Positions 1 to 64,000 of a stretch of DNA of 64,000 nt are shown here, in pieces. How positions within the stretch are numbered: position 1 is the stretch's first letter; each line of letters begins with the position of its first letter. Below the pieces are notes generated by a model. That model saw nothing but the letters and a program-made list of their open reading frames with translations. It searched no databases and was not told the origin of the DNA. The DNA comes from an uncultured delta proteobacterium (GTDB taxonomy: Bacteria; Desulfobacterota; RBG-13-43-22): positions 1 to 64,000 of the forward strand of contig CAVUPH010000024.1 of NCBI GenBank assembly GCA_963743305.1, given 5' to 3'. Made by a program: the position numbers and the translations under genes.

Positions 1-217
1 GCTGCAAAAACGGGAAGCGCTGTTTCTTCCCCTTTCCAAATGTCCAAAGTGACAGATTAACAGGGACCGGATCCACGCCAACTACTTGTCCGTTCGAGTC
101 GAGTTGAACTCTCAGAGTTGGTTTCCGACCAACGTCCTTAACATCGGAATCTCGTTTGACAATAACGATGCCAGCCTGCTGTGCCCCTCGCTCAACAACC
201 AAGAGTTCGTTAAGCAT
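1..217 (-). CDS. Probable Cas8c-like large subunit, 5' part (runs off window edge)
   Basis: Manual translation MLNELLVVERGAQQAGIVIVKRDSDVKDVGRKPTLRVQLDSNGQV... is open to base 1. Its ATG overlaps the end of cas5 (GATGCTTAA). The position after cas5 matches the type I-C order cas5-cas8c-cas7. Confidence 0.55.
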   Translation of the reverse strand, partial: MLNELLVVERGAQQAGIVIVKRDSDVKDVGRKPTLRVQLDSNGQVVGVDPVPVNLSLWTFGKGKKQRFPFLQ

Positions 218-896
218 CGGTCATCACCTCCAGTTCCCGGATAAGCAGCCATTCTTTAGGTACTTTGTAGTTAAGTATCCCTTCGTCAACTCGCACGTTT
301 TGGCGAAACTCTGGTTCATATTGACCACACGTCGGGCTGTTCCACACGCCCAAGAGCATTGAGGGGATTTCCAAAGAGAGCGCCTCATCTACTTCAGTGA
401 ACCCTTCACGGACTGGTCCCCAGTATGAACAGGTGAACTCGCTCCACCCCAAGCAAGGGGTGCGGTAGCATCTGCCTTGCCTTAACCGCCGATTGAAAAG
501 ATCCTGTAAATGATGGCCTGGATTGTTTTTTTTCTTCCATCGGGAGTTTACGATAACACCGTGCAGCCGATAGCACACATCGCTCAGGATGGTGGCAAAG
601 AACTGCATATTTGCTCCCTTACCAAGTAAATCAGCCTTACGCAACGGCCCACCATAATTGGTCGTGTAACGCTGAAACTGAATCTGACCACCCGACTCCC
701 CGATGCGCCTGCAGACTTCGACTCTCGTTGGACATATCCAGGCTGCCCCATCTGCAAAAAAGGCGATCGACTCGAACAAACCCTTTGCGGCCGACCACGT
801 TGGCACTGGGTAACTTGTCGGCGTCCCGCCTGTATCCGGTCTTGCGAACATGGCCGCAGGACCTGCCACTTCAAAAACAATTTCATATTTTTTCAA
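210..896 (-). CDS. cas5: CRISPR-associated protein Cas5 (type I-C/Cas5d-like)
   Basis: N-terminal FEVAGPAAMFARPD...SYPVPTWSAAKGLFESI, LSDVCYRL and C-terminal PCLGWSEF motifs typical of Cas5d. Likely TTG start at 896 after AAGGTGG. Confidence 0.85.
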   Translation of the reverse strand: MKKYEIVFEVAGPAAMFARPDTGGTPTSYPVPTWSAAKGLFESIAFFADGAAWICPTRVEVCRRIGESGGQIQFQRYTTNYGGPLRKADLLGKGANMQFFATILSDVCYRLHGVIVNSRWKKKNNPGHHLQDLFNRRLRQGRCYRTPCLGWSEFTCSYWGPVREGFTEVDEALSLEIPSMLLGVWNSPTCGQYEPEFRQNVRVDEGILNYKVPKEWLLIRELEVMTDA

Positions 897-949
897 AAAA
901 ATACCACCTTTCTCCATTTTTCTAGTCTTCAAGATTACATGGATAAGTT

Positions 950-1105
950 TAGGCCACAGTCCTGCCAGATATGCCCAGTCACCCCCGCCGAAAGGTTCGG
1001 CAAACCTCTGGCCATCTCCGCCACATTCCTCAAATGCTCCTCCAGCGGCTGCCATTCCTCCGGCGGCCGTCCGGCCAGGCTGTGGGCGTAGAATTTTTGG
1101 GGCAT
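950..1105 (-). pseudogene. cas3: Truncated, frameshifted Cas3 HD-nuclease N-terminus
   Basis: MPQKFYAHSLAGRPPEEWQPLEEHLRNVAEMAR continues in another frame as FAEPFGGGDWAYLAGLW. It then breaks off where HDLGK is expected. Confidence 0.75.
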
Positions 1106-1257
1106 GGAAGGTCCTTTCACTTTTAAGGTTTCCCAGCCGGGGACGTCTGGGCTACATTTCCCCCCTACCCTTCCTTACCCGCCATCCTGGATCCCCGCGG
1201 GTTACTACCTGTCGGGACAGGCTTATCGAGTCCGGAGGAGGAATAAAGTCGATGATT

Positions 1258-1296
1258 CCCCTCACCCCGGCCCTCTCCCCCAGCGGGGAGAGGGAG
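1258..1296. repeat. REP-like palindrome CCCTCACCCCGGCCCTCTCCCC..GGGGAGAGGG (related copy at ~2236-2277)
   Basis: Visible inverted repeat, present twice in the window. Confidence 0.7.
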
Positions 1297-1379
1297 AAAT
1301 CGGAAATGGGTTTGCGTCTTTCTTCCGGAAAGACCCAAAATATCCGCTCAATCCAGTCCATCCTGTCGGCCATTTATTC

Positions 1380-1942
1380 TCATTTTTTCCCGTATCCCGT
1401 CTGTTTTTCTCTCAAGCCGAACCCGAATTTCTTTTTGGGAGTCTCCGGGGCGGGGCCATCAACTCCCGGATGGCGTCGAAGACCACCTTGAACTGGGCGT
1501 CGTATTTCTGTTCCATCTCTTCCAGCTTGCGAAGCAAAACCTTGTTCGATGAGACCATCCATCGCAAGCTCACGAAAGCCCTCATGATTTCAAGATTAAT
1601 CTTAACTGCCGAGGACTGTTTGATACCTCGGACACATGGCTCTCTTGCTGGTCAAAACCGACGAAAGCATGGATATGCCCTGTTCTGTAAAAGCCATGGG
1701 GGAATCACTTGGAATGTTCTCCTCTCTTTTAAGGTGCCAAATTGGCTCCTTAAAGATTCATATTCTTCCCAGGTCAATTCAAACATGAAATCGAGAGGAA
1801 AACGATCTTTATTTCTTCGAACTGCCCGCTTAAGCTGTTTGGTGTCGACGCCATATAATTCAGCGAGCGTTTTGTCCAACATCGCTTTTTCACCACGAAT
1901 TGTCACGATCCGGCTTTGAATTTCCTCTACCTGGATTTCCAT
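1380..1942 (-). pseudogene. ORF6N-domain DNA-binding protein, disrupted
   Basis: IVTIRGEKAMLDKTLAELYGVDTKQLKRAVRRNKDRFPLDFMFELT is followed in other frames by AFTEQGISMLSSVL, IMRAFV and LEEMEQKYDAQFKVVFDAIRELM. Contains frameshifts, a stop and a small hairpin insertion near 1608-1638. Confidence 0.8.
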
Positions 1943-2381
1943 TTTCCATCCTTTCATCCCGATTCGCACGTGGTATCTAATAGTAAGACCCCGGGCCATC
2001 TCGGCCACATTCCTTTTTAAGATCACAAATTGTGACCTTAAAGTTCTCCGGCCTCTTCCCTTTTTTTCACTAGGGGTCGCCTATCAAGGCGGCTACTCCT
2101 CCACCCGACTGCCGGGTAGGATGTGAAGGAACAGTTTTTCGGGCCTGGGTTGCTCCTTAGCCGGCAGGCGGGGTCGCCTGCTCTACTGAACTGGATCCCG
2201 GATCAAATTCGGGATGACGGAAAAAGACGTTTTTCCCCTTCACCCCGACCCTCTCCCCCAGTCTGGGGAGAGGGGGCTATAATGGTAGTTCAATAACGTA
2301 CCATACTGCCACCACCCTGACAGTCTATTATTATTTTTTTTGAGGGGACCCGAAAAAAATATTCCGAACCACTTAGCCCGG

Positions 2382-2727
2382 CTATTTCACCCTATAGGAG
2401 GATTTCTTTTCCGCCGCCGATAAATGCGCGACTGGTTTCAACGGCTCAATTTTCAACTGGACGGCAGCCCCGAGGGCTTCCGCCACCCTTCTGATCATGC
2501 TTAAGGAGTGCCCTTCGTAGGAGGGGGATTCCAAACGGCTGATCTGTTGCTGGGAGGTGCCTACCTTGTGAGGCTAATTCCTTTTGGGAGATCCCTGACT
2601 TCTTGCGGAGCTCCGCCAATTGGAGTGCTACGTCCCAAGCCTCGCCCGCCTTTTTAAACCACTCGGCAAAGGCCCGGTCTTTTAATTGTTCTTCCAGGTA
2701 TTGATCAAAGTTGTTCGTTCGTTTCAT
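2382..2727 (-). pseudogene. XRE-family HTH antitoxin-like regulator (frameshift near 2570; no partner toxin seen)
   Basis: QLAELRKKSGISQKELA continues in a shifted frame as VGTSQQQISRLESPSYEGHSLSMIRRVAEALG. Confidence 0.7.
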
Positions 2728-2766
2728 ACTGGATATCTTCGATGCTTTCTAAAAATTGAAAAACCC

Positions 2767-2865
2767 GTCATTGAGACCCCGGGCTTGATCCGGGGGAAGC
2801 AATCCCCAATTCGGGAAGTGGCTGAAAGTTGGGGATTGCTTCGTCGCTTCACTCCTCGCAATGAC
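2767..2865. repeat. GTCATTGCGAG...GCAATGAC REP-like palindrome family, degenerate copy
   Basis: GAAGCAATCCCC...GGGGATTGCTTCGTCGCTTCACTCCTCGCAATGAC, shared with copies at 7196, 9041 and 56167. Confidence 0.75.
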
Positions 2866-3432
2866 AGGCCGAGGGACTTTTTGCCACCACGTCATTTTTC
2901 TTTTCCGAGAATGCTGTTGGCGTCGAATTGTTCGGGGCATGACTGACTCCATAGCCGGCTGGCGGGGGCGCCTGCCTCCCAGGCGCATGGATCCCGGATC
3001 GAGTCCGGGATGACGGAAAAAGACGGATTCCCCTCCCTCTTGAGGTCACAAATTGTGATTTCAAGTTTATAACTTCTTGCTGTAAAAGGAATAAAAGCGG
3101 AGGTCGGGGATGATATCGATTGGCTCTTGGGAATCGACGCCGGAAGGATGCGGTTGAATGAAAGGAAACAGCTCGTCCGAAGATTGACTGCTGTTCCTGG
3201 AAAACGGAAGAAATCGGATTGATCACTTCTTTACTCCCAGCGACAGGGGGGTGGTTAAGTGAACCTGTTTCCAGCGGTTAAAATCTAAAGCGATCCGGTT
3301 GTCTCTTGATTGAATATGAGGGAGATCAACCTTCTCCTATCACGAACGAACGGGAATGGCAAGAAGTTCGATAGAAAAATAGAGCCATTTTCCTACACTT
3401 TATTTTAGAGTCTGAAGAGAAAGGAACGACCG

Positions 3433-3615
3433 TTGGACCCTAGAATTCAAAAGCTCCGGGAAGAAATTTGCCTTCTCCAGCAGGAAAAAGCGGAACGGGA
3501 GGCCGCTCTTCCGGCCCATTCCATCCGCGCGCAGCAACTGTTGACCATCGAGGATTTAGAGGAAAAAATTGTTCAAAAAGAAAAAGAACTCCTGTCGCTG
3601 AACGGTAAAACGTAA
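3433..3615 (+). CDS. Small coiled-coil hypothetical protein
   Basis: 60-aa ORF preceded by AAAGGA. Helical, charged composition. Confidence 0.55.
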   Translation: MDPRIQKLREEICLLQQEKAEREAALPAHSIRAQQLLTIEDLEEKIVQKEKELLSLNGKT

Positions 3616-3753
3616 ATCTTAGGAAACGGTGAGAAACCCCTTAAAAGTCGTCACCCCGGCGAACGCCGGGGTCCAGAGAATAAATGCAGGCTGCAATCCG
3701 ACCCTCATATTAAGGATCTGTAAACAAATAACCTTGACAAAGCGGCACTATAA

Positions 3754-3850
3754 CCGTTCGCCCTGAGCTGCGAGCCTGTCGAGCAGTCGAAGGGTGAACG
3801 ATACGGCCATGCTTCGACTGCTCGACAGGCTCGCAGCTCAGCATGAACGG
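3754..3850. repeat. Long inverted repeat (REP/MITE-like)
   Basis: CCGTTC..CTGAGCTGCGAGCCTGTCGAGCAGTCGAAG pairs with CTTCGACTGCTCGACAGGCTCGCAGCTCAG..GAACGG. Confidence 0.75.
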
Positions 3851-3932
3851 AGATATTAGCGGTATTGTACAGCTTATTTCTTGACTGGTTCTAACCATGA
3901 CTATTGTCCGGATTGGATCACCCTTTTCCTTC

Positions 3933-5810
3933 CTATTCCCCTAAGATCAACTGGTAATGGATGGTATAACGGGCCAGGATTTCGGCGACCCGCTTCTCCA
4001 GGGTTTCCCGATCCGTTCCGGGGGCCGCTTGAATCCGAATAGTCGCCGAGGTGCCGTGGATTTTATCTTCGGTCACGGAGACTTCCAGGGAAACGGCCAA
4101 AGGCCCCAGGGCCTTTAATTCCCGGGCGTAGACCCGCTGGATGGCATCCCAGCGCAGGGCCGGCTTGAAGACCTTGCCCACGGCGGTCAGGGGAATTTGA
4201 TCGACAATGAAGATTTCCTTGGGTATGGCGGCCTTCTCCCCGATCTGCGCCCGGGACCAGTCCATGATCTCTTCCGGAGTTAGGGAAGTCTGCTCCGACA
4301 GTTCCACGTAGGCCACCGGGACCTCCCCGGCATGGGGATCGGGTCGACCGACGGCGGCCGCCAGCTTGACGCCCTTCATCCGGAAGAGCGGTTCTTCGAT
4401 GGCGCCGGGATCGATATTATGACCGCCGCGAATAATCAGGTCCTTCTTCCTGCCGGTCAGCCAGAAATAGCCGTCCTCATCCTGCCGGCCCAGGTCCCCG
4501 GTATTGAACCAGCCCTCCTGAATCCAGATCCCCCGGTTATGGACCTCTTCCACGTAGCCCTTGAAAATAGTCGGCCCCTGGATGCACACCGCTCCGATCT
4601 CTCCCGGCGCGGCATCCCGCGCGTAACGGCCTTCCGGGTCTTGGACGGCGATCTTCATCTGCTGGTAGGGCAAGCGCAACCCGATGCTGCCCACCTTCCG
4701 CTCCCCGTCCTTGGGATTGACGGCCGAGGCGCAGGTCGATTCGGTCAAGCCGTAGCCCTCGAGGATCTTCATGCCCGAATGTTCCTCGAAGCGTCGGAAG
4801 AGCTCCACACTCAGGGGTGCGGCCCCGCAGATCACATAGCGCAGGGAAGAGATATCGGCCCCGTCCACCGGGGTGTCCAAGAGCACGGAAAGGACCGTGG
4901 GCACACAGGAGAAAAAGACCGGCCGGTAGCGCTCCACGATCCGGTAAAAGTTCTTCATGATCGCCGGGTCCCGGAAGCCGGCCGGCGAGAGCAGCACCAC
5001 CTCGGCCCCGATGGAGAAAGGGGCCAGACCGGTAACGCAGGTCCCGTTGCAATGGAACAGGGGCAGCCCGCAGAGGGCCCCCTCACCCGGCTGCAAGCCG
5101 TTGGCCGCCCGGAGGTCCCAGGCCAGCACGGCTTCGTTGAAGTGACTCCGGCGGGCCAGTTTGGGCCGGCCGGTGGTCCCGCCGGTATGATAAAGGGAAG
5201 CAATGTCTTCCGGGTCGATGACCCGCTTAAAGATCAACGATTCGCTGGGATAGGACTCCAGGCGTTCTTCATAGCCGATGATCCCTTCGGCTTCCCGGCC
5301 CGGTCCCATAACCCGGACCACCTGTTTCAGGGAGGGGATCTCCTTGCGGATGGCCTCGACCTTGGACCAGATATCCGACCCCGGGACCGGTCCCAAGGCG
5401 ACCAGGACCTTGGTGCCCGCGGCCTGGCAGATATCCCGGATGGTCGCCGCCTCCAGCAGCGGATTGACCGGGTTGGCGATGCCGACCGCCTCCCCGCCCC
5501 AGAGGACGAAATGGGTCTGGGGCAGGTTCGGCAGGAGGTAGGTGACCACGTCCCGAGGGCCGACGCCTAAATCATGGAACAGGTTGGCCGTCTGCCGGAT
5601 CTTGCCTATGAAATCCCGGTAAGTGAACCGGACCGGTGTCTCCCAAGCCTCGCCGCTCTTCAGAAAAGTCAGGGCCATCGCCTGGGGATTGATTTCGGCG
5701 CCCTTTACCAAAAGGTCGTACGTATTCTTTTCCCGGATGCGTTCCTCCAGGGGGACTTTTTCCAGAGCTTCAATATCCGCCAGATTTTCGATTTTGTAGA
5801 CTGTTTCCAT
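3933..5810 (-). CDS. Acyl-CoA synthetase (AMP-binding family)
   Basis: YHTGGTTGRPK, GYGLTE, TGDLG and GRKKDLIIRGGHN motifs. Confidence 0.92.
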   Translation of the reverse strand: METVYKIENLADIEALEKVPLEERIREKNTYDLLVKGAEINPQAMALTFLKSGEAWETPVRFTYRDFIGKIRQTANLFHDLGVGPRDVVTYLLPNLPQTHFVLWGGEAVGIANPVNPLLEAATIRDICQAAGTKVLVALGPVPGSDIWSKVEAIRKEIPSLKQVVRVMGPGREAEGIIGYEERLESYPSESLIFKRVIDPEDIASLYHTGGTTGRPKLARRSHFNEAVLAWDLRAANGLQPGEGALCGLPLFHCNGTCVTGLAPFSIGAEVVLLSPAGFRDPAIMKNFYRIVERYRPVFFSCVPTVLSVLLDTPVDGADISSLRYVICGAAPLSVELFRRFEEHSGMKILEGYGLTESTCASAVNPKDGERKVGSIGLRLPYQQMKIAVQDPEGRYARDAAPGEIGAVCIQGPTIFKGYVEEVHNRGIWIQEGWFNTGDLGRQDEDGYFWLTGRKKDLIIRGGHNIDPGAIEEPLFRMKGVKLAAAVGRPDPHAGEVPVAYVELSEQTSLTPEEIMDWSRAQIGEKAAIPKEIFIVDQIPLTAVGKVFKPALRWDAIQRVYARELKALGPLAVSLEVSVTEDKIHGTSATIRIQAAPGTDRETLEKRVAEILARYTIHYQLILGE

Positions 5811-6024
5811 GAGTTCACCTACCTTGAAATACAAAGATTTTTAAATTCGAAATTTGATAATAATTTAGTGCGCCGAAGATTCGGGAATTCACCCACCCCC
5901 CAACGTTCGGCTGAGCAGTTCGGCCCTGAGCTCACTGCCGAAGGGCTCACGTCGAAGCCCCCTCCCGTCAAGGGAGGGGGAGATCTCTGCCTTCTGCTTA
6001 TAATTACTTGTAGAGGGTTGGTTA

Positions 6025-7155
6025 CTATTTCAGGGTTGTCAAATAAACAAAGGCCCCCTTTTTAACCGTCAAGATCACCGCGGACTTGACCGCGTTCCCA
6101 TCGGTCCCCAGATCCATAACCCCGGAGACGGCCGGAAACTTTCGGGTTTGGGTCAGGGCCAGCCGGACCTTCTCTCCTTCCACGGACCTGGCCCGTTCCA
6201 TGGCGTCCAGCAACACGAAGTAGGCATCGGCCCCCAAGGCGTGAAAAGCGGTGACGTCCTTTTCCCGCGGATATTTCTTGCTGAAGTTTTTAATGAACTC
6301 CTTGGCCAGAGGGGTGGCCGCCCCCTGGGTATGAAAATGACCGATAAAGTGCATCCCTTCGACGGCCGATCCGCCGATCTGGATCAACTCCGGGGTCTGA
6401 GCCCCGTCCGACCCGAAGATCGGAACGTTCAACCCCAGTTCCTTGGCCTGGCGGGCGATCAGGGCGTCTTCGGTATAGTAATTGGGAATAAAGAGTACGT
6501 CCGGCTTGGCGTCCTGGATAGTGGACAATTGGGCCGAAAAGTCCTGGTCTCCCCCCTGACAAAAGCTTTCGGCCACGATCTTTCCGCCCATTTTGATAAA
6601 GGCTTTTTTGAAAAACTCGGCCAGCCCCACACAGTAATCCTGGGATTTATCGGTCAACACCGCGGCCCGACGGGCCTTGAGATTCGTGAAGGCAAATTTG
6701 GCCGCGGCCTCGCCTTGAAAGGTATCCAGAAAACAGACCCGAAAGACGTATTTCTTCCCCTGGGTGACCAAGGGGTTGGTGGCCGTGGGAGAAACCATGG
6801 GGACCCGGGCTTTCTCGGCTATGGGCCCGCCGGCCAGGGTGTTGCCGCTGATGGCCTCACCGATGATGGCCGAAACTTTGTTTTTTTCGACCAGTCGGCT
6901 GACCGCGTTGGCCGCCTCGATCCTGTCACTCTTGGTATCGACCAGAAACAATTCCACTTTCTTGCCCAGGACTTTGGGCCTCAGGGCATTAGCCGTCTGG
7001 ATGCCGGCCCATTCCATCTGACCGAAGGAAGCCACTCCGCCGGTCATGGGCAAATAGACCCCGATCCGAACGGAGTCCTGGGCAAAGGACATGGAAGACG
7101 TTAATACCCAAAAAACCCCCAAGGGCCAGATCAAATCCGCCCATTTTGTTTTCAT
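6025..7155 (-). CDS. Branched-chain amino acid ABC transporter substrate-binding protein (LivK family)
   Basis: Signal peptide, VRIGVYLPMTG, PMVSPTAT and DFSAQL. Confidence 0.9.
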   Translation of the reverse strand: MKTKWADLIWPLGVFWVLTSSMSFAQDSVRIGVYLPMTGGVASFGQMEWAGIQTANALRPKVLGKKVELFLVDTKSDRIEAANAVSRLVEKNKVSAIIGEAISGNTLAGGPIAEKARVPMVSPTATNPLVTQGKKYVFRVCFLDTFQGEAAAKFAFTNLKARRAAVLTDKSQDYCVGLAEFFKKAFIKMGGKIVAESFCQGGDQDFSAQLSTIQDAKPDVLFIPNYYTEDALIARQAKELGLNVPIFGSDGAQTPELIQIGGSAVEGMHFIGHFHTQGAATPLAKEFIKNFSKKYPREKDVTAFHALGADAYFVLLDAMERARSVEGEKVRLALTQTRKFPAVSGVMDLGTDGNAVKSAVILTVKKGAFVYLTTLK

Positions 7156-7195
7156 AGTCCTCCTCCTTGGAATGTAAATATCCCCGCCCCCCCTT

Positions 7196-7292
7196 GTCAT
7201 TGCGAGCGAAGCGAAGCAACCCCCCGATTTGACCTAGAGAGTGATGTAAGCCTGCTGGGGGATTGCTTCGTCGCTTCACTCCTCGCAATGAC
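7196..7292. repeat. GTCATTGCGAG...CTCGCAATGAC REP-like palindrome
   Basis: Perfect terminal inverted repeat with an internal GAAGCAA/TTGCTTC stem. Confidence 0.85.
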
Positions 7293-7539
7293 TGGGGGTC
7301 TGCTATTTTCATGATTCGGAGTTCCAGCCCGCGGGCTGGAGATTTAGTATATAAATAGCTTTCCAAAGCTCAACAGCGCTCAGACCGAGTCGTTCTTTGC
7401 CCTGCTCATCACCCTTTGAGCAATCTCATGCTTCCGGGTGACTGCCCTGGGCGTGGGAGCCGCCTCCGCTGAGCCGGCAGGCGGGGACGCCTGCCCTACG
7501 AATACTAGATACCTGATTCAGGGGGATTTCGCAAGCGGG

Positions 7540-8856
7540 CTATTCGTCCTTATCCCGTTTCCGGAAATACACCCGGATCGGGGTCAGGTCCATTCCGAAG
7601 GCTTTCCGTAATTGATTGGTCAAATACCGCTGATAAGAGAAATGGATCTTCTCCGGATAATTGGCAAAAAAGACAAAGGTCGGCGGTTTCACCCCCACTT
7701 GAGTACCGTAGAAGATCTTAACCCGCTGCCCGCCCATGAGCGGCAGCGAATGTCCGGCCAGGATCGTTTTCAGGGCCTGGTTGACCTGGCCGGTCCCCAC
7801 CCGCTGCGTGTACTGCAGGTAAAGCTTGCGGGCGGTTTTCATCAGGTGCCCCAAACCATAGCCCGTTTGCGCGGAAACCGGAACGAAGGGGGCAAAGGCC
7901 AGGTACTTGAGCTGATAACGAAGCTCTTCCAGATACGCTTTCTTTTTCACGGTCTGGGCGATCAGGTCCCACTTGTTGATCCCCACCAGGCAGGCCCGCC
8001 CTTTTTCAAAAGCCAATCCGGCAATCCGGGCGTCCTGTTCGGTGACCTGATCCTGGGCGTCCAGCAGGATAACCGCCAGATCGCAGCGATCCAAGGTCCT
8101 GATGGCTTCCAGGACGCAGTATTTTTCCAGCCGCTGCGAGACGCGGGCCTTGCGCCGAATTCCGGCCGTATCGATGAGCAGGTATTTCTGTCCCTGAAAT
8201 TCAAAAGGGGTATCAATCGCGTCGCGGGTGGTCCCGGGAATGGGGCTGACCATCACCCGCTCCACCCCCAGGAGGGCATTGACCAGGGAGGACTTGCCCA
8301 CATTGGGCCGACCGATGACCGCCAAGGACAGGAACTCTTCCGACGGAACGACTTCTTCGATCGGGGGAATATGACGGGCGATTTGCTCTTCCAGTTCGCC
8401 GATTCCCACTCCGTGAAGCGCGGAGACCGGCAGCAGGCTTTCGATGCCCAAGCGGTAAAAGTCACCGAGAATGTCCTCCCGCCCGGCATGGTCGATTTTG
8501 TTGACCGCATAAATGATCGGTTTGGTTGTTCGTCGCAACCGCTCCATGACCATCTCGTCGGTGGGGGTTAAACCGACCTTTCCGTCTCCCACGAAAACAA
8601 TCAGGTCGGCCTCCTCAAGGGCCACCTCGATCTGTTCCTGCATCCCTGCCCCCAGCGGGGAAGAATGATCCCATTCAAACCCGCCGGTATCGACCAGGGT
8701 CAGGGACTTTCCCTCCCAGGACAGCTCCTGGTAGTTGCGATCACGGGTGACCCCCGGCTGATCGTCCACCACGGCTTTCTTTCTCCGGGCCAACCGATTA
8801 AAGAGCGTCGATTTGCCTACGTTCGGGGCACCTACCAGGGCTACAATGAATCCCAT
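7540..8856 (-). CDS. der: Ribosome biogenesis GTPase Der
   Basis: Two GTPase domains (GAPNVGKS, GRPNVGKS; DTGG/DTAG; NKID/NKWD) and a C-terminal KH-like domain. Confidence 0.96.
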   Translation of the reverse strand: MGFIVALVGAPNVGKSTLFNRLARRKKAVVDDQPGVTRDRNYQELSWEGKSLTLVDTGGFEWDHSSPLGAGMQEQIEVALEEADLIVFVGDGKVGLTPTDEMVMERLRRTTKPIIYAVNKIDHAGREDILGDFYRLGIESLLPVSALHGVGIGELEEQIARHIPPIEEVVPSEEFLSLAVIGRPNVGKSSLVNALLGVERVMVSPIPGTTRDAIDTPFEFQGQKYLLIDTAGIRRKARVSQRLEKYCVLEAIRTLDRCDLAVILLDAQDQVTEQDARIAGLAFEKGRACLVGINKWDLIAQTVKKKAYLEELRYQLKYLAFAPFVPVSAQTGYGLGHLMKTARKLYLQYTQRVGTGQVNQALKTILAGHSLPLMGGQRVKIFYGTQVGVKPPTFVFFANYPEKIHFSYQRYLTNQLRKAFGMDLTPIRVYFRKRDKDE

Positions 8857-9040
8857 ATTCTTGGCCTCATATTAACAGTCTCATAATAGTATTTGCACGG
8901 GTTGTTCTTCTATCTCTCGCCCGCTTCGCTCGAGGACGCAGAGCAAGACGATTAATTTTTTGTGAAATCGCTGAGAGGCCGATTTTTCAAAGAACTCGCG
9001 CCTCCGCCCAACCACGATCCATGAAAATAACAGACTCTCG

Positions 9041-9137
9041 GTCATTGCGAGGAACGAAGTGACGAAGCAATCCCCCGGTTGGCTTACAACGCTCCCCAAG
9101 CTCAATCGGGGGATTGCTTCGCTTCGCTCGCAATGAC
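9041..9137. repeat. GTCATTGCGAG...CTCGCAATGAC REP-like palindrome
   Basis: Same family as the 7196 copy. Confidence 0.85.
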
Positions 9138-9161
9138 AAGAGGGAGGGCTTTATCTTCATC

Positions 9162-10161
9162 CTAAAGTTCCGCCACAAATTTCCGCAGCCGTCGATAGGG
9201 TTTAAACTCTGGAAAGCCGACCCAGTGTTTCAAATTTCGAACGGCCGGGGGAAGGGATCGGGTGAAATGAAGCTTCCCCTTGACCTGGCTCAGAAAACTG
9301 AAGGCCCCCAGGATCTGTAAATTACGCTGAAAGCCGATGATCCGGTAATGGGCCGTAAAATCTGAAGCCTGAATCGCTGTTCTTCTTCCAAGTTCCTGTA
9401 AATAAAAAACAATCAGGTCCTCCTGAATGGCACGGGAAAGACGAATATAGGGGTCGATTAAGAGGGAGGCCAAGTCGTACTGGGGCGGACCCAGCCGGCC
9501 TCCCTGAAAATCAATAAATCCAAACCCTTTCGGCAAAACCATAATATTACGCGATTGGAAGTCCCGGTAAAGGAAAAAACGCAATTTTTCCTGATCCACC
9601 CGCAGGGCGATCTCCTTGAATTCGGCCAGGGTCGCCGAATCGATTTCCTCCCGGCCCAGGTATCCCCGAACAAAGAAGCGGAGAAAATATTTGCTTTCCC
9701 GTTCCCAGGAAAAAAGACCATCGTAAATCGGGGTATCGTAACACTGTCCGGGGTCAAAGCCCCGGGAATCCATCCACCTGGATTCTCACCAGATGCGTTA
9801 GTATTTTCTGGTAAGTATCAATTAAATCAGTTTTATTCGTATTTATCCAATCTTCCAGGGTGACATCCCCGAAATCCTCCAGCAAGAAAATTCCCAAACG
9901 CCGATCAAAGTCTTCGATGGCCGGGGTATGAATTCCTCGGGAAGCTAAATGCCGCCCGATATAATCAAAGGAATCGTTTTCCGAGGGGGCCCCTCTTCTT
10001 CCACGGGGATTGTCCACCAGGATGGCGGTTTTTGACCCCGTTTTCACCCGGTACACCTTGCGGTCCGACCCATCTCCTTTCAAGCAGCGAATGAGTATTC
10101 GGCCGGTATAGCCGAAAGCTGCCGGAAGGGTAGACTTCAAGTAATGGGTTAGCTTTCTCAT
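9162..10161 (-). CDS. amgK: AmgK-like anomeric MurNAc/GlcNAc kinase (APH family), split by a frameshift near 9770
   Basis: GDGSDRKVYR and LLEDFGD in 9754-10161; YRDFQSRNIM, IDFQG and YDLASLL in 9162-9773. Lies next to a murU-like gene. Confidence 0.75.
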
Positions 10162-10219
10162 TTCGGCTCTTCAAAAGAATATGTGGGCGTTGAATCGGGG
10201 CAACGTACTATTCACCGAT

Positions 10220-10664
10220 CCATTAAAAGAGATCGGCGTGTACGAGTACGAGTCCAACATTTCTGCTCCGCTATTCTCGGTCAGGCTTCGCTGCAGGCAT
10301 TGCTCACCGGGTTTCCGCACTCTTACACGTACTCGTACACGCAAATCCCGATTTTCTGAAACCATTAAAAGAGATCGGCGTGTCAGTAGGTGTACGAGTA
10401 CGACGCTAACATTTCTGTTCCGTTATTCTCCAGTCAGGCTATAGTTTGCTCACCGGGGGTTTTCACACTCTTACACGTACTCGTACACGTAAATCCCGAT
10501 TTTTCTGGATACCATTAAAAGAGATCGGCGTGTACGAGTAGGTGTACGAGTACGACGCTAACATTTCTGCTCCGCTATTCTCCGGTCAGGCTATTGCTTG
10601 CCAGGGGTGTGTTTCCGCACTCTTACACGTACTCGTACACGCAAATCCCGAATTTTTGAACCCA
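10220..10664. repeat. Three tandem ~142-150 bp palindromic units
   Basis: Each unit starts CCATTAAAAGAGATCGGCGTG (10220, 10362, 10512) and contains GTGTACGAGTACG / CGTACTCGTACAC inverted arms. Confidence 0.9.
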
Positions 10665-11618
10665 TCAAATAACATCTCCCACCAAATCGTCTGTAACCAC
10701 CCGGCCTTCCGAAACAATGGCGTTCTCGATTCGGACGCCCTCCCGGATCGTTACCCGGTCCCAGAGGATGGTATTCCGCAGGCGACAGTCCCGGCCCAGT
10801 CGGCAGTTTTCTCCCACGGCGCCCCACCCTTCCAAGCGCACCTCTTTTTCGATTCGAGCCCGCGGATGAAGACACCAGCCCGGAGGAGTAATTCTAACCC
10901 TTCGATCAAGATCGAAAAAGGAAAGGGTATTGCCGGTCAGGAAGTCCTGGTGCAAGTCCCGGTAAGATTCGAGGGTCCCCATATCGCGCCAGTACGGCCC
11001 TTTGGTCCGGAAAGCCCAGATAGGTATTCCCTGGCGAATCAGGGCCTGATAAACCGGGATGATATCATAATAAGCCGGCGGCGGAAGATATTTAAAGATT
11101 TCGCGATTTAAAATATGAATACCGGTAAAAGCCCAGCGGCCTCCGGAAGGGGTACGCAACTCCCGGATCCGTCCCTGTTCATCCACTACGATGTTATTGA
11201 AGGAGGGGTAATCGTGGACCACCAACGTAACCGGTCCCTGGTTTTTCCGGTGGAATTCGATGGCCGGAGACAAATCGATATCTGTAAGGATATCGCCGTT
11301 CAGCACCAAAAAGGGATCGGAGCGCCAGAACCCTTCGGTATTCTTAATCCCTCCCCCGGTCCCCAGGAGCGCCGGCTCCCGGAGGAGCTGGAGATCGACG
11401 AATAGGTCCCGATGCGCGGGTGGGGCCAGAAAGGATTCCATCTCTCCGGAAAGATGATGGGAATTCAGGATGAGCCGCTGAACCTCAAAACGAGCCAGGG
11501 TGTCCAGAATCCAGGCCAGCAAGGGACGGTTGAGCAGCGGGAAGAGCGGCTTGGGTTTGTGAAGCGTTAACGGAAGTAGGCGGGTACCTTTCCCCGCCGC
11601 CAAAACCATAGCCTCCAC
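10665..11618 (-). CDS. murU: Nucleotidyltransferase, MurU-like, with C-terminal LbH region
   Basis: AMVLAAGKGTRLLPLT..PKPL, GTGGG, NGD and WRDMGT. Confidence 0.75.
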   Translation of the reverse strand: MEAMVLAAGKGTRLLPLTLHKPKPLFPLLNRPLLAWILDTLARFEVQRLILNSHHLSGEMESFLAPPAHRDLFVDLQLLREPALLGTGGGIKNTEGFWRSDPFLVLNGDILTDIDLSPAIEFHRKNQGPVTLVVHDYPSFNNIVVDEQGRIRELRTPSGGRWAFTGIHILNREIFKYLPPPAYYDIIPVYQALIRQGIPIWAFRTKGPYWRDMGTLESYRDLHQDFLTGNTLSFFDLDRRVRITPPGWCLHPRARIEKEVRLEGWGAVGENCRLGRDCRLRNTILWDRVTIREGVRIENAIVSEGRVVTDDLVGDVI

Positions 11619-11653
11619 TGGGCGCCCTTTCCTTGATTCGGTCTGGGACCGGG

Positions 11654-12358
11654 TTAGATGCCCAGATAGGCTTCCTTGACATGGGGATTGTTGAGAAGGT
11701 CCCGGCCGGTGCCCTCCAGCACGATGCGGCCGTTTTCCAACACGTAGGCCCGGTCGCAGAAGGCCAGGGTGTTCTTGACATTCTGTTCCACCAGGAGGAT
11801 GGTCACGCCTTCCTCATTGATTCGTTGGGCAATGCGGAAGATTTCCTGGACCAGGATAGGGGCCAGCCCCAGGGAGGGCTCATCCAGCAGCAGGATCTCC
11901 GGAAGGGACATCAAGCCCCGGCCGATGGCGCACATTTGTTGTTCTCCGCCGCTCATGGTCCGGGACTGCTGTTTGCGGCGTTCCTCCAGGCGAGGGAAGA
12001 GCCGGTAGACCTCCTTAAGGGACTCCTGGCGTTTGGCCTTGGCCGTGGAACTCAGGGAGCCCATAATCAGGTTTTCCTCCACAGTCATCTCCGGGAAAAG
12101 CCGGCGTCCTTCCGGTACATGGGCCAATCCCAAATCGATCATCTTGTGGGCCGGGACCTTATTCAAGGATCGTCCTTTAAATTCGATGGACCCCTTAGAA
12201 GGCCGCAGGAGTCCCGAGATGGTCCGCAGGGTGGTGGACTTCCCGGACCCGTTGGCCCCGATCAGGACCAGGATTTCCTTATCCTGGACCTCAAAGGAAA
12301 CATCCCAGAGGACCTGGACATCCCCGTAGGAGACATCGATATGGTTGACTTTAAGCAT
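11654..12358 (-). CDS. livF: Branched-chain ABC ATP-binding protein LivF
   Basis: GANGSGKS, MSGGEQQM and LLDEPSLGLAP. Confidence 0.92.
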   Translation of the reverse strand: MLKVNHIDVSYGDVQVLWDVSFEVQDKEILVLIGANGSGKSTTLRTISGLLRPSKGSIEFKGRSLNKVPAHKMIDLGLAHVPEGRRLFPEMTVEENLIMGSLSSTAKAKRQESLKEVYRLFPRLEERRKQQSRTMSGGEQQMCAIGRGLMSLPEILLLDEPSLGLAPILVQEIFRIAQRINEEGVTILLVEQNVKNTLAFCDRAYVLENGRIVLEGTGRDLLNNPHVKEAYLGI

Positions 12359-13073
12359 GGTCTTCCTCCCCCAGGTAGGCCTCGATCACCTGCGGGTTCC
12401 GGGCAATCTCTTCCGGGGTCCCGGCGGCAATAGGCTGGCCGTAATTGATGGCCAGGATGCGTTGGGAGATGGTCATCATCACCTTCATGATATGCTCGAT
12501 AATGAGGATCGTCACACCCCGGCGGTTGATCTCCTTGATCAATTCAATGGCCAGATCCACTTCCTTGGGCGTCAGGCCGGCACAGGTCTCGTCCAGCAGC
12601 AGAATTTTCGGCTGAGTGGCCATGGCCCGGGTGATCTCCAGCCGTTTGCGCAGCCCGATGGGCAAGCCCTTGGCCTGCTGGTCTTTGTAGGCCATGAGTC
12701 CGCAAAAATCGATCATCTCCAGGGCCAGCTTTTGGGCCGCCTTGATCGAGTTCACCCGGCAGAAGGCCGAGGCGGTCACATTCTCCAGCACGGTCAGGCG
12801 GGCCAGGGGTTTGACCACCTGAAAAGTCCGGGCGATGCCGAGATGACATATTTTATGGGTCTTCAGGTTTTTGATGGACCGCTCGCCGAAGAAGACGTCG
12901 CCGGAAGTCAGGGGAAAATAGTTGTTGATCAGATTGAAGATGGTTGTCTTCCCTGAGCCGTTCGGACCGATCAAGCCGAAGATTTCCCCCTGTTCGATCC
13001 GGAAGCTGACCCCGTTCACGGCCGCCAACCCCCCAAAGTACTTAACCAGATCCTTGGCTTCGAAAATGATCAT
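12351..13073 (-). CDS. livG: Branched-chain ABC ATP-binding protein LivG
   Basis: FGGLAAV, GPNGSGKT, ARTFQ and VIEAYLG. ATG at 13073. Confidence 0.92.
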   Translation of the reverse strand: MIIFEAKDLVKYFGGLAAVNGVSFRIEQGEIFGLIGPNGSGKTTIFNLINNYFPLTSGDVFFGERSIKNLKTHKICHLGIARTFQVVKPLARLTVLENVTASAFCRVNSIKAAQKLALEMIDFCGLMAYKDQQAKGLPIGLRKRLEITRAMATQPKILLLDETCAGLTPKEVDLAIELIKEINRRGVTILIIEHIMKVMMTISQRILAINYGQPIAAGTPEEIARNPQVIEAYLGEEDHA

Positions 13074-14044
13074 GAGGCCGCCTCCGGAGATTTCCTGATG
13101 AAAACCCGTTTGATCTTGGACCAGTCCCCCACCACCCCGTTGGACATGAACAGGATGGTCAGAACCACCAGGATGCCGAAGGCCATGGCATGACCCTGAC
13201 CGACCCATTTTGGGGCTAGACCGAAAATAGCCGTCCGAAAAAGTTCCTGAATGCCCACCATGATCAAGGCTCCTATGGCCGGCCCCCAGATGGTGGCCAC
13301 CCCGCCGATAATGCCCACCAGGATAGCCTGGATCGAAATGTCATGGAGCGAAAAGACCACCGAGGGATCGATGAAGCCCATGTAGTTCAGATAAAAGGCC
13401 CCCACCGTCCCGGTGAAGAAGGAACTGATCAAAAAGGAGATATTTTTATACAGGGTGGCATTGATTCCCAGGGACTCGGCCGCATCCTGATCCTCCCGGA
13501 TGGCGACGAAATAATAGCCCAATTTGGAATTCATGACCAGGGAAATAACCCCCAAACAGCAGGTCGCCAATCCCAACACCATATAGTAGTAGGGAAGCTT
13601 ACTGGAAAAGGTCTGCATGATCAGGATGCCGACCATCCCTTCGGTAAAGTTCACCCAATTGTTGGCGATGAGACGCAGGATCTCCCCGGTGGCCAGAGTA
13701 GCCAGGGCGAAATACGGTCCGCGCAGGCGGAAGCAGAGATAGCCGATAACCAGGGCCAGGACCATGGCCGTCCAACCGCCCAGGAGCAGACCCCACCAGG
13801 GTGAAAGTTCCAGTTTGGTAAACAGGATCCCGGCCGTATAAGCCCCGATCCCGAAAAAAGCGGCCTGACCAAAGGAGACTTGCCCGGTATACCCGGCGAT
13901 CAAATTCCAGCAGGAACCGATGATCACCCAGATCAAGACCAGGATCAGGAGGTGAATATAATAGTCCTGCTTGATAAACAGGGGCAGGATCCCGGCGAAC
14001 ACCAGAACCACCAGCGCCTTGAGGAGACCCAACGACGATTTCAT
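13070..14044 (-). CDS. livM: Branched-chain ABC permease LivM
   Basis: GYTGQVSFGQAAFFGIGAY, RLRGPYFA and AIREDQDAA. Confidence 0.92.
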   Translation of the reverse strand: MKSSLGLLKALVVLVFAGILPLFIKQDYYIHLLILVLIWVIIGSCWNLIAGYTGQVSFGQAAFFGIGAYTAGILFTKLELSPWWGLLLGGWTAMVLALVIGYLCFRLRGPYFALATLATGEILRLIANNWVNFTEGMVGILIMQTFSSKLPYYYMVLGLATCCLGVISLVMNSKLGYYFVAIREDQDAAESLGINATLYKNISFLISSFFTGTVGAFYLNYMGFIDPSVVFSLHDISIQAILVGIIGGVATIWGPAIGALIMVGIQELFRTAIFGLAPKWVGQGHAMAFGILVVLTILFMSNGVVGDWSKIKRVFIRKSPEAAS

Positions 14045-14056
14045 CTTTTTCTCCCC

Positions 14057-14932
14057 CTAAATCTTGGTGAAGCGTTTCAATCCTCCGGGTATAAAAATCA
14101 GCACCAGGAGGAAAATGACCATGCCGACCGCGTCCTTGTAACCCATGGAAATATAGGTGGCCCCTAGAGACTCGGCGATTCCCAGTGTCAGCCCCCCCAG
14201 GATGGCCCCCACCGTACTCCCCATCCCTCCCAGGATCGTAATGACGAAGGCCTTGAGCGTAAAGGGTCCTCCCAGGTCGGGAAATAGGTAATAGATCGGC
14301 AGGAGAAGGGTCCCGGCGGCGGCCGTCAAAGCGGCCCCCAGACCGTAGGTGGCGTAGGTAATTTTTTGCTGATTGATACCCATCAGGACCGCCGCGTCTT
14401 TATCCTGGGCCGTGGCCCGGATGGCCCGGCCGGTATCCGTTTTCATCAAAAAGAAAAAGAGGCCGATGGTGATGCCGATGGCAATCAGAAAGGCTATGGC
14501 CAGGGGGAAATTAAAGGAGAGCTGCCCCAGGTGAAAGGCCTTATTGGAATACCCGGTACGGACCGACTGATAATTGGAGGAAAAGATAAAGCGCATCGCT
14601 TCAGTCAAACAGATACCGATCCCCACGGTCATCAGCACCTGGTTTTCGGGAAGGATGGAATCCCGCCCCATTAAGGGGACCAATAGATATTTGCCGATGT
14701 AGAAGGAGATAAAGAACAGGACCGGCATGCTGACCACCAGGGACAGGTAGGGATCCATGCCGAAGTATTTGAAACAGACGAAGGTAACATACATGGAGAC
14801 CATCATGATCTGTCCGTGAGCCAGGTTGATGATTCCCATGACCCCCATGATCAGGGTCATACCGATCCCGATCAAGGCATAAAGCCCGCCGATCAGGATA
14901 CCCGCGACGATGGTTTGCGTGAAGACTAACAT
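14057..14932 (-). CDS. livH: Branched-chain ABC permease LivH
   Basis: GIINLAHG, GRAIRATAQD and GGMGS. Confidence 0.92.
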   Translation of the reverse strand: MLVFTQTIVAGILIGGLYALIGIGMTLIMGVMGIINLAHGQIMMVSMYVTFVCFKYFGMDPYLSLVVSMPVLFFISFYIGKYLLVPLMGRDSILPENQVLMTVGIGICLTEAMRFIFSSNYQSVRTGYSNKAFHLGQLSFNFPLAIAFLIAIGITIGLFFFLMKTDTGRAIRATAQDKDAAVLMGINQQKITYATYGLGAALTAAAGTLLLPIYYLFPDLGGPFTLKAFVITILGGMGSTVGAILGGLTLGIAESLGATYISMGYKDAVGMVIFLLVLIFIPGGLKRFTKI

Positions 14933-15083
14933 GGCCGATTCCTTACCCCAGGAATGGATTCAGGGTGGGGCAGGCCGGAGGGCCTGCCCCGCGAGAAAAG
15001 AGGAACGGTTGACGGACTCCCGACAAGTCCCTCAACAGCCCTCGCAAAAAGTCGATTTTGGGCTTTTTGCGAGGCGAGCACGA

Positions 15084-16289
15084 TTAACGGCCTTTCCAGG
15101 GTTTGTGGGGGTAAACATAAGTGGTGGTGGCCACCGATTTCGGCCAGACGCACTCAAGTTTCCCCTTGATCCACTGGACCAGGTAGGTGGGCACTTTGCT
15201 CTGGTTGGTCATTTTGCCGTAGGAAGTGAATTTTATTTTGCCGAACACCGTCATCAGGTCCGTGGCGGCCAGGGCTTGGCGGATGTCTTCCGGTGAAAAC
15301 GTCTTGGCCCTTTTCAACACGTCGGCGATGACCTGCATGGCGGCATAGGCTTCGGCGCCGTGATATTCCGTGTCCTTCCCATACGTCTTTTTATAATTTT
15401 TAAAATAGTCCATGGCCCCGGGATAGGGGAGCGAAGGCACCCAGAGGTCGGCCGAAAAGACCCCTTCCGCGGCCTTACCGGCATTCTGATAAAATTCGGG
15501 CAGCGTGAATCCGGCCCCGCCGCCGACGAACAATTTCGGGTTGATATCCAGCTCCATGGATTGGCGCATGATCAACGAAGCGTCCATGACGTAAGAGATC
15601 ATGTAGACCAAATCGGGGTTGCCGTTCTTGACCTTGATCAGGAGCGGCTTGAAATCGACTGCTCCGTGCTCGTACCCTTCTTTCAGGAGCACCTGGATCC
15701 CCAAATTTTTCAGGGATTTTTCGACTTCTTTGGAGCCGCTGGTTCCAAAAAGAGTGTTTTCAAATAAAATAGCCGCCGTTTTGGGCTTAGCAATATCTTT
15801 AAAAAAGCTTTCGGCGGCCTCGGCATATTCGCTAACCGGCGGGTTCAGGCGATAAACAAAATTCCAACCCTGTTCGGTAATTTTATCCGCTGATCCGGTG
15901 TTAATTAAAAAGGGAACTTTCTTCTGCTGGGCTACCCCGGAAATGGCAAAGGTCTCCGAACTGCCGTAGCCTCCGCCCAGCATGACCACGTTATCTTTGG
16001 ACAGCAATTTCTCGGCCGCCGACCGGGCGACGTCCGGTTTTCCGGTATCATCTTCAAAGAGGAGCTCAATTTTCTTACCCTTCACCCCTCCCGCCTTGTT
16101 GATATCATTCAGGGCCATGACAAAGGAATTTTTTTCAATTTCTCCGAACTTGGCCTTTTCCCCGGTCATGGGCAGAATGATGCCCACTTTGATAACGTTT
16201 TGGGCGGCCACCGGCCCCGCCCCAGCGATCAAAGTGATAGAAAACGCCACCACTAACGACACCGCCCACCATAGCTTCCATTTGCTCAT
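15084..16289 (-). CDS. Branched-chain ABC substrate-binding protein
   Basis: Signal peptide, KVGIILPMTG and INKAGGVKGKKIEL. Confidence 0.9.
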   Translation of the reverse strand: MSKWKLWWAVSLVVAFSITLIAGAGPVAAQNVIKVGIILPMTGEKAKFGEIEKNSFVMALNDINKAGGVKGKKIELLFEDDTGKPDVARSAAEKLLSKDNVVMLGGGYGSSETFAISGVAQQKKVPFLINTGSADKITEQGWNFVYRLNPPVSEYAEAAESFFKDIAKPKTAAILFENTLFGTSGSKEVEKSLKNLGIQVLLKEGYEHGAVDFKPLLIKVKNGNPDLVYMISYVMDASLIMRQSMELDINPKLFVGGGAGFTLPEFYQNAGKAAEGVFSADLWVPSLPYPGAMDYFKNYKKTYGKDTEYHGAEAYAAMQVIADVLKRAKTFSPEDIRQALAATDLMTVFGKIKFTSYGKMTNQSKVPTYLVQWIKGKLECVWPKSVATTTYVYPHKPWKGR

Positions 16290-16719
16290 GATTTCTCTTC
16301 CTCCTTATATTAGGAATTTTAATTCATCTGCGGGTTTTCCGCCGGGAACCAACGGGAGTAATTTCAGAAACGACTTCACCCGAGAGCCGGACCCTTTCGG
16401 GTTTTTCGCTTTTCAACTTTCAAACAGGGGCGCGTGTACTTCCGCCTTGTCTAGCCCTACGCGTCACCCCATCGTTTTTTATTTTATCAGAGCTCGTAAT
16501 AAATCGCAAAAAGTTTTTCGAGGGTGATCCCGGATCGCTGAGCCTGAACAGCGGGAGCCCCGGTCTACCGACCTGAGCCGAATACCAGGCGATAACATTT
16601 AGATAGATAGAACCCCCTTTCCCGCAGGCGACCAAGCCCTGAACTCATTTTTCCTTAAGCACATGACATGCCAAGGTGAGAGGATTAGGCTAAACACTAA
16701 GTAACATCCTGTTATTCGT

Positions 16720-17010
16720 TTAAAAACAAGATGGAGCGCCGAAGAGGACTTGGATCGACAAACGAGATTCCAGACAATATTCAAAGAGCAAGGGGATATC
16801 CTCCCTCCGTTCCCGCAACGGCGGGAGGGTCAACTCTAAAACGCTCAGCCGGTAGAATAGGTCGATCCGGAAGCGCTGTTGGGAACACCATTCCCGGAGA
16901 TCATTGCAGGCCGAGGCGGAAAGGACGCGGCAGTGCATGGGGATCAGGTCATTGGACCCCAGGCGTTCGAATTGACGCTCCTGGGCAGAAGATCGACCAC
17001 CTTGTCGTTG
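16720..17010 (-). pseudogene. Fragment of a sigma54-dependent activator AAA+ domain
   Basis: CRVLSA..DL....QQRFRIDLFYRLSVLELTLPPLRERREDIPLL. The N- and C-terminal parts are missing. Confidence 0.75.
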
Positions 17011-17069
17011 AAATTCATTACCTTTTTCAGACTAAACCCCCATGCCCGGGGCAAGCACCCCCGAAGCAT

Positions 17070-17170
17070 GAAAATAGGCTTTCAACGGGTCGAGTCAGCT
17101 CGTCATTCCGGGCAAGTCACGGCGGCGTGACGCGATCCGGAATCCAGGCCTCGGCTGAATCTCAAAGGAA
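17070..17170. repeat. Dispersed ~100 bp repeat (inverted copy at ~54910-55015)
   Basis: GTCGAGTCAGCTCGTCATTCC.GGCAAGTCACG...GTGACGCGATCCGG.ATCCAGGCCTC...CTCAAAGGAA occurs at both loci. Confidence 0.8.
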
Positions 17171-17322
17171 CTGGATGCCGGTATTATTTTCGTATTAACC
17201 TCTCGGATGACCGGTCTTAAAAGGCCAACTACCCCGATTTTTATGGTACTCATAAGGATGAAAATTCGTCAAGAACTAAGTTTTTCAAAAAGGGAGCCAG
17301 GCCTGGCCTCTTGGCAAAACAC

Positions 17323-17352
17323 TTGACGAAACGACGGCCGGGCGTTTACACT
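17323..17352 (+). promoter_or_regulatory. Possible sigma70 promoter of lon-larC-greA
   Basis: TTGACG-N18-TACACT just upstream of lon. Confidence 0.35.
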
Positions 17353-17363
17353 TAGAACTTGTC

Positions 17364-19829
17364 TTGAAAGATCAAATCGAAAGGATTACCGCTTTTACCC
17401 GTTCTATGGCCACTCAAGACCTGGACTTTGAATTGGAAAAAACCATCGGGGAAAACCTGCGGGAGTTGACCATTCCCGAAATTCTGCCGCTGCTCCCGGT
17501 GCGGGATGTGGTGATTTTTTCCAATATGATCTTGCCGCTGATTGTTTCCCGGGAAGGGTCCATCCAGGCCGTGGAAAAGGCCCTGGTCCAAGACCGCCTG
17601 GTATTTCTGGTGGCCCAGAAAAACCAAACCCAGGAAGATCCGGAACCGGAAGACCTTTATGCCGTCGGCAGCGTAGCCTTGATCTTACGGATGATGAAAC
17701 TCAACGACGGGCGGTTAAAGATTTTGGTGCAAGGTATTTCCCGGGCCGAGACCCTGGAGTTTGTCGAGCAGCGACCCTCCTTCCGCGTTCAGATCAAAGC
17801 CCTCCCCGACCTGGATGTGACCCGGGACCCGGTGGAAACCGAAGCCCTGATGCGCAATGTGCGGGAACAAAGTGAAAAAATCCTCTCTCTCAAGGGATTA
17901 CTTTCTCAGGATGTCATTGCCATTTTGAACAGCGTGGAGGAGCCCGGCCTGCTGGCCGATCTGGTGGCCTCCAACCTGCGTCTCAAAATCGAGGAATTCC
18001 AGAGGCTTCTGGAGTTGGTCGATCCTCTGGAGCGGCTGGAAAAGGTCTACGAGCACTTAGGCAAGGAATTGGAAGTTTCCACGGTCCAGGCCCGCATTCA
18101 ATCCGAGGCCAAGGAAGAAATGTCCAAAAGCCAGCGGGAATATTTTCTGCGAGAACAAATGCAGGCCATTCGCCGGGAACTGGGGGAGTACGACGAACGC
18201 CAGCAGGAAGTAACCGAGTACCGGGCCAAGATCAAGAAACTGCGCCTGTCTAAAGAAACCGAGGCCGAGGCCCTGAAACAATTGGCTCGGCTGGAGCAGA
18301 TGCATTCCGAATCGGCCGAAATTTCCATCGTCCGCACTTACCTGGACTGGATCGTCAGTCTGCCCTGGGATAAAAAGACTCGGGACAAAATCGATGTTCG
18401 TTCCGCCCAAAAAATATTGGATGAAGACCATTATGATCTGGAAAAGGTCAAGGACCGGATTCTGGAATATTTAAGCGTCCGGAAACTAAACCCTAAAATG
18501 AAGGGACCCATCCTCTGCTTCGTGGGTCCGCCCGGGGTTGGGAAGACGTCTCTGGGGCGTTCCATCGCCAGAGCCCTGGGTCGAAAATTCATCCGTATCT
18601 CCCTGGGCGGAGTCCGGGACGAGGCCGAAATTCGGGGGCACCGCCGGACGTATATCGGGGCCATGCCGGGACGCATTTTATACGGGTTGAAACAGGTAGG
18701 GGTGAACAACCCGGTTTTTATGATGGATGAAATTGACAAACTCGGGGCCGATTACCGGGGCAACCCGGCCGCCGCCCTGCTGGAAGTCCTGGACCCCGAA
18801 CAGAACTTCGCCTTCAGCGATCATTACCTCAGCCTCCCTTTTGACTTGTCCGCGGTTATGTTCATTACCACGGCCAACATAACCGATCCGATCCCCTCGG
18901 CGTTGCGGGACCGGATGGAGATCATCGAGATTCCCGGATATTCCGATGACGAAAAACTTCATATCGCCCTTTCGTATCTCTGGCCTCGCCAGGTCCGGGA
19001 GCACGGTTTGAATCCGACACAGCCGACCATCCATAGCCAGTCCCTGCTGAAGATCATTAACGAGTACACGGAAGAAGCCGGACTTCGCAATCTGGAGAAA
19101 GAGCTGGGGGCCATTTGCCGGAAAATCGCCCGGAAGGTGGCCGAAGGGGAAACGGGTGCTTTCCAGGTCACTCCCAAGACGCTGCACCGCTATTTAGGCC
19201 CCCCTGTGTTTTTACCCGACGAGATCCGCAAGAATCACGAAGTGGGGGTGGCCACCGGCTTGGCCTGGACGCCCAGCGGGGGTGAGGTATTATACGTGGA
19301 AACGACGATTATGAAAGGCAAGGGCAATTTCCAGCTTACCGGACAATTGGGGGAAGTGATGAAGGAATCGGCCCAGGCCGCCCTCAGTTATGCCCGCTCC
19401 CGCAGTCGTCAACTCCACTTGAACGAATCCGATTTCGACCTGCTGGATATCCATATTCACGTTCCGGCCGGGGCCATTCCCAAAGACGGTCCCTCAGCCG
19501 GCATTACCCTGGCCGTCTCCCTGGTTTCCGCTTTGACCAAAATTCCGGTCAACAAAGATATCGCCATGACCGGTGAAATCACCTTGCGGGGGAAAGTGCT
19601 GCCGATCGGGGGTTTAAAGGAAAAAACTTTGGCCGCGATTCGGAACAAAATCAAAATCCTGATTATTCCCGAACAGAATCAGAAGGATTTGGCCGAGATC
19701 CCCCGGCAAATTCGACGCCGCCTGCAATTTGTCTTGGTCCGGAATATGGACCAGGTCATCGAACAAGCCCTGATCAAAAAACCCGGCCCAAAGAAGAAAG
19801 CCGCGATTCGAAAGGGACCCCGGGCATGA
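17364..19829 (+). CDS. lon: ATP-dependent protease La (start may be ATG 17406)
   Basis: LON N-domain, GPPGVGKTS, RGHRRTYIGAMPG and PKDGPSAG. Confidence 0.97.
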   Translation: MKDQIERITAFTRSMATQDLDFELEKTIGENLRELTIPEILPLLPVRDVVIFSNMILPLIVSREGSIQAVEKALVQDRLVFLVAQKNQTQEDPEPEDLYAVGSVALILRMMKLNDGRLKILVQGISRAETLEFVEQRPSFRVQIKALPDLDVTRDPVETEALMRNVREQSEKILSLKGLLSQDVIAILNSVEEPGLLADLVASNLRLKIEEFQRLLELVDPLERLEKVYEHLGKELEVSTVQARIQSEAKEEMSKSQREYFLREQMQAIRRELGEYDERQQEVTEYRAKIKKLRLSKETEAEALKQLARLEQMHSESAEISIVRTYLDWIVSLPWDKKTRDKIDVRSAQKILDEDHYDLEKVKDRILEYLSVRKLNPKMKGPILCFVGPPGVGKTSLGRSIARALGRKFIRISLGGVRDEAEIRGHRRTYIGAMPGRILYGLKQVGVNNPVFMMDEIDKLGADYRGNPAAALLEVLDPEQNFAFSDHYLSLPFDLSAVMFITTANITDPIPSALRDRMEIIEIPGYSDDEKLHIALSYLWPRQVREHGLNPTQPTIHSQSLLKIINEYTEEAGLRNLEKELGAICRKIARKVAEGETGAFQVTPKTLHRYLGPPVFLPDEIRKNHEVGVATGLAWTPSGGEVLYVETTIMKGKGNFQLTGQLGEVMKESAQAALSYARSRSRQLHLNESDFDLLDIHIHVPAGAIPKDGPSAGITLAVSLVSALTKIPVNKDIAMTGEITLRGKVLPIGGLKEKTLAAIRNKIKILIIPEQNQKDLAEIPRQIRRRLQFVLVRNMDQVIEQALIKKPGPKKKAAIRKGPRA

Positions 19830-21022
19830 AAATCGCCTACCTGGATTGCTTCTCCGGCATCAGCGGCGACATGGTCCTGGGGGCCTGGCTGGACCTGGGA
19901 TTGCCGGCCCCCCTGTTGCGTCGGACCTTAAAAAGCCTGGCCCTGCCCCCCTTCCGGCTCCTGATTCGTCGTGAGGAACGGGGCGGGATTTCCGGCTTCC
20001 GGGTCCTGATCCGGGAAGGGAAAAAGTCTCCCCCTCACCGTTCCTATCGAGACCTGCGAAAACTGATTGACCAGAGTCCCCTGCCCCCGGAAATCAAACT
20101 ACCGGCCCTAAAGGTCCTGCACCATCTGGCCCTGGTGGAGGGTCGAATCCATGGGCGAGAGGTGGATGACGTTCATTTTCATGAAATTGGGGCCTTGGAC
20201 ACGATCATCGACGCCGTCGGGGCGGCCCTGGGGTTCCATCATTTTCAAGTGAATTCAGTCTGGGCCTCGCCGCTGCCCGCGGGACGGGGATGGGTCCAAA
20301 GTCAGCATGGTCCCCTGCCTCTTCCGGCTCCGGCCACCTTGGCCCTCCTGGAAGGGGCGGCGCTGGTCCCCTCCGGACTGGAAAAAGAGCTGGTCACTCC
20401 TACCGGTGCGGCGATCGTCAAAACCTGGGTCCGGCACTTCGGTCCCCCGCCCGCCTGCACCTTAACGAAAGCGGGCTACGGTTTGGGCCGGGAGGAACTT
20501 TCGGACCGTCCCAATGCCTTACGGATCTGGTTGGGCGAGGGAAACCGCCCCGGGGATCAGGAAAAGGTAACGATTCTCGAAACCAACATCGACGACATGA
20601 ACCCTCAGTGGTATGATTATTTGTTCGACCGTCTCTTCCAAGCCGGAGCCCTGGATTGCCTGTTGCTCTCCTGCCAAATGAAAAAAAACCGTCCCGGGGC
20701 ACTGGTCCAGGTCCTCTGCCGCCCGGCCGACCGGGAGTTGCTCACGGGAATCCTGCTGGCTGAAACCACCACACTGGGCGTCCGCTATCATGAGGCGGAA
20801 CGAGAAATCCTCTCCAGGAAAACAGAACGATTGCCTACACCTTGGGGAACCATCGGACTGAAATGGGTCCAGCGGCCCGGCCCCGCCAATCGCCCGGCCG
20901 CGGATTTTGCCATCGAGTACGATGACCTGAAAAGCCTGGCAGCCCGGGAACATAAATCTTTGAAAGAAATGGAAACCCTTTTGCGCTCCTTTTGTACCCA
21001 CAAATCCGCTTGCACCCCGTAG
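19826..21022 (+). CDS. larC: Nickel-pincer cofactor biosynthesis protein LarC
   Basis: YLDCFSGISGDM, HFHEIGALD, ELVTPTGAA, ETNIDD and ETTTLGVR. Confidence 0.92.
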   Translation: MKIAYLDCFSGISGDMVLGAWLDLGLPAPLLRRTLKSLALPPFRLLIRREERGGISGFRVLIREGKKSPPHRSYRDLRKLIDQSPLPPEIKLPALKVLHHLALVEGRIHGREVDDVHFHEIGALDTIIDAVGAALGFHHFQVNSVWASPLPAGRGWVQSQHGPLPLPAPATLALLEGAALVPSGLEKELVTPTGAAIVKTWVRHFGPPPACTLTKAGYGLGREELSDRPNALRIWLGEGNRPGDQEKVTILETNIDDMNPQWYDYLFDRLFQAGALDCLLLSCQMKKNRPGALVQVLCRPADRELLTGILLAETTTLGVRYHEAEREILSRKTERLPTPWGTIGLKWVQRPGPANRPAADFAIEYDDLKSLAAREHKSLKEMETLLRSFCTHKSACTP

Positions 21023-21097
21023 CCGCTTTTGTTAGAATAATGAAGCCCCCCGAAGCGCCGGTCTCCGGGGGAACTTATTTTGAAAGGGAGTTTTTTT

Positions 21098-21568
21098 ATG
21101 GACCGTACGCCTATTACCAAGGAGGGGTTGGAACGCCTGCGGGAGGAATTGCGGCGATTGGAAACCGAAGGACGTCCCTCCGTGATCAAAGCGATTGCCG
21201 AAGCCCGGGCCCACGGGGACCTCTCGGAGAATGCCGAATACCATGCCGCCAAAGAACGGCAGGGCTTTATCGAAGGGCGAATCGCCGAACTGCACTCAAA
21301 AATTGCCACTTCCGAAGTGATCGATTGTTCCAACCTGCCGAGCGACCGGGTTATCTTCGGCTGTACCGTTCATATCAATGACCTGGATACCGGGGAAGAG
21401 CTGAAATTGCGTTTAGTCGGTCCGGATGAATCCAACGCCGACCAGGGCGAAATTTCGGTGATCTCCCCTATGGGCCGGGCCTTGATCGGCAAGGAACCCG
21501 GGGACGAAATCCAGGTCAAGACCCCGGGGGGGGTGCGACAAATGGAAATTTTAGATATCCTCGGCTGA
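21098..21568 (+). CDS. greA: Transcription elongation factor GreA
   Basis: EARAHGDLSENAEYHAAKE and ISVISPMGRAL. Confidence 0.96.
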   Translation: MDRTPITKEGLERLREELRRLETEGRPSVIKAIAEARAHGDLSENAEYHAAKERQGFIEGRIAELHSKIATSEVIDCSNLPSDRVIFGCTVHINDLDTGEELKLRLVGPDESNADQGEISVISPMGRALIGKEPGDEIQVKTPGGVRQMEILDILG

Positions 21569-21640
21569 TGAGCGCCCCCCTGCCTGGACTCCCGCAAACG
21601 CTAAATTATTTTTGCGCTGGTTGGACTTTGGAAGGCGGGA

Positions 21641-21857
21641 AAAAATGAACATCGAACATCGAACGTCCAACATCGAATGCTTAATGAGAAAAGATGAAGA
21701 AACAGGTATATGCTCTGGAAGAAAGGTTCTCGAGTATTCGGTCAGAATCATAAAATTCGTTGGACGGCTTCCCAAGACCAGGACAATCAGCCATGTTGGA
21801 TGCTTGTTTTTCATTCGATGTTGGACGTTCGATGTTGGATGTTCGATGTTCATTTTT
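21641..21857. mobile_element. Inverted-repeat element enclosing a four-helix-bundle protein relic
   Basis: AAAAATGAACATCGAACATCGAACGTCCAACATCGAATG at left with its reverse complement at 21812-21857. The interior reads LEYSVRIIKFVGRLPKTRTISHVG. Confidence 0.6.
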
Positions 21858-21884
21858 CAATAAACCCTGGCCGGTGAATCCCTC

Positions 21885-22484
21885 GTGGTGGCCTCGTTGC
21901 TCCATTGGGACGTCACCTTCTTTCACTGGATCAACCAGGGGCAGCAAAACGCCTTCTTTGACCGGGTGATGCCCTATATCACCGAATTTGATCACTGGAA
22001 ATTCTGGTTTTTAAGCGCCTGGCTGATCTGGTTCGTCTGGGGAAGCAAGAAGACCCGGATCACCCTGGTCCTGCTGGTCCTGCTGGTGGGTCTCCTGGAT
22101 TACAGCAACAGTTTTTTTTTCAAACCCCTCTTTGCCCGGCTGCGCCCCTGCAATGCCCTCTCGGAGGTCCGTATTTTTTGGCCCTGTCCGCGTTCCCTTT
22201 CTTTCCCCTCCAATCATGCCGCTAATGTCTTCGGGGGGGTTTTCTTCTTATCCTATATTTACCGCCGCTGGGCACCCGGGTTAATTTTCATCGCCCTGCT
22301 GGTAGGGTACTCTCGCATCTATGTGGGGGAACATTTTCCGTTGGATGTGGTCGGCGGGGCGGTTCTGGGCGCCGTCGGGGCCGGGGGGATGCTCTTCTTC
22401 CGTTTTCAAGTCTTGCGCTGGTGGAAAACCGAAACGCTTTCAGCGGAAAAAACCGAACGGCCTATTGATCCCCGAAGGGGCTAG
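21885..22484 (+). CDS. PAP2-family phosphatase
   Basis: KPLFARLRP, SFPSNHA and SRIYVGEHFPLDV. Confidence 0.9.
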   Translation: MVASLLHWDVTFFHWINQGQQNAFFDRVMPYITEFDHWKFWFLSAWLIWFVWGSKKTRITLVLLVLLVGLLDYSNSFFFKPLFARLRPCNALSEVRIFWPCPRSLSFPSNHAANVFGGVFFLSYIYRRWAPGLIFIALLVGYSRIYVGEHFPLDVVGGAVLGAVGAGGMLFFRFQVLRWWKTETLSAEKTERPIDPRRG

Positions 22485-22960
22485 GTTCTCGCGGAATCGG
22501 ACTTTTCCCGACGGTAGTATCTTTCGCCAGGTCTTTCTTCTCCTCGCTGGTTTTGGCTTTTCCCGGCAGGTTATGGATTTGGCGCAGCAGACCGTCCAGA
22601 TCCTCCTTCTGCCGGGCATAAAGATCCTTGACCGTGTATTCCAGGTAGGCAATCCGGTTTTCTAAAGTCTTCATTTTGGTCGCGAATAACTGATTCAAAA
22701 TCCGAGCGGCCACCAAAACCCCCAGCAGCAGAAGGATCAAGAGGATGGCATTCAAGAGGGGATAATTAATCACCAGCCTCCCCTGGTAGGGGGGTGGCGA
22801 CCCGGAAATCCCCTGTCCCCAAACGGTGCAAACTTCCAGCGTCGAAGCCACAAGAACCAGGCAGCCGGCGGCGCCTCCCAGCAACCCCCGGGACCGCCTT
22901 TTTTTAGGAAGGTTCCCATCGGTTTCCCCTCCGATTTTTTTTGATCGCCTACACCCGCAT
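22462..22960 (-). CDS. Hypothetical membrane protein (true start uncertain)
   Basis: TM segment AILLILLLLGVLVAA followed by a coiled coil. Confidence 0.45.
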
Positions 22961-23109
22961 AAGGTAATCGATCCACAACGAATTTTCAAGAGCGAATATT
23001 TGATGGGATCAGAGGAAGGTTCAGAAACAGGTGTTCCCTGTTCGACCAGGGAGGTTTGATTTTGATTCGAGGTTGGGCGTTCGATGTTCAACGTTCGACG
23101 TTCATTTAG

Positions 23110-24782
23110 TTAAGTTTTGGTCTTCCCCTTTTCCAGTCGGCGTTTTTCCTCATCTCGAATTTCGCGGCGCAGGAGTTTGCCCACTTTGGATTTGGGCAAC
23201 ATGTCCCGGAACTCGATGTACTGGGGGATCTTGTAGGCGCCAGTCGTTCCCGGCACCACTTGATCAATTCGGCACCGCCCACGCCTTTGGCGTCGCTTTC
23301 AGGACCACGATGGCCTTGATACGTTCGCCCACCTTAGGGTCGGGGATACCGACGGCGCAGGCGCCGATGACCGTGGGGTGATCCTGGAGAACGGCCTCGA
23401 TTTCCGAAGCGGAGACCCGGTAGCCTTTAAATTTGATGATATCCGCCAGTCGCTCCACATAGACCAGATCTCCCGTCTCAGTCCGGCGGACAAAATCACC
23501 CATCCGGTAATAAACTTCTTCCCGTCCAGTTTGAATATAGGCCTTGGCCGGTCTCCTCGGGCTTCTTCCAGTACTCTTGATGGTGAAATCGGAGGTCACC
23601 AGCCAATTCCCCCACCTCTCCGGTCGGGACCGGTTCCAGGGTCTCCGGATCGACCACCAGGCATTGCCGGGACTGGAGGGGGGCTGCCCGATCGGACTGG
23701 GGATCCGGTTCGTGGTCCAGGCGGCTGTAGGTGATATGGCCGACCTCGGTGGAGCCGTACACCTGGTAGATGGGTTGCCCGACATTTCTCCTTCCAGCGA
23801 TGAGAGACCTCCAGGGGCAGCACATCGCCGCCGCAGTAGCAGTATTTCAGGCTCCGCAGATCGTAGCGCTCCAGCCGGTCGTTTTCCAGGATCATTCGGT
23901 AAAGCGTCGGCACGCCCAGTAACCAGCGGACCTGGTAACCGCCGGATAGCTTCCAGGATGGCGTCCACCTGCGGTACGGGCATCAGGATGGTGGTATTCC
24001 CCTGATTCAGGCCCCACGGCCATGAAGAATCCCAGGGCCATGATATGGAAAAGAGGGTTGACGGCGATATAGGTATCCCCGCCTTCCCGAACGTGGCCCT
24101 GAACCACGTCCTCCATGATATCCTGAATGTAGGAGGTCATGCCCATGTGGTTTCCCGGCACTCCTTTGGGAAAGCCGGTCGTTCCGCCGGTATATAAAAT
24201 ATACGACAAATCGTGACGGGGATCAATTTTTACGGAGCGGCGGAGCGGTGGAAATCTTCAGCAAATCCTTAAACGAATGGATCAGGCCGCCCCGTTCGAC
24301 CTTGCCTCCGGGGATCTTATCGAAGAGGGTGCCGATGACTCGCTTCCAGACCGGCAGGAGGTCCGCCAGGTTGGTGACGATCACCCGTTTCAGGGGCGTC
24401 TTCGGCAGAATTTCCTTCACATAGCCAAAATTGGTATCATGGCAGATGATGGTTTCGGCCCCGGCGTCCCGGATCATATATTCGATCTCATGAGAGGTAT
24501 AGATGGGGGAAACCGGCATGACCACCGCCCCGATCTTTTGGATCCCCAAGAAGGCCACCACCCACTGGATGCAGTTGGAAATATAAATAACCACTCGATC
24601 CCCCTGTTTCACACCCAGGTGGGATAATCCGGCGGCAAAACGGTTCGCCAGTTCATTCAGTCTCAGGTAGGAGAATTTTTCCCCTAAAAAAACCACGGCC
24701 GTGTTCCGGGGGTATTTTTCGGCCATGCCTTCAAATTGGGCAATAACGGGTTCTTCCGATAAGGTCGGGAGGCCATGGTCAT
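23110..24782 (-). pseudogene. Long-chain acyl-CoA ligase split by several frameshifts
   Basis: Fragments carry YTGGTTGFPKG, YGSTE, YRMGD, IKFKGYRVSASEIE and [12 protein letters not shown] in different frames. Confidence 0.8.
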
Positions 24783-25526
24783 ACTCCGAAATAGGCGGAG
24801 CGCACATCGGGGTTGTCCATAAGTTCCTGACGACTGCCTTCCATTACGGCCGCTCCGTTTTCCAAAATATAGGCGTGGTCGATGATCGGCAAAAGCGGTC
24901 GGGCATACTGTTCAGCCACGATAATGGCGATCCCCCTTTCCTTTCGGATCTCCCGGATCGATCGGACCAGCATGGCTTGAACCAGCGGACTCAGTCCCAT
25001 AAGCGGCTCATCGAGCAAGAGGATTTTGGGTTGGGCCATGAGCGCCCGGCCGATAGCCAGCATCTGCTGCTCACCGCCGCTCAGGAAGCCGCCTTCCCGA
25101 TTCTTCAAAGGAATCAGGGCCGGGAAAATCTTAAAAACGTAGTCCAGGGTTTCCTTTTTTTGTCGGCTGGACGCCAGGTACGCCGCCTATGGCTAAATTT
25201 TCCAAGACGGTGCTTTCCGGGAAGATCCGGCGCCGTTCAGGGCAGAGGATGATCCCCAAACGGGCCCGGCTGCTGGGTTTGAGGCCCATCAGGTCTTGCC
25301 CATCAAGGGACACCTGTCCCAATACGGTGATCCGCTCGCCGCCGGCCATCTCCTCTTTTCGCTTGATGTCCAGAATGATCCCGGAAATCACGTACATCAA
25401 AGTGGATTTTCCGGCGCTGTTGGCCCCGAAAATACCGACGATCTGGTCCGGACCGCAACGCAAACCCACGTTGTTCAGGGCCAGCATGTTTTCATAAAAA
25501 ACCATTAACTCCCGGGCTTCAAACAT
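24779..25526 (-). CDS. livF: LivF-like ABC ATPase (frameshifted near 25110-25190)
   Basis: GANSAGKS in the 5' fragment; LSGGEQQM and LLDEP in the 3' fragment. Confidence 0.8.
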
Positions 25527-26298
25527 AATCGGACAGGTCCTCCGAACCGAGATAGGCCTCCTTCACTTTTTCATCGGCCATCACGACCTCCGGCAGGCCT
25601 TCACACAATTTCTGGCCGAAATTCAAGACCATGACCCGGTTGGCGACCCGAAAAAGCTCCTTTAAGCGGTGTTCGATCATGATCAGGGTGATTCCCTCCA
25701 TCTGCAGGCGTTCCAGCAAAGGGATCATACTGGCGATCTCGCTCATGCTTAGACCGGAAAAGACTTCGTCGCAGAGGATCAATTCCGGCCTCAGGGCCAG
25801 GCAGCGGGCCAGTTCCAGCCGTTTCAAATACCCGGTCGGCAGAGTCGAGGCCATTTTATAGGGCACTTGGGAGTCGCGTTCGAAGCCGATCTCCTCCAGA
25901 ATATCAATCGCCACCGTGTCGCGGTCCCCCAGTTTTCCTCCACCCCGCCAGCCGCCGGTGCGCTGGGCCCGGGGGGAAAACAGGGGAATGATCAAATTTT
26001 TATAGGCCGGCAGGCTGTAATAGGGCCGCATGATCTGAAAGGTCCGGGTAACTCCCAGGTCGGCGATCTTATGGGGTGGGCGGTTGGTAATGTCCCGTCC
26101 TTTGAACAGGACGTGGCCGGAGTTGACCCGAACAAAGCCGGTGATGCTGTTGACCAGGGTGGTTTTACCCGAGCCGTTCGGTCCGATGATGCCGAAGATG
26201 TCCCCGGGAAAGATCTTGAAGCTGACACCGGCCAGGGCCTGGATACCCCCGAAGGATTTGCTGATATCCCTGACGTCCAACAAGGGTTCAGAATTCAT
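25519..26298 (-). CDS. livG: LivG-like ABC ATPase
   Basis: GPNGSGKT, TRTFQ and EAYLG. Confidence 0.9.
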   Translation of the reverse strand: MNSEPLLDVRDISKSFGGIQALAGVSFKIFPGDIFGIIGPNGSGKTTLVNSITGFVRVNSGHVLFKGRDITNRPPHKIADLGVTRTFQIMRPYYSLPAYKNLIIPLFSPRAQRTGGWRGGGKLGDRDTVAIDILEEIGFERDSQVPYKMASTLPTGYLKRLELARCLALRPELILCDEVFSGLSMSEIASMIPLLERLQMEGITLIMIEHRLKELFRVANRVMVLNFGQKLCEGLPEVVMADEKVKEAYLGSEDLSDYV

Positions 26299-27308
26299 AC
26301 TTTGATCCATTTTTCAAACTGGTGGTATTTGCGCTGGCCGTAGACCATGAGCCCCTCGCTGCGAAAAACGATAAAGGCCATCAGGATTAGGGAATAGAAG
26401 ACGATGCGCAAGGTGCCGAAGGCCCGCAGCAATTCGGAAATGGGGACCAGAATGAAACTCCCCAGCACCGGACCGACCAGGGTGCCGCCCCCCCCGATGA
26501 CGGTGGCGGCGATGGGGATAATGGAGAAGTCCAGGGCCAGGGTGGAGATGCCGGCCCACATATAGATATGGACCAGATAGGCCCCGGCCAGGCAAGCCAA
26601 CCCGGAGGAGATGAAGACTGCCAGGGTCTTGTAAAACGTGATGCTTATGCCGGAGGCCTTGACGGCCTGATCGTTGTCTTTGACCGCTCGGAAGACCAGA
26701 CCGATATCCATGTTAACGAAGCGGCGCAACCCGAATAAGGCCAGCAGGATGATCCCGATCAAGGAATACTGTTCCACCCAGCGGTTGGGAAAACTGGCGA
26801 CGCCCAGGATCCCGTCTGTGCCTCCGAAGATATTCAGGGCCTCGATGATGCGGGCCGCCAAGAGGGGATACATGAGCGTCACGATAGAGAAGTATACCCC
26901 CCGGAGCGGCAGGCAGGGCATAATCGCCAGGGTGCAGAAGACAGCCCCGCCGATGGTGGCCAGGGGTATGGAAAAGAGCGGGGAGAGACCTAACTTGGTA
27001 TTCAACAGGGCCGCCAGATAACCGCCCACGCCCACGAAAAAAGCCCCGCCTAAAGAAACCAGGCCGACAAAATGGGTCAGAAAATCAAAACTGAGGGCCA
27101 ACAGGGCGTAAATAGCGACAATGGAGATCACCCGCTGCCAGTAGGGGTTGGTGACGACCAGGGGCAGGAGCAGGAGCCCGACGATCAGCACCAACCGGGG
27201 GATGACCAGGTAAGTGATTTCCTTCCACCCGGTAATGGCATAGATGCCGCTGGTGCGGACCTTGATTCCCCGATCGAGACGTTCCCGGCGGACAGAGGCG
27301 GAAGCCAC
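26295..27308 (-). CDS. livM: LivM-like permease
   Basis: LRGVYFSIVTL, AVKDNDQA and GGGGTLVGP. Confidence 0.88.
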   Translation of the reverse strand: MASASVRRERLDRGIKVRTSGIYAITGWKEITYLVIPRLVLIVGLLLLPLVVTNPYWQRVISIVAIYALLALSFDFLTHFVGLVSLGGAFFVGVGGYLAALLNTKLGLSPLFSIPLATIGGAVFCTLAIMPCLPLRGVYFSIVTLMYPLLAARIIEALNIFGGTDGILGVASFPNRWVEQYSLIGIILLALFGLRRFVNMDIGLVFRAVKDNDQAVKASGISITFYKTLAVFISSGLACLAGAYLVHIYMWAGISTLALDFSIIPIAATVIGGGGTLVGPVLGSFILVPISELLRAFGTLRIVFYSLILMAFIVFRSEGLMVYGQRKYHQFEKWIKV

Positions 27309-27310
27309 GG

Positions 27311-28176
27311 TTAGACCCTCTCTTCCAATTCTTTTTGGCGGCCGAAAAGACCGGAAGGTTTAAGGATCAAGGTGACGATGATGGCCAGCAGGGCCACCAC
27401 GATCTGAAAATGAGACTCCACATAGACTACGGTTAAAATCTGGGCAAAGCCGATGACAAAAGCCGCCACCACGGCCCCCACCCAACTGCCCAGTCCGCCG
27501 ACGATGCAGACGGCAATGGCCATAATCAGCACATTGTAGCCGGCTTCCACCACGATGTTGCCCAAGGGCAATAGCGCGATGGCCGCCAACCCGGCCAGCA
27601 TGGAGCCTAACCCATGGCCACCACCGCCATGCGGTCCGAGTCGATGCCCAGCATCATGGCCGCCCGTTCATCCTGGGCCATCCCCCGCAGGGCCAGGCCG
27701 ATGCGGTTGAAATGGGTAAAGAGCCAGAGCAGGACCATGACCAAGACCCCGATCCCGACCACCAGGATCCGCTGATAATCGACCAGCACCCCGCCCAGCT
27801 CCCAGCTTCCCTCGATGAAGACCGGCAACGTATAGGTCAGGCCCTTGAAGCCCCCCCAGCGCAGGCCCTCCAGAATCGCCAACCCGATGGCGTAGGAGGC
27901 GATAATTTCCGAAGTGGCCATGCCCCGGATGCGGATCAGGATAAAATAATAGATGGCGCCCCCGATCAGTCCGATGGCCAGTAAGGCCAGGGGAATGGCC
28001 CAGAGGTAGGGCAGACCCAGGGTGCGCATCAGGCTCCAGACAATGAACCCGGTGACCACATAGAGGGCCCCATGGGCAAAATTGGGCAGACCGCTGATCC
28101 CATAGACCAAAGTAAACCCCAGGGCCATCAAGGCCAGGGAAACGCTGTTGACTGTGCCGTAGATGAGGATTTCCAT
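27311..28176 (-). CDS. livH: LivH-like permease (frameshift near 27605)
   Basis: NFAHGAL and GLALRGMAQD; the 3' fragment has VGGLGS and KPSGLFG. Confidence 0.82.
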
Positions 28177-28210
28177 AATTTCAATTACCGCTATACGCCC
28201 GGGGAATGTT

Positions 28211-28359
28211 AAATTCGAATTCCGAATTTCGAAATCCGAAACAAATTCTAATTTTCAAAACTCAAACGTTCAAAACGTGGGAAATCATGTTTTGTTTTGA
28301 ATTTTGAAATTTTGGTCATTTGAGTTTGTTTCGGATTTCGTGTTTCGGATTTCGAATTT
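28211..28359. repeat. Intergenic inverted repeat with CGAAATC/GATTTCG short reiterations
   Basis: TTCGAAATCCGAAACAAA ... TTTGTTTCGGATTTCGTGTTTCGGATTTCGAA. Confidence 0.75.
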
Positions 28360-28367
28360 GCCTTTTT

Positions 28368-29650
28368 TTATTTCTTCATCCAGGGCGGCAGCAGAATCTG
28401 ACCGACGGCGATGGAGTCCGGAAAGACCACGACCCGCTTCCCCTTCTGCCATTGAAAGATGGTCCCGACCGCGCCCTCCTTGGGATCCAGGCTGGGGATG
28501 ACCTGGTGCGACTTAGGATCAAAGCGGATCCGGCCGTAGACGCCCATCAGATCGGTCTTTTCCAGGGCGGCGATTACCGCGTCGGTGTCCAGGGACCCGG
28601 CTCGTTCGATGGCGTCTTTCAGGGTGTAGACCGCCATGTAGCTGCTGCGAGGTCCCGTAGCCCTCGGGTTCGATCTTCCAACGCTTGGTGTAGGCGTCAT
28701 AAAATTTCATGGTCCAAGGCGTGACCTTGGAGGGGGCGTTCCCGGCGTTGACCACGTTGGCCAGGGTGTATTCCCCTTTTCCTTCGGTGGCCTTCCAGAA
28801 TCCAGGCTGCTCGGCGGCGGCGATGATCGAGCCGAAGGGCAAGGCCGGAACCTTCAAGTCATACCACTGTTTCAAAAGAATGGCGCTTTCGGGCATGTCC
28901 ATCCAGATCAGCAGGACTTGGGCCCCTTCCTTTTGGCTTTGAGCAGACCCATGGAAAAATCCGTGGTCCCGGTCGGATAGATTTCCGGTTTGCCGAGTAC
29001 CGTCCAGCCTTTTCCGGCCATGATCTTGGCAATTGGACTCGCCGCCGGCCCGCGCATGGGCCACATCCTGGACCATGATGAACAATTTATTGAGATTGTG
29101 TTTTTTACCGATGTCCGACCAGGCTGGGGATGATCTCACCGGCCACCATCCATTTGGCCTCCCCGCTGATCCGGAAGCAGTATTTGAACTTGTCATAATT
29201 TTCAGCCACCCGGGCATTATAGGCCGGGGTCAGGGCCCCGGTGGTCAGGATGGATATTTTCTTGTATTTGGACAACAGGTCCATGGCGGCCAGGGCCGCT
29301 TCGGACCGCACCGGTCCTCCGATAAGGAAATCGGCCTTTTTCTCCAAGATGAGTTTTTCAACGGTCAGGAGGGCGTCGCTGACCGGGACGCCGGGTTCCA
29401 GATCGCGGGTATCGATGACCGACACCTCAAAGGGTCGCTTGACCCCTCCGACCTTCACCCCGCCCTTGGCGTTAATTTCCTCCACGGCCAGGCGAATGCC
29501 CCGCTCCGCGTCCCAGCCATAGAGAAAGCCCGTCGCCAACGGGGCGCCGATAACGATAGGCTTTTCAGCGGCCGGGGCCGAAGCGCCGGCGAATAAAATT
29601 AGGCTAACAAAACAGACCAGGACCCAGGGAACCAATGATCTTGCCTTCAT
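28368..29650 (-). CDS. LivK-like substrate-binding protein, several frameshifts
   Basis: Signal peptide MKARSLVPW..., EEINAKGGV and C-terminal GVYGRIRFD fragments in three frames. Confidence 0.8.
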
Positions 29651-29727
29651 CTTGCTCCTCCTTCTTTTTGGATATTGATTGTTATCCTTCAACTTAAGAG
29701 GGAATCACTCGGTATCCCCTCAACGCT

Positions 29728-29743
29728 TGCAAGAGATTTGCCA
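29728..29743 (-). promoter_or_regulatory. Sigma54 -24/-12 promoter for the second liv/acyl-CoA ligase operon
   Basis: The minus strand reads TGGCAAATCTCTTGCA (GG-N10-GC), ~80 bp upstream of the livK start and next to a sigma54 activator gene. Confidence 0.75.
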
Positions 29744-30016
29744 GCGGCCTTAAAAAAAATTACCGATGCGATTGCAGGGAGTTGGGGAAAATGCCGGGCG
29801 TCTCGTTCCACTTTTCATTTGAACTGATTTTACAATTTGTGAAAATTTTTTTCAATGGCTTTGTTGACGGTACCCCCCCAGGGTGCGGCAAACCGCGTCC
29901 TCTCGGGCATGGTCGAGGGATCTGGGCGAAAGGACTTTCCGAAGCCATTCGGACTCCGGACCCGGGACTGAATTACCCATTCCGCCCGCCCCAAATGAAG
30001 ATCAGCCAAAAATCAT

Positions 30017-31390
30017 TCAGGCCGGCTTGAAGCCTCTGGCCAGCCCATAGGTTTTAAGTTTCTGACGAAGTGTCGGACGGGAGATGCCCAATAGCTCACA
30101 GGTCTTCCCCAAGTGCCAGTGGGTACGCTGCAAGGTTCCGATAATATATTCTTTCTCCATATCTTTGAGACTTTGTTCCTTGGGGATCGTCTCTTGCGGA
30201 TGGGGATATACCGGCACGTTTCGGCCGAGCAACAGAGCGATCTGTTCTTCGAGGATTACTTCTCCCTGGCTATTGATCGCCACGTGGGTCAGGACGTTCG
30301 TCAGTTCCCGGACATTACCCCGCCAATCGTATTCCATCATCTTCCTCAGGGCGCCTTCCTCCACTTTTCTGAGCCGTTTCCCGAGTTCATGGTTGATTTT
30401 TCTCAGGATATATTCCACCAAAAGCGGAATATCGGGCTTGCGCTCCCGGAGGGGGGGGACCTGGATGCCCGCCACTTTGAGCCGGTAGTAGAGATCTTCT
30501 CTGAAGGTCCCCTGGGTGACCATCTCCCGGAGGTCTCTGTTGGTAGCGGCGATTACCCGGGCATCCGACTTGATTTTCTTTTCCCCACCGAGACGCTCGA
30601 ATTCTTTTTCCTGTAAAAACCGCAACAGCTTCGACTGGAGCCCGATCGGAACCTCCCCGATCTCATCCAGAAAAATGGTCCCCTTACCGGCGAGCTCGAA
30701 CTTCCCCCTTTTCGAACCGGAGGCTCCGGTGAAGGCACCCTTCTCATGGCCGAAAAGTTCGCTTTCCAACAGAGAACCTACCAGGGTGGAGCAGTCGATC
30801 GGTCGGAAGGGATGCTCCCGAAAAGGACTGTTGTAATGGATAGCCCGGGCGATCAACTCCTTCCCCGTGCCGGTCTCCCCTTCAATCAGCACCGTGACCC
30901 TGTTTTCGGAAAGGACGCCAATGGTTTTAAAAATCTCTTTCATTCCCCGGCATCGGCCAATCACTTTCCCGGGCACGTAGACTGATGAGGGATCGATCAA
31001 GAGCGACTTACCGGTTGGGGTGGCGTTTAGGGACTTAATGGCCTTATCGATAGCCCTCTCAAGCTCTTCCACATCGATGGGTTTAGGAATATAATCGAAG
31101 GCTCCGTATTTCACCGCCTTGATGGTTATTTCCATGTCATGAAAGGCCGTAATAATGATGATGTGCTTTCGGCCGTCGCGAATCAGTTGTTGCAGCACCT
31201 CCAGACCATCCCGGTCCGGGAGGCGAATATCCAGGATGATCACCTGAGGATCAAAGGCCCGGCAGAGCTTCAACCCTTCCAGCGCCGATTGGGCGCAGGC
31301 CACGGTGTAGCCTTTCTCGGTGAGGAACATCTCCAGAGACTCCAGGAGCGACCGTTCATCGTCAATGATCAATATCTTTTTATTTTTCAA
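30017..31390 (-). CDS. Sigma54-dependent response regulator (REC-AAA+-HTH)
   Basis: IIDDE, GETGTGKE, ESELFGHEKGAFTGA and a Fis-type HTH. Confidence 0.95.
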   Translation of the reverse strand: MKNKKILIIDDERSLLESLEMFLTEKGYTVACAQSALEGLKLCRAFDPQVIILDIRLPDRDGLEVLQQLIRDGRKHIIIITAFHDMEITIKAVKYGAFDYIPKPIDVEELERAIDKAIKSLNATPTGKSLLIDPSSVYVPGKVIGRCRGMKEIFKTIGVLSENRVTVLIEGETGTGKELIARAIHYNSPFREHPFRPIDCSTLVGSLLESELFGHEKGAFTGASGSKRGKFELAGKGTIFLDEIGEVPIGLQSKLLRFLQEKEFERLGGEKKIKSDARVIAATNRDLREMVTQGTFREDLYYRLKVAGIQVPPLRERKPDIPLLVEYILRKINHELGKRLRKVEEGALRKMMEYDWRGNVRELTNVLTHVAINSQGEVILEEQIALLLGRNVPVYPHPQETIPKEQSLKDMEKEYIIGTLQRTHWHLGKTCELLGISRPTLRQKLKTYGLARGFKPA

Positions 31391-32904
31391 GCCTTTTCCC
31401 TCAAGGGCAGCCTAAAACTGACTCTCGTTCCCTGGGGTTTGCGCAGGGCCAATTCCCCGGTTCCGCCATGGGCCTCGACAATCTTCTTTACATTGGACAG
31501 ACCGAGGCCGGTCCCCTTCTTCTTGTTGCTGAAAAATGGATCAAAGACATAAGGAAGGTCCTCCGGATTAATTCCCGGTCCGTCATCAATGATCTCGACC
31601 TGCCAGGCCCGACCGCCCTTCCTTGACAGTCTGGTGACGATCTCGATAGATCCTCCTGTCGGCAACGCCTCCAGGGCGTTTAAAAGCACATTGATCAGGG
31701 CCTGTTCGATTTTTTCATGATCCACCGGGATGGAAGGCAGTCGGCGAGCGTATCGTTTTTTAACGGCAATCCCCTTCTCCTTGATCCGGGCCTCCAGAAT
31801 CTCGAGACAGGAATCAAGGATACGGTTGATCGAGGCCGATTGAAGATTCAGCCTGACCGGGCGGGCGAAATCCAACATCTCTTCCAGAATCCGCTCCAGA
31901 CGGGATATTTCCTGAATGATGATTTCCATACGCCGCTGATCATTGCCCCATAATCCCGCATTTTTTAAAATGATCTGGCTGTTCATTTTTACGGAGGAGA
32001 GGGGATTTCGAATCTCATGGGCCAGGGAAGTGGTGAGTTTGCCGATATGGGCCAAACGCTCGGATTCCCGGATTCGCCGTTCCGTTTCGGTCCGCTCCGT
32101 AATGTCCCGGCAAATGCCGGCCACCGCATATTCCCCTTGGTAGAGGATACGTTTCACCTTGTTTTCGGTCGGGAGGCTCAAGCCGTTTTTATGACGGCGG
32201 AGGAAGACGTAGAGGTCCTCCGATTCTTCACCGGCCATTCGTTTTTCATAGAGTCTCTGCACCGCCGGGAGTGATCGGGGGGCAATAAAATCCATGTAGG
32301 ATTTGCCGAACATCTCCGCCGGGGAATACCCATGGAGGTCGCAAAAGGCTTGATTGGCAAAGACGATCAGTCCCCGCTGATTGACGAAGTAGCCGTCATT
32401 GATCTCCTCCACCAGGACGCGATATTTTCCTTCGGATTCGGAAAGCTCCCGGGTCCGCTTTTCCACTTCCCGCTCCAAATTCCCGGCGTGTTCTCGGATC
32501 TCCTTTTCATGAAGGGACTGAAAATATTGGCTGAACCGCTTGATCGTATACAAAAGACAGGCATCCATCCGTTGCAAGGCCGGAAGCAGCCCGCGGGAGT
32601 TAAGTTTCTTTACCAGAATGGGGACGAGCACCTTCCGGTAAAGATCATAGGCATGTTGCACGTCCGAGAGGGAAAACCCGCCTTCGAGCCGCAATCGGGT
32701 GATCCACTTGATATGGGCGTCAATCAGGGAATAATCGTCGTGGAGAATCACGGCGAAATTGGCGTCGTACACCCGGGAAACGGTTAACAACAGCTCCTTC
32801 AGCGGCCTTTCACTGTACCGCGGGCTGACCTCCGTTTGCAGCCGGCGAATCCACTCCTCGATGAGCGGTTCCCGGTGTACCGTCAGGATAGTTCCCAGAT
32901 CCAT
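31387..32904 (-). CDS. Cytoplasmic PAS sensor histidine kinase with helical RsbRD-like N-terminus
   Basis: LAHEIRNPL, NALEA, DDGPG and GTGLGL; PAS segment (FANQAF...RDITE). Confidence 0.9.
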   Translation of the reverse strand: MDLGTILTVHREPLIEEWIRRLQTEVSPRYSERPLKELLLTVSRVYDANFAVILHDDYSLIDAHIKWITRLRLEGGFSLSDVQHAYDLYRKVLVPILVKKLNSRGLLPALQRMDACLLYTIKRFSQYFQSLHEKEIREHAGNLEREVEKRTRELSESEGKYRVLVEEINDGYFVNQRGLIVFANQAFCDLHGYSPAEMFGKSYMDFIAPRSLPAVQRLYEKRMAGEESEDLYVFLRRHKNGLSLPTENKVKRILYQGEYAVAGICRDITERTETERRIRESERLAHIGKLTTSLAHEIRNPLSSVKMNSQIILKNAGLWGNDQRRMEIIIQEISRLERILEEMLDFARPVRLNLQSASINRILDSCLEILEARIKEKGIAVKKRYARRLPSIPVDHEKIEQALINVLLNALEALPTGGSIEIVTRLSRKGGRAWQVEIIDDGPGINPEDLPYVFDPFFSNKKKGTGLGLSNVKKIVEAHGGTGELALRKPQGTRVSFRLPLREKA

Positions 32905-32918
32905 GCGAAACGCCTTTG

Positions 32919-33989
32919 TTATAACACGGCCCAAGGTTTGGGAAGAAAGACCTTCTCATAAAGGTTCAAGGCATAACGGTCGGTCATCCCGGCGATGAAA
33001 TCCGAGGCGCGTTGGGGGTCGAAAGGCAAGGAGCCCAGTTCCAACCCGGTCTCGCTTTCGATCATTTCCGGGGATTCCATCAGGACGCCATACAATTCCT
33101 GGATCACTTTCCGGGCCTTGATGAAGTCATAATGCACGCGACCGATTTCGTAGACCCGCTCGTAGAGAAAGTCCCGCAAAGCCGTCATGGCCTGCTGGAC
33201 CGATGACCCCAGGGACAACTCCCGGGGCGGGGATTCCCGGCTGTGTTCGACCAGGTCCGTCACCATGGTGTTGATTCGCTGGGAACTGCGGTCGCCCAAC
33301 ACGCGACGGCAAAAGGAGGGAATCTCCCGATCGGTGATCAAGCCGCCCCGCAGGGCGTCGTCCAGGTCGTGGCTGATATAGGCGATGATATCGGCAATGC
33401 GCACCACCTGCCCCTCCAGGGTCGCCGACCTTTCCTCCGATTCCTGGGGCAATATTTCTCCTTTGCCCTTGGAATGTTTGAGGATACCGTCCCGTACTTC
33501 CCAGGAAAGATTGAGGCCCAGCCCGCCCTTTTCCAGTTCATCCACCACCCGCAGACTTTGCTGATTGTGATAAAAACCACCGGGAACGATATCATTCAAT
33601 ACCTCCTCCCCGGCATGCCCGAAAGGGGTGTGTCCCAGATCGTGTCCCAGCGCGCTGGCTTCCGTGAGATCTTCGTTTAATCCCAGGCAGCGGGCCACGG
33701 TGCGGGCGATCTGGGAGACTTCCAGGGTATGGGTCAGACGGGTTCGGTAGTGGTCACCGGTAGGAGAAAGGAAAACCTGGGTTTTATGTTTCAGGCGACG
33801 AAAAGCCTTGCAGTGGATAATCCGGTCCCGATCCCGCTGAAAAGCCGTCCTCAGGGCGCATTCGGCTTCCGGGCGCATTCGCCCCCGGCTCTCGGCACTT
33901 CGGGCAGCCCAAGGGGATAGATAGAGCCTTTCCCGTTCTTCACTGGCCTCGCGGATGGTTATAGCCTGTCGATCATTTAAGCCGGACAA
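32919..33989 (-). CDS. dgt: dGTP triphosphohydrolase-like HD protein
   Basis: FQRDRDRIIH, RRLKHKTQVF, RTRLTH and HDLGHTPFGH. Confidence 0.93.
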   Translation of the reverse strand: MSGLNDRQAITIREASEERERLYLSPWAARSAESRGRMRPEAECALRTAFQRDRDRIIHCKAFRRLKHKTQVFLSPTGDHYRTRLTHTLEVSQIARTVARCLGLNEDLTEASALGHDLGHTPFGHAGEEVLNDIVPGGFYHNQQSLRVVDELEKGGLGLNLSWEVRDGILKHSKGKGEILPQESEERSATLEGQVVRIADIIAYISHDLDDALRGGLITDREIPSFCRRVLGDRSSQRINTMVTDLVEHSRESPPRELSLGSSVQQAMTALRDFLYERVYEIGRVHYDFIKARKVIQELYGVLMESPEMIESETGLELGSLPFDPQRASDFIAGMTDRYALNLYEKVFLPKPWAVL

Positions 33990-34176
33990 TGGGGCCTCCG
34001 ATCGGAAACAATACTAATTTTTCACAAAAAAACAAGGGGCTATTTTTTTTGCTTCTTCGGCGGTTTCGGTTGAGTCTGGGTATACTAGGCGCTCCCCATG
34101 GGTTCTTACCTCCTAAAATACCGGAAGGGCCTTATTTCTATTTACAAAAAGTACTCCCTTGATTAGTATTTCCTCC

Positions 34177-35250
34177 ATGCGGATCATTTCCCACTACATC
34201 GCCAAAGAATTTCTAAAGATGACCCTCTTCTGTCTGGGCACCTTTGTGATGATTTATTTACTGGTGGAAGTGATGGAAAAATTGGACGATTTCAACACGG
34301 CCGGGGTGCCGCCTCGTCAGATAATGAATTATTTTATATATATTATTCCGGCCATCATCAAACAAATGATCCCGGTAGCCATTCTGATGGGCACGCAATT
34401 GACTTTCGGCTCTTTTTCCAAGAACAACCAACTCATCGCTTTCAAGTCCAGCGGGATCAGCATGATCCGACTCTCTTCACCCATCATCCTGCTCGCTATC
34501 GTGACCAGTCTGCTGGTCTTTGTCCTGGGAGAGAGTTTGATTCCGGCCGCCAATGCCCGGGCCCTGGAAATCTGGAATGTCCAGGTGAAAAAAATGGAAG
34601 CGCGGGCTGTTCTGATCAACGAGCGGATCTGGTATAAAGGAGATCGCTCGATTTATACCTTTGATCGCTTCAACTTTAAAGAACAATCGGCCCTCAAGGT
34701 CACCCTCTATTTTTTAGATCCCCAATTTCAGTTGCAATCGCGTCTGGATGCCGAACGGGGATTTTGGGCCGACGACGTGTGGACTTTCGAAGACGGCCTC
34801 TACCAAATCTATCAACCCAAGAGTTCCGTTCAAATCTTTAAAACCCTTAAGCTACCCTTGACGGAAACCCCGGAAGATTTTCGCTACCGGGAAAAAAGCA
34901 GCGAGGAAATGACCTATTCCGAGTTAAGAAGGTTTATCGGGAAAATCGAGCAGGAGGGCTATGAGGCCCAAGCCTACCGGGTGGAACAGCAAATGCGCCT
35001 ATCCTTCCCCGGGGTTTCAATCATCATGGCCTTGATCGGGATTTCCATGGCGCTGCGCCGAGAAAAAGGAATCGGCATCGCCCAGGGCATCGTGGGCAGT
35101 CTGGCGGTGACCTTTATCTACTGGATTTTCTTTGGCTTCTCCCGGTCTCTGGGCCTTTCCGGGGTCTTTCCGGCCTTTTGGGCCGCCTGGGCGTCCAATA
35201 TCCTCTTTCTGCTAATCGGGGGCTACCTGCTCCTTCATATCCGGCAATGA
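34177..35250 (+). CDS. lptG: LPS export permease LptG family
   Basis: 3+3 TM layout with periplasmic domain; NQLIAFKSSGIS and AAWASN. Confidence 0.85.
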   Translation: MRIISHYIAKEFLKMTLFCLGTFVMIYLLVEVMEKLDDFNTAGVPPRQIMNYFIYIIPAIIKQMIPVAILMGTQLTFGSFSKNNQLIAFKSSGISMIRLSSPIILLAIVTSLLVFVLGESLIPAANARALEIWNVQVKKMEARAVLINERIWYKGDRSIYTFDRFNFKEQSALKVTLYFLDPQFQLQSRLDAERGFWADDVWTFEDGLYQIYQPKSSVQIFKTLKLPLTETPEDFRYREKSSEEMTYSELRRFIGKIEQEGYEAQAYRVEQQMRLSFPGVSIIMALIGISMALRREKGIGIAQGIVGSLAVTFIYWIFFGFSRSLGLSGVFPAFWAAWASNILFLLIGGYLLLHIRQ

Positions 35251-37050
35251 AGCCCGCCACCTTTGCCGCGCTTTTAAAAAAATCGCTGCCTTTTCTATAT
35301 ATGCTGGCAGTGTCTATGACCGTCCTGATCGCCTGGGTCGGTTATTCCACTTCCAGACAGATTCAAGAGACGATTACCCTGCAATTCAACCAGCAGCAGC
35401 TCACGCTGGCCCGGAAAATATCGAATCATATTCAAAATCAAATCGCCTATCTTCAGAGCACGCTGTTGGGGCTTCGGGAAATCCGGGAGTTGATCGACCC
35501 GGCCGTGGTCGGGGAACGGAAAATTTTCCGGAATTATCAGCAAATCCTGGCCGGAGACGTCTTGTCCGTAATGATCCTCGACCCGCAGGGACGACCCCTC
35601 CTGAAAGCGCAAGACCCGTCCTGGAACCCTGGAGAGATCCCGCTCCCATTCGCCCGGTTCGCTGAGCGCCTACCTGCCGTCGGCGCTGACCCCTGACCGG
35701 GTCTGGGTTGGACGAACGTTTTCACTGGCCGGAAGGTGGGTATTGCCGATGATGGCCCCCTTCGGGCCGAAAGAGCCCTCCCTTCCGGAGGTCCGGGGGG
35801 CAGTCGTCCTGATTTTGGATGCCATTCACCTGGCCAAGAAAGCGACTGCCGGGGTGATCAGCGGCGCCACCGGCTACGCCTGGGTGATCAACCCCCAAGG
35901 GATCCTGCTGGATCACTACGAAAGCTCTTTTGTGGGCCGCAGTATTTTCGAAGTCCGCAAGGCCCGGAACCCCAATATCTCCTACCGGGACATCGATGAT
36001 TTGACTCGACGGGAACTGCTGAAGCGAAAGGAAGGGACTTCCAAATACGTCAGCGGTTGGCATCGCCATAGACTAACCCGGACCGAAAAACTGATTGCCT
36101 ACACGGCTATTCCTTTTTTCGAAACACCGGACCGAAACTTGAGGGCCCATCCGCTGCCGGCCGATGAATTCTGGTCCGTAGCCTTGGTCGCCCCGATCGA
36201 AGAAGTCTCCGGCCTGATCCGCAGCCTCAACTACCAGCAGGTTCTGCTGATCGGCATTTTCCAACTGCTCATCATCGTCGGAACCGGGATGTTTGTGTTC
36301 ATCTCCAACCGCTGGTCCAGGTATTTGACCATCGAGGTGGACCGGAAAGCCGAGGAACTGAAAAAATCCCAGGAAAAGCTGGTCCACTCCGAACGGTTGG
36401 CGGCGGTGGGTTCCATGGCCAGCCACGTGTCCCACGAAATCAAAAATCCTTTGATCGCCATCGGCGGGATGGCCCACCAGTTGAAGCGTTCCCCCAACCT
36501 GACGGACAAGGAAAAAGAGAAGCTGGACCTGGTCATTGGCGAGATCGGCCGCCTGGAAAACATGTTGATAGAAGTGCGCGATTTCACCCGGCCGACCACG
36601 CCTCGAAAAATCAGGAGTTCCCTTCAGCGATTGATCAAGGAAATCACCGACCTCCTGGGCGATCTGATCAAGGAACAGCATATCGAGGTCTTGATCGACC
36701 TGGACCCCCGGATAGCGGAGTTTTCCTTCGACCCGGACCAGATGAAACAAGTGTTGTTGAACTTGATTAAGAACGCAGTGGAGGCCATGCCGGAAGGAGG
36801 CCGGCTGTCCGTTACGACCCATCGGGAAAACAACCAGGCCATTGTGGAAATAAGCGATACCGGCCAGGGCTTTGAAAAAGACCACCAGGCCAACCTCTTC
36901 CGCCCCTTTTACACCACGAAAAAAAAGGGAACCGGCCTGGGACTGGCCGTTTCCTATAAAATCGTCCAGGACCACAATGGCGATATCCGGGTGGATTCCC
37001 AGACCGGGCGGGGCACCCGGGTGGTGGTCCTCTTACCGATAACCGATTGA
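35247..37050 (+). CDS. Membrane Cache-type sensor histidine kinase (frameshift near 35650-35740)
   Basis: N-terminal TM and periplasmic region in 35247-35696; SHEIKNPL, NAVEA and GTGLGL in 35743-37050. Confidence 0.82.
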
Positions 37051-37110
37051 CGATTAACCATTGACCATTGATTATTGATTATTGGGATATTGACGAAAGG
37101 AAAATTCACC

Positions 37111-39048
37111 ATGGGTTTGAATGTCGTTCAGAAAATAATTTCCCGTCACCGAGTTTCCTCCACCCAGGCGGTGGACGGCGTTGTTCCCTTAAAGGTGGAT
37201 CAGGTGTTGACCCAGGACGCTACGGGGACCATGGTATATCTGCAGTTCGAAGCTATCGGTCTTTCCCGGATCCGGGTCCCCCTGGCCGTTTCTTATGTGG
37301 ATCACAATACCCTGCAGGTGGATTCCCGAAACCCTGACGATCACCGCTATCTGCAAACCGCAGCGGCTCGCTTCGGCGCCTATTTTTCACCTCCGGGCAA
37401 CGGCATCTGCCACCAGCTTCATTTGGAGAACTTTGCCCGGCCCGGCCAGGTGCTGCTGGGTTCGGACAGCCATACCCCGACCTGCGGCGGACTGGGAATG
37501 CTGGCCATCGGCTGTGGCGGGTTGGACATTACGGCCGCCATGGCCGGGTTTCCCTATGAACTGCCGCTCCCCAAAATCCGAAAGGTCCGGCTCAAGGGCA
37601 AACTTCGCCGGCCCTGGGTAACGGCTATGGACCTCAGCCTGGAACTGCTGCGGCGTCTGACCGTTCGGGGAGGTGTGGGCTGGGTCCTGGAGTACGGCGG
37701 ACCGGCGCTACCGCACCTCTCCCTGACCGAACGAGCCACCATCTGCAACCTGGGGGCCGAACTGGGGGCCACCGCCTCCGTGTTCCCCAGTGACCAAATT
37801 ACCCGGGACTTTCTTCGGGCCCGAGGTCGGGAAAACGACTGGCAGGAACTGCTGCCTGACCGGGATGCCTCCTATGATGAAACGATCGATGTGGATCTCG
37901 GCCGATTGGAGCCGCTGACCGCCCAGCCCTTCAGCCCGGACAACGTTGTCCCCTTAAAGGATCTAGCCGGTCTACGGGTGGACCAGGTGTGCATCGGCAG
38001 TTGCTCCAATTCCTCTTACGAGGTCTTACGCGCCGTGGCCTGCATCGTGAAAGGAAAAACCATCGCCCCCCACCTGAATCTGCTGGTTAATCCCGGGTCG
38101 CGGCAGGTGGTCGGGAACCTGGCCGCCGACGGGTCATTAGGCACTTTGATCGCCGCCGGCGCCCGGATCCTGGAAGCGGCCTGCGGTCCCTGCATCGGCA
38201 TGGGCGGGGCCCCGCCGGATCAGGGGATTTCTTTCCGTTCCTATAACCGGAACTTCAAGGGTCGCAGCGGAACGGCCAATGCCCGGGTCTTCCTGGTCAA
38301 TCCTTTGGCCGGGGCGCTCCTGGCCCTCCAGGGAGAAGTGGTCGATCCCCTGCGCTTCCCTTTGCGCCTCCCCGCTTCAGCCCCGGCTCCTGCTTTCCGG
38401 GGTCCGGAGAGGACGATCCAACCCCCGCCCCGAAAAACGGCCGCCTTGGAGATCACCCGCGGCCCCAACATCCGGCCGATCCCCCGAAAAAAACCACTCC
38501 CGGATACTTTCTCGGCCGCGGTCCTGATTAAACTGGGGGATCACGTCACTACCGATGACATTCTGCCCGGCGGGTCTGAGGTCCTCCCCTATCGTTCAAA
38601 CATCCCGGCAATTTCCCGCTACACCTTTTCTCGAGTGGACCCCGGTTTTGCCGAGCGGGCCCTGAAAAATCCCGGAGGGATCATCATCGGCGGCGAAAAC
38701 TATGGCCAGGGTTCCTCCCGGGAGCACGCCGCCCTGGCTCCCATGTTTCTCGGCATCCAGGCCGTGCTGGCCAAATCCTTTGCCCGGATTCATCTGAACA
38801 ACCTGATCAACTATGGGATCCTGCCACTGGTTTTTGAAAACCCGGAGGATTATTTGAGTCTGAAACAAGGAGAACTGCTGACCTTTGCCGGAGTCAGAAA
38901 ATCAATCAGGAAATTAATGACCCTAGAGGCCCGCCGGGGGAATGAACCCAAAGGTATTCGGCTGCTGCCCCAGCTCACCGCGAATAAAATTGAAGTGCTT
39001 TTATCCGGCGGCCTCCTGCCTTACCTTAGAAAGAAGTCAAAAAAATGA
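37111..39048 (+). CDS. Aconitate hydratase (short bacterial/archaeal type)
   Basis: QDATGT, GICHQ, DSHT, IGSCSN, CGPCIGMG and NYGQGSSREHAA. Confidence 0.93.
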   Translation: MGLNVVQKIISRHRVSSTQAVDGVVPLKVDQVLTQDATGTMVYLQFEAIGLSRIRVPLAVSYVDHNTLQVDSRNPDDHRYLQTAAARFGAYFSPPGNGICHQLHLENFARPGQVLLGSDSHTPTCGGLGMLAIGCGGLDITAAMAGFPYELPLPKIRKVRLKGKLRRPWVTAMDLSLELLRRLTVRGGVGWVLEYGGPALPHLSLTERATICNLGAELGATASVFPSDQITRDFLRARGRENDWQELLPDRDASYDETIDVDLGRLEPLTAQPFSPDNVVPLKDLAGLRVDQVCIGSCSNSSYEVLRAVACIVKGKTIAPHLNLLVNPGSRQVVGNLAADGSLGTLIAAGARILEAACGPCIGMGGAPPDQGISFRSYNRNFKGRSGTANARVFLVNPLAGALLALQGEVVDPLRFPLRLPASAPAPAFRGPERTIQPPPRKTAALEITRGPNIRPIPRKKPLPDTFSAAVLIKLGDHVTTDDILPGGSEVLPYRSNIPAISRYTFSRVDPGFAERALKNPGGIIIGGENYGQGSSREHAALAPMFLGIQAVLAKSFARIHLNNLINYGILPLVFENPEDYLSLKQGELLTFAGVRKSIRKLMTLEARRGNEPKGIRLLPQLTANKIEVLLSGGLLPYLRKKSKK

Positions 39049-39159
39049 GAGTTAAAGTCCCCCTTCGATAAAGGGGGATTTAGGGGGATTTCCAATGAAA
39101 CCGAACAACCACCAAATCTTTTATTTTCGCACTCAATTAGGTAACCAACGGAGACGTTA

Positions 39160-40113
39160 ATGCCCCCCCTCGAGTTTCCTAATGTTCTGATCGGTCACGC
39201 TTCCTATCCGGACGGACCTACCGGTTGCACCGTGATCCTTTGCCCGGAAGGGGCGGTGGCCGGGATGGATGTCCGCGGTTCCGCCTCCGGCACCCGTCAG
39301 ACCGACTCCCTCTCCGCCCTCCACCGGGTACCCCACATTCATGGGATCTTATTGGCCGGGGGAAGTTCTTTCGGGCTGGATGCTACCGGCGGAGTGCTGC
39401 AATACCTGGAAGAAAAAGGGATCGGCTTTGATGTGACCGTTACCCGGGTACCCATCGTGCCTTCGGCTATCCTTTTTGACCTGGCCTTCGGCAATCCGGC
39501 CGTGCGGCCGGACAAGTCCCTGGGGTATCAGGCCTGTATGAACGCCTCGGCCGGCACGGTGGAGGAAGGGAGTGTCGGGGCCGGGATCGGAGCCACGATC
39601 GGGAAACTGTTCAGCGTCCTCCAGGCCACCAAGGGCGGCCTGGGCTATGCCTCCACCACCTTGGAAAATGGATTGACGGTCGCCGCCCTGGTGGTGGTCA
39701 ACGCCTTCGGCGATGTGCGGGATCTCGAGGGAAACATCCTGGCCGGGGCTCGCACCGGCCCCCGGGACACCACCTGGGCCAACACCTGGGCCTGCATGAA
39801 GCAGGGAATCCAGCCCAAACAATTCGTGGTCCAGAACACCACCCTGGGCGTGATCCTAACCAACGCCCGACTGGACAAGGCCGATGCCCGCAAACTGGCC
39901 CAGTTGGGCCAGAACGCCCTGGCCCGGGTGATCGCCCCGGTACATACCCTCTACGACGGGGACATCGTCTTCGCCCTGTCCGTGGGGACGGTCGAGGCCG
40001 GTCTGATGCAGGTGGGAATAGTGGCCCAGGAGATGCTCCAGGAAGCCATTCTCCGGGCGGTCAAAGCCGCCGACGGCCTGGGCCGCCTCCCGGCCTGGCG
40101 GGATTTTCACTAG
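39160..40113 (+). CDS. P1/S58 (DmpA-like) peptidase
   Basis: GCTVIL, DVRGSASGTRQ, GGSSFGL, QNTTLG and HTLYDGD. Confidence 0.88.
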   Translation: MPPLEFPNVLIGHASYPDGPTGCTVILCPEGAVAGMDVRGSASGTRQTDSLSALHRVPHIHGILLAGGSSFGLDATGGVLQYLEEKGIGFDVTVTRVPIVPSAILFDLAFGNPAVRPDKSLGYQACMNASAGTVEEGSVGAGIGATIGKLFSVLQATKGGLGYASTTLENGLTVAALVVVNAFGDVRDLEGNILAGARTGPRDTTWANTWACMKQGIQPKQFVVQNTTLGVILTNARLDKADARKLAQLGQNALARVIAPVHTLYDGDIVFALSVGTVEAGLMQVGIVAQEMLQEAILRAVKAADGLGRLPAWRDFH

Positions 40114-40157
40114 TTCCACCGTTGGAAGTCATCCGTCAACCCATCGTTAAGCGCTAT

Positions 40158-41617
40158 TCACCTGTTTTCTTCCGCCAAAAGGGCCTCTGCGGCAAAAATG
40201 CCGGACATGGCTGCCGGGGCTACGCCGAACCCCGGGTAGGTAGTCTGGCCGGCCTGATATAAACCGGAGATTTGAGAAGCGTGTGGAAACTGTGCTTTGA
40301 GAGCCGCCGCCGGGGATAGGCCATAGACGGCCCCTTTGTAAAGATGCAGACGACCCTGAAAATCCTTGGGGCTGCGGACCCTTTTTACGGCAATGTCGAT
40401 AGTATTTTGGCGGGTCAGCGCCTGGAGAGTCGATTCGACCACCTCCCCGGTTTTCCGCTCATTCCAATCGTCAGCCGGTAAATCCTGATTTATAGCCGGA
40501 AATATCTCGACGATGCTTCCGCCCTTTGGGGATAGCTCGGGCATCGTCACAGTGGGTACGAAGGTAATAAACCATTTCCCTTCATCCTTTCCTGGAGAGA
40601 AAAATTTGAAATGCTCCTTCATCATCGGAAAAATGATATGGGTATGGCTGCGGAGGCCGATCACGTTCTTTAACCCAAGTTGGATTGAAAACGCCTTGGG
40701 GGACAAGGGCGCCTTACGTATCTTCAGGCTCATTCCACTCGGCAATTCCTCGGGATCCAGGAGTGAACGGAAAGTAGCCATTCCATTAACGGTTGATATG
40801 ACGGCGTCCACCTCGATCGGACCGAATCCTTCAATTTTCAATCCAGAAACCCGTCCATTCTTCAGGAGTATTTTCTGGATCTTCGCGTTTAGAAATATTT
40901 CGCCACCATTATTTCTCAAAGCCCGACCCAGAGCTTCCGATATTTTTCCCATGCCTCCTTCAGGCAGATAATATCCCTTACTCAGGAGGGCAATGAGCCC
41001 TAATATTAATAGAATCGGTGTCTTCTGCGGCGGCGTGCCCGTATACCAGAGAGCGCCGGCCATGGCGGAGCGTACGGCCTGATCGCTGAAAAGGTCATTT
41101 ATTTCTGAGGCCACTGTCCCGTGGAATTTGTGAAGATGCGGCCACACTTTTGGAATCAGCCGTGAAAGTGAAAAGGGGTTGGTCAATAGGTCATTTTCAT
41201 AGAGCCGGAGCACGGGATCCCATTTCTTTCGCAGGTTATCAAGTTCTCTTTGCAGTCGGCCCGCATTACCCTTGGCCATCCCCCGGTTCACCCTTACCTG
41301 GTACTTATCACCGATAGACACAACCGTTCCGTCAGGCAATGTTGTCCGGTGAGAGGCCACTTTCCTTAATGGCAGGATTGAACGGCGTTCAAGGCCCAAC
41401 TTCGCTCAAAAACTCGATCGAGGATCCCGGGAAAACTTAAGTAAACAGCCCCATCGTTAAATGTATAATCCCCTATAGTTGTGTTTGCACAACAGCCGCC
41501 CAGCTTATCATTGGCTTCAAAAAGTTTCACTCTCAGGCCCCGTCGAGAGAGCAGGCCACCTGCGGAGAGCCCCGACACTCCACCCCCGATAATCCCTATG
41601 GTCCGAATTTTACTCAT
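40158..41617 (-). CDS. Phytoene desaturase (CrtI)-family FAD oxidoreductase, frameshift near 41400
   Basis: IIGGGVSGLSAG..LFEANDKLGG..YTFNDG; PEGGMGKI; C-terminal GLYQAGQTTYPGFGV...SG. Confidence 0.82.
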
Positions 41618-41666
41618 AGCGCCTTTTCCTGAACGGTCGAGAAGGGAGGGAATTGTGACCTCCTTT

Positions 41667-43202
41667 CTAATAACAGACGGTTGCCGGATCGGGCATCCCC
41701 CATCCCTCAAATTTTGAACCGAATCCTCTTTTCAGACAACTGCTCTTCAGCAAATTCTCGATAGCCAGTGACCGATTACGGTCCCGAGGCATTTCATAGA
41801 TGTTCTTGTTGCCGGAAAGCAGACAGGCAGCAGCGCCTGAGACAACCGGGGCCGCCATCGATGTTCCACTGCATGATCCGAAGCCGTTCCCTGGCAATGT
41901 GGATAACACCCCTACCCCTAAACCCGTTAATGATATCTGTTTACCGACGTTTGAAAATCCGGCAAGGAACTCATCCGGGTCAGTGGTACCCTTCGGCGGT
42001 CGGTCGACGAAGGCCTCGTCAATCACGCCGGGAGGAAAGGTCCCTTCCCTTCCCATGGCCGAAACGGCTGTTGCGCCGGGAAAAGCGGCCGGGTAATTGA
42101 CTGCCCCACGGAAATCGTTGCCCGCGGCCACTACGACGAGCACCCCATTATCCCGTGCATCCGTAATCGCCATCTTTAGGGCCTGATCGTTTGGGTCCCC
42201 GTTCTCGATGCTCAGATTAATGATATCGCACTTTTCAATTTGCGCTAGGCCTATGGCATTCAACAGATCTGCGCTATTGGCATTACCTCCCCCGAAAATC
42301 CGGTAAGATCGAATCCCGACCCCGGGTGCGAGCCCGCACAAAGTACCTTGAGCGCCGATAAGTCCCGCGACAAAGGTGCCGTGTCCTACCGAATCGTAAT
42401 AATTTCCAGAGGATTGTCCTAGAACCACATTTCGCCCCCCAATAAGATGCAGATCAAGGTGAGGTCCGACACCGGTGTCGATGACACCCACCGTGACACC
42501 GATCGAGGGATCAAACCGGGACTGGCGATAGTATTGACGCACGCCATCCCTGAAGTACAAATTCAGTGGTTCCAGGTCGAGATCGATAGACGGACTTATG
42601 GGAATATTTCGGCGAAAAGCACCCCACCGCCACAATTGTTCGCAGTAGAGCTGTTCAATGGATTGTCCTGAGAGTCGCATCATTACCTCTCCAGAAGCAT
42701 CGGTCACTTTTTCATCCCCTTCGTTACTTTTATAATTCGAGATGGCGGTCACCAATAGGCCGCTGCCTATTGGAACTCTTTTCCCATTTTCCTTTCCCCA
42801 AACCTTTATCGTAACGTCTGAACACTTCCCCTTCGGTCGCTTTGGTCTCATGACTCCAGCCATAGGTGCGGAAGCCTTCGCAAGGCCACCCGAAACTCCC
42901 GATGGCCTTCTAGGCGTGAGGGGCATGTTTAGCGGCCGGTCATACTTGAAGATAGGCCATCTGAGAACCGCTCGGTTTTGATCCACCGCACGAGCGGCCT
43001 CGTCGTCCAACTCCACCACCTTTGGACCTTGAGGCAGGATGGAATGAATGACCCGGATTTCCTTTCCCCCTGCAAGATTGGTTTTTTTTACCATAAAGGG
43101 CCTGGGGGGTCCTATAGATTCCTCCAGCGGATGCAGCTCCTTTAGCGCTTCACTAAGAAATCCTTTACGGGGTGTCAATAGGTACTGCTTGGTTTCGGCC
43201 AT
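41667..43202 (-). CDS. S8 subtilisin-family serine protease without signal peptide
   Basis: Triad VIDTG / HGTFVAG / GTSMA and oxyanion AAGND. ATG 43202 follows AAGGAGG. Confidence 0.9.
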   Translation of the reverse strand: MAETKQYLLTPRKGFLSEALKELHPLEESIGPPRPFMVKKTNLAGGKEIRVIHSILPQGPKVVELDDEAARAVDQNRAVLRWPIFKYDRPLNMPLTPRRPSGVSGGLAKASAPMAGVMRPKRPKGKCSDVTIKVWGKENGKRVPIGSGLLVTAISNYKSNEGDEKVTDASGEVMMRLSGQSIEQLYCEQLWRWGAFRRNIPISPSIDLDLEPLNLYFRDGVRQYYRQSRFDPSIGVTVGVIDTGVGPHLDLHLIGGRNVVLGQSSGNYYDSVGHGTFVAGLIGAQGTLCGLAPGVGIRSYRIFGGGNANSADLLNAIGLAQIEKCDIINLSIENGDPNDQALKMAITDARDNGVLVVVAAGNDFRGAVNYPAAFPGATAVSAMGREGTFPPGVIDEAFVDRPPKGTTDPDEFLAGFSNVGKQISLTGLGVGVLSTLPGNGFGSCSGTSMAAPVVSGAAACLLSGNKNIYEMPRDRNRSLAIENLLKSSCLKRGFGSKFEGWGMPDPATVCY

Positions 43203-44523
43203 GATTTCCTCCTTTCGCTCCCACAGTGAAGGGGAGATGGCTCCTTCCTCCAGACACTGCCGGGCGGTCTGTATAGACCCGATGGAACAGAAAATATTCA
43301 ATGCACTGCTCCCCGACACAAACCTTCATCCCCAGATCTTCACACCATTGCACCAATTGAACCAGTTTCAAAAGCGCATTGTTGGCCGGCTGCTTTTTTT
43401 GAGAACTGAACTCGGAGGCCGGTGTGGCCCTGAAAGGGTAGACATTTACAACCTCCAGGTACCTCCGGTGGTCCGCCAGAAATTGAATCGTTTTCTCAAA
43501 ATCGAGGCTGCTCTCCCCCGGGCAACCAATTACCAGAGAAGGGGCGGGCAATATTCCGCAGGAATCCAGCCCTTTTATGAAATCCGACATCTGCTTGGTG
43601 GTGATCCCTTTATTCATGGTCCGCAGAGTGCGGTCACTTCCAGACTCCAACCCAAAAAAGATCACTCGACAGCCTGCCCTCCCAAGGGCCTCCATCTTTT
43701 CTCCAGACAGGTCCGCCCTGGAGGCCCCACACCACGGTTTATTAAATCGCTCGAGGTAGCCGCAGAACTCATTCAAATTATGGCCATTGAGTGAATGATC
43801 CCTGCAGACCAGTACCGCCGGGTCATAGCGATCAATCAGCACCTCCAATTCCCTGAAAGCGGTCTTGGCCGACCGTTCAAGATATCCTGAATTCCCACCT
43901 TTAGAAAGGGAACAGAACCCGCATTTCCCCCAGGAGCATCCATGTTTCAATATGAAAGGAAGAAGGTCAAACAGGTATTTTCCCCGATGCGCATACCTGG
44001 GACTGGGCAGCAGGTCGTAATGGATCGGTTTTGCCGCCTCGCCCCTCGTAAAAAGATCATTCAAATGCACCGTTTGTACCCCGTTTTTCTTCAACGCTTC
44101 TTCGTTGGTCCATGAACCCAGCGAGTTGCCGAAGAAAAATACCCTGGTGTCGCCGGATACCTGCCTGATGGTGTGAGAGAGTCTCAAAACCGCTTCCGCG
44201 GGGACCGTAGGAAACCAGGAAGGAGTGGTAATATAAACCCGGGGATATTTCTCCCAAGAGATGGCGGCATACGCTCTTTCGATCTGGGTCTCAAGTTCAT
44301 CGTAAAAGGGATAAAGAAAATAGGCATCCGAGACTTTCGGGGCCTGGTCCATGACGTGCAATATTCGCTTGAGTTTTCTTCGGTTTCTGAAATAGAGTTC
44401 AGCATTTAGATCGATCACTTCCAGATCATATCGGCCTCCCAAGATCGCGGCGCCGTAACCCAGTAATAAATTGGGATGAAAGGGTAGATGAGGAAGCCAT
44501 GGGGTTACCAGAGCGGCCTTCAT
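43165..44523 (-). CDS. Radical SAM protein of the B12-binding/class-B-like group
   Basis: GCSWGKCGFC cluster motif, AGCRVIFFGLESGS..LRTMNKG and IGCPGES; N-terminal Rossmann-like region. GGAGG RBS before 44523. Confidence 0.85.
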   Translation of the reverse strand: MKAALVTPWLPHLPFHPNLLLGYGAAILGGRYDLEVIDLNAELYFRNRRKLKRILHVMDQAPKVSDAYFLYPFYDELETQIERAYAAISWEKYPRVYITTPSWFPTVPAEAVLRLSHTIRQVSGDTRVFFFGNSLGSWTNEEALKKNGVQTVHLNDLFTRGEAAKPIHYDLLPSPRYAHRGKYLFDLLPFILKHGCSWGKCGFCSLSKGGNSGYLERSAKTAFRELEVLIDRYDPAVLVCRDHSLNGHNLNEFCGYLERFNKPWCGASRADLSGEKMEALGRAGCRVIFFGLESGSDRTLRTMNKGITTKQMSDFIKGLDSCGILPAPSLVIGCPGESSLDFEKTIQFLADHRRYLEVVNVYPFRATPASEFSSQKKQPANNALLKLVQLVQWCEDLGMKVCVGEQCIEYFLFHRVYTDRPAVSGGRSHLPFTVGAKGGNHGRNQAVPIDTP

Positions 44524-44684
44524 TTTGTCCTCCAAGCAAGGGGACTTTCCACCCCAGCGCTAAAGATCCCTGAACTCCAGCAACACCCGTCCTTCCCGCT
44601 CGTCTGCGCTGAAACGCCAGGTCGAAGTTAAAAGACGAGACGATAACCTCATCTCATGATGCCGAAAATTTACGTCACTCAAAA

Positions 44685-44954
44685 CTAGTACCCCGTTTCC
44701 AAGAGAGCCTTCTTCGCCCGGCCCGTGGTCTTGAAAATTTCTAACAGCCGGGATACCTCTTCGGTGGTTACCCCTTCGTACCCCCAATCGACCAAGAGCT
44801 GGCGGAGTGCTTTTGCGTTTGCGCCTTCCTTGTTCAGCTCGCCTAGGAAATGCATCCCGACAGTTGAATCATCACGGCACGCGTCCGCAATCAAATCCAT
44901 CATATCCCTCTTAGGCTTTTGCTTCTTCGTCGGTACCTTTTTTGGCGTGGTCAT
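44685..44954 (-). CDS. 89-aa putative RiPP precursor (Nif11-like leader), C-terminus KKALLETGY
   Basis: Strong RBS AAGGAGGAGG; located between two radical SAM genes. LLVDWGYEGVTTEEV resembles the Nif11 A.E.G(Y/F).FT.EEL pattern. Confidence 0.6.
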   Translation of the reverse strand: MTTPKKVPTKKQKPKRDMMDLIADACRDDSTVGMHFLGELNKEGANAKALRQLLVDWGYEGVTTEEVSRLLEIFKTTGRAKKALLETGY

Positions 44955-45037
44955 ATTCCCTCCTCCTTTTTTTATCCGCACATGAGCCGTTCTGATCGAA
45001 CCTTTTATCCTCTGCGCAAGAAGGCGATGATTAGGGG

Positions 45038-46072
45038 TTACCCATAGGATGAGGCCCTGGACAGTACTCTCTGACAATAGGGGACCTGCGGGAACATGTC
45101 CCGGTACCATTCCGAAGGTCTCATCATCCCCTCCTGGCTGCAAAGGCAAACGTATTCGCAATTTCGACAAATCCTTTGATCCTTCGACACCGGCCGGCCA
45201 TACTCATTCGAGTTGATGAGGGTCGAGAGAATACCCGGAACATAGGAGCCGAAATGCTCTGTAGTTGAATGAGCCGGGGTGATGCGCCCTTCCGCGGTGA
45301 TCATCACGCTCCCCGGCCGGTATAAAGGAGGAGACCGGGTTATCCAGGGTAACTTGAGGATACCTGAGGCCACCGCCGCCAGGGGATTGTTCAATAAGTC
45401 CACTTTCAAACCGAAAAGATTCAGAAGGGAAATCATCCGGACCAGCCGGAGAAAGTCACCGGGACGCAGTACCTCCTTTGACAGATCAAATACATCCTCC
45501 GGCACGCGAATGAGCTGTATGAAAGACAACTGCTTGATGCCGGGGAACTCTATAAAAAGCTTTTCTGCAAAACGAGGCATTTCTGAAATGAGGCTTCTAC
45601 CGACGGGGCTAAAGACGTGCACGGGAAGACCAGCATCCAGGGCTTGGCGGATACCCCCTAGAGCCCGGTCGTATGACCCTTTCCCGCGTAGGCGGTCATG
45701 ATTTCGTCTCGGCCCCTGAAGGCTTATGGAAATAGATAACCCTTCATAGTTGGCAAGTTTACGGCTGACTTTACCGGTCAGCAAGGTCCCGTTGGTATTC
45801 AAAAAGGCCGTTTGGTATCCCAGGCCAAAGGCCTGATCGAGAATTTCCAGCAAACCTTCCCACAGGAGTGGCTCCCCCCCGGTCAGGTGCAGGTGCCTAA
45901 ATCCGGCTTCATATCCCTCCTGGACCATATTCTGAGCCAGAGCGGGGACAAGACCTGACCTCTGCGGACCGCGGGCGCGGACAAAGCAATGCGAGCAGGA
46001 ACTATTGCAGCGGGTCGTTACCTCAAGCCCGAGGCATTCGCCGTGAAACCGGAGAATAGCCAATTCGTTCAT
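45038..46072 (-). CDS. Radical SAM protein with C-terminal SPASM-like Cys cluster
   Basis: CNSSCSHC, TGGEPLL, TNGTLL, HDRLRGKGSY; C-terminal CRNCEYVCLC...YC. Confidence 0.88.
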   Translation of the reverse strand: MNELAILRFHGECLGLEVTTRCNSSCSHCFVRARGPQRSGLVPALAQNMVQEGYEAGFRHLHLTGGEPLLWEGLLEILDQAFGLGYQTAFLNTNGTLLTGKVSRKLANYEGLSISISLQGPRRNHDRLRGKGSYDRALGGIRQALDAGLPVHVFSPVGRSLISEMPRFAEKLFIEFPGIKQLSFIQLIRVPEDVFDLSKEVLRPGDFLRLVRMISLLNLFGLKVDLLNNPLAAVASGILKLPWITRSPPLYRPGSVMITAEGRITPAHSTTEHFGSYVPGILSTLINSNEYGRPVSKDQRICRNCEYVCLCSQEGMMRPSEWYRDMFPQVPYCQRVLSRASSYG

Positions 46073-47097
46073 TGTATCCTTCCTGATGGTTCGCTTTCTT
46101 TTTTTGACGCTTCGCCTTTTGGGGTAAGATTATTGAGGTCTCGAAATTCCTTGGCCAACCCTATCATCCGGTGAGCTTCGACCCTAGATGCCGCTGTCTC
46201 TAATTCCGTGCCTATCTTTTCTTTGATTTTGTCAATAAGGTTGTTTTCCAAAATATGTTTGAGAATAGCCTTCAAGGAATCTTTGGCCCTAGCCCGGCCC
46301 CTGCTCCTATAATGATTCCAGTGAGTCCTCATTTTATCAGGAAGGCCAATATATATTGCCGAGTGTTTCCCCTTTTCGAGATCACGCTTTATATCCCGAA
46401 TATCATCGAGAAGCCGCCAAGCAATCCCGAAGGAACCATAGGCCCTCTCAACATCCCTGGTAAGATCCGAGAATCCGGTCATCTTCAGGGAGAGGAGAAT
46501 GGGAGCCACCATGCCGATGGCCATCTGTTTTCTAAAACGATGACCATAGCCAACAAGAGATATTTGCCCTTTTGAATCTCGGGTGCTCTCATAATAATCA
46601 TCAATAAAGCCTCGGACGGTTTTCATTCCTTCGGGAAGGCCTTCCGCCAGATTGCGGAAGGCCCGGTTCATGAGCGTCCAGGCCTGGCTTCTCAGGAGTA
46701 ATGTCAGAGGGGAAACGGAAAGCTGTTTATCGGTGAGATGATCGTCGAGAGAGTGAAGAAACATCGCCAGGGATTGGGCGGTTACTGCATGGGCAACATC
46801 CTTTTTTTCCAAACGCTTGGTAGGGAGAGCCCGATCGCGGCTGAGCCAGTAAATAATGGACCAGGCAGGAGGATAATAATGAGCAAAAAAATCCAACTTG
46901 TTGCCTGGAATTATCCCCGCATACTGCAGGAGGAAAAGGATCGAATCGGTCTGAGTGGACTTAGGAAGGGATCGGCAAAAGAAAAGGATTTCTTTGCTGA
47001 ACCGCCGATAAAAGGCGGTTTCTCTTTTCGAAAGTACACCCTTACCGAAATCTACGGTTTCGCAGTGAAGCAGGAAATCCCTGATAGTACCTTTCAT
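46069..47097 (-). CDS. Class I isoprenoid-synthase-fold protein (candidate prenyltransferase)
   Basis: Two Asp-rich motifs, HSLDDHLTD and FGIAWRLLDDIRD, in an all-helical protein. Its stop overlaps the next ATG (ATGA). Confidence 0.78.
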   Translation of the reverse strand: MKGTIRDFLLHCETVDFGKGVLSKRETAFYRRFSKEILFFCRSLPKSTQTDSILFLLQYAGIIPGNKLDFFAHYYPPAWSIIYWLSRDRALPTKRLEKKDVAHAVTAQSLAMFLHSLDDHLTDKQLSVSPLTLLLRSQAWTLMNRAFRNLAEGLPEGMKTVRGFIDDYYESTRDSKGQISLVGYGHRFRKQMAIGMVAPILLSLKMTGFSDLTRDVERAYGSFGIAWRLLDDIRDIKRDLEKGKHSAIYIGLPDKMRTHWNHYRSRGRARAKDSLKAILKHILENNLIDKIKEKIGTELETAASRVEAHRMIGLAKEFRDLNNLTPKGEASKKESEPSGRIQ

Positions 47098-47138
47098 TCG
47101 AAAACGCTCGATTTCCCTGGTCCTTCCGTCGAAGGTCT

Positions 47139-50100
47139 TTAGATCTCAGTAGGTTCAAGACCTGCCCGGTTAATCACCGAAGTCAGATCCTCCAGTTCAT
47201 GGTGCAGGCCCATTTCACGGAACATCGTTTTCGCCCTCAACAAAGGCTCCTTGGCTCTCAGCGCTTCGGGACGCGAGCCTTCGCGAATGCCCTCACAAAG
47301 GCAGGTGCCCATTTCAGCGCAGGTCCTTGAGAGCTGAGGACGGGCACCCAGACTTTCCCCTTCATGAATGGCCTTACTCCACCACGTATAAGCGCTTTTC
47401 TGATCGCGGATCAACCAGTGGTAGAGACCCATTAATCTATAGGATTCCGTCCGGTATTGCGCCGCTTTCCGACAAGTCTTGATCGCCATTTTTCCTGAAT
47501 TGAAAGCCTTTCTGCGATTTTCAGAAGCTCCCTCTCTTTGGCCGGCCCGAAGAGATTCTTCCAGACGACATAGGTAGTATTCGAACTGACTCCGATAAAA
47601 GACGGATAACTGCGTGGGAACGGCCTGCACTTCAGATTTGATCCGCTGGGCGTGATCAAGTGACTTTCCCGCCGCCTCCGTTTCTTTCACCAACAGGTGT
47701 ATCAAAGCCTTTAGGCAATGCATATTCATTAAAGGTAAGGTGAAGCCCCATCTCTGGAAAAGGTCGATTCCTCGAGTCACTTCGGCAGTGGCTTCCTGGA
47801 TCAGGCGGCATTCAATGAGCAGACTAATATTCAAGCAGATAGTGCAAACAACGAGAGATGTCGTTTTCATAGACTTCGGCGATATCGCGCAGCTTGGTCA
47901 CCGTCAGTCTGGCCGCCTCAAATTGCCCCTGGTAAACTTGGGCGAGTCCGTGCCAGTAATAATGCTGGGAGGCGTAATACATTTCCCCAAGTCTCAGATT
48001 TCTGGTCACCAAATCTTCGTTGCAATCGAAAATATCCTTCCACTGTCCTTTGAGAAAAAGGTGAATCGTATCCACGAGATCATAGACTATTTTTTGCTTG
48101 GCATCATCCGGAGCCAGTCTCGGCTTGGCGTAATCCATGATTCGTCTGCTAATACTCAGGGAAAGACCGGTGAAGGAGAACAGGGCACTGGCACCAGCAA
48201 AAATGCCTATACCCAACTTGAACTGTGCCAGATCGAAATGGACGATGGTGTCATAGAAGAAAAAGGATTCGATAAAAAAACGCTTGGGGTTGATAACCAC
48301 CAGGGCCTCACCCTTTTTATAGAAAAGCTCTACCGCTTCGGTATCCTGCCAAGTGGGTAGTCTCTTGAACCAGAAGGAAGGAAAGTACAGGGCCAGGATG
48401 AAGGTCGTGAAACTGGACAGGAATTTTAAGGCGGTGGTCAAAGCATTTTGGGGGAATTCGCCCCAATAGTAGTTCAGGGCCTTGTCGAAATGCTCCACCG
48501 CCTCGGCGTAGTGCCCTCGATTAAAAAGAGCTAATCCGATGTTTTTCTCCAGCATGGCCACCTTTTCCGGATCGGCGCTGTGGCCTTGCAGCTTGCGATA
48601 AATGTTAAGCGCCTCCTGGTAATAGGTAAGCGCTTCGTTGGAAGCCGATGATCGCAAAGCCTCTTCTCCGGCGTTGATCAAGTACTCTTCGGCTTTCTCC
48701 AGACTCTCGGCCCTGCTGTAATGATAGGCCAACATCCCGTAGAATTCGTGAAGCCGCTCGTTAAAGACTTTTTCTATAGCCTGGGCCACTCTTTGATGGA
48801 TCTCTTTTCGCTTCCGGATCAGGATGGACTCATAGGCCGCCTCCTGGGTCAAGGCGTGCTTGAAGAGATACTCCACCTCCTCCATCCGTTTTCGTTCCCG
48901 AATGAGCTGAATCTCCTTAAGGTAATCGAGCCTTCTGTCAATCCCCTCGATGGTGCCGGTTACTTCGGTGAGGATCTTATAGAAGAAGTTTCGGCCGATG
49001 ACGGAGGCCACCCGGACCACGTTCCTGGTTTCTTCATCCAGGCGATCGATTCGAGCCATGATGAGGGCATGGATACTCTGGGGAATGACGATGTGTTGGA
49101 TCTTCTCCGTCACCCGGTATTCTCCCTTTTCCGGGACCACGGCACCTTCATGGATCAGGGAGCGGACCACTTCCTCGATGAAAAAGGGGTTCCCTCCTGC
49201 TCTCTGGAGAATCTGCTCCCGAAGTTTATTGGGAAAACTATCGGTCCGGTGGAGATTCGTGAGGAGTTGCTCACTTTCCGATTCTTTCAAGGGGTCTAAT
49301 TCGATCTTGGTCCAGTAGGCCGGATAGTTCTCCTGGATGGAGGCCGTGACTTGTTCTCCCGTGTCGGTATAGCCGGGACGGAAGACTAAAATAAAAAGAA
49401 TCCGGTATTCTTCCACCAGGCGAAAGAGGGCCTTCAAAAGTCCCAGGGAACTCACATCCACCCAATGGAAGTCTTCCATATAAATCACCGTAGGCCGGAT
49501 TGCGGAGCCCTTGATGAGGATCTCCCGCATGCTCTTAAAGATCAGCTTTTCTAAAGCCTCCCCTTCGATGCCCTTAACCCGCTGGGCGTATTTCCCGGTG
49601 AGCTTCATCCCCATGAGGGTGGCAATGAAGGGAAAGATCTCCCCCACCTCCTGGAAATGAATGTCCCGGATGGCCCGCTCCAGTTTCCACTGGGCCTCGG
49701 TATCGGTGTCATCCTCCCTGATTTGGGACCAGTGTTTCAGGGCGTCGATGATAGGATAAAAACTCAGACCTCTTCCCATGGAAAGGGATCGACCTTCGAG
49801 AATGGTGGTCTTTTTAGCGACCTCGGTCAGGCGCAACTCAGCCAGAAGGCGGGACTTCCCGATCCCCGGCTCGCCGCTGACGGTGATAATCCCTCCCCTA
49901 CCATTGATGAGGCGCACGACCTGAAGCGATAAGCGGTCCATTTCCTTATCTCTTCCCACCAAAGGGGAATCGACGCCCACCGATCGTCTTTTTCTCTCTT
50001 TTATCTCTACGACACGGTAAACCCGGACCGGATCGGTTTTGCCTTTGACCCGAACGGGTACGAGCGGTTCAAAATCAAAAAACCAATCAGCCTGACGAAA

Positions 50101-50744
50101 GGTGCCGTCACCCGCTAAAATCTCACCGGGCCTCGCCAGCGTAGACAACCGTGACGCCAGATTAACGGTATCTCCCATAACCCCCAGAATTCCATTTCCC
50201 TTGGTTACTTCACCGGTAACGACCAGTCCTGTATTGATGCCTGTATGCATGGCCAGACGTTTTCCAACTTTAGGCTCAAACTGAGGACTGATCGCCTCGA
50301 TTCGTTCATGGATTTCTCTCGCGGTTCGGATTGCTCGCACTGGATCATCTTCATGAACCTTGGGCACCCCAAAAAACGCCACCACCGCATCCCCGATAAA
50401 TTTCTGAATAGTTCCTTCATATTTGCTCACCGTGGCGGTAATTTCCCCGAAGATCTGATTCATGATTTTCTTGAGCTCTTCGGGATCTAAGCGCTCAGAC
50501 ATGGCCGTATAACCGGAGAGATCGGAGAAAAGAACCGTCACCTGCTTTCGTTCCTCTTCGATGGCTGGTTCTATCTGTCCGGTTCAGCGGATTCATCTAA
50601 TTGCTGCCCGCACCTGCCGCAGAACCGAAATCCATCGGGATTTACGAAATGGCAGCCTGGGCAAATCCCCTCCAATTTGGCACCACATTTTCTACAAAAA
50701 TCCAGGCCATCGGGGTCAGGATATTGACATTGGGGGCATTTCAT
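47139..50744 (-). CDS. Double zinc ribbon-adenylate/guanylate cyclase-AAA(STAND)-TPR protein, frameshifts near 50575 and 47830-47870
   Basis: MKCPQCQ..FCRKCG..CPGC..FCGRCG; VLFSDLSGYT, KFIGDAV, GDTVNLASRL; GEPGIGKS; GNPFFIEE; TPR-like C-terminus. Confidence 0.85.
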
Positions 50745-50807
50745 TCTTGGGCTCTCCTTCGATAGAGATCCCTTAATAAAACTCCGGAAGGTGGCGGTGG
50801 AAATACA

Positions 50808-50843
50808 AAAGCCTCCACAGGGCTTTACCCCTCTGGAGGCTTC
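50808..50843 (-). terminator. Terminator-like hairpin in the leader of the cyclase gene
   Basis: The minus strand reads AAGCCTCCAGAGGGG-TAAA-GCCCTGTGGAGGCTTTT. Confidence 0.45.
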
Positions 50844-50983
50844 GTCTCGGAATTTCTTGAAACTCCCACTTCATATCCCAATCCAAAAGTTTTTTAGAGT
50901 TAGGTTAGGAAGTTCACGATCAAATTTAACTGTAGGATAAAATCTTAACCATATTTTAGAAAAAATGTCAATGGTTTTCTAGG

Positions 50984-51142
50984 TTAACGAAGGGGATGTT
51001 CAAAGGCTGGATGACTGGATGCCGGCCGGATAAGCGGTTGGTGGATCCCTTCTCGGGGCGCGATAAACGAAGGGAATGTTCTAAGGCTGGATGACTGGAT
51101 GGCGGCCGGATAAGCGGTCGGCGGCTCCCTTCTCGGGCTCCC
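50984..51142. repeat. Two tandem ~80 bp direct repeats
   Basis: AACGAAGGG.ATGTTC.AAGGCTGGATGACTGGATG.CGGCCGGATAAGCGGT.GG.GG.TCCCTTCTCGGG occurs twice. Confidence 0.85.
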
Positions 51143-51144
51143 AA

Positions 51145-52503
51145 TCAGAATCCAATTTTGCTGCTGATCGTTACCACCCGTTCCCGAATTTCTTCCCAAT
51201 CCAGGGTCAACAGCCTGCGCTGCCGCATGACCATTTGCCCGGCAATGAAGACGGTGTCCACATCCGCCCCGGAGGCCGCATAGACTAAATGGGAAAAGGG
51301 GTGGTAGAGGGGGGTCAAGTGGGGTTGGTTCAGATTGATCAAAATCAAATCCGCCTGTTTGCCCACTTCCAAAGAACCGATTTCTTTTTCCAGCCCCAGG
51401 ACCTTGGCCGCCTCCAGGGTAGCCATTTCCAGGACCGAATGGGCCCCCAACAGGGTAGGGTCGAGGCGATGGACCTTGTGTAGGCGAGCAGTGGTACCCA
51501 TTTCCCGGAAGAGATCCAGGTCATTATTGCCGGCACAGCCGTCCGTGCCCAACCCCACGACTATTCCCCGCGCCAGCAGTTCCACCACCGGGGTCACTCC
51601 CGCCCCCAGCTTCATATTGCTCTCCGGGCAATGACTGACGCTCACCCCGGCTCGGGCCAGGAGTGCCATTTCCTCCTGATCCGGATAATTCACATGGACC
51701 CCGATAGTGGAATCATCCAGACAACCCAACCTATGCAAATAACGAACCGGGGTCAGACCGGTTTGACTCTGGACCATGGCCACCTCCTCCTTGGTTTCCG
51801 CCAAGTGAATAAATAAAGGAATCGCCTTTTCCAGGGCCAGGGCCCTGGCCTTTTTAAGGGTCTTCGCGGAGCAGGTGTAAGGAGAATGGGGGAACAACCC
51901 CAGTCGGATCCGAGGAGATCGTCCGGACCATTTTTCGATGAAATCCCGGGCCGAGCGGATATTGTCGGCCGGGTCCGGGACCCCCGGGGCTGGAAAATCA
52001 ATCACCCCCGGGGCCAGGACAGCCCGCATGCCGGACTGATAAATCGCTCGGGCAGCGCCATCCAAACAAAAATAGCCGTCGGCCAGGGTGGTGGTCCCGG
52101 ACCGGATCATCTCAGCGCAAGCCAGCAGGCTTCCCCAATAAACCGTCTCCGGATTGATAAACCGCGCCTCCGCGGGAAAGATATGTTTTTCCAGCCAGTC
52201 CTTCAAGGGCAGGTCGTCGGCCAGTCCCCGGAAAAGGGTCATGGCCGAATGGGTGTGGGTATTGATCAGTCCCGGCAGGACCAGAACCCCCCGGCCGTCA
52301 ATCACTTCCCGGGCCGTCCAGCGCTCCGGACAGCGCGCACCGAGATACATTATCCGGCCGTTTTTGATGCCCAGGGCGCCCGCCGGGATCGGCTCCGGAA
52401 AGATGGGGGACATGGTCAGGATCAGCGCGTCCCTGATCAAAAAATCAAAATCTTCCACTATCCGGTTCTCCAGGGGTTGTTTTGATTCTTGATTTTTGGT
52501 CAT
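51145..52503 (-). CDS. MtaD/DadD-like amidohydrolase (MTA/SAH/5'-dAdo deaminase family)
   Basis: NTHTH, IHLAET, HCPESNMKL and GTDG. Confidence 0.88.
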   Translation of the reverse strand: MTKNQESKQPLENRIVEDFDFLIRDALILTMSPIFPEPIPAGALGIKNGRIMYLGARCPERWTAREVIDGRGVLVLPGLINTHTHSAMTLFRGLADDLPLKDWLEKHIFPAEARFINPETVYWGSLLACAEMIRSGTTTLADGYFCLDGAARAIYQSGMRAVLAPGVIDFPAPGVPDPADNIRSARDFIEKWSGRSPRIRLGLFPHSPYTCSAKTLKKARALALEKAIPLFIHLAETKEEVAMVQSQTGLTPVRYLHRLGCLDDSTIGVHVNYPDQEEMALLARAGVSVSHCPESNMKLGAGVTPVVELLARGIVVGLGTDGCAGNNDLDLFREMGTTARLHKVHRLDPTLLGAHSVLEMATLEAAKVLGLEKEIGSLEVGKQADLILINLNQPHLTPLYHPFSHLVYAASGADVDTVFIAGQMVMRQRRLLTLDWEEIRERVVTISSKIGF

Positions 52504-52516
52504 TTATTAATGACGC

Positions 52517-52609
52517 TTCGCCCTTTTGGGTGAGTACCCCCTAGATCTGGTATGGCCTGATTTCAGTCTAATCTACTAGATATTGTGGCCACCCACCCAA
52601 AAGGGCGAA
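52517..52609. repeat. Intergenic inverted repeat
   Basis: TTCGCCCTTTTGGGTG ... CACCCAAAAGGGCGAA. Confidence 0.7.
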
Positions 52610-52617
52610 CAACCTTA

Positions 52618-53961
52618 TTAATTTAGCCGGGCCAGCCGCAAAGACTCAGCGAAACGATTCGCCCGGGATAAAATTTCTTTAAGATCCAAGGTCAACAGCT
52701 CCCGGTTCTTCATCACCGTTCGGCCATTGATGATCACCCGGGTGACATCGGCACCCCGGGCCGCGTAAACTAGATGGGAATAGATGTTATAAAGTGGAGT
52801 CAGGTGCGGTTGATCCAGGTCCAAGAGTATAATATCGGCTTTTTTTTCGGGCTCCAGGGACCCCACCTGGGATTCCAGCCCCAGGACCCGGGCCCCGCCG
52901 CGGGTAGCCATCCGGAACACGGTGCGGGCATCCATGACGGTGGGATCCAGACGATGGACCTTATGCAGTTTGGCCGCCGAGTCCATTTCCTGAAACAAGT
53001 CCAAATTGTTGTTGCTGGCGCAGCCGTCGGTCCCCAGGCCGACGCAGACCCCCCCGCGTAACAGCTCTACCACCGGGGCCACCCCGGAGGCCAGTTTCAT
53101 ATTACTTTCCGGGCAATGGACCACCTTGACCCCCGCGGCCGCCAGGGTTTTCTGGTCGGTCTCCGAGAGTACCACGCAGTGCACGGCGATCAGTTGCTCG
53201 TCGAGCAACCCCAATCGGGCCAGGTGCTGGGTCGGCGAGACCCCGTATTGTTTCAAAATCTGATCGGCTTCGGTTTGAGTTTCCGCCAGATGGATGATCA
53301 GGGGAACCCCGGTTTCAGCGGATAACCTTTTGGCCTGAAGGAGCAGCTCCGGGCCGCAGGTGAACGGGGTGTGGGGTTCAACGGCCACGGAAATCAGGGG
53401 GTCATCCCGGTATTTTCGGATCAGCTCACGGGTATAAGCAAACCCCTTTTCCAGGGGCCCGTAATTGGGGGAGGGAAAATCGTAAAGCACTTCCCCCACC
53501 AATGCCCGCAGGCCGGCTTCCTGGGCGGCCCGAGCCACCTGACCCTCGAAAAGGTACATGTCGCAGAAAGTGGTGGTACCGGACAAGATCATCTCCGCAC
53601 AAGCCAGCAAGGTCCCCCAATAGACCCATTCCCCGGTCAGGCGGCGTTCCGCCGGAAAGATATGGTTTTCCAGCCAATCCATCAGCGGCAGGTCGTCGGC
53701 CAAGCCGCGCAGTAAGGTCATAGCCGCATGGGTATGGCTATTGATCAAACCGGGCAAAACGGCTCCTCCGCGGGCATCAACGACTTCCTTGGCCTTTAAG
53801 GCCAACGGCGCCAGCTCTTCTTCCGCTCCTACGGCCAAGATAGAATCTCCGCTAATCGCCAGGGCCCCGGGATGAAAAATATTCAGCCGGTCATCCATGG
53901 TGACGATCAGGCCGTTTTTTATGAATAGATCAATGGGTTCTTCTGATATCCGATCGCGCAT
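52618..53961 (-). CDS. mtaD: MtaD/DadD-like amidohydrolase, second paralog
   Basis: NSHTHAAM, DMY, IHLAET, HCPESNMKLASG and GTDGCASNN. Confidence 0.88.
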   Translation of the reverse strand: MRDRISEEPIDLFIKNGLIVTMDDRLNIFHPGALAISGDSILAVGAEEELAPLALKAKEVVDARGGAVLPGLINSHTHAAMTLLRGLADDLPLMDWLENHIFPAERRLTGEWVYWGTLLACAEMILSGTTTFCDMYLFEGQVARAAQEAGLRALVGEVLYDFPSPNYGPLEKGFAYTRELIRKYRDDPLISVAVEPHTPFTCGPELLLQAKRLSAETGVPLIIHLAETQTEADQILKQYGVSPTQHLARLGLLDEQLIAVHCVVLSETDQKTLAAAGVKVVHCPESNMKLASGVAPVVELLRGGVCVGLGTDGCASNNNLDLFQEMDSAAKLHKVHRLDPTVMDARTVFRMATRGGARVLGLESQVGSLEPEKKADIILLDLDQPHLTPLYNIYSHLVYAARGADVTRVIINGRTVMKNRELLTLDLKEILSRANRFAESLRLARLN

Positions 53962-54047
53962 ATTCCTCTCTTTCTTGAACAGGTGAGATCCCTAAAAGAC
54001 TTTTTGCCGCGTGGTTTTGTGGCAAGATAGTTTTGATATTCGGTCGG

Positions 54048-54902
54048 TTAACCTGTTATCTTCCTCCCGCTCTTCAACTCCTGCGGGGTCAATTTGGAAA
54101 CCACCCCTTCGACCAGGGCCATCAATCGGGGTTCGGCTTTTCGCGCCGTGGCAATAATGGCCTTCAGCGAAGCGGGCTCCTGGCAGTCCGGTCGGTTGAC
54201 GTTGGAAATGACCGATATTCCCATTACGCGCAGACGGCACTGCACTGCGGTAATGACTTCCAGGACGGTAGACATGCCCACGGCTTGGGCCCCCATCTGT
54301 CTGAGCATTCGCGTTTCCGCCGGCGTCTCCAGGCTGGGTCCCTTGACCGCTACGTAGACCCCCCGGCGAAGAGGGATTTGTTTTTGCAGAGCCACTTTTT
54401 CGGCCAGGTCCGTCAAGCGGCGGTCATAAACGGCGGAGAGGTCGGGAAAACGGTCTCCCCAATACTCCTGGTGGGAACCTACCAGAGGATTCTCTCCGGT
54501 AAGATTGATGTGATCCATGATCAGCATCAGATCCCCGGACTCGAATCCGGGGTCCAGACCCCCGGCGGCATTGGAAACAATCAGGACCTTCACGCCTAAT
54601 CCGGCCAGTACCCGAATAGGGAAACCGATCTCCTGGGGCGCATAGCCTTCGTAGAGATGGAACCGGCCCTGGAGGGCGACTACCGGTTTACCGGCCAGGG
54701 TCCCCCAAACCAACTGGCCCTGATGGGACTCCACGGTGGAATGGGGGAAATAGGGTATTTGCTCATAGGGAATGGACCGGGCCTTTTTGATCCCGCCAGC
54801 CGACTCACCCAGACCGGTGCCCAGGATAAGTCCGATGGGGGCCTCGCCACCCATTTTCTTCTTCAAGTAGGCGACTGTTTTTAGAAATCGTTCTTTGTTC
54901 AT
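54048..54902 (-). CDS. punA: Purine nucleoside phosphorylase (trimeric type)
   Basis: GLILGTGLG, QGRFHLYEG, NAAGG, GPSLETPAE and VGMSTV. Confidence 0.92.
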   Translation of the reverse strand: MNKERFLKTVAYLKKKMGGEAPIGLILGTGLGESAGGIKKARSIPYEQIPYFPHSTVESHQGQLVWGTLAGKPVVALQGRFHLYEGYAPQEIGFPIRVLAGLGVKVLIVSNAAGGLDPGFESGDLMLIMDHINLTGENPLVGSHQEYWGDRFPDLSAVYDRRLTDLAEKVALQKQIPLRRGVYVAVKGPSLETPAETRMLRQMGAQAVGMSTVLEVITAVQCRLRVMGISVISNVNRPDCQEPASLKAIIATARKAEPRLMALVEGVVSKLTPQELKSGRKITG

Positions 54903-55199
54903 AGTTTCCTTTCCTTTGAGGCTTAGGTGAGGCCTGGATGCCGGATCGCGTCACAATTATAGGCGTGACTTGCCAGGAATGACGAGCTGACTCGACTCGT
55001 TCAAAGCCGTTTTCAGGCTTAGCGGGCTGCCCTCTGGAGCCTGTGGGTTTGATACCGAAATCCCCCTCTCGACGGCAAGAGTTGCAGAATAATGACCTAT
55101 GCTTTAATATACTAGAAATAATTGTTGAACAAGAAATTTTATCCCCATGAACCTCTCTTTTCCCTGGCAAGGGAGGGGTAAACGGAAGGTGGATTTTTT

Positions 55200-56111
55200 A
55201 TGGATCGAAGAGCTTTTTTGAAAGAGGTCGCCCTGTGGTCGGCCGGGTTGACCCTCGTTCCGCCCCTGGTGACGATGAAACCGGAAGCGCGGGCCGAAGG
55301 GAAAAAATCTATGGTGGTAGTCGGCGAAGGTTCGGATTATCCCGCCCTGGTATCCAAAGTGCTGGCCCCTTGGGGGGGGATGGCCGCCCTGGTCAAGAAA
55401 GGAGACCGAGTGGTGGTCAAGCCCAATATCGGTTGGGATCGCACCCCGGAACAGGCCGCCAATACCCACCCGGAGGTGGTCAAGGCCCTGGTCAAACAGG
55501 CCCTGGAGGCGGGGGCCGGCCAAGTGCTGGTCTTTGACCGGACCTGCAATGAGGAGCGACGTTGTTACGTCAACAGCGGGATCAAAAAAGCCGTGGAGTC
55601 CCTCGGGGACCGTCGGGTGTCCTGTCCTTTTATCGATCAGCGGAAATTTGTTCCGGTCCGTTTGGCCAAAGGTAAATCCCTCCAGGAATGGGAATTTTAC
55701 AAAGACGCCCTCGAGGCCGACTGCTATATCAACGTACCGGTGGCCAAACATCACTCCTCGGCCGGTCTCAGCCTGGGTCTGAAGAACATCATGGGGGTCC
55801 TCGGCGGTTCTCGCGGCAAGATCCACTTTTCTTTGGGACAGCGGATCGCCGATCTGAATCTGGTGATCAAACCTCGAGTAACGGTCATCGACGCTACCCG
55901 GATCCTGCTGCGCAACGGTCCTCAGGGAGGCGATCTTAGGGACGTAAAGACGCTCAATACCCTGATGGCCTCCACCGACATCGTGGCCGTAGACGCCTAC
56001 GCCACCACCCTTTTCCAATTAAAACCGGAAGAGGTGGAATCCACCCGGGCGGCCTATCAATTGGGTCTGGGGGAAATCGACCTGAAGAAAATAAAGATCC
56101 TTAAAGTCTAG
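55200..56111 (+). CDS. DUF362-family protein with Tat signal
   Basis: MDRRAFLK Tat motif, VVVKPNI, INVPVAKHH..LSLGLKN and DIVAVDA. Confidence 0.85.
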   Translation: MDRRAFLKEVALWSAGLTLVPPLVTMKPEARAEGKKSMVVVGEGSDYPALVSKVLAPWGGMAALVKKGDRVVVKPNIGWDRTPEQAANTHPEVVKALVKQALEAGAGQVLVFDRTCNEERRCYVNSGIKKAVESLGDRRVSCPFIDQRKFVPVRLAKGKSLQEWEFYKDALEADCYINVPVAKHHSSAGLSLGLKNIMGVLGGSRGKIHFSLGQRIADLNLVIKPRVTVIDATRILLRNGPQGGDLRDVKTLNTLMASTDIVAVDAYATTLFQLKPEEVESTRAAYQLGLGEIDLKKIKILKV

Positions 56112-56166
56112 CCAAAACGCAATTAGACCTTTCATTTTAACTGAATTGGATATGTGCCCCTATTCT

Positions 56167-56247
56167 GTCATTGCGAGCAAAGCGAAGCAATCCCCCGGTC
56201 GAGCTTCTAAACTAATTGGGGGATTGCTTCGCTTTGCTCGCAATGAC
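56167..56247. repeat. GTCATTGCGAG...CTCGCAATGAC REP-like palindrome
   Basis: Near-perfect inverted repeat, same family as 7196 and 9041. Confidence 0.85.
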
Positions 56248-56307
56248 TACTCTTTTTCGTTTTCTGCGGTGGAATCACCCGGTGAAGGCCTAAGAAAAGA
56301 GTAATTC

Positions 56308-57858
56308 ATGGCTTCTAAAAAAGTTTCCGCTTGGCGTTGGGGAAGGAGGCTTTCCCAGGGTTTCTTCCTGGTCCTCTTCCTGCTGCTCTTTCGCCTGACC
56401 GATTACAGCGGCCGGGATGATATTCCTTACGCCGTAAATATCTTTTTCCGCCTGGATCCTCTGGTGGCCGCCAGCGCGGTACTGGCCTCACGGGCGGTCA
56501 TCACCTTGGTCTGGTATTCCCTGATCGTGGTGGTCCTGACCCTGATCCTGGGCCGGGTTTTCTGCGGCTGGTTCTGTCCCTTGGGCACCCTGCTCGATCT
56601 GTCCCATCAGCTCATCCCTCCCCGGAAGGACGCCCGACCAAACCGCTTCCGCACCTGGAAATATCTTCTCCTGGGCTTTATTCTGCTGACCGCCTTGCTG
56701 GGGCTGCCGCTGGTGGGTTACTTTGACCCCTTTTCCATCCTGGTGCGGAGTTTGACGGTCTCGGTGGATCCTTTTTTTAATCGGGTCATCACCGCCCCGT
56801 TCGACTTCTTGTACCGTTACGGCCCCTCCTGGATTTCAGCCATCAGCGAACCGATTTACGGTGTGGTCAAAAAAACCCTTCTGCCTTATCAACAGAAAGT
56901 GTTTACCCTTAGCCTGGTGTCCCTCCTCATTCTCCTCACGGTCTTTGGGCTGGAGCGTCTGGGGCGCCGTTTCTGGTGCCGCAATCTCTGCCCGCTGGGG
57001 GGACTGCTGGCGTTGCTTTCTCGGTTCTCCTGGCTGCGGGGACGCCACGATGAAACCGCCTGCACCCAGTGCGGTCTGTGCGCCAAAGTCTGCCGCCTCG
57101 GGGCCGTCGATGCAGATCGCCGTATCTCCCCCGCGGACTGCAACCTCTGCCTGGATTGCCAGGACCTCTGCCCGGAGCAGATTATCGGCTTTACGTTTAA
57201 AAAACCGGCCACCCCACAGCCGGCGCTCGGAATTTCCCGCCGGGCCTTCGCCGGAATGCTGGCTTCGGGTCTGGTGCTCCCGGCTTATTCCCAAATCGGG
57301 GCCCAAAACAGACTGGTCAATCCGGAATTAATCAGACCACCGGGTTCCCTGGAGGAAAAACGATTCCTGGACCGCTGTGTGCGCTGCGGGGAGTGTCTGA
57401 AGGTCTGCCCTTTGAACGCCTTGCACCCCATCGGTCTAGAATCCGGCTGGGGCGGTATCTTCACCCCCAGACTGATCCCCCGGATCGGCTACTGCGAGTT
57501 CAATTGCACCCTCTGCGGCCAGGTCTGCCCTACCGGGGCGATCGAGCATTTGGATCTCCCCCGAAAACAGAAGATCGTCATCGGTCTGGCCCATTTTGAC
57601 AAAAACCGTTGTCTGCCTTATGCCCGCGGCGTCGCTTGTATCGTTTGCGAAGAGCATTGCCCCACACCGGACAAGGCCATCAAATTTAGGGAGGTCGAGG
57701 TACTCGATCAAAACGGCCGACTGGTCCGGATGAAACAGCCCTACGTCATCGATCGCCTTTGTATCGGGTGCGGGATCTGCGAAAACAAATGCCCTCTGGA
57801 GGGGAAGGCGGCGGTCTTGGTGACCCGAGGTTCGACGGGGATGATGAATTATGGATAA
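56308..57858 (+). CDS. Membrane polyferredoxin (NapH/MauN-like fused to MauM/NapG-like 4Fe-4S domains)
   Basis: GRVFCGWFCPLG, RFWCRNLCPLG, many CxxCxxCxxxCP motifs and IRPPG. Confidence 0.88.
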   Translation: MASKKVSAWRWGRRLSQGFFLVLFLLLFRLTDYSGRDDIPYAVNIFFRLDPLVAASAVLASRAVITLVWYSLIVVVLTLILGRVFCGWFCPLGTLLDLSHQLIPPRKDARPNRFRTWKYLLLGFILLTALLGLPLVGYFDPFSILVRSLTVSVDPFFNRVITAPFDFLYRYGPSWISAISEPIYGVVKKTLLPYQQKVFTLSLVSLLILLTVFGLERLGRRFWCRNLCPLGGLLALLSRFSWLRGRHDETACTQCGLCAKVCRLGAVDADRRISPADCNLCLDCQDLCPEQIIGFTFKKPATPQPALGISRRAFAGMLASGLVLPAYSQIGAQNRLVNPELIRPPGSLEEKRFLDRCVRCGECLKVCPLNALHPIGLESGWGGIFTPRLIPRIGYCEFNCTLCGQVCPTGAIEHLDLPRKQKIVIGLAHFDKNRCLPYARGVACIVCEEHCPTPDKAIKFREVEVLDQNGRLVRMKQPYVIDRLCIGCGICENKCPLEGKAAVLVTRGSTGMMNYG

Positions 57859-57863
57859 GTGGT

Positions 57864-58959
57864 TTATTGTTTTTTCTTGGTTTTAGACCACAAAAAGGCT
57901 TCAATAAAGGGATCAATATTTCCGTTTAAGACACTGTCCACATTTCCTATTTCCAATTGAGTTCGGTGATCTTTCACCAGTCGGTAAGGGGCTAAGGTGT
58001 ATGAACGGATTTGGCTCCCCCAAGATATCTCCGACTGCCCTTCGTGGAGTTCCCGCTTTTTTTCTTCTTTTTTCTGCAACTCCAATTCGTACAGGCGTGA
58101 TTTCAGCACTTTAAAGGCCATATCCTTGTTCCGGTGCTGAGACTTTTCGTTTTGACATTGGACGACGATCCCAGTGGGAAAATGGGTCAGCCGAATAGCC
58201 GAACTGGTTTTATTGACGTGCTGGCCGCCGGCGCCGCTGGCCCGAAAAGTATCCACCCGCACATCCGCTTCGTTGACTTCGATATCGAGGTCCTCTTCCA
58301 CTTCCGGATAAACAAAAACGGAGGCAAAGGAGGTGTGCCGCCGTCCTCCGGCATCGAAGGGAGAGATTCGGACCAGACGGTGAATCCCGGTTTCAGAGTG
58401 AAGATACCCGTAGGCGTATTTCCCTTCCACGGTAAAGGTCACGCTTTTGGTGCCGGCCTCATCCCCGGGAAGCATATCGATCACTTCGGTCTTGTAATTC
58501 CGCGTTTCCGCCCAGCGCAGATACATGCGTAAAAGCATTTCGGCCCAATCCTGGGCCTCGGTACCGCCGGCCCCGGCATGAATGGCCACAATGGCATTGT
58601 TGCTGTCGGTTTCCCCGGAAAGAAGCTTGGTAAACTCCATTTGCGAAAGCTTTTTTTGGAGGGCCCCCAGCTTCTCCCGGACCTCGGCGAGCGTCTCGTT
58701 ATCCGCCTCTTCCTGGGCCAGATCAAGGAGGATCTCCGTTTCCTCCAATTGGTCCCGGGTCTCCTCCCATTCGCCGAGGGCGTTGAGGATTTTCCCCCGC
58801 TCCTTCAATAAAACCCGGGCTTGATCGGGCTGGTTCCAGAATTGGTCTTGGGCGATCGCCTTTTCTAAGACTTGTAAACGGGCCTGTTTCCCTTCCAGGT
58901 CAAAGATATTCTCCCAATTTAAATAATCGGTCTCTGGCCTGATCGATTTCTTCGCGCAT
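57864..58959 (-). CDS. prfB: Peptide chain release factor 2 with programmed +1 frameshift
   Basis: GGQ and SPF motifs. The leader MREEIDQARDRLFKLGEYL ends at CTT TGA C (58899-58905) and continues in +1 frame as DLEGKQARL. Confidence 0.95.
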
Positions 58960-58964
58960 ATTCT

Positions 58965-60578
58965 TTATCTCCTTTTTTTTATTCTACTTTTACGAATGAT
59001 CCACCCTTTGCCGAGCAATCCGCTGATGACCACCAAAAAACAAATTCCCACCAGCCAATCACCGTAGCGGCTATAAAATGTGCTTCCTTCCCTCAAAGGT
59101 ATTATAGCCTGAATGGTGGCTTTTTCAAAGAGGGAACTTTTCCGAACTATTCGGCCGGAGGAATCGATCAGGGCACTGAAACCGGTATTGGCCGCACGGG
59201 CGATCCAGACCCTGTTTTCCACCGCCCGTAAAGTTAACATGGAAAGGTGCTGGTAGGGGGCTGAAGTCTGCCCGAACCAGGCGTCATTGGTGATATTTAC
59301 TAATAGACGGCAACCGTCCTGTCTTAAAGCCCGACTGAGTTCGGGAAAGATGCTTTCGAAGCAAACCAAGACCCCGATTTTCCCCTGGGGAAGGTTGAGC
59401 CCATAAGGCCGGGGACCGGCACTGAAATCACCAATCGATTCCACCATCCGGCTGACAAAAGGCAGGAACCGTTTCAGGGGAACGTATTCGCCGAAGGGCA
59501 CTAAATGAACCTTATCATAATAGGCCACTTGACCGGACGGGGAGAGCAGGTAAGCCCGATTATAATATTGAAGACGATTGTTTTGTTGGCCCACGGCCGG
59601 GCTTCCAAAAAGCAAATAGGCATTGCTTTCACGACTCAACTCAAAAAGTCTTCCGGTAAGCCGTTGCTCATTGAGAAAGTAAAACGGGACAGCGGTTTCC
59701 GGCCAGATCAACAAAGGGCTGGTTTTACCTAAGAGGGCTTTTGTTTCTATTTTGGAGAGCGCCGAAAGGGATTCATTAGATAAATCGGTATAAATATTAA
59801 TAGTTTTCTCTTGATAAGCAGGATCCCACTTTAATGATTGATCTATATTCCCCTGAATAATAGAGACCTCTAACTTTTCGGAGTGGTCATCAGCCTTCCG
59901 CTCTGCAGGCAAAGCAGCGTAACCATAGGCAATAACCAGGAGCATCAGACCTCCGGCCAGCACCGCTTCGCCCCATTTAGCGGACCACGGACGATAGTCG
60001 CCGGACTTTAGAAAAATATTGTAAAGGGCTTGATTTATTATGATAATTAAAAATGAAAGTCCATAAACTCCGGTGAATTCAACGATCTGAATCAGGGGAA
60101 GCACGTTATACTGACTGTAACCGATCAAAGCCCAGGGAAACCCGGAGAGCAGGACGGCTCGCAGATACTCTAATCCGACCCACAGGGACGGGGCCCAGAT
60201 CAGGGAGAAAAGCCCGCCAGCCGGGAATAAACCCCAAAGAAACCCGAAGACTGCTGGAAACAGGGCCAAATACAGGGCTAAAAGGACCAGCATGGAGATA
60301 CTGATCGGGGCACTGAGGTGGCCGTAATAGCGCATGGAGTGGGTGACCCAGTAAAAAACACCCAGGGAATAAATAAACCCCATGGTGTAGCCAAGGGACA
60401 GGCGCTTCCGGGCGGGTTGACCTTCAAGGGACTTGAATAAGGGAATAAAAGCGATCCAGGCCAGTAACGACCAGGACGTTTTGGGAAATGAAAGGGTGAG
60501 TAAGGCGGCGCTTAAAAGAAGATAGCCAAGTTGTTGTCCTCTTTTATGGGAGAAAAGCGACTCCACCGTCGGCGACAT
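58965..60578 (-). CDS. lnt: Apolipoprotein N-acyltransferase
   Basis: WPETA, KVHLVPFGEY, CFESIF, TNDAWF and RAANTG. Confidence 0.95.
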   Translation of the reverse strand: MSPTVESLFSHKRGQQLGYLLLSAALLTLSFPKTSWSLLAWIAFIPLFKSLEGQPARKRLSLGYTMGFIYSLGVFYWVTHSMRYYGHLSAPISISMLVLLALYLALFPAVFGFLWGLFPAGGLFSLIWAPSLWVGLEYLRAVLLSGFPWALIGYSQYNVLPLIQIVEFTGVYGLSFLIIIINQALYNIFLKSGDYRPWSAKWGEAVLAGGLMLLVIAYGYAALPAERKADDHSEKLEVSIIQGNIDQSLKWDPAYQEKTINIYTDLSNESLSALSKIETKALLGKTSPLLIWPETAVPFYFLNEQRLTGRLFELSRESNAYLLFGSPAVGQQNNRLQYYNRAYLLSPSGQVAYYDKVHLVPFGEYVPLKRFLPFVSRMVESIGDFSAGPRPYGLNLPQGKIGVLVCFESIFPELSRALRQDGCRLLVNITNDAWFGQTSAPYQHLSMLTLRAVENRVWIARAANTGFSALIDSSGRIVRKSSLFEKATIQAIIPLREGSTFYSRYGDWLVGICFLVVISGLLGKGWIIRKSRIKKRR

Positions 60579-60605
60579 GGATTGGTTGGGGGGATAGAAA
60601 AGGGC

Positions 60606-61205
60606 TTAACTGAAATGGTTTAATTTATAATAAGTCTGGTAGCGCAGCACTTTGGAAAGATATTTTTTCGTGTCTTTAAAGGGCGGGACACCATTGTGGC
60701 GTAGGACCTGATTCGGGCCCGCATTATAGGCCGCTATAGCCAGATGTTTGTCTCCATTAAAAGCATCCAACATTTCCCGCAGGTAGCGAACCCCTCCATA
60801 GATATTGTACTTGGGATTGAAGGGGTCGGTGATTCCCAATTCTTCTACCGTGATGGGATCAATCTGCATCAATCCCTTAGCACCTTTCGGAGAAACGGCC
60901 AAAGGGTCAAACCGGGATTCGGCATGAATTACTGCTTTTACCAGGGCTGGATCCAGGGCATACTTTTGGGATGCGCTCCGAATCCAATGATCGTAGGTGT
61001 TAACCGAGGCTGATCGCTCTTCGAGGGTCAGGTGATATAAACGAGCGTCTGGAATTGGAGTCTGTTCCGCGAGGGCAATTTTTTCGCTGAAAAACTCCTG
61101 CGATACCCCCTCTTTCTCGGGAAAAAGGATAAAGAATCCATTCAATCCCAGAATCAACCCTGCCACCCCTATATGAGCTATTTTTTGAATAATCTGTTTG
61201 GTCAT
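60606..61205 (-). CDS. Lytic transglycosylase (SLT domain)
   Basis: AVIHAESRF, GAKGLMQ and AAYNAG. Confidence 0.9.
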   Translation of the reverse strand: MTKQIIQKIAHIGVAGLILGLNGFFILFPEKEGVSQEFFSEKIALAEQTPIPDARLYHLTLEERSASVNTYDHWIRSASQKYALDPALVKAVIHAESRFDPLAVSPKGAKGLMQIDPITVEELGITDPFNPKYNIYGGVRYLREMLDAFNGDKHLAIAAYNAGPNQVLRHNGVPPFKDTKKYLSKVLRYQTYYKLNHFS

Positions 61206-61892
61206 AATCACAACCCGCCTTATTGCCGAAAACCCATTGCTTAAGTTTTCCCCGGTCGAATCGGTTGAGCGTTCGTACGAGTAACTATCTTGAACCAAGT
61301 TATCAAGATGAGTAAGCAATAAAAAATAAAGCTCAACCTGTTCGGCATTTTTTACCCGGATGTTATTTTTTATGGAATAGGGTAGATAATAAGGATTTCC
61401 AGGATGAATGTCAATGACTAAGTTCGGAGTTAGTCGGCCTCAACCGCTCGACTGGCCTGATTAACAATCAGAATCAGCGACCTTTAGAAAAAAAATAGGT
61501 ATTAGTTTACAAATTAAAACTTATTGTTATTGTATAATTTTTTATAAATAACTTTATATTAATTCGAGAATGGAATTCCAACCTCCCAAGGGTCCAGACC
61601 GACTCGTTCTTCAGAACAGGGTCGATCACTGCTTAAATGCTATTTTCTCGAAATGCCTTTCAGCCCATGACACCGAAAGAATTACACATCCCGAGCTCCG
61701 CAAGTCTTCGGGCTCCTACTCGATGTTCCGGTCCTGGTTATTCAAAGTGTTGCGATTTCATTACTATTTGGTTAGACTAAAAACCACTACTCGGGTTAAA
61801 TTTATTGTGCGGATTATTCTTTAAAAAATTATTGAACGGGCTATTTAACCATTTATTTTCAGGCGAGTCTAATTAGTTGAAAAATTTGATTT

Positions 61893-62438
61893 ATGACGGA
61901 TGACCAATTAATCCACCGGATTCGGGACGGGGATATCGGGGCCTTTGAGCAACTGGTCATCCGTTATCAGAAACCGATATATTCCTTTGTGTTGAGGATG
62001 CTGAAAAATCCCATGGACGCGGAGGATACCGTTCAGAAAGTATTTCTGCTGGCCTTTCAAAACTTGAAAGGATTTCGTTTTGAATCCAGCTTTAAAACTT
62101 GGCTTTTTCGCATTAGCATCAACCAATGCCATAATCATTTCCGGCAACAGAAAAAGAGAGAATTCACTCCTTTGGAGGAAATACCCCTAGCCGACCCCCA
62201 AAATAGTCAGGAGGATGAATTTTCACGAAGGGAATTAAGGGGACAGGCCCAAAAGGCCATTGAAAGGCTTCCCCCCAAACAAAAAATGGTACTATTATTA
62301 CGGGTAGACCAGGACCTTTCCTTTGAAGAAATCGGAAAGGCCCTTAATATGAGAGCCAATTCGGCCAAGGTTAATTTTCACTATGCCCTGGAAAAAGTGA
62401 AGGACTGGATCAAGACCCACCATGAAAACCAAAGGTAG
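61893..62438 (+). CDS. ECF sigma factor
   Basis: AFEQLV.RYQ, DAED, FKTWLFRI and a region 4 HTH. Confidence 0.92.
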   Translation: MTDDQLIHRIRDGDIGAFEQLVIRYQKPIYSFVLRMLKNPMDAEDTVQKVFLLAFQNLKGFRFESSFKTWLFRISINQCHNHFRQQKKREFTPLEEIPLADPQNSQEDEFSRRELRGQAQKAIERLPPKQKMVLLLRVDQDLSFEEIGKALNMRANSAKVNFHYALEKVKDWIKTHHENQR

Positions 62439-63102
62439 CTGCGCGAAAATCAGGATACGGCTGGGGGATTATGCCGGTCAACCGCTGACCGGCACCGGAG
62501 CCGAACGGGTCCGGGATCATCTTTCCCGTTGTCCGGATTGTCAAAGTTTTCACGAAGAAAACACCAAGATCATAGACGCCCTTCGAGAGGAAACCCCGCC
62601 CGACCCCGGGTCGGAGTTCTGGAGCCGGATGACCTCCGGGATCATGGCCGAGGTACGTCATCTGGAAGGCCGGCCTCTGCCGTGGTACCGGAGACCCTGG
62701 TCCAACCCTTGGGCCTGGCCGGTGTACGCTTGGTCTCCGGCCCTGATTCTCCTGATCTTCATCGCCGGCTTCTATTATTATGCTTCTTTTTCCAAACCCA
62801 TTTTATTAGTAAAAAACGGGTTACCCGCGGCCGAATCACGACTTGAGGATATCGGCGATTCCCTGGCGGACCCGCTCCTGACCCTGACCCCTCAGGAATC
62901 AACCCGCCTGGGAAAAAGGATGGAGCGCCGATTGGCCCGCGAACTGTATGCCAAAAATGTTGAAGCGGAGGAAGCCGTGTTAGACTGGGATTTGTCCAAC
63001 CGCCTGGAAACGTTATCCATCAAAGACCTAAATGAAGTAGCGGAAAAATTGCGGACCGGCACCCCTGCCGGGGCCAAGGAGGTCACGGAAAATGTGTCGT
63101 AA
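62422..63102 (+). CDS. Zinc-finger (HxxxCxxC) anti-sigma factor
   Basis: HLSRCPDC motif plus one TM helix; overlaps the sigma gene. Confidence 0.85.
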   Translation: MKTKGSCAKIRIRLGDYAGQPLTGTGAERVRDHLSRCPDCQSFHEENTKIIDALREETPPDPGSEFWSRMTSGIMAEVRHLEGRPLPWYRRPWSNPWAWPVYAWSPALILLIFIAGFYYYASFSKPILLVKNGLPAAESRLEDIGDSLADPLLTLTPQESTRLGKRMERRLARELYAKNVEAEEAVLDWDLSNRLETLSIKDLNEVAEKLRTGTPAGAKEVTENVS

Positions 63103-63625
63103 GTTACTACTAGGGACTTTGATCGGATGTCTGGCTTTCGGCACGGGCTCCCTCACGGCCCAAACCTACCGAGAACCCCTGGATCAACGGGAAAAATCAC
63201 GGGAGCGGATTCAGATGGTCCGCATGTTGAAATTGACCCAGACCTTAAAGTTGGACCGGGAGTCGGCCGGCCGCTTTTTCGCTGTGGGCGCCCAATACGA
63301 GCAGACCAAACGGCATATCAGGCATGATCTTCAGGAGGATATTCAGCGCCTGCGGAACCTCACCCGAGATCTTAACGCTCCGGAAAAAGAACTGCGGGAG
63401 ACAGTCCTGCGGATCAAGAACCGAAAAAAGGATTTAAACGACCTGAATAATAGACAGATCGAAGAAGAATTGAGCCTCCTCCGGCCGGATCAACAGGCCC
63501 GCTACATCCTCTTTACGATTGACTTCCATAGGGAGATGGAAGGCATTCTTCGAGAAATCCGGGAAGAACGGCCGATGGAAAAGAGGCCAGAGCATGGACC
63601 CCGCCCTCCGCTGGAAGGGTCATAA
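63092..63625 (+). CDS. Periplasmic Spy/CpxP-like helical protein
   Basis: Signal peptide and LLRPDQQAR (LTxEQ-like) motif; third gene of the ECF module. Confidence 0.65.
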   Translation: MCRKLLLGTLIGCLAFGTGSLTAQTYREPLDQREKSRERIQMVRMLKLTQTLKLDRESAGRFFAVGAQYEQTKRHIRHDLQEDIQRLRNLTRDLNAPEKELRETVLRIKNRKKDLNDLNNRQIEEELSLLRPDQQARYILFTIDFHREMEGILREIREERPMEKRPEHGPRPPLEGS

Positions 63626-63652
63626 GGAAAGAAACCGCTAATTTAATTCCTC

Positions 63653-64000
63653 ATGAAACTGAAAGACAAAGTAATCCTGGTTACCGGTGCCGGCCAGGGG
63701 ATCGGCCGGGCCATCGCGGTGTTGTCCGCCCGTGAAGGCGCCCGAGTCGCCCTGGTCGACCGTAATGAAACCGCTGCCCGGGAAACCCTGGATCAAATAA
63801 ATTCACTCGGGAGCGAGGGGCTTTTAATCCTCAGGGATATAACTTTGGATCAGGCCGTTCCGGAAATCATCGAACAGGTCCGGGCCCGTTGGACTCGTCT
63901 CGATATTTTAGTCAACAATGCTGGGTTTGACCGGCCCGCCGGCATCTTTAAGATCAAAGATCCGGAATGGGACGCCGTCCTGGGGGTCCACCTCAAAGCG
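63653..64000 (+). CDS. Short-chain dehydrogenase/reductase, partial
   Basis: MKLKDKVILVTGAGQGIG...DILVNNAG runs off the window edge. Confidence 0.88.
   Translation, partial: MKLKDKVILVTGAGQGIGRAIAVLSAREGARVALVDRNETAARETLDQINSLGSEGLLILRDITLDQAVPEIIEQVRARWTRLDILVNNAGFDRPAGIFKIKDPEWDAVLGVHLKA

Follow-up and report, generated by a model that had tools for sequence, protein, structure and literature searches.

What does a cluster make in which a candidate prenyltransferase (PT), two radical SAM (rSAM) enzymes, a protease and a flavoprotein accompany a small open reading frame and a signalling-type regulator? The question is raised by the window, a 64,000-nucleotide stretch of DNA from an uncultured delta proteobacterium, in which an earlier note had proposed a pathway to a prenylated, rSAM-modified short peptide. 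Comparison with 60 related loci identifies the cluster as one version of a widespread, undescribed RiPP-type gene set. Its conserved core consists of three genes, encoding the PT, an rSAM with a SPASM/twitch-like tail and a peptide of 70-100 aa.

Gene order, composition and variable partners

Seven co-oriented minus-strand genes span 40158-50744 (Table 1), as the earlier note had described, and both couplings that it noted are present. A stop/start overlap (ATGA, 46072-46069) joins the PT and rSAM genes, and the longest ORFs of the B12-like rSAM and the S8 protease overlap, still by 38 nt when S8 is counted from its first ATG (43202). The cluster is indeed more AT-rich than its surroundings (51.5% GC versus 55.9% and 54.8% in the flanks), and its GC content is the minimum among 107 equal-length sliding windows, itself aside. 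The flanking genes had been called convergent, which is correct on the left (S58/P1 peptidase, plus strand) but not on the right, where an MtaD-like amidohydrolase gene has the orientation of the cluster. The domain calls for S8, both rSAMs, the CrtI-family piece and the regulator (double zinc ribbon, cyclase, AAA and TPR) all hold. The ORF list and HMM scan revealed no exporter gene and no immunity or ABC-exporter gene in the window cluster. The hairpin past the precursor stop is only a remark, because terminator-like sites are no more frequent in the region than after shuffling (12 versus an expected 14.1).

Table 1. Features of the cluster, in window coordinates
Feature	Position	Strand	Basis
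Regulator piece 1, double zinc ribbon, 57 aa ORF	50571..50744	-	PF12773 DZR E 2.5e-12
Regulator piece 2, adenylate/guanylate cyclase domain + AAA/STAND NTPase + TPR, 905 aa ORF	47824..50541	-	PF00211 E 3e-19, PF13191 E 1.2e-19, TPR matches
Regulator piece 3, C-terminal repeat (sensor-like) part, 243 aa ORF	47139..47870	-	Alignment to G002 regulator
PT, predicted isoprenyl-diphosphate-synthase fold, two Asp-rich motifs, 342 aa	46069..47097	-	Fold and comparative evidence
rSAM, SPASM/twitch-like C-terminal domain, 344 aa, translationally coupled to PT (ATGA)	45038..46072	-	PF04055 E 2.6e-21
Precursor peptide (preferred reading), 89 aa, helical leader, variable tail, C-terminal Tyr (...LLETGY)	44685..44954	-	ATG behind AAGGAGGAG, homologs in related loci
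Terminator-like hairpin (weak), immediately past precursor stop	44635..44657	-	9 pairs, 3 of them G-C, then T-rich tail
Second rSAM, class-B(B12)-like, 456 aa	43165..44535	-	PF04055 E 5.9e-11
S8 subtilase, 550 aa ORF, probable start ATG 43202	41667..43319	-	PF00082 E 1.8e-35
CrtI-like flavoprotein, N-terminal FAD/NAD Rossmann piece, likely start 41617	41366..41710	-	PF13450 E 4.7e-13; TIGR02734 positions 3-65
CrtI-like flavoprotein, C-terminal piece, 413 aa ORF	40158..41399	-	TIGR02734 crtI_fam 106.2 bits vs cut-off 238.1, profile positions 100-492

Two of the genes are interrupted. The regulator is read as three ORFs, with the break between pieces 1 and 2 near 50577-50595, and the CrtI-like gene as two, with its break at 41366-41399. 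These two breaks and one break, in a genome whose rpoB and rpoC are unbroken, may be real decay or assembly errors. The earlier note mentioned neither the frame breaks nor the decisive feature of the system, an invariant C-terminal Tyr in the precursor.

All-against-all clustering of 910 ORFs from 61 loci, including the window, separates recurrent from private genes. The co-conservation expected from the earlier note extends beyond the core to the regulator (see below) and to the B12-like rSAM, found in 19 of the 61 loci, five of them spirochaete loci; by tblastn, its orthologs come after the precursor in 13 loci. Its best NCBIfam match is the RiPP C-methyltransferase model TIGR03975 (60.3 bits, cut-off 281.85). 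The S8 and CrtI-like genes of the window are singletons for which 40 related genomes hold no close ortholog. For S8, in which no TM or hydrophobic segment is predicted, the 20 same-family genomes give no hit at E <= 1e-10, the closest match elsewhere is 37% identical and metagenome_contigs yields nothing; the closest relatives of the CrtI-like C-terminal piece in the 40 genomes are at most 31% identical. Neither gene is a conserved partner of the core. Non-orthologous proteases recur nonetheless (S8 in the window and L007, S53-like in L005, S26 in L063 and L066, C25 in L052), as do geranylgeranyl-reductase-family flavoproteins (TIGR02032), which form one cluster of 7 loci. Of three members scanned, L058 scores above the cut-off of 158.8 bits (196.4), and L049 (155.7) and L024 (121.3) score below it. 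This recurrence of proteases and isoprenoid-chain flavoreductases makes the functional slots proposed in the earlier note plausible.

A three-gene core and an invariant terminal tyrosine

It is in the core that the proposed synteny is kept. An rSAM gene lies directly downstream of PT in 49 of the 58 PT copies with at least 1200 nt downstream, and in 7 of the 60 loci the two are fused into a single ORF of 669-689 aa; a large protein database holds nine such fusions (673-690 aa), all with PF04055. A small ORF homologous to the precursor is present in most loci. Those in which it was not found include the loci of the five fused forms in the 31-32% identity group, and L038, L040-L042 and L045.

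Because no Pfam or NCBIfam model matches PT at E <= 0.01, the identity of this ‘prenyltransferase’ rests on fold and comparative evidence. The AF2 model (pLDDT 87.7) has a trans-isoprenyl-diphosphate-synthase fold with two Asp-rich metal-binding motifs. Its top Foldseek matches in the PDB are GGPP, FPP and hexaprenyl diphosphate synthases (TM 0.54-0.63, 9-16% identity); a PT profile search of PDB sequences gave nothing better than E 0.25. Nine residues (H115, D118, D119, H120 and D123, with D231, D232, D235 and D239) are invariant in 35 sequences that are 42-72% identical to the window PT. Among these 35, weak matches occur to PF00348 (11), SQS_PSY (7) and Terpene_synth_C (5), and PT neighbours in the Atlas carry the names terpene synthase or class 1 isoprenoid enzyme. 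In all, 677 homologs were found at E <= 1e-3.

In structure models of the complex, the precursor leader is predicted to sit on the N-terminal helices of PT, with PT residues 31-68 contacting precursor residues 17-28, 37-41 and 66-78. The ipSAE is 0.61 (runs 0.61, 0.61 and 0.68), versus 0.00 for the best of three controls; 58 of 80 solved complexes scored this high, as did 2 of 110 mismatched pairs, a calibration that is only approximate here as our own alignments were used. At least 69% of contacts are common to the runs, and partner pLDDT is at least 71. The leader is placed confidently; the terminal Tyr is not placed in the PT active site. Could PT then be a leader-binding scaffold that replaces an RRE and transfers nothing, so that the peptide is modified by the rSAM but carries no isoprenyl group? 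The modelled leader lies at a distance from the Asp-rich motifs, an N-terminal RRE is missing from the rSAM, whose CxxxCxxC motif starts at residue 22, the two proteins are fused in some lineages and no curated prenyltransferase family matches PT. We nevertheless consider this improbable, given that nine invariant residues of metal-binding type at such divergence are unexpected in a pure scaffold, that isoprenoid-chain enzymes recur beside the core, and that Leptospira loci have PT without rSAM, adjoining a precursor and a peptidase.

The core rSAM has seven invariant cysteines in 24 sequences, C22/C26/C29 and C302/C305/C311/C333. Its model (pLDDT 90.3) has as top Foldseek matches anSMEcpe, SuiB, CteB, ChlB and SkfB, and its fold neighbours are mostly peptide-modifying SPASM enzymes. 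PF13186 was not matched in the Pfam scan, and NCBIfam matches are limited to the generic core (residues 8-170), far under every cut-off.

The precursor had been called ‘Nif11-like’, a label that the HMMs do not bear out: its ORF has no Pfam or NCBIfam match at E <= 0.01. The family combines a conserved helical leader with a hypervariable tail, and in an alignment of 34 precursors no positions but M1 and the final Y are invariant, the 15-25 residues preceding that Y being unconstrained. A library search returned 543 representatives at E <= 1e-3, the best 150 of which end in Y (145), W (2), F (1), S (1) or L (1). The C-terminal Tyr co-occurs with the core rSAM. The loci contain 45 complete precursor ORFs, 40 of which combine a final Y with an rSAM in the locus, and no precursor from an rSAM-bearing locus ends otherwise; the four non-Y precursors all come from loci without rSAM, as does one further Y precursor. 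Three Leptospira loci have PT without rSAM and peptides ending in H or L, and therefore Tyr need not be the PT acceptor.

Mycofactocin (MftA/MftB/MftC) likewise arises from a ribosomal peptide, at whose C-terminal Tyr a SPASM rSAM works, and the terminal position of the Tyr, as there, suggests chemistry at the carboxyl end. This raises an alternative, which we regard as unlikely: that the peptide serves, like those of mycofactocin and PQQ, as the scaffold on which a small molecule is built, and that only its terminal Tyr, after rSAM modification and prenylation, is excised and becomes a lipid-soluble cofactor or quinone-like compound instead of a peptide signal. The sole invariant residue is the terminal one, flavoproteins and proteases accompany the core, and the window lacks an exporter, all of which would fit. 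The MftC model (TIGR03962) nevertheless reaches only 56.2 bits against a cut-off of 265, and the cluster has no PqqD/MftB-like protein. The system also lacks MftD/E/F, has a much longer leader and adds an isoprenyl-diphosphate-synthase-fold enzyme.

Sensor proteins travel with the core

Signal-transduction genes accompany the core in every case. A cyclase-STAND-TPR regulator occurs in 20 of 24 Desulfomonilaceae-type loci, and homologs in relatives are single ORFs of about 1200 aa. Compared with the single-ORF regulator of G002, a genome of the same genus, piece 1 is 81% identical to residues 1-53 and piece 2 is 71% identical over residues 56-968 (piece 2 scores 304.6 bits with TIGR03903, under its cut-off of 705.75). 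Piece 3 aligns in another frame with residues 970-1194 at only 34%, and is 50-71% identical to the same part at loci whose PT is nearest the window PT. By segment, identity to G002 falls from 81-86% (residues 1-650) to 51% (651-968) and 34% (969-1194), with PT at 44%, whereas identity to G020, from another genus, rises from 38-52% to 75% and 69%, with PT at 74%. In the Desulfomonilaceae, the C-terminal, sensor-like half of the regulator is inherited with the biosynthetic genes and not with the host genus, as fits specificity for a variable ligand.

The Spirochaetota counterpart is a 7TM kinase/PP2C protein. Among 18 spirochaete-type loci, 12 place the precursor 4-350 nt upstream of a co-oriented, PP2C-bearing membrane signalling protein, which combines 7TM, HisKA, HATPase, receiver and PP2C domains in 11 cases and 7TM and PP2C only in L058. 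These ties to sensors, not redox enzymes, argue against a cofactor, as do the shared inheritance of the sensor half and the strain-variability of the system, which within one genus is carried by 2 of 4 genomes, at the same locus.

Might the product be an antimicrobial, bacteriocin-like lipopeptide, with the linked regulators controlling only its production? In its favour, the cluster forms an island that varies between strains and lies at a hypervariable locus, it has dedicated proteases and its core sequence is highly variable; regulator linkage would also be compatible with an autoregulated antimicrobial peptide. However, the window cluster has no immunity or ABC-exporter gene, the spirochaete precursor shares a transcription unit with a 7TM receptor-type kinase/phosphatase, and the sensor half follows the biosynthetic genes. 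We consider an antimicrobial role very unlikely.

A probable lipidated peptide signal

The system resembles several known ones and matches none. Like ComQ/ComX/ComP/ComA of Bacillus, it places an isoprenyl-diphosphate-synthase-fold enzyme, a small precursor and a receptor gene in one locus. The C-terminal part of a ComX-type precursor becomes the signal, and in Bacillus ComQ/ComX/ComP the biosynthetic genes and the sensor part of the receptor diverge together between close strains, as they do here. Unlike Com, the core includes an rSAM, the receptors are cyclase-STAND-TPR or 7TM kinase/PP2C proteins, and the key residue is a terminal Tyr, whereas ComQ-family enzymes prenylate Trp. Tyr prenylation in a RiPP would be a product feature shared with cyanobactins, but their Tyr O-prenyltransferases (PagF/LynF type) have an ABBA barrel fold and PT a predicted all-helical one.

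For ComQ-family enzymes, the StheQ/StheX report describes a single Mg site, located at the first motif, and a second motif that is no more than a pseudo-motif (bioRxiv 10.64898/2026.08.29.745113); in PT both Asp-rich motifs are intact. PalQ/PalX of Paenibacillus alvei, according to its report, comprises a precursor with a conserved leader and conserved C-terminal Trp, prenylated by an isoprenoid-synthase-fold enzyme in a complex that was predicted by a structure model and later confirmed (PMC10853753). Here too, an enzyme of the isoprenoid synthase superfamily adjoins a precursor with a conserved leader and a conserved aromatic end. PalX belongs to the NHLP type of precursor and ends in Trp, whereas the peptide here ends in Tyr and has a leader of another family, with no match to an NHLP or Nif11 HMM. 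An obligate and sometimes fused rSAM, occurrence in other phyla and the sensor link also set the system apart.

We therefore favour, with a probability of roughly 0.6, a RiPP system that is uncharacterised and resembles ComQ/ComX or PalQ/PalX, in which the rSAM modifies the C-terminal Tyr, this Tyr is probably also prenylated and the product acts as a signal. The modification chemistry, both prenylation and the rSAM reaction, is what we infer. PT would dock the precursor leader, in a cluster that has no RRE domain, and the rSAM would work on the terminal Tyr. The likeliest single rSAM reaction, proposed tentatively, is an MftC-like oxidative decarboxylation; because the NCBIfam matches cover the generic core only, it is the position of the Tyr that suggests it. 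On balance, PT would alkylate the peptide using a prenyl diphosphate, probably at the Tyr-derived end. Accessory enzymes that vary among loci would tailor and release the product; in the window these would be the B12-like rSAM, the S8 protease for leader removal and the CrtI-like flavoprotein acting on the isoprenyl chain. By analogy with ComQ/ComX/ComP, there is an even chance that the linked regulator would sense the small lipidated product.

Gene layout and chromosomal setting

Every long open reading frame (ORF) in 40158-50744 lies on the minus strand, and the prenyl-synthase-like protein (PT) and first radical SAM (rSAM) enzyme are joined by an ATGA overlap at 46072-46069, the coupling claimed in the earlier note. 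Its impression that the cluster is more AT-rich than its neighbours was borne out by GC content (51.5% versus 55.9% and 54.8% in the flanks). The convergent setting it described holds on the left, where an S58/P1 peptidase is encoded on the plus strand. It fails on the right, since two TRZ/ATZ-MtaD-like amidohydrolases and a purine nucleoside phosphorylase share the minus strand with the cluster.

Features of the cluster, in the order of the minus strand
Feature	Coordinates	Strand	Basis or remark
Double zinc ribbon	50571-50744	minus	Pfam/NCBIfam
Cyclase + AAA/STAND + TPR protein	47824-50541	minus	Pfam/NCBIfam
243-aa ORF	47139-47870	minus	no Pfam/NCBIfam match
PT, 342-aa ORF with two Asp-rich motifs	46069-47097	minus	no Pfam/NCBIfam match
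First radical SAM enzyme	45038-46072	minus	Pfam/NCBIfam
Precursor, small ORF	44685-44954 (best reading)	minus	ATG behind AAGGAGGAG; no Pfam/NCBIfam match
Second radical SAM enzyme	43165-44535	minus	best sub-threshold matches: B12-dependent RiPP or lipid methyltransferases
S8 subtilase	41667-43319	minus	Pfam/NCBIfam
CrtI-family flavoprotein, two pieces	41366-41710 + 40158-41399	minus	Pfam/NCBIfam

The right-hand genes (51145-54902, minus strand) comprise a tandem pair of TRZ/ATZ-type amidohydrolases, with best sub-threshold matches that include 5'-deoxyadenosine deaminase and MTA/SAH deaminase, adjoining the phosphorylase. By sequence, they look like a salvage set for adenosine-type by-products. 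We considered them as cluster members and rejected this because they are conserved (82-98% identity) in genomes of the genus with and without the cluster.

The same-genus genome G002 has the system at precisely this chromosomal position, with flanking proteins 82-98% identical to those of the window, and two others (G001 and G003) have unrelated genes there. The interval 40113-51145, between the S58 peptidase and amidohydrolase genes, is a hypervariable spot in the genus. It holds divergent versions of the cluster in two genomes, PD40/NHL beta-propeller proteins in G001 (L085, G001:C31), and a ferredoxin/TrmB-like protein and malic enzyme in G003 (L086, G003:C6). Promoter and terminator sites were no more numerous in the region than in shuffled sequence. 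One terminator-like hairpin (44635-44657, minus strand) lies 28 nt past the precursor stop, in a scan that overall was not above chance; the stretch behind precursor genes is a typical place for attenuators.

In related loci, the zinc ribbon, cyclase, NTPase and both repeat parts of the regulator form one ORF of 1194-1226 aa. The window's regulator is spread over three frames, interrupted near 50577-50595 and 47834-47839, and the CrtI-like gene has a single break (41366-41399). None of the breaks falls in a homopolymer run. No break affects the four core genes or the S8 gene, and rpoB and rpoC of the genome are intact too. The G002 locus (L006, G002:C27) has comparable breaks in its S58 peptidase, amidohydrolase and rSAM genes (2343-3285, 14376-15735, 8445-9429), all three intact in the window, which makes consensus errors in such assemblies a plausible source of the window's breaks. 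Five public DNA runs share a small part of the region (0.05-0.13 of sampled words), and no RNA run is listed as sharing its sampled words. Four public runs gave short, low-depth contigs only, and none spans 41366-41399, 47824-47870 or 50541-50595.

Prenyl-synthase-like protein, radical SAM enzyme and precursor

At E <= 1e-3, 677 proteins are homologous to PT, and among the 120 matches listed none has a Pfam domain on record. It occurs in 4 of 41 related genomes, the window's own counted. Scanning one genome per species yielded 60 loci from Desulfomonilaceae, other Thermodesulfobacteriota MAGs and many Spirochaetota, with one Firmicutes and one Planctomycetota MAG; the cultured hosts include Leptospira perolatii, L. 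sarikeiensis, L. haakeii and Leptospira sp. SA-E8. Where a PT copy has 1200 nt or more of sequence downstream (58 copies), an ortholog of the window's first rSAM comes next on the same strand in 49, and the two genes form a single ORF of 669-689 aa in 7 of the 60 loci. A large protein database holds nine such fused proteins, all with PF04055. Synteny and fusion together speak against chance adjacency, which we reject. With 45 complete precursor homologs recovered, the earlier expectation that homologous loci keep these genes together holds for the core. In metagenome_contigs, PT was found at six loci only, with little downstream sequence.

Five loci with fused PT-rSAM (L053, L054, L056, L057, L062) form a group at 31-32% identity from MAGs labelled Leptospirales, Firmicutes, Planctomycetota and Spirochaetes, and no precursor homolog was detected at them. 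L054 has a HEAT-repeat protein upstream and, next on the other strand, a kinase/PP2C protein. The precursor was also not detected at L040 and L042, where four aldehyde dehydrogenase paralogs stand in a row directly after PT-rSAM (L040 7185-13492, L042 12029-18417). Two loci have a tandem duplicate PT and two have two precursor genes (L029 8250-10936; L035 8025-10924; L044 14258-15051; L034 15438-15680, 17447-17704). One MAG, USMO_maxbin.118, carries three separate PT loci (L031, L038, L043), only one with an rSAM gene.

The AF2 model of PT (pLDDT 87.7) has the all-alpha trans-IPPS fold, and its top Foldseek matches are GGPP, FPP and hexaprenyl diphosphate synthases (TM 0.54-0.63, 9-16% identity, probability 1.00). 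PF00348 is matched weakly by 11 of 35 family members (best E 7.8e-4) and gave nothing for the window's PT at E <= 0.01, nor in the list at E <= 10; the best match of a PT profile to PDB sequences was not significant (E 0.25). The family's weak HMM matches all lie within isoprenoid-synthase families, and Atlas neighbours concur. In the first Asp-rich motif, the site for Mg and diphosphate in this superfamily, H115, D118, D119, H120 and D123 are invariant across 35 sequences, as are D231, D232, D235 and D239 in the second, which is intact. According to the StheQ preprint, by contrast, ComQ-family enzymes have a degenerate ('pseudo') second motif (bioRxiv 10.64898/2026.08.29.745113). It seems to us quite improbable that PT is non-catalytic; the invariant motifs argue against it, and points in its favour are the profile results and a complex model in which PT meets the leader and the terminal Tyr of the precursor is not placed.

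That model of PT with the precursor scored an ipSAE of 0.61 (runs 0.61, 0.61, 0.68), against 0.00 for the best of three controls. Of 80 solved complexes, 58 attain this ipSAE mark, as do 2 of 110 mismatched pairs, counts that are only rough here because our own alignments were used. The runs have at least 69% of contacts in common, with partner pLDDT of at least 71, and the confident interface joins PT residues 31-68 with the leader (precursor residues 17-28, 37-41 and 66-78). The modelling supports predicted binding of the precursor leader by PT.

In the first three relatives, a small ORF follows the rSAM gene, and Tyr is the last residue of all four peptides, counting that of the window. Searching the loci with an HMM built from these ORFs gave the 45 complete homologs. 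Forty are Tyr-ended and encoded in loci with rSAM, and no precursor in an rSAM-bearing locus has another C-terminal residue. The four without terminal Tyr all occur in rSAM-less loci, three from Leptospira (ending H, H and L) and one in L047 with a 129-aa read-on form; because the three Leptospira loci are closely related, these cases amount to about two independent events. The exception is L043, with a Tyr-ended precursor and no rSAM gene. The rSAM-less variant of cultured Leptospira (L063, L064, L066, about 9270-12400) has a precursor homolog ending in L or H that is placed divergently upstream of PT, a PP2C protein on the opposite strand and, further upstream, a ThiC gene.

When 34 precursors are aligned, no position is invariant apart from the first Met and last Tyr. 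Residues ~1-55 follow the conserved pattern F-x-D-F-I ... L-x-x-W/F-F ... G-Y-x-V-S-x-x-E/D-C-x-K-L, with a hypervariable stretch of 15-25 residues at the C-terminal end. Searching 1.84 billion representatives exhaustively with HMMER turned up 543 (50% identity) at E <= 1e-3; among the best 150 of these, 145 end in Y, two in W, and one each in F, S (with Y before it) and L.

The peptide had been called Nif11-like, a label that did not survive profile searches. The Nif11 models PF07862 and TIGR03798 do not match the window's peptide at 0.01, a Nif11 HMM run on the window's own genome at E <= 1 does not find it, and the family is matched weakly (PF07862, 4 of 34, best E 0.028; TIGR03798, 3 of 34, best 0.014). 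In Nif11-like peptides, a conserved cleavage motif of the double-glycine type separates leader from core, and no conserved column of this type occurs in the alignment of 34 precursors. Judged by these comparisons, the term fits a resemblance in layout, not family membership.

The model of the first rSAM (pLDDT 90.3) is closest in structure to anSMEcpe, SuiB, CteB, ChlB and SkfB. The Cys residues of its CxxxCxxC motif (C22, C26 and C29) are invariant in 24 sequences (PF04055, E 2.6e-21), and C302, C305, C311 and C333, invariant near the C-terminus, are enough for one auxiliary cluster. PF13186 (SPASM) is not matched; the structural neighbours are SPASM proteins. Many SPASM/twitch rSAM maturases, though not all, have an N-terminal RRE/PqqD-like leader-binding domain. 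None was matched in the first rSAM, the Cys motif of which begins at residue 22, and family matches span the generic core only.

The Tyr-ended precursor is shared with mycofactocin, the rSAM enzyme of which carries out oxidative decarboxylation. We guess from the position of the Tyr that the same reaction would be the most likely single option here. The likeness bears on whether the product might be a scaffold-derived small molecule, which we regard as unlikely; against the MftC model TIGR03962, the first rSAM scores 56.2 bits, under the cut-off of 265.

Accessory enzymes and linked sensors

PF04055 is the sole Pfam match of the second rSAM. It has no match to a B12-binding domain, and its best NCBIfam model (TIGR03975) scores 60.3 bits versus a cut-off of 281.85; the similarity cluster of such B12-like rSAM enzymes has 19 members, five spirochaete loci among them. 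The G002/G020 version of the system (G020 is of another genus) has a further SPASM rSAM, best matched by a Nif11-like peptide maturase model.

The S8 protein is a clear subtilase (PF00082, 123.1 bits versus a gathering score of 21.8). The CrtI-like gene scores 106.2 bits (C-terminal piece) and 39.6 bits (N-terminal piece) against TIGR02734 (cut-off 238.1), divided over two frames. The earlier note treated both as partners of the core, and this did not hold up. They are singletons among 910 ORFs from 61 loci and have no close ortholog in 40 related genomes, where the best match of the CrtI-like gene is 31% identical. The S8 protease has no match in 20 same-family genomes, and its 201 pattern matches in metagenome_contigs included none that was confirmed. 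From sequence matches, protease and flavoprotein functions in kind do recur at other loci. L007 encodes an 819-aa S8 protein and L005 an S53-like one, a C25 peptidase comes after PT in L052, and in L063 and L066, Leptospira loci without rSAM, PT is directly followed by an S26-type membrane peptidase. Geranylgeranyl-reductase-family proteins form a similarity cluster in seven loci; of three members scanned with TIGR02032, that of L058 exceeds the cut-off and those of L049 and L024 fall short of it. The core has flavoproteins of two unrelated families as neighbours, both with characterised members that act on isoprenoid chains; the case for an isoprenyl group in the product draws its main indirect support from them.

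Sensor-like proteins are linked to the core in both major locus types. The cyclase-STAND-TPR regulator is present at 20 of 24 Desulfomonilaceae-type loci; of the four without it, three offer <250 nt of sequence upstream of PT, and the fourth, L023, lacks it across 10 kb. At spirochaete-type loci, the precursor is on the other strand, and in 12 of 18 it lies 4-350 nt upstream of a co-oriented, PP2C-bearing membrane signalling protein. These proteins combine 7TM, HisKA, HATPase, receiver and PP2C parts in 11 loci (about 980-1120 aa) and 7TM and PP2C only in L058 (601 aa). Five more loci have an ORF of the same similarity cluster there, two of them cut by contig ends, and the remaining precursor is at a contig edge. 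We consider it highly improbable, set beside these linked signalling proteins, that the product is antimicrobial.

The regulator is a mosaic. Between the window and G002, it is 81-86% identical over residues 1-650, 51% over 651-968 and 34% over 969-1194, PT is 44% identical, and accessory genes differ. Between G002 and G020, the pattern is reversed, with 38-52% over residues 1-650, 75% over 651-968 and 69% over 969-1194, and with PT 74%, the precursor 50% and the GG-reductase 82% identical. By this measure, the C-terminal repeat half is thus inherited with the biosynthetic module, as would be expected if that half recognises the module's product. A hydropathy scan of the regulators gave borderline segments only, and none in the window's copy. 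Elsewhere in the window's genome, two more cyclase-domain proteins akin to the N-terminal part of the regulator (G000:C24:87500-87973 and G000:C20:96259-96825) have open frames of 681 and 546 aa.

A candidate lipidated RiPP signal

So, what might the system make? PalQ/PalX is described as having a conserved leader and a conserved C-terminal Trp prenylated by an isoprenoid-synthase-fold enzyme (PMC10853753). The layout here matches, with a conserved leader, an invariant C-terminal aromatic residue (Tyr rather than Trp) in a precursor from the same locus, and an enzyme of that predicted fold. It also matches the layout of ComQ/ComX/ComP (see the StheQ preprint). The differences are the terminal Tyr, the added rSAM that co-occurs with it, the second Asp-rich motif, which is intact here, and the receptors. 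From these likenesses and differences, we infer that the system is probably a RiPP in which the rSAM would modify the terminal Tyr of the precursor, with a product that would carry a prenyl group, undergo tailoring, be set free by a protease and be detected by the linked regulator. We would class it as a candidate lipidated RiPP of the ComQ/PalQ kind that stands outside those families.

A fuller version, which we hold tentatively (roughly a three in ten chance), is ComQXP-like cell-cell signalling in anaerobic Desulfomonilaceae and in Spirochaetota, including cultured Leptospira. The rSAM would decarboxylate or rebuild the C-terminal Tyr, PT would dock the leader without an RRE and add an isoprenyl chain, and the variable tail and co-inherited sensor half would define strain-specific 'pherotypes'.

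The earlier note did not recognise the gene combination as a characterised class, and this stands. Neither PT nor the precursor is covered by a Pfam or NCBIfam (June 2026) model, and a full-text literature search, with few subscription journals in its reach, yielded no description of the combination, Leptospira included. Should the reading hold, the system would be a new RiPP class with at least several hundred diverse members (543 precursor representatives, 677 PT homologs). To our knowledge, hardly any peptide natural products or peptide signals have been described from its host lineages. An isoprenoid-synthase-fold enzyme paired, and sometimes fused, with a radical SAM enzyme would be new enzymology, with leader recognition achieved without an RRE and C-terminal peptide lipidation extended from Trp, as in PalQ, to Tyr. 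The mosaic regulator offers a directly testable case of co-inheritance of signal and sensor domain and, since cultured Leptospira isolates have relatives of the system, the natural product could be sought in culture.

Follow-up and report, generated by a model that had tools for sequence, protein, structure and literature searches.

A small gene beside radical SAM and isoprenyl-synthase-fold enzymes encodes a putative precursor peptide with a Nif11-like domain and an invariant terminal tyrosine

Introduction

Nif11-type leader peptides (N11P), for example those of the prochlorosin precursors, terminate in a cleavage motif of the Gly-Gly type, and a C39 peptidase/ABC exporter is encoded nearby. 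In the routes to PQQ from PqqA and to pearlins such as 3-thiaglutamate, only one or two peptide residues count, the enzymes use the remainder of the chain as a handle, and a protease frees the product. In the mycofactocin pathway MftC oxidatively decarboxylates the C-terminal Tyr of MftA, for which a C-terminal Val-Tyr is required (PMC10288494). ComQ, ComX and their pherotypes are described in PMC4008528, PMC4408185 and PMC13731918.

The locus described here, found in a 64,000-nucleotide stretch of DNA from an uncultured delta proteobacterium (contig CAVUPH010000024.1; referred to as the window), resembles each of these systems in part. As in N11P, an alignment over the whole Nif11 domain is followed by a variable C-terminal part, but the putative precursor is undetected by Pfam PF07862, there is no Gly-Gly/Gly-Ala cleavage motif and no C39 peptidase/ABC exporter, and the core appears reduced to a short tail in which only the last residue is fixed. 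The small-molecule-type tailoring enzymes of the cluster recall the scaffold-peptide pathways, from which it differs by having neither a PEARL/tRNA-dependent ligase nor a PqqB/C/D/E set; moreover, the radical SAM enzyme found here is related to PqqE only distantly in sequence (E 5e-6), and, unlike in the pearlins and PQQ, the Tyr is genetically encoded at the chain end.

With MftA/MftC the locus shares a small precursor, a Tyr apparently required as the very last residue, a radical SAM enzyme with a putative auxiliary Fe-S domain, and a peptidase and redox tailoring enzymes in the cluster. Unlike MftA with its Val-Tyr (PMC10288494), the family described here fixes the Tyr alone, and the window peptide ends in Gly-Tyr. 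The radical SAM enzyme scores 56.2 bits against the MftC model TIGR03962 (E 3.1e-15, N-terminal core only), far from its cut-off of 265. No MftB/PqqD-type RRE protein was found here, the leader is predicted to be a folded Nif11-like domain of about 60 residues, and an isoprenyl-synthase-fold enzyme is co-conserved.

The locus is like ComQXPA in that the precursor adjoins an isoprenyl-diphosphate-synthase-fold enzyme with Asp-rich motifs, a sensor gene lies alongside, the C-terminal part of the precursor varies except for a single aromatic residue, and close relatives differ in the cassette, part of the sensor included. In contrast to ComX, whose fixed residue is a Trp three residues from the end, the fixed residue here is the terminal Tyr; a radical SAM enzyme is also part of the core; the candidate sensor is a cytoplasmic cyclase/AAA_16/TPR protein and not a ComP/ComA two-component pair; and no exporter is evident. 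The polyprenyl_synt model (PF00348) matches only one homologue of the synthase-fold enzyme, whose 16.3 bits stay below the cut-off of 27, and gave no match with the window protein. A full-text literature search found no description of this system.

The gene and its relatives

The 89-aa ORF, whose translation ends ...KKALLETGY, is a genuine gene (Table 1). The first-pass annotation of this DNA had proposed a short ORF with a strong ribosome-binding site that is hidden in a 161-aa call, and this was confirmed, including the 89-aa protein that it quoted. The ORF is nested within a mechanical TTG call (44685-45170) that extends into the 3' end of the radical SAM gene upstream of it, and direct reading of the minus strand 5' of the start gave AAAGGAGGAGGGAAT-ATG, with the Shine-Dalgarno sequence AAGGAGGAGG(G) at a spacing of 3 nt. 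The Lys/Pro-rich N-terminal tail of that annotation was also found, with 7 Lys/Arg and 3 Pro in the first 16 residues. The same holds for its statements on processing: the precursor sequence has no Gly-Gly, no C39-peptidase ABC exporter is encoded among the cluster genes and the 35 other window ORFs of at least 200 aa, and an S8 protease gene is present.

Table 1. Position of the cluster features within the window.
Feature	Coordinates	Strand	Remarks
CrtI-family FAD oxidoreductase	40158..41710	-	variable accessory; split over two frames
S8 subtilase	41667..43319	-	variable accessory; N-terminal part of ~270 aa without assigned family
Class-B (B12-type)-like radical SAM enzyme, 456 aa	43165..44535	-	commonest gene after the precursor, not universal
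Weak terminator-like hairpin and T-run	44635..44657	-	28 nt past the precursor stop codon
Putative precursor or scaffold peptide, 89 aa	44685..44954	-	residues 1-16 Lys/Pro-rich tail, ~17-75 helical domain (predicted Nif11-like), ~76-88 variable tail, Tyr89 invariant final residue
Shine-Dalgarno site AAGGAGGAGGG of the precursor gene	44958..44968	-	read directly; 3 nt 5' of ATG
Radical SAM enzyme, 344 aa	45038..46072	-	core partner; CxxxCxxC and four further invariant Cys
Trans-isoprenyl diphosphate synthase-fold enzyme, 342 aa	46069..47097	-	core partner; stop/start overlap with the radical SAM gene
Regulator, adenylate/guanylate cyclase + AAA_16 (STAND) + TPR	47139..50541	-	core neighbour

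That the ORF is more than a chance frame follows from its 43 relatives (E<=1e-3; exhaustive profile search of 1.84 billion representatives) and from its constant position: a small ORF ending in Tyr lies directly 3' of the radical SAM gene in 45 of 46 informative syntenic loci, i.e. those with a full radical SAM gene and at least 450 nt downstream. The 46th locus (L050) has a 168-aa extended form, and tandem copies of the precursor occur in two loci (L072 and L013). The loci were collected by a profile search of genomes and by a metagenome scan with the synthase-fold enzyme, which is represented by more than 677 clusters in public data. A word-based homologue search with the peptide returned only 2 relatives, pattern scans of genome contigs (alignments A1 and A3) and of metagenome contigs (A1) yielded no confirmed locus, and an ESM Atlas search gave no usable match. 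The narrow A1 profile matched 0 of 100 relatives' genomes; the broader A2 profile later matched the copy in a genome of the same genus (G002). The cluster has no room for another small ORF: the intergenic spaces from the regulator through the synthase-fold, radical SAM and precursor genes to the B12-type gene measure 41, 83 and 149 nt.

Conservation pattern and domain structure

In an alignment of 54 precursor-family sequences (A5), in which column identity averages 24%, only the terminal Tyr column is invariant (54/54). The tail in front of it varies in length and sequence across the family, with motif classes such as DWxY, PCDFxxKY, WPxPPxY and VVPxY, and the penultimate position is occupied by G (15 sequences), K (10), A (6) and others including Q, R, S, D, M, L and I. 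Ends other than Tyr were seen in 4 of 45 database relatives and in 2 of 47 HMM matches in the loci; these exceptions comprise extended forms, that of L050 among them, and in L013 a second copy of degenerate sequence. The first-pass annotation had offered the internal WGY as an alternative modified site, and the homologue alignment does not support it as a conserved one: Trp57 is present in only 9 of the 54 sequences and the Tyr59 column holds 45 Tyr and 8 Phe, so this candidate was rejected. Tyr59 is structural, falling on the GY/GF motif that belongs to the Nif11 fold. Neither a conserved GG column nor a conserved Trp in the tail exists in the 54-sequence alignment. Altogether, a conserved helical domain followed by a variable tail and a final Tyr common to all 54 aligned sequences is the pattern of a precursor, as had been proposed, rather than that of a uniformly conserved accessory protein.

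Profile comparison suggests that the helical body is a distant Nif11-like leader domain. Alignment of A5 with a profile of 21 bona fide Nif11 matches (A7) by hhalign gave a probability of 94.1% (E 1.2e-7) over 47 columns, spanning template positions 2-48 of 48 and including the G-Y/F motif. The score of 34.5 compares with 8.5 for the reversed control and at most 11.6 for 30 column shuffles. The Pfam Nif11 model (PF07862; gathering score 23.8 bits) gave no match with the precursor at E<=10 in hmmscan, and an NHLP-type NCBIfam model gave none in a scan at E<=0.1. In the window's own genome the precursor ORF was not among the matches of the Nif11 HMM at E<=1; this HMM had 0 matches in genomes G000 and G002, and at 1e-4 it matched 24 of 401 genomes, G196 and G377 not being among those 24. 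The Nif11-like leader of the first-pass annotation hence stands in the profile-profile comparison, over the whole domain, but not in the Pfam Nif11 and NHLP searches proposed along with it. The AF2 model of the precursor consists of four helices (residues 18-26, 32-41, 47-57 and 64-86), with low confidence for the first ~16 and the last ~10 residues.

Neighbouring enzymes

Judged by sequence and structural models, the partner enzymes appear to be of RiPP-tailoring types. In the 344-aa radical SAM enzyme, the CxxxCxxC cysteines (C22/C26/C29) and C302/C305/C311/C333 are invariant among 29 sequences; the Pfam SPASM model gave no match with this enzyme, whose four extra Cys would suit one auxiliary cluster. 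By sequence, its nearest solved relatives besides PqqE are the decarboxylase BlsE (1.4e-11) and SkfB (9e-11).

The gene for the 342-aa enzyme keeps its place next to those of the radical SAM enzyme and the precursor. The protein matches no Pfam or NCBIfam model and reached only E 0.22 in a PDB profile search. It contains the invariant sequences LHSLDDHLxD and WRLLDDIRD, with D118 D119 D123 and D231 D232 D235 forming two DDxxD motifs. The top Foldseek matches of its AF2 model (pLDDT 85) are all FPPS, GGPPS or polyprenyl synthases (TM 0.55-0.64, probability 1.0).

The conserved set consists of the cyclase/AAA/TPR regulator, the synthase-fold enzyme, the radical SAM enzyme and the precursor, and the regulator adjoins the cassette in 56 of 58 loci. 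Variable extras are the B12-type radical SAM enzyme, the S8 protease and the CrtI-like gene; across the loci the tailoring enzymes include FAD monooxygenases, PNPOx-like, CrtI-like and B12-type radical SAM proteins. The S8 protease was rejected as a defining or core partner, being present in 6 of the 37 loci with at least 1200 nt downstream.

Proposed pathway and alternatives

We consider it likely that the ORF encodes a RiPP-type precursor or a consumed scaffold peptide, with the C-terminal Tyr as the putative modification site. Its Nif11-like helical domain is predicted to dock on the adjacent radical SAM enzyme (see below). By comparison and prediction, the last ~13 residues form a free, fast-evolving tail with the Tyr end as its sole fixed feature, and the chemistry would take place at the C-terminal Tyr including its free carboxylate. 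The radical SAM enzyme would act first on this Tyr, the leading guess being oxidative decarboxylation as by MftC or some other radical reaction centred on the Tyr. The synthase-fold enzyme would act second, with ComQ-like prenyl transfer as the leading guess. Lineage-specific tailoring could follow, in this cluster C-methylation by the B12-type radical SAM enzyme and a step of the CrtI-like oxidoreductase, and the S8 protease may trim the peptide or release the product. As the family matches of the enzymes all lie far below the curated cut-offs, this chemistry is proposed by analogy only. The conserved set includes no exporter and the product therefore probably acts inside the cell. Most likely, the small gene supplies the peptide substrate for a so far undescribed natural-product pathway.

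Should this interpretation hold, the window would contain one representative of a peptide-modification system that is widespread and unannotated and unites three features not yet known together, namely a Nif11-like docking domain without Gly-Gly, a Tyr-end rule, and an isoprenoid-synthase-fold enzyme paired with a radical SAM enzyme. Such a system would offer a route to new Tyr chemistry on peptides.

One can speculate further, although we regard this as unlikely, that the cassette serves anaerobic bacteria of the Desulfobacterota type for 'pherotype' signalling in the manner of ComQXP, with a prenylated Tyr-derived signal and a STAND cyclase as its reader. The radical SAM and synthase-fold enzymes would then convert the terminal Tyr into a lipopeptide or a scaffold-cut small molecule, which the variable C-terminal repeat domain of the regulator would sense in the cell and translate into a cyclic-nucleotide output. 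Between the window and the same-genus genome, the identity of the regulator falls at about residue 720 from 70-92% to 33-47%; the biosynthetic genes are 44-45% identical and a flanking gene 91%. In 14 loci, whose pairs are not independent, the identity of the C-terminal part of the regulator tracks that of the two enzymes (r 0.90 and 0.82), and that of the N-terminal part does so less (r 0.63 and 0.31); physical linkage alone could explain part of this pattern. If true, this may perhaps be the first case in which a STAND cyclase senses a signal derived from a peptide.

The complex predicted for the precursor and the radical SAM enzyme, with two 4Fe-4S clusters and SAM included, reached a median score of 0.74 (runs of 0.85, 0.73 and 0.74), and the best of three controls 0.23. 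Of 157 solved complexes, 116 attain the mark used for this score, as do 2 of 215 mismatched pairs, in a calibration of the tool made without inputs such as the author-supplied alignments and small molecules of our runs, which lie outside it. The runs share at least 67% of their contacts, with a partner pLDDT of at least 71. Precursor residues 18-28 and 66-78, which make up the most conserved motif of the family, are predicted to contact the invariant enzyme residues P166, L217, N218 and G221, and the helical domain is thereby predicted to dock on a conserved surface of the adjacent enzyme. As the model positions this domain only and does not place the tail and Tyr89 in the active site, it fits equally well a partner subunit which is not a substrate, i.e. 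a small helical, recognition or chaperone-like protein that is bound but left unmodified. The folded and conserved helical domain would suit such a role, as would the absence of an N-terminal RRE domain from the radical SAM enzyme, whose core starts at residue 17. However, an accessory subunit has no need for a hypervariable tail of variable length with an invariant last residue, and the precursor diverges far faster than the enzymes (<20% against 44-45% identity between the window and G002). Together with the tandem copies, the lack of any other conserved candidate substrate ORF in the cluster and the lack of a PqqD or RRE family match, this makes an accessory role quite unlikely.

A role as a reusable carrier, comparable to LysW or the sulfur carriers, is very improbable; a metabolite would be built on the C-terminal residue and the protein recycled unchanged. 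The compact folded domain with its invariant final residue would agree with such a role, as would the tailoring enzymes, which belong to types whose usual substrates are small aromatics, but no ligase (ATP-grasp or adenylating) belongs to the conserved set, and the protease of some loci suits consumption of the peptide better than recycling. Furthermore, known carriers use side-chain carboxylate or thiocarboxylate chemistry, which a Tyr cannot offer.

Hardly credible is a small DNA-binding protein which regulates the cluster by an HTH- or homeodomain-like three-helix bundle and a basic N-terminal arm: the best VIA-align neighbours of the precursor model are indeed Myb, homeodomain and transposase HTH bundles (Z 4.7-5.5), its sole NCBIfam match, with a region of IS5 transposase, is faint (E 0.099; 12 bits, cut-off 110) and the N-terminus is Lys-rich, but Z ~5 is the stated noise level for helical models, the basic arm is absent in about half of the family (K5/K6 aligned in only 26/54 sequences), the Nif11 profile match is much stronger, and a DNA binder has no need for an invariant terminal Tyr behind a variable tail.

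The hairpin downstream of the precursor gene may act as a partial terminator, though such sites are not commoner here than in shuffled sequence (11 observed against a shuffle mean of 14.4; folding z-score 0.91). Two genes of the cluster are interrupted. The regulator occupies two overlapping frames (47824-50541 and 47139-47870) in the window, and its homologues are single ORFs of 1186-1204 aa; of the two CrtI-like frames, 41366-41710 encodes the GxGxxG N-terminus and 40158-41399 the remainder. Contigs from sequencing runs cover 40100-50600 sparsely and reach neither of the two frame breaks; none of the runs listed for the locus is an RNA run. The two splits may reflect assembly errors or a cluster that is decaying here.

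Peptide gene and conservation of its terminal tyrosine

The 89-aa protein encoded on the minus strand ends in ...KKALLETGY, and its ATG is preceded by AAAGGAGGAGGGAAT, which places a very strong Shine-Dalgarno site 3 nt upstream of the start. In the mechanical ORF list the gene is nested in a 161-aa TTG frame (44685-45170), which overlaps the radical SAM gene lying upstream at its 3′ end. Lys, Arg and Pro abound in residues 1–16, and no Gly-Gly is present in the 89 residues. The first-pass annotation had described the ribosome binding site, the nesting, the basic N-terminal tail, the absence of Gly-Gly and the C-terminal end correctly throughout. A word-based search returned just two relatives (81% and 64% identity), and when 1.84 billion representatives were searched exhaustively with a profile, 43 were found at E≤1e-3, 17 of them at E≤1e-10. 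As every one of these was 60–128 aa long, no fused forms were seen. The ten closest relatives share invariant K6 and K13 and keep the basic N-terminal stretch, which favours the upstream ATG as start codon. The peptide gene is real; it is present as one copy in the genome of the window.

When 54 family members were aligned (mean column identity 24%), the only invariant column was the terminal Tyr (54/54). Trp57 was retained in just nine sequences; the position of Tyr59 is occupied by Tyr in 45 and by Phe in eight. The choice between the C-terminal TGY and the internal WGY as the modified aromatic site, left undecided in the first-pass annotation, hence probably falls on the terminal Tyr. The best conserved block comprises the N-terminal helix motif (D/N)F-x-DFI-x-DA together with F36, L50, G58 and V/I62; beyond approximately residue 75 both length and sequence of the tail vary. 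The alignment therefore shows the opposite of the uniform conservation, like that of a folded accessory protein, which the first-pass annotation had given as grounds for refutation: a variable tail with an invariant end. Among database sequences 41 of 45 end in Tyr, and the exceptions are one internally deleted sequence, two extended or divergent ones and one copy of a degenerate second gene at locus L013. Within the tails several motifs recur: D-W-x-Y; W-P-x-P-P-x-Y; P-C-(D/K/A)-F-x-x-x-Y; N-R-D-Y (L015, L024, L027, L032, L038; L010, L075, L080). They suggest peptide subfamilies, and tail motif seems possibly linked to whether the tailoring gene encodes a B12-type radical SAM enzyme or an FAD monooxygenase.

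Gene neighbourhood

The peptide family is carried by four of the 401 same-phylum genomes searched, that of the window and three others. The 342-aa protein encoded in the same cluster is far more common, with 677 clusters at E≤1e-5 and identities of typically 60–74%, some of them labelled in their sources as Desulfomonilaceae, Desulfomonile or Syntrophales MAG proteins. Metagenome contigs scanned with the alignment of this protein yielded 207 confirmed places among 529 pattern matches; the best 80 of the 207 and three genomic loci gave the 83 loci used for the synteny counts, which include the identical duplicates L038/L082, L060/L061 and L070/L071.

In 41 of the 46 informative loci (full radical SAM gene and at least 450 nt downstream) a small ORF ending in Tyr was matched by the peptide-family profile. 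Four more loci carry at the same place a small ORF missed by the profile which likewise ends in Tyr (L057 ...GGRGY, L067 ...VVPLY, L073 ...VVPMY, L078 ...GKSY), and at L050 the family domain runs on into a 168-aa form without terminal Tyr; none of the 46 was devoid of a candidate peptide ORF. The profile-missed ORFs of L067 (3307-3576) and L073 (4122-4640) are Ala-rich, have a body that is not Nif11-like and share a ...GGVVP(L/M)Y end. Tandem copies of the peptide gene occur at two loci, L072 and L013.

Of the 58 loci with 600 nt or more of upstream sequence, 56 carry the regulator gene in this upstream part, on the same strand. The gene following the peptide, scored where the downstream sequence reached 1200 nt or more (37 loci), was a B12-type radical SAM gene in 22, an FAD monooxygenase type in eight, a second SPASM radical SAM gene in two, an S8 protease gene in one, and another gene or none in four. 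By these counts, the conserved set consists of regulator, 342-aa enzyme, radical SAM enzyme and peptide. Anywhere downstream in these 37 loci, a CrtI-like gene was found in six, a PNPOx-like gene in three and an S8 protease gene in six; the S8 protease, on which the first-pass annotation had relied, is accessory.

Genes of the cluster and its surroundings in the window
Feature	Position	Strand
Regulator, cyclase / AAA_16 / TPR	47824-50541, continued in other frame 47139-47870	minus
342-aa protein without Pfam or NCBIfam match	46069-47097	minus
Radical SAM enzyme	45038-46072	minus
89-aa peptide ORF	44685-44954	minus
Second radical SAM enzyme, class-B (B12-type) methyltransferase-like, far below cut-offs	43165-44535	minus
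S8 subtilase	41667-43319	minus
CrtI-family oxidoreductase, split over two frames	40158-41710	minus
S58 (DmpA-like) peptidase, flanking the cluster	39160-40113	plus
Two paralogous amidohydrolases (452 and 447 aa) and PNP/MTAP-type phosphorylase, just upstream of the cluster	51145-54902	minus
ORF with Cas5-type CRISPR-associated domain (E 2.2e-8), at the window start	210-1055	minus

Two genes of the cluster are split in the window and intact in homologues. The regulator is divided into overlapping frames of 905 and 243 aa, and three genomes carry homologues that are uninterrupted ORFs of 1186–1204 aa; the break near 47824-47870 is either a frameshift or an assembly error. The same applies to the CrtI-family FAD oxidoreductase gene, whose GxGxxG N-terminus lies in the frame 41366-41710 and the remainder in the frame 40158-41399, which matches the family profile from position 100 onward only. 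Public contigs gave no coverage at either break, and both pseudogenisation and assembly error fit these splits.

Nif11-like body and predicted docking

The domain search proposed in the first-pass annotation was negative: the peptide gave no Pfam match even at E≤10, and a Nif11 HMM run over the whole genome of the window at E≤1 left its ORF untouched. The same HMM detected true Nif11 peptides in 24 of the 401 genomes, none of which is among the four genomes with the peptide family. Profile-profile comparison of the 54-sequence alignment with an alignment of 21 true Nif11 domains aligned residues 17–69, including the G-Y/F motif, with positions 2–48 of the 48-position domain (probability 94.1%, E 1.2e-7). 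A local rerun scored 34.5 for the real template, 8.5 for the reversed one and 11.6 for the best of 30 column-shuffled templates. By this match and its controls, the peptide body is a distant Nif11-like domain; the Nif11-like leader of the first-pass annotation thus holds at the profile-profile level and finds no match by the Nif11 HMM. The internal WGY was rejected as modification site, being part of the Nif11-like fold and rarely keeping its Trp.

The AlphaFold2 model of the peptide (mean pLDDT 76) comprises four helices (residues 18–26, 32–41, 47–57 and 64–86); confidence is low for the ~16 residues at the start and the ~10 at the end. When the peptide was modelled in complex with the radical SAM enzyme, two 4Fe-4S clusters and SAM, the runs scored 0.85, 0.73 and 0.74 (median 0.74) as compared to 0.23 for the best of three controls, with contact agreement between runs of at least 67% and partner pLDDT of at least 71. 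In the calibration of the tool, 116 of 157 solved complexes and 2 of 215 mismatched pairs attained this mark, own alignments and ligands lying outside this calibration. Confident predicted contacts connect peptide residues 18–28, 33, 37 and 66–78 with enzyme residues 162–170, 205–221 and 240–243, among them the invariant P166, L217, N218 and G221. The prediction supports leader-type docking of the peptide on this enzyme. Co-folding, suggested in the first-pass annotation, hence places the helical domain and leaves the tail unplaced, and Tyr89 was not seen reaching the active site.

The docking would also fit a peptide that is a partner subunit of the enzyme rather than its substrate; we consider this unlikely, as the variable tail, invariant end, fast divergence and tandem copies do not agree with it. 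A reusable carrier protein is less probable still, the conserved set containing no ligase. A DNA-binding HTH protein is very improbable, since the structural neighbours of the model are generic three-helix bundles at the noise level for helical models (Z≤5.5) and the basic arm is absent from half of the family.

Partner enzymes and proposed mechanism

The radical SAM enzyme carries invariant C22/C26/C29 and four further invariant cysteines (C302, C305, C311, C333), which would suffice for a single auxiliary cluster. Among proteins of solved structure, those closest to it in sequence are the decarboxylase BlsE (1.4e-11), SkfB (9e-11) and PqqE (5e-6). All NCBIfam matches cover the N-terminal core only and are far below cut-offs (e.g. 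Rv1681 family, 77 bits vs 380; MftC, 56 vs 265). The confident model of the 342-aa protein (pLDDT 85, pTM 0.84) gave top Foldseek matches that were all trans-isoprenyl diphosphate synthases (probability 1.0, TM 0.55–0.64, identity 10–14%), and its homologues matched polyprenyl_synt (E 0.0058) and Terpene_synth_C (E 2e-4) weakly in Pfam. Two Asp-rich motifs are invariant in it, LHSLDDHLxD and WRLLDDIRD; the 'FQ' standing before the second motif of the aligned hexaprenyl synthase is replaced by 'WR' in the 342-aa protein, which may point to an enzyme that does not elongate chains.

By comparison or prediction, the peptide has a conserved docking domain, a variable tail, a rule to end in Tyr and a predicted docking site on the radical SAM enzyme, and it is co-inherited with this and the isoprenoid-synthase-fold enzyme. 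As Tyr is last and not merely near the end, its free carboxylate may take part in recognition or chemistry. The only well-studied precedent is MftC, by which the C-terminal Tyr of MftA undergoes oxidative decarboxylation before the penultimate Val is cyclised (excerpts of PMC10288494). ComQ prenylates a Trp of ComX (excerpts of PMC5331326, PMC13731918 and PMC4008528); the likeness to ComQ lies in the synthase-fold enzyme adjoining the peptide gene. Based on these precedents, we propose radical chemistry on the terminal Tyr by analogy with MftC, with prenyl transfer before or after this step by analogy with ComQ. Lineage-specific tailoring would follow, which in the window would comprise C-methylation, redox chemistry of the CrtI-like enzyme and cleavage by the S8 protease. 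On inspection this protease has no N-terminal hydrophobic signal sequence, and no exporter is conserved across the loci, so the product probably acts inside the cell.

We rate the system as most likely belonging with RiPP or scaffold-peptide pathways. Neither the peptide nor the synthase-fold enzyme is represented by a Pfam or NCBIfam model, a search of the ESM Atlas yielded no usable match, and in the openly accessible full-text literature no description of this peptide/radical SAM/synthase-fold system was found.

Possible cassette exchange between relatives

The same-genus genome G002 carries the cluster (L009) at the same chromosomal place, with aconitase and S58 peptidase on one side and amidohydrolase on the other. 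This peptidase shares 91% identity over 240 aligned residues and is hence probably outside the cassette, whereas the synthase-fold and radical SAM enzymes show only 44–45% identity, the peptide can hardly be recognised (E 1.5e-7 against the family profile) and the tailoring genes differ (SPASM radical SAM, S53-like protease, FAD monooxygenase). Regulator identity between the two genomes is 70–92% up to approximately residue 700 and 33–47% from approximately 720 to the end. When 14 loci with intact genes were compared pairwise (91 non-independent pairs), the C-terminal part of the regulator correlated in identity with the synthase-fold (r 0.90) and radical SAM enzymes (r 0.82), the N-terminal part less so (r 0.63 and 0.31); discordant pairs occurred in both directions. 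From the identity break and these correlations, the cassette seems to be exchanged jointly with the C-terminal repeat domain of the regulator, although the pattern could in part stem from mere linkage. In comQXP, polymorphism extends into part of comP. The exchange described here recalls the pherotype polymorphism of that system (excerpts of PMC4408185).

The amidohydrolase pair and PNP/MTAP-type phosphorylase of the window resemble a salvage set for 5′-deoxyadenosine or MTA, which radical SAM enzymes release as by-products. At the corresponding place G002, too, has a 447-aa ORF; if this is the same gene, the genes of this region may be housekeeping neighbours.
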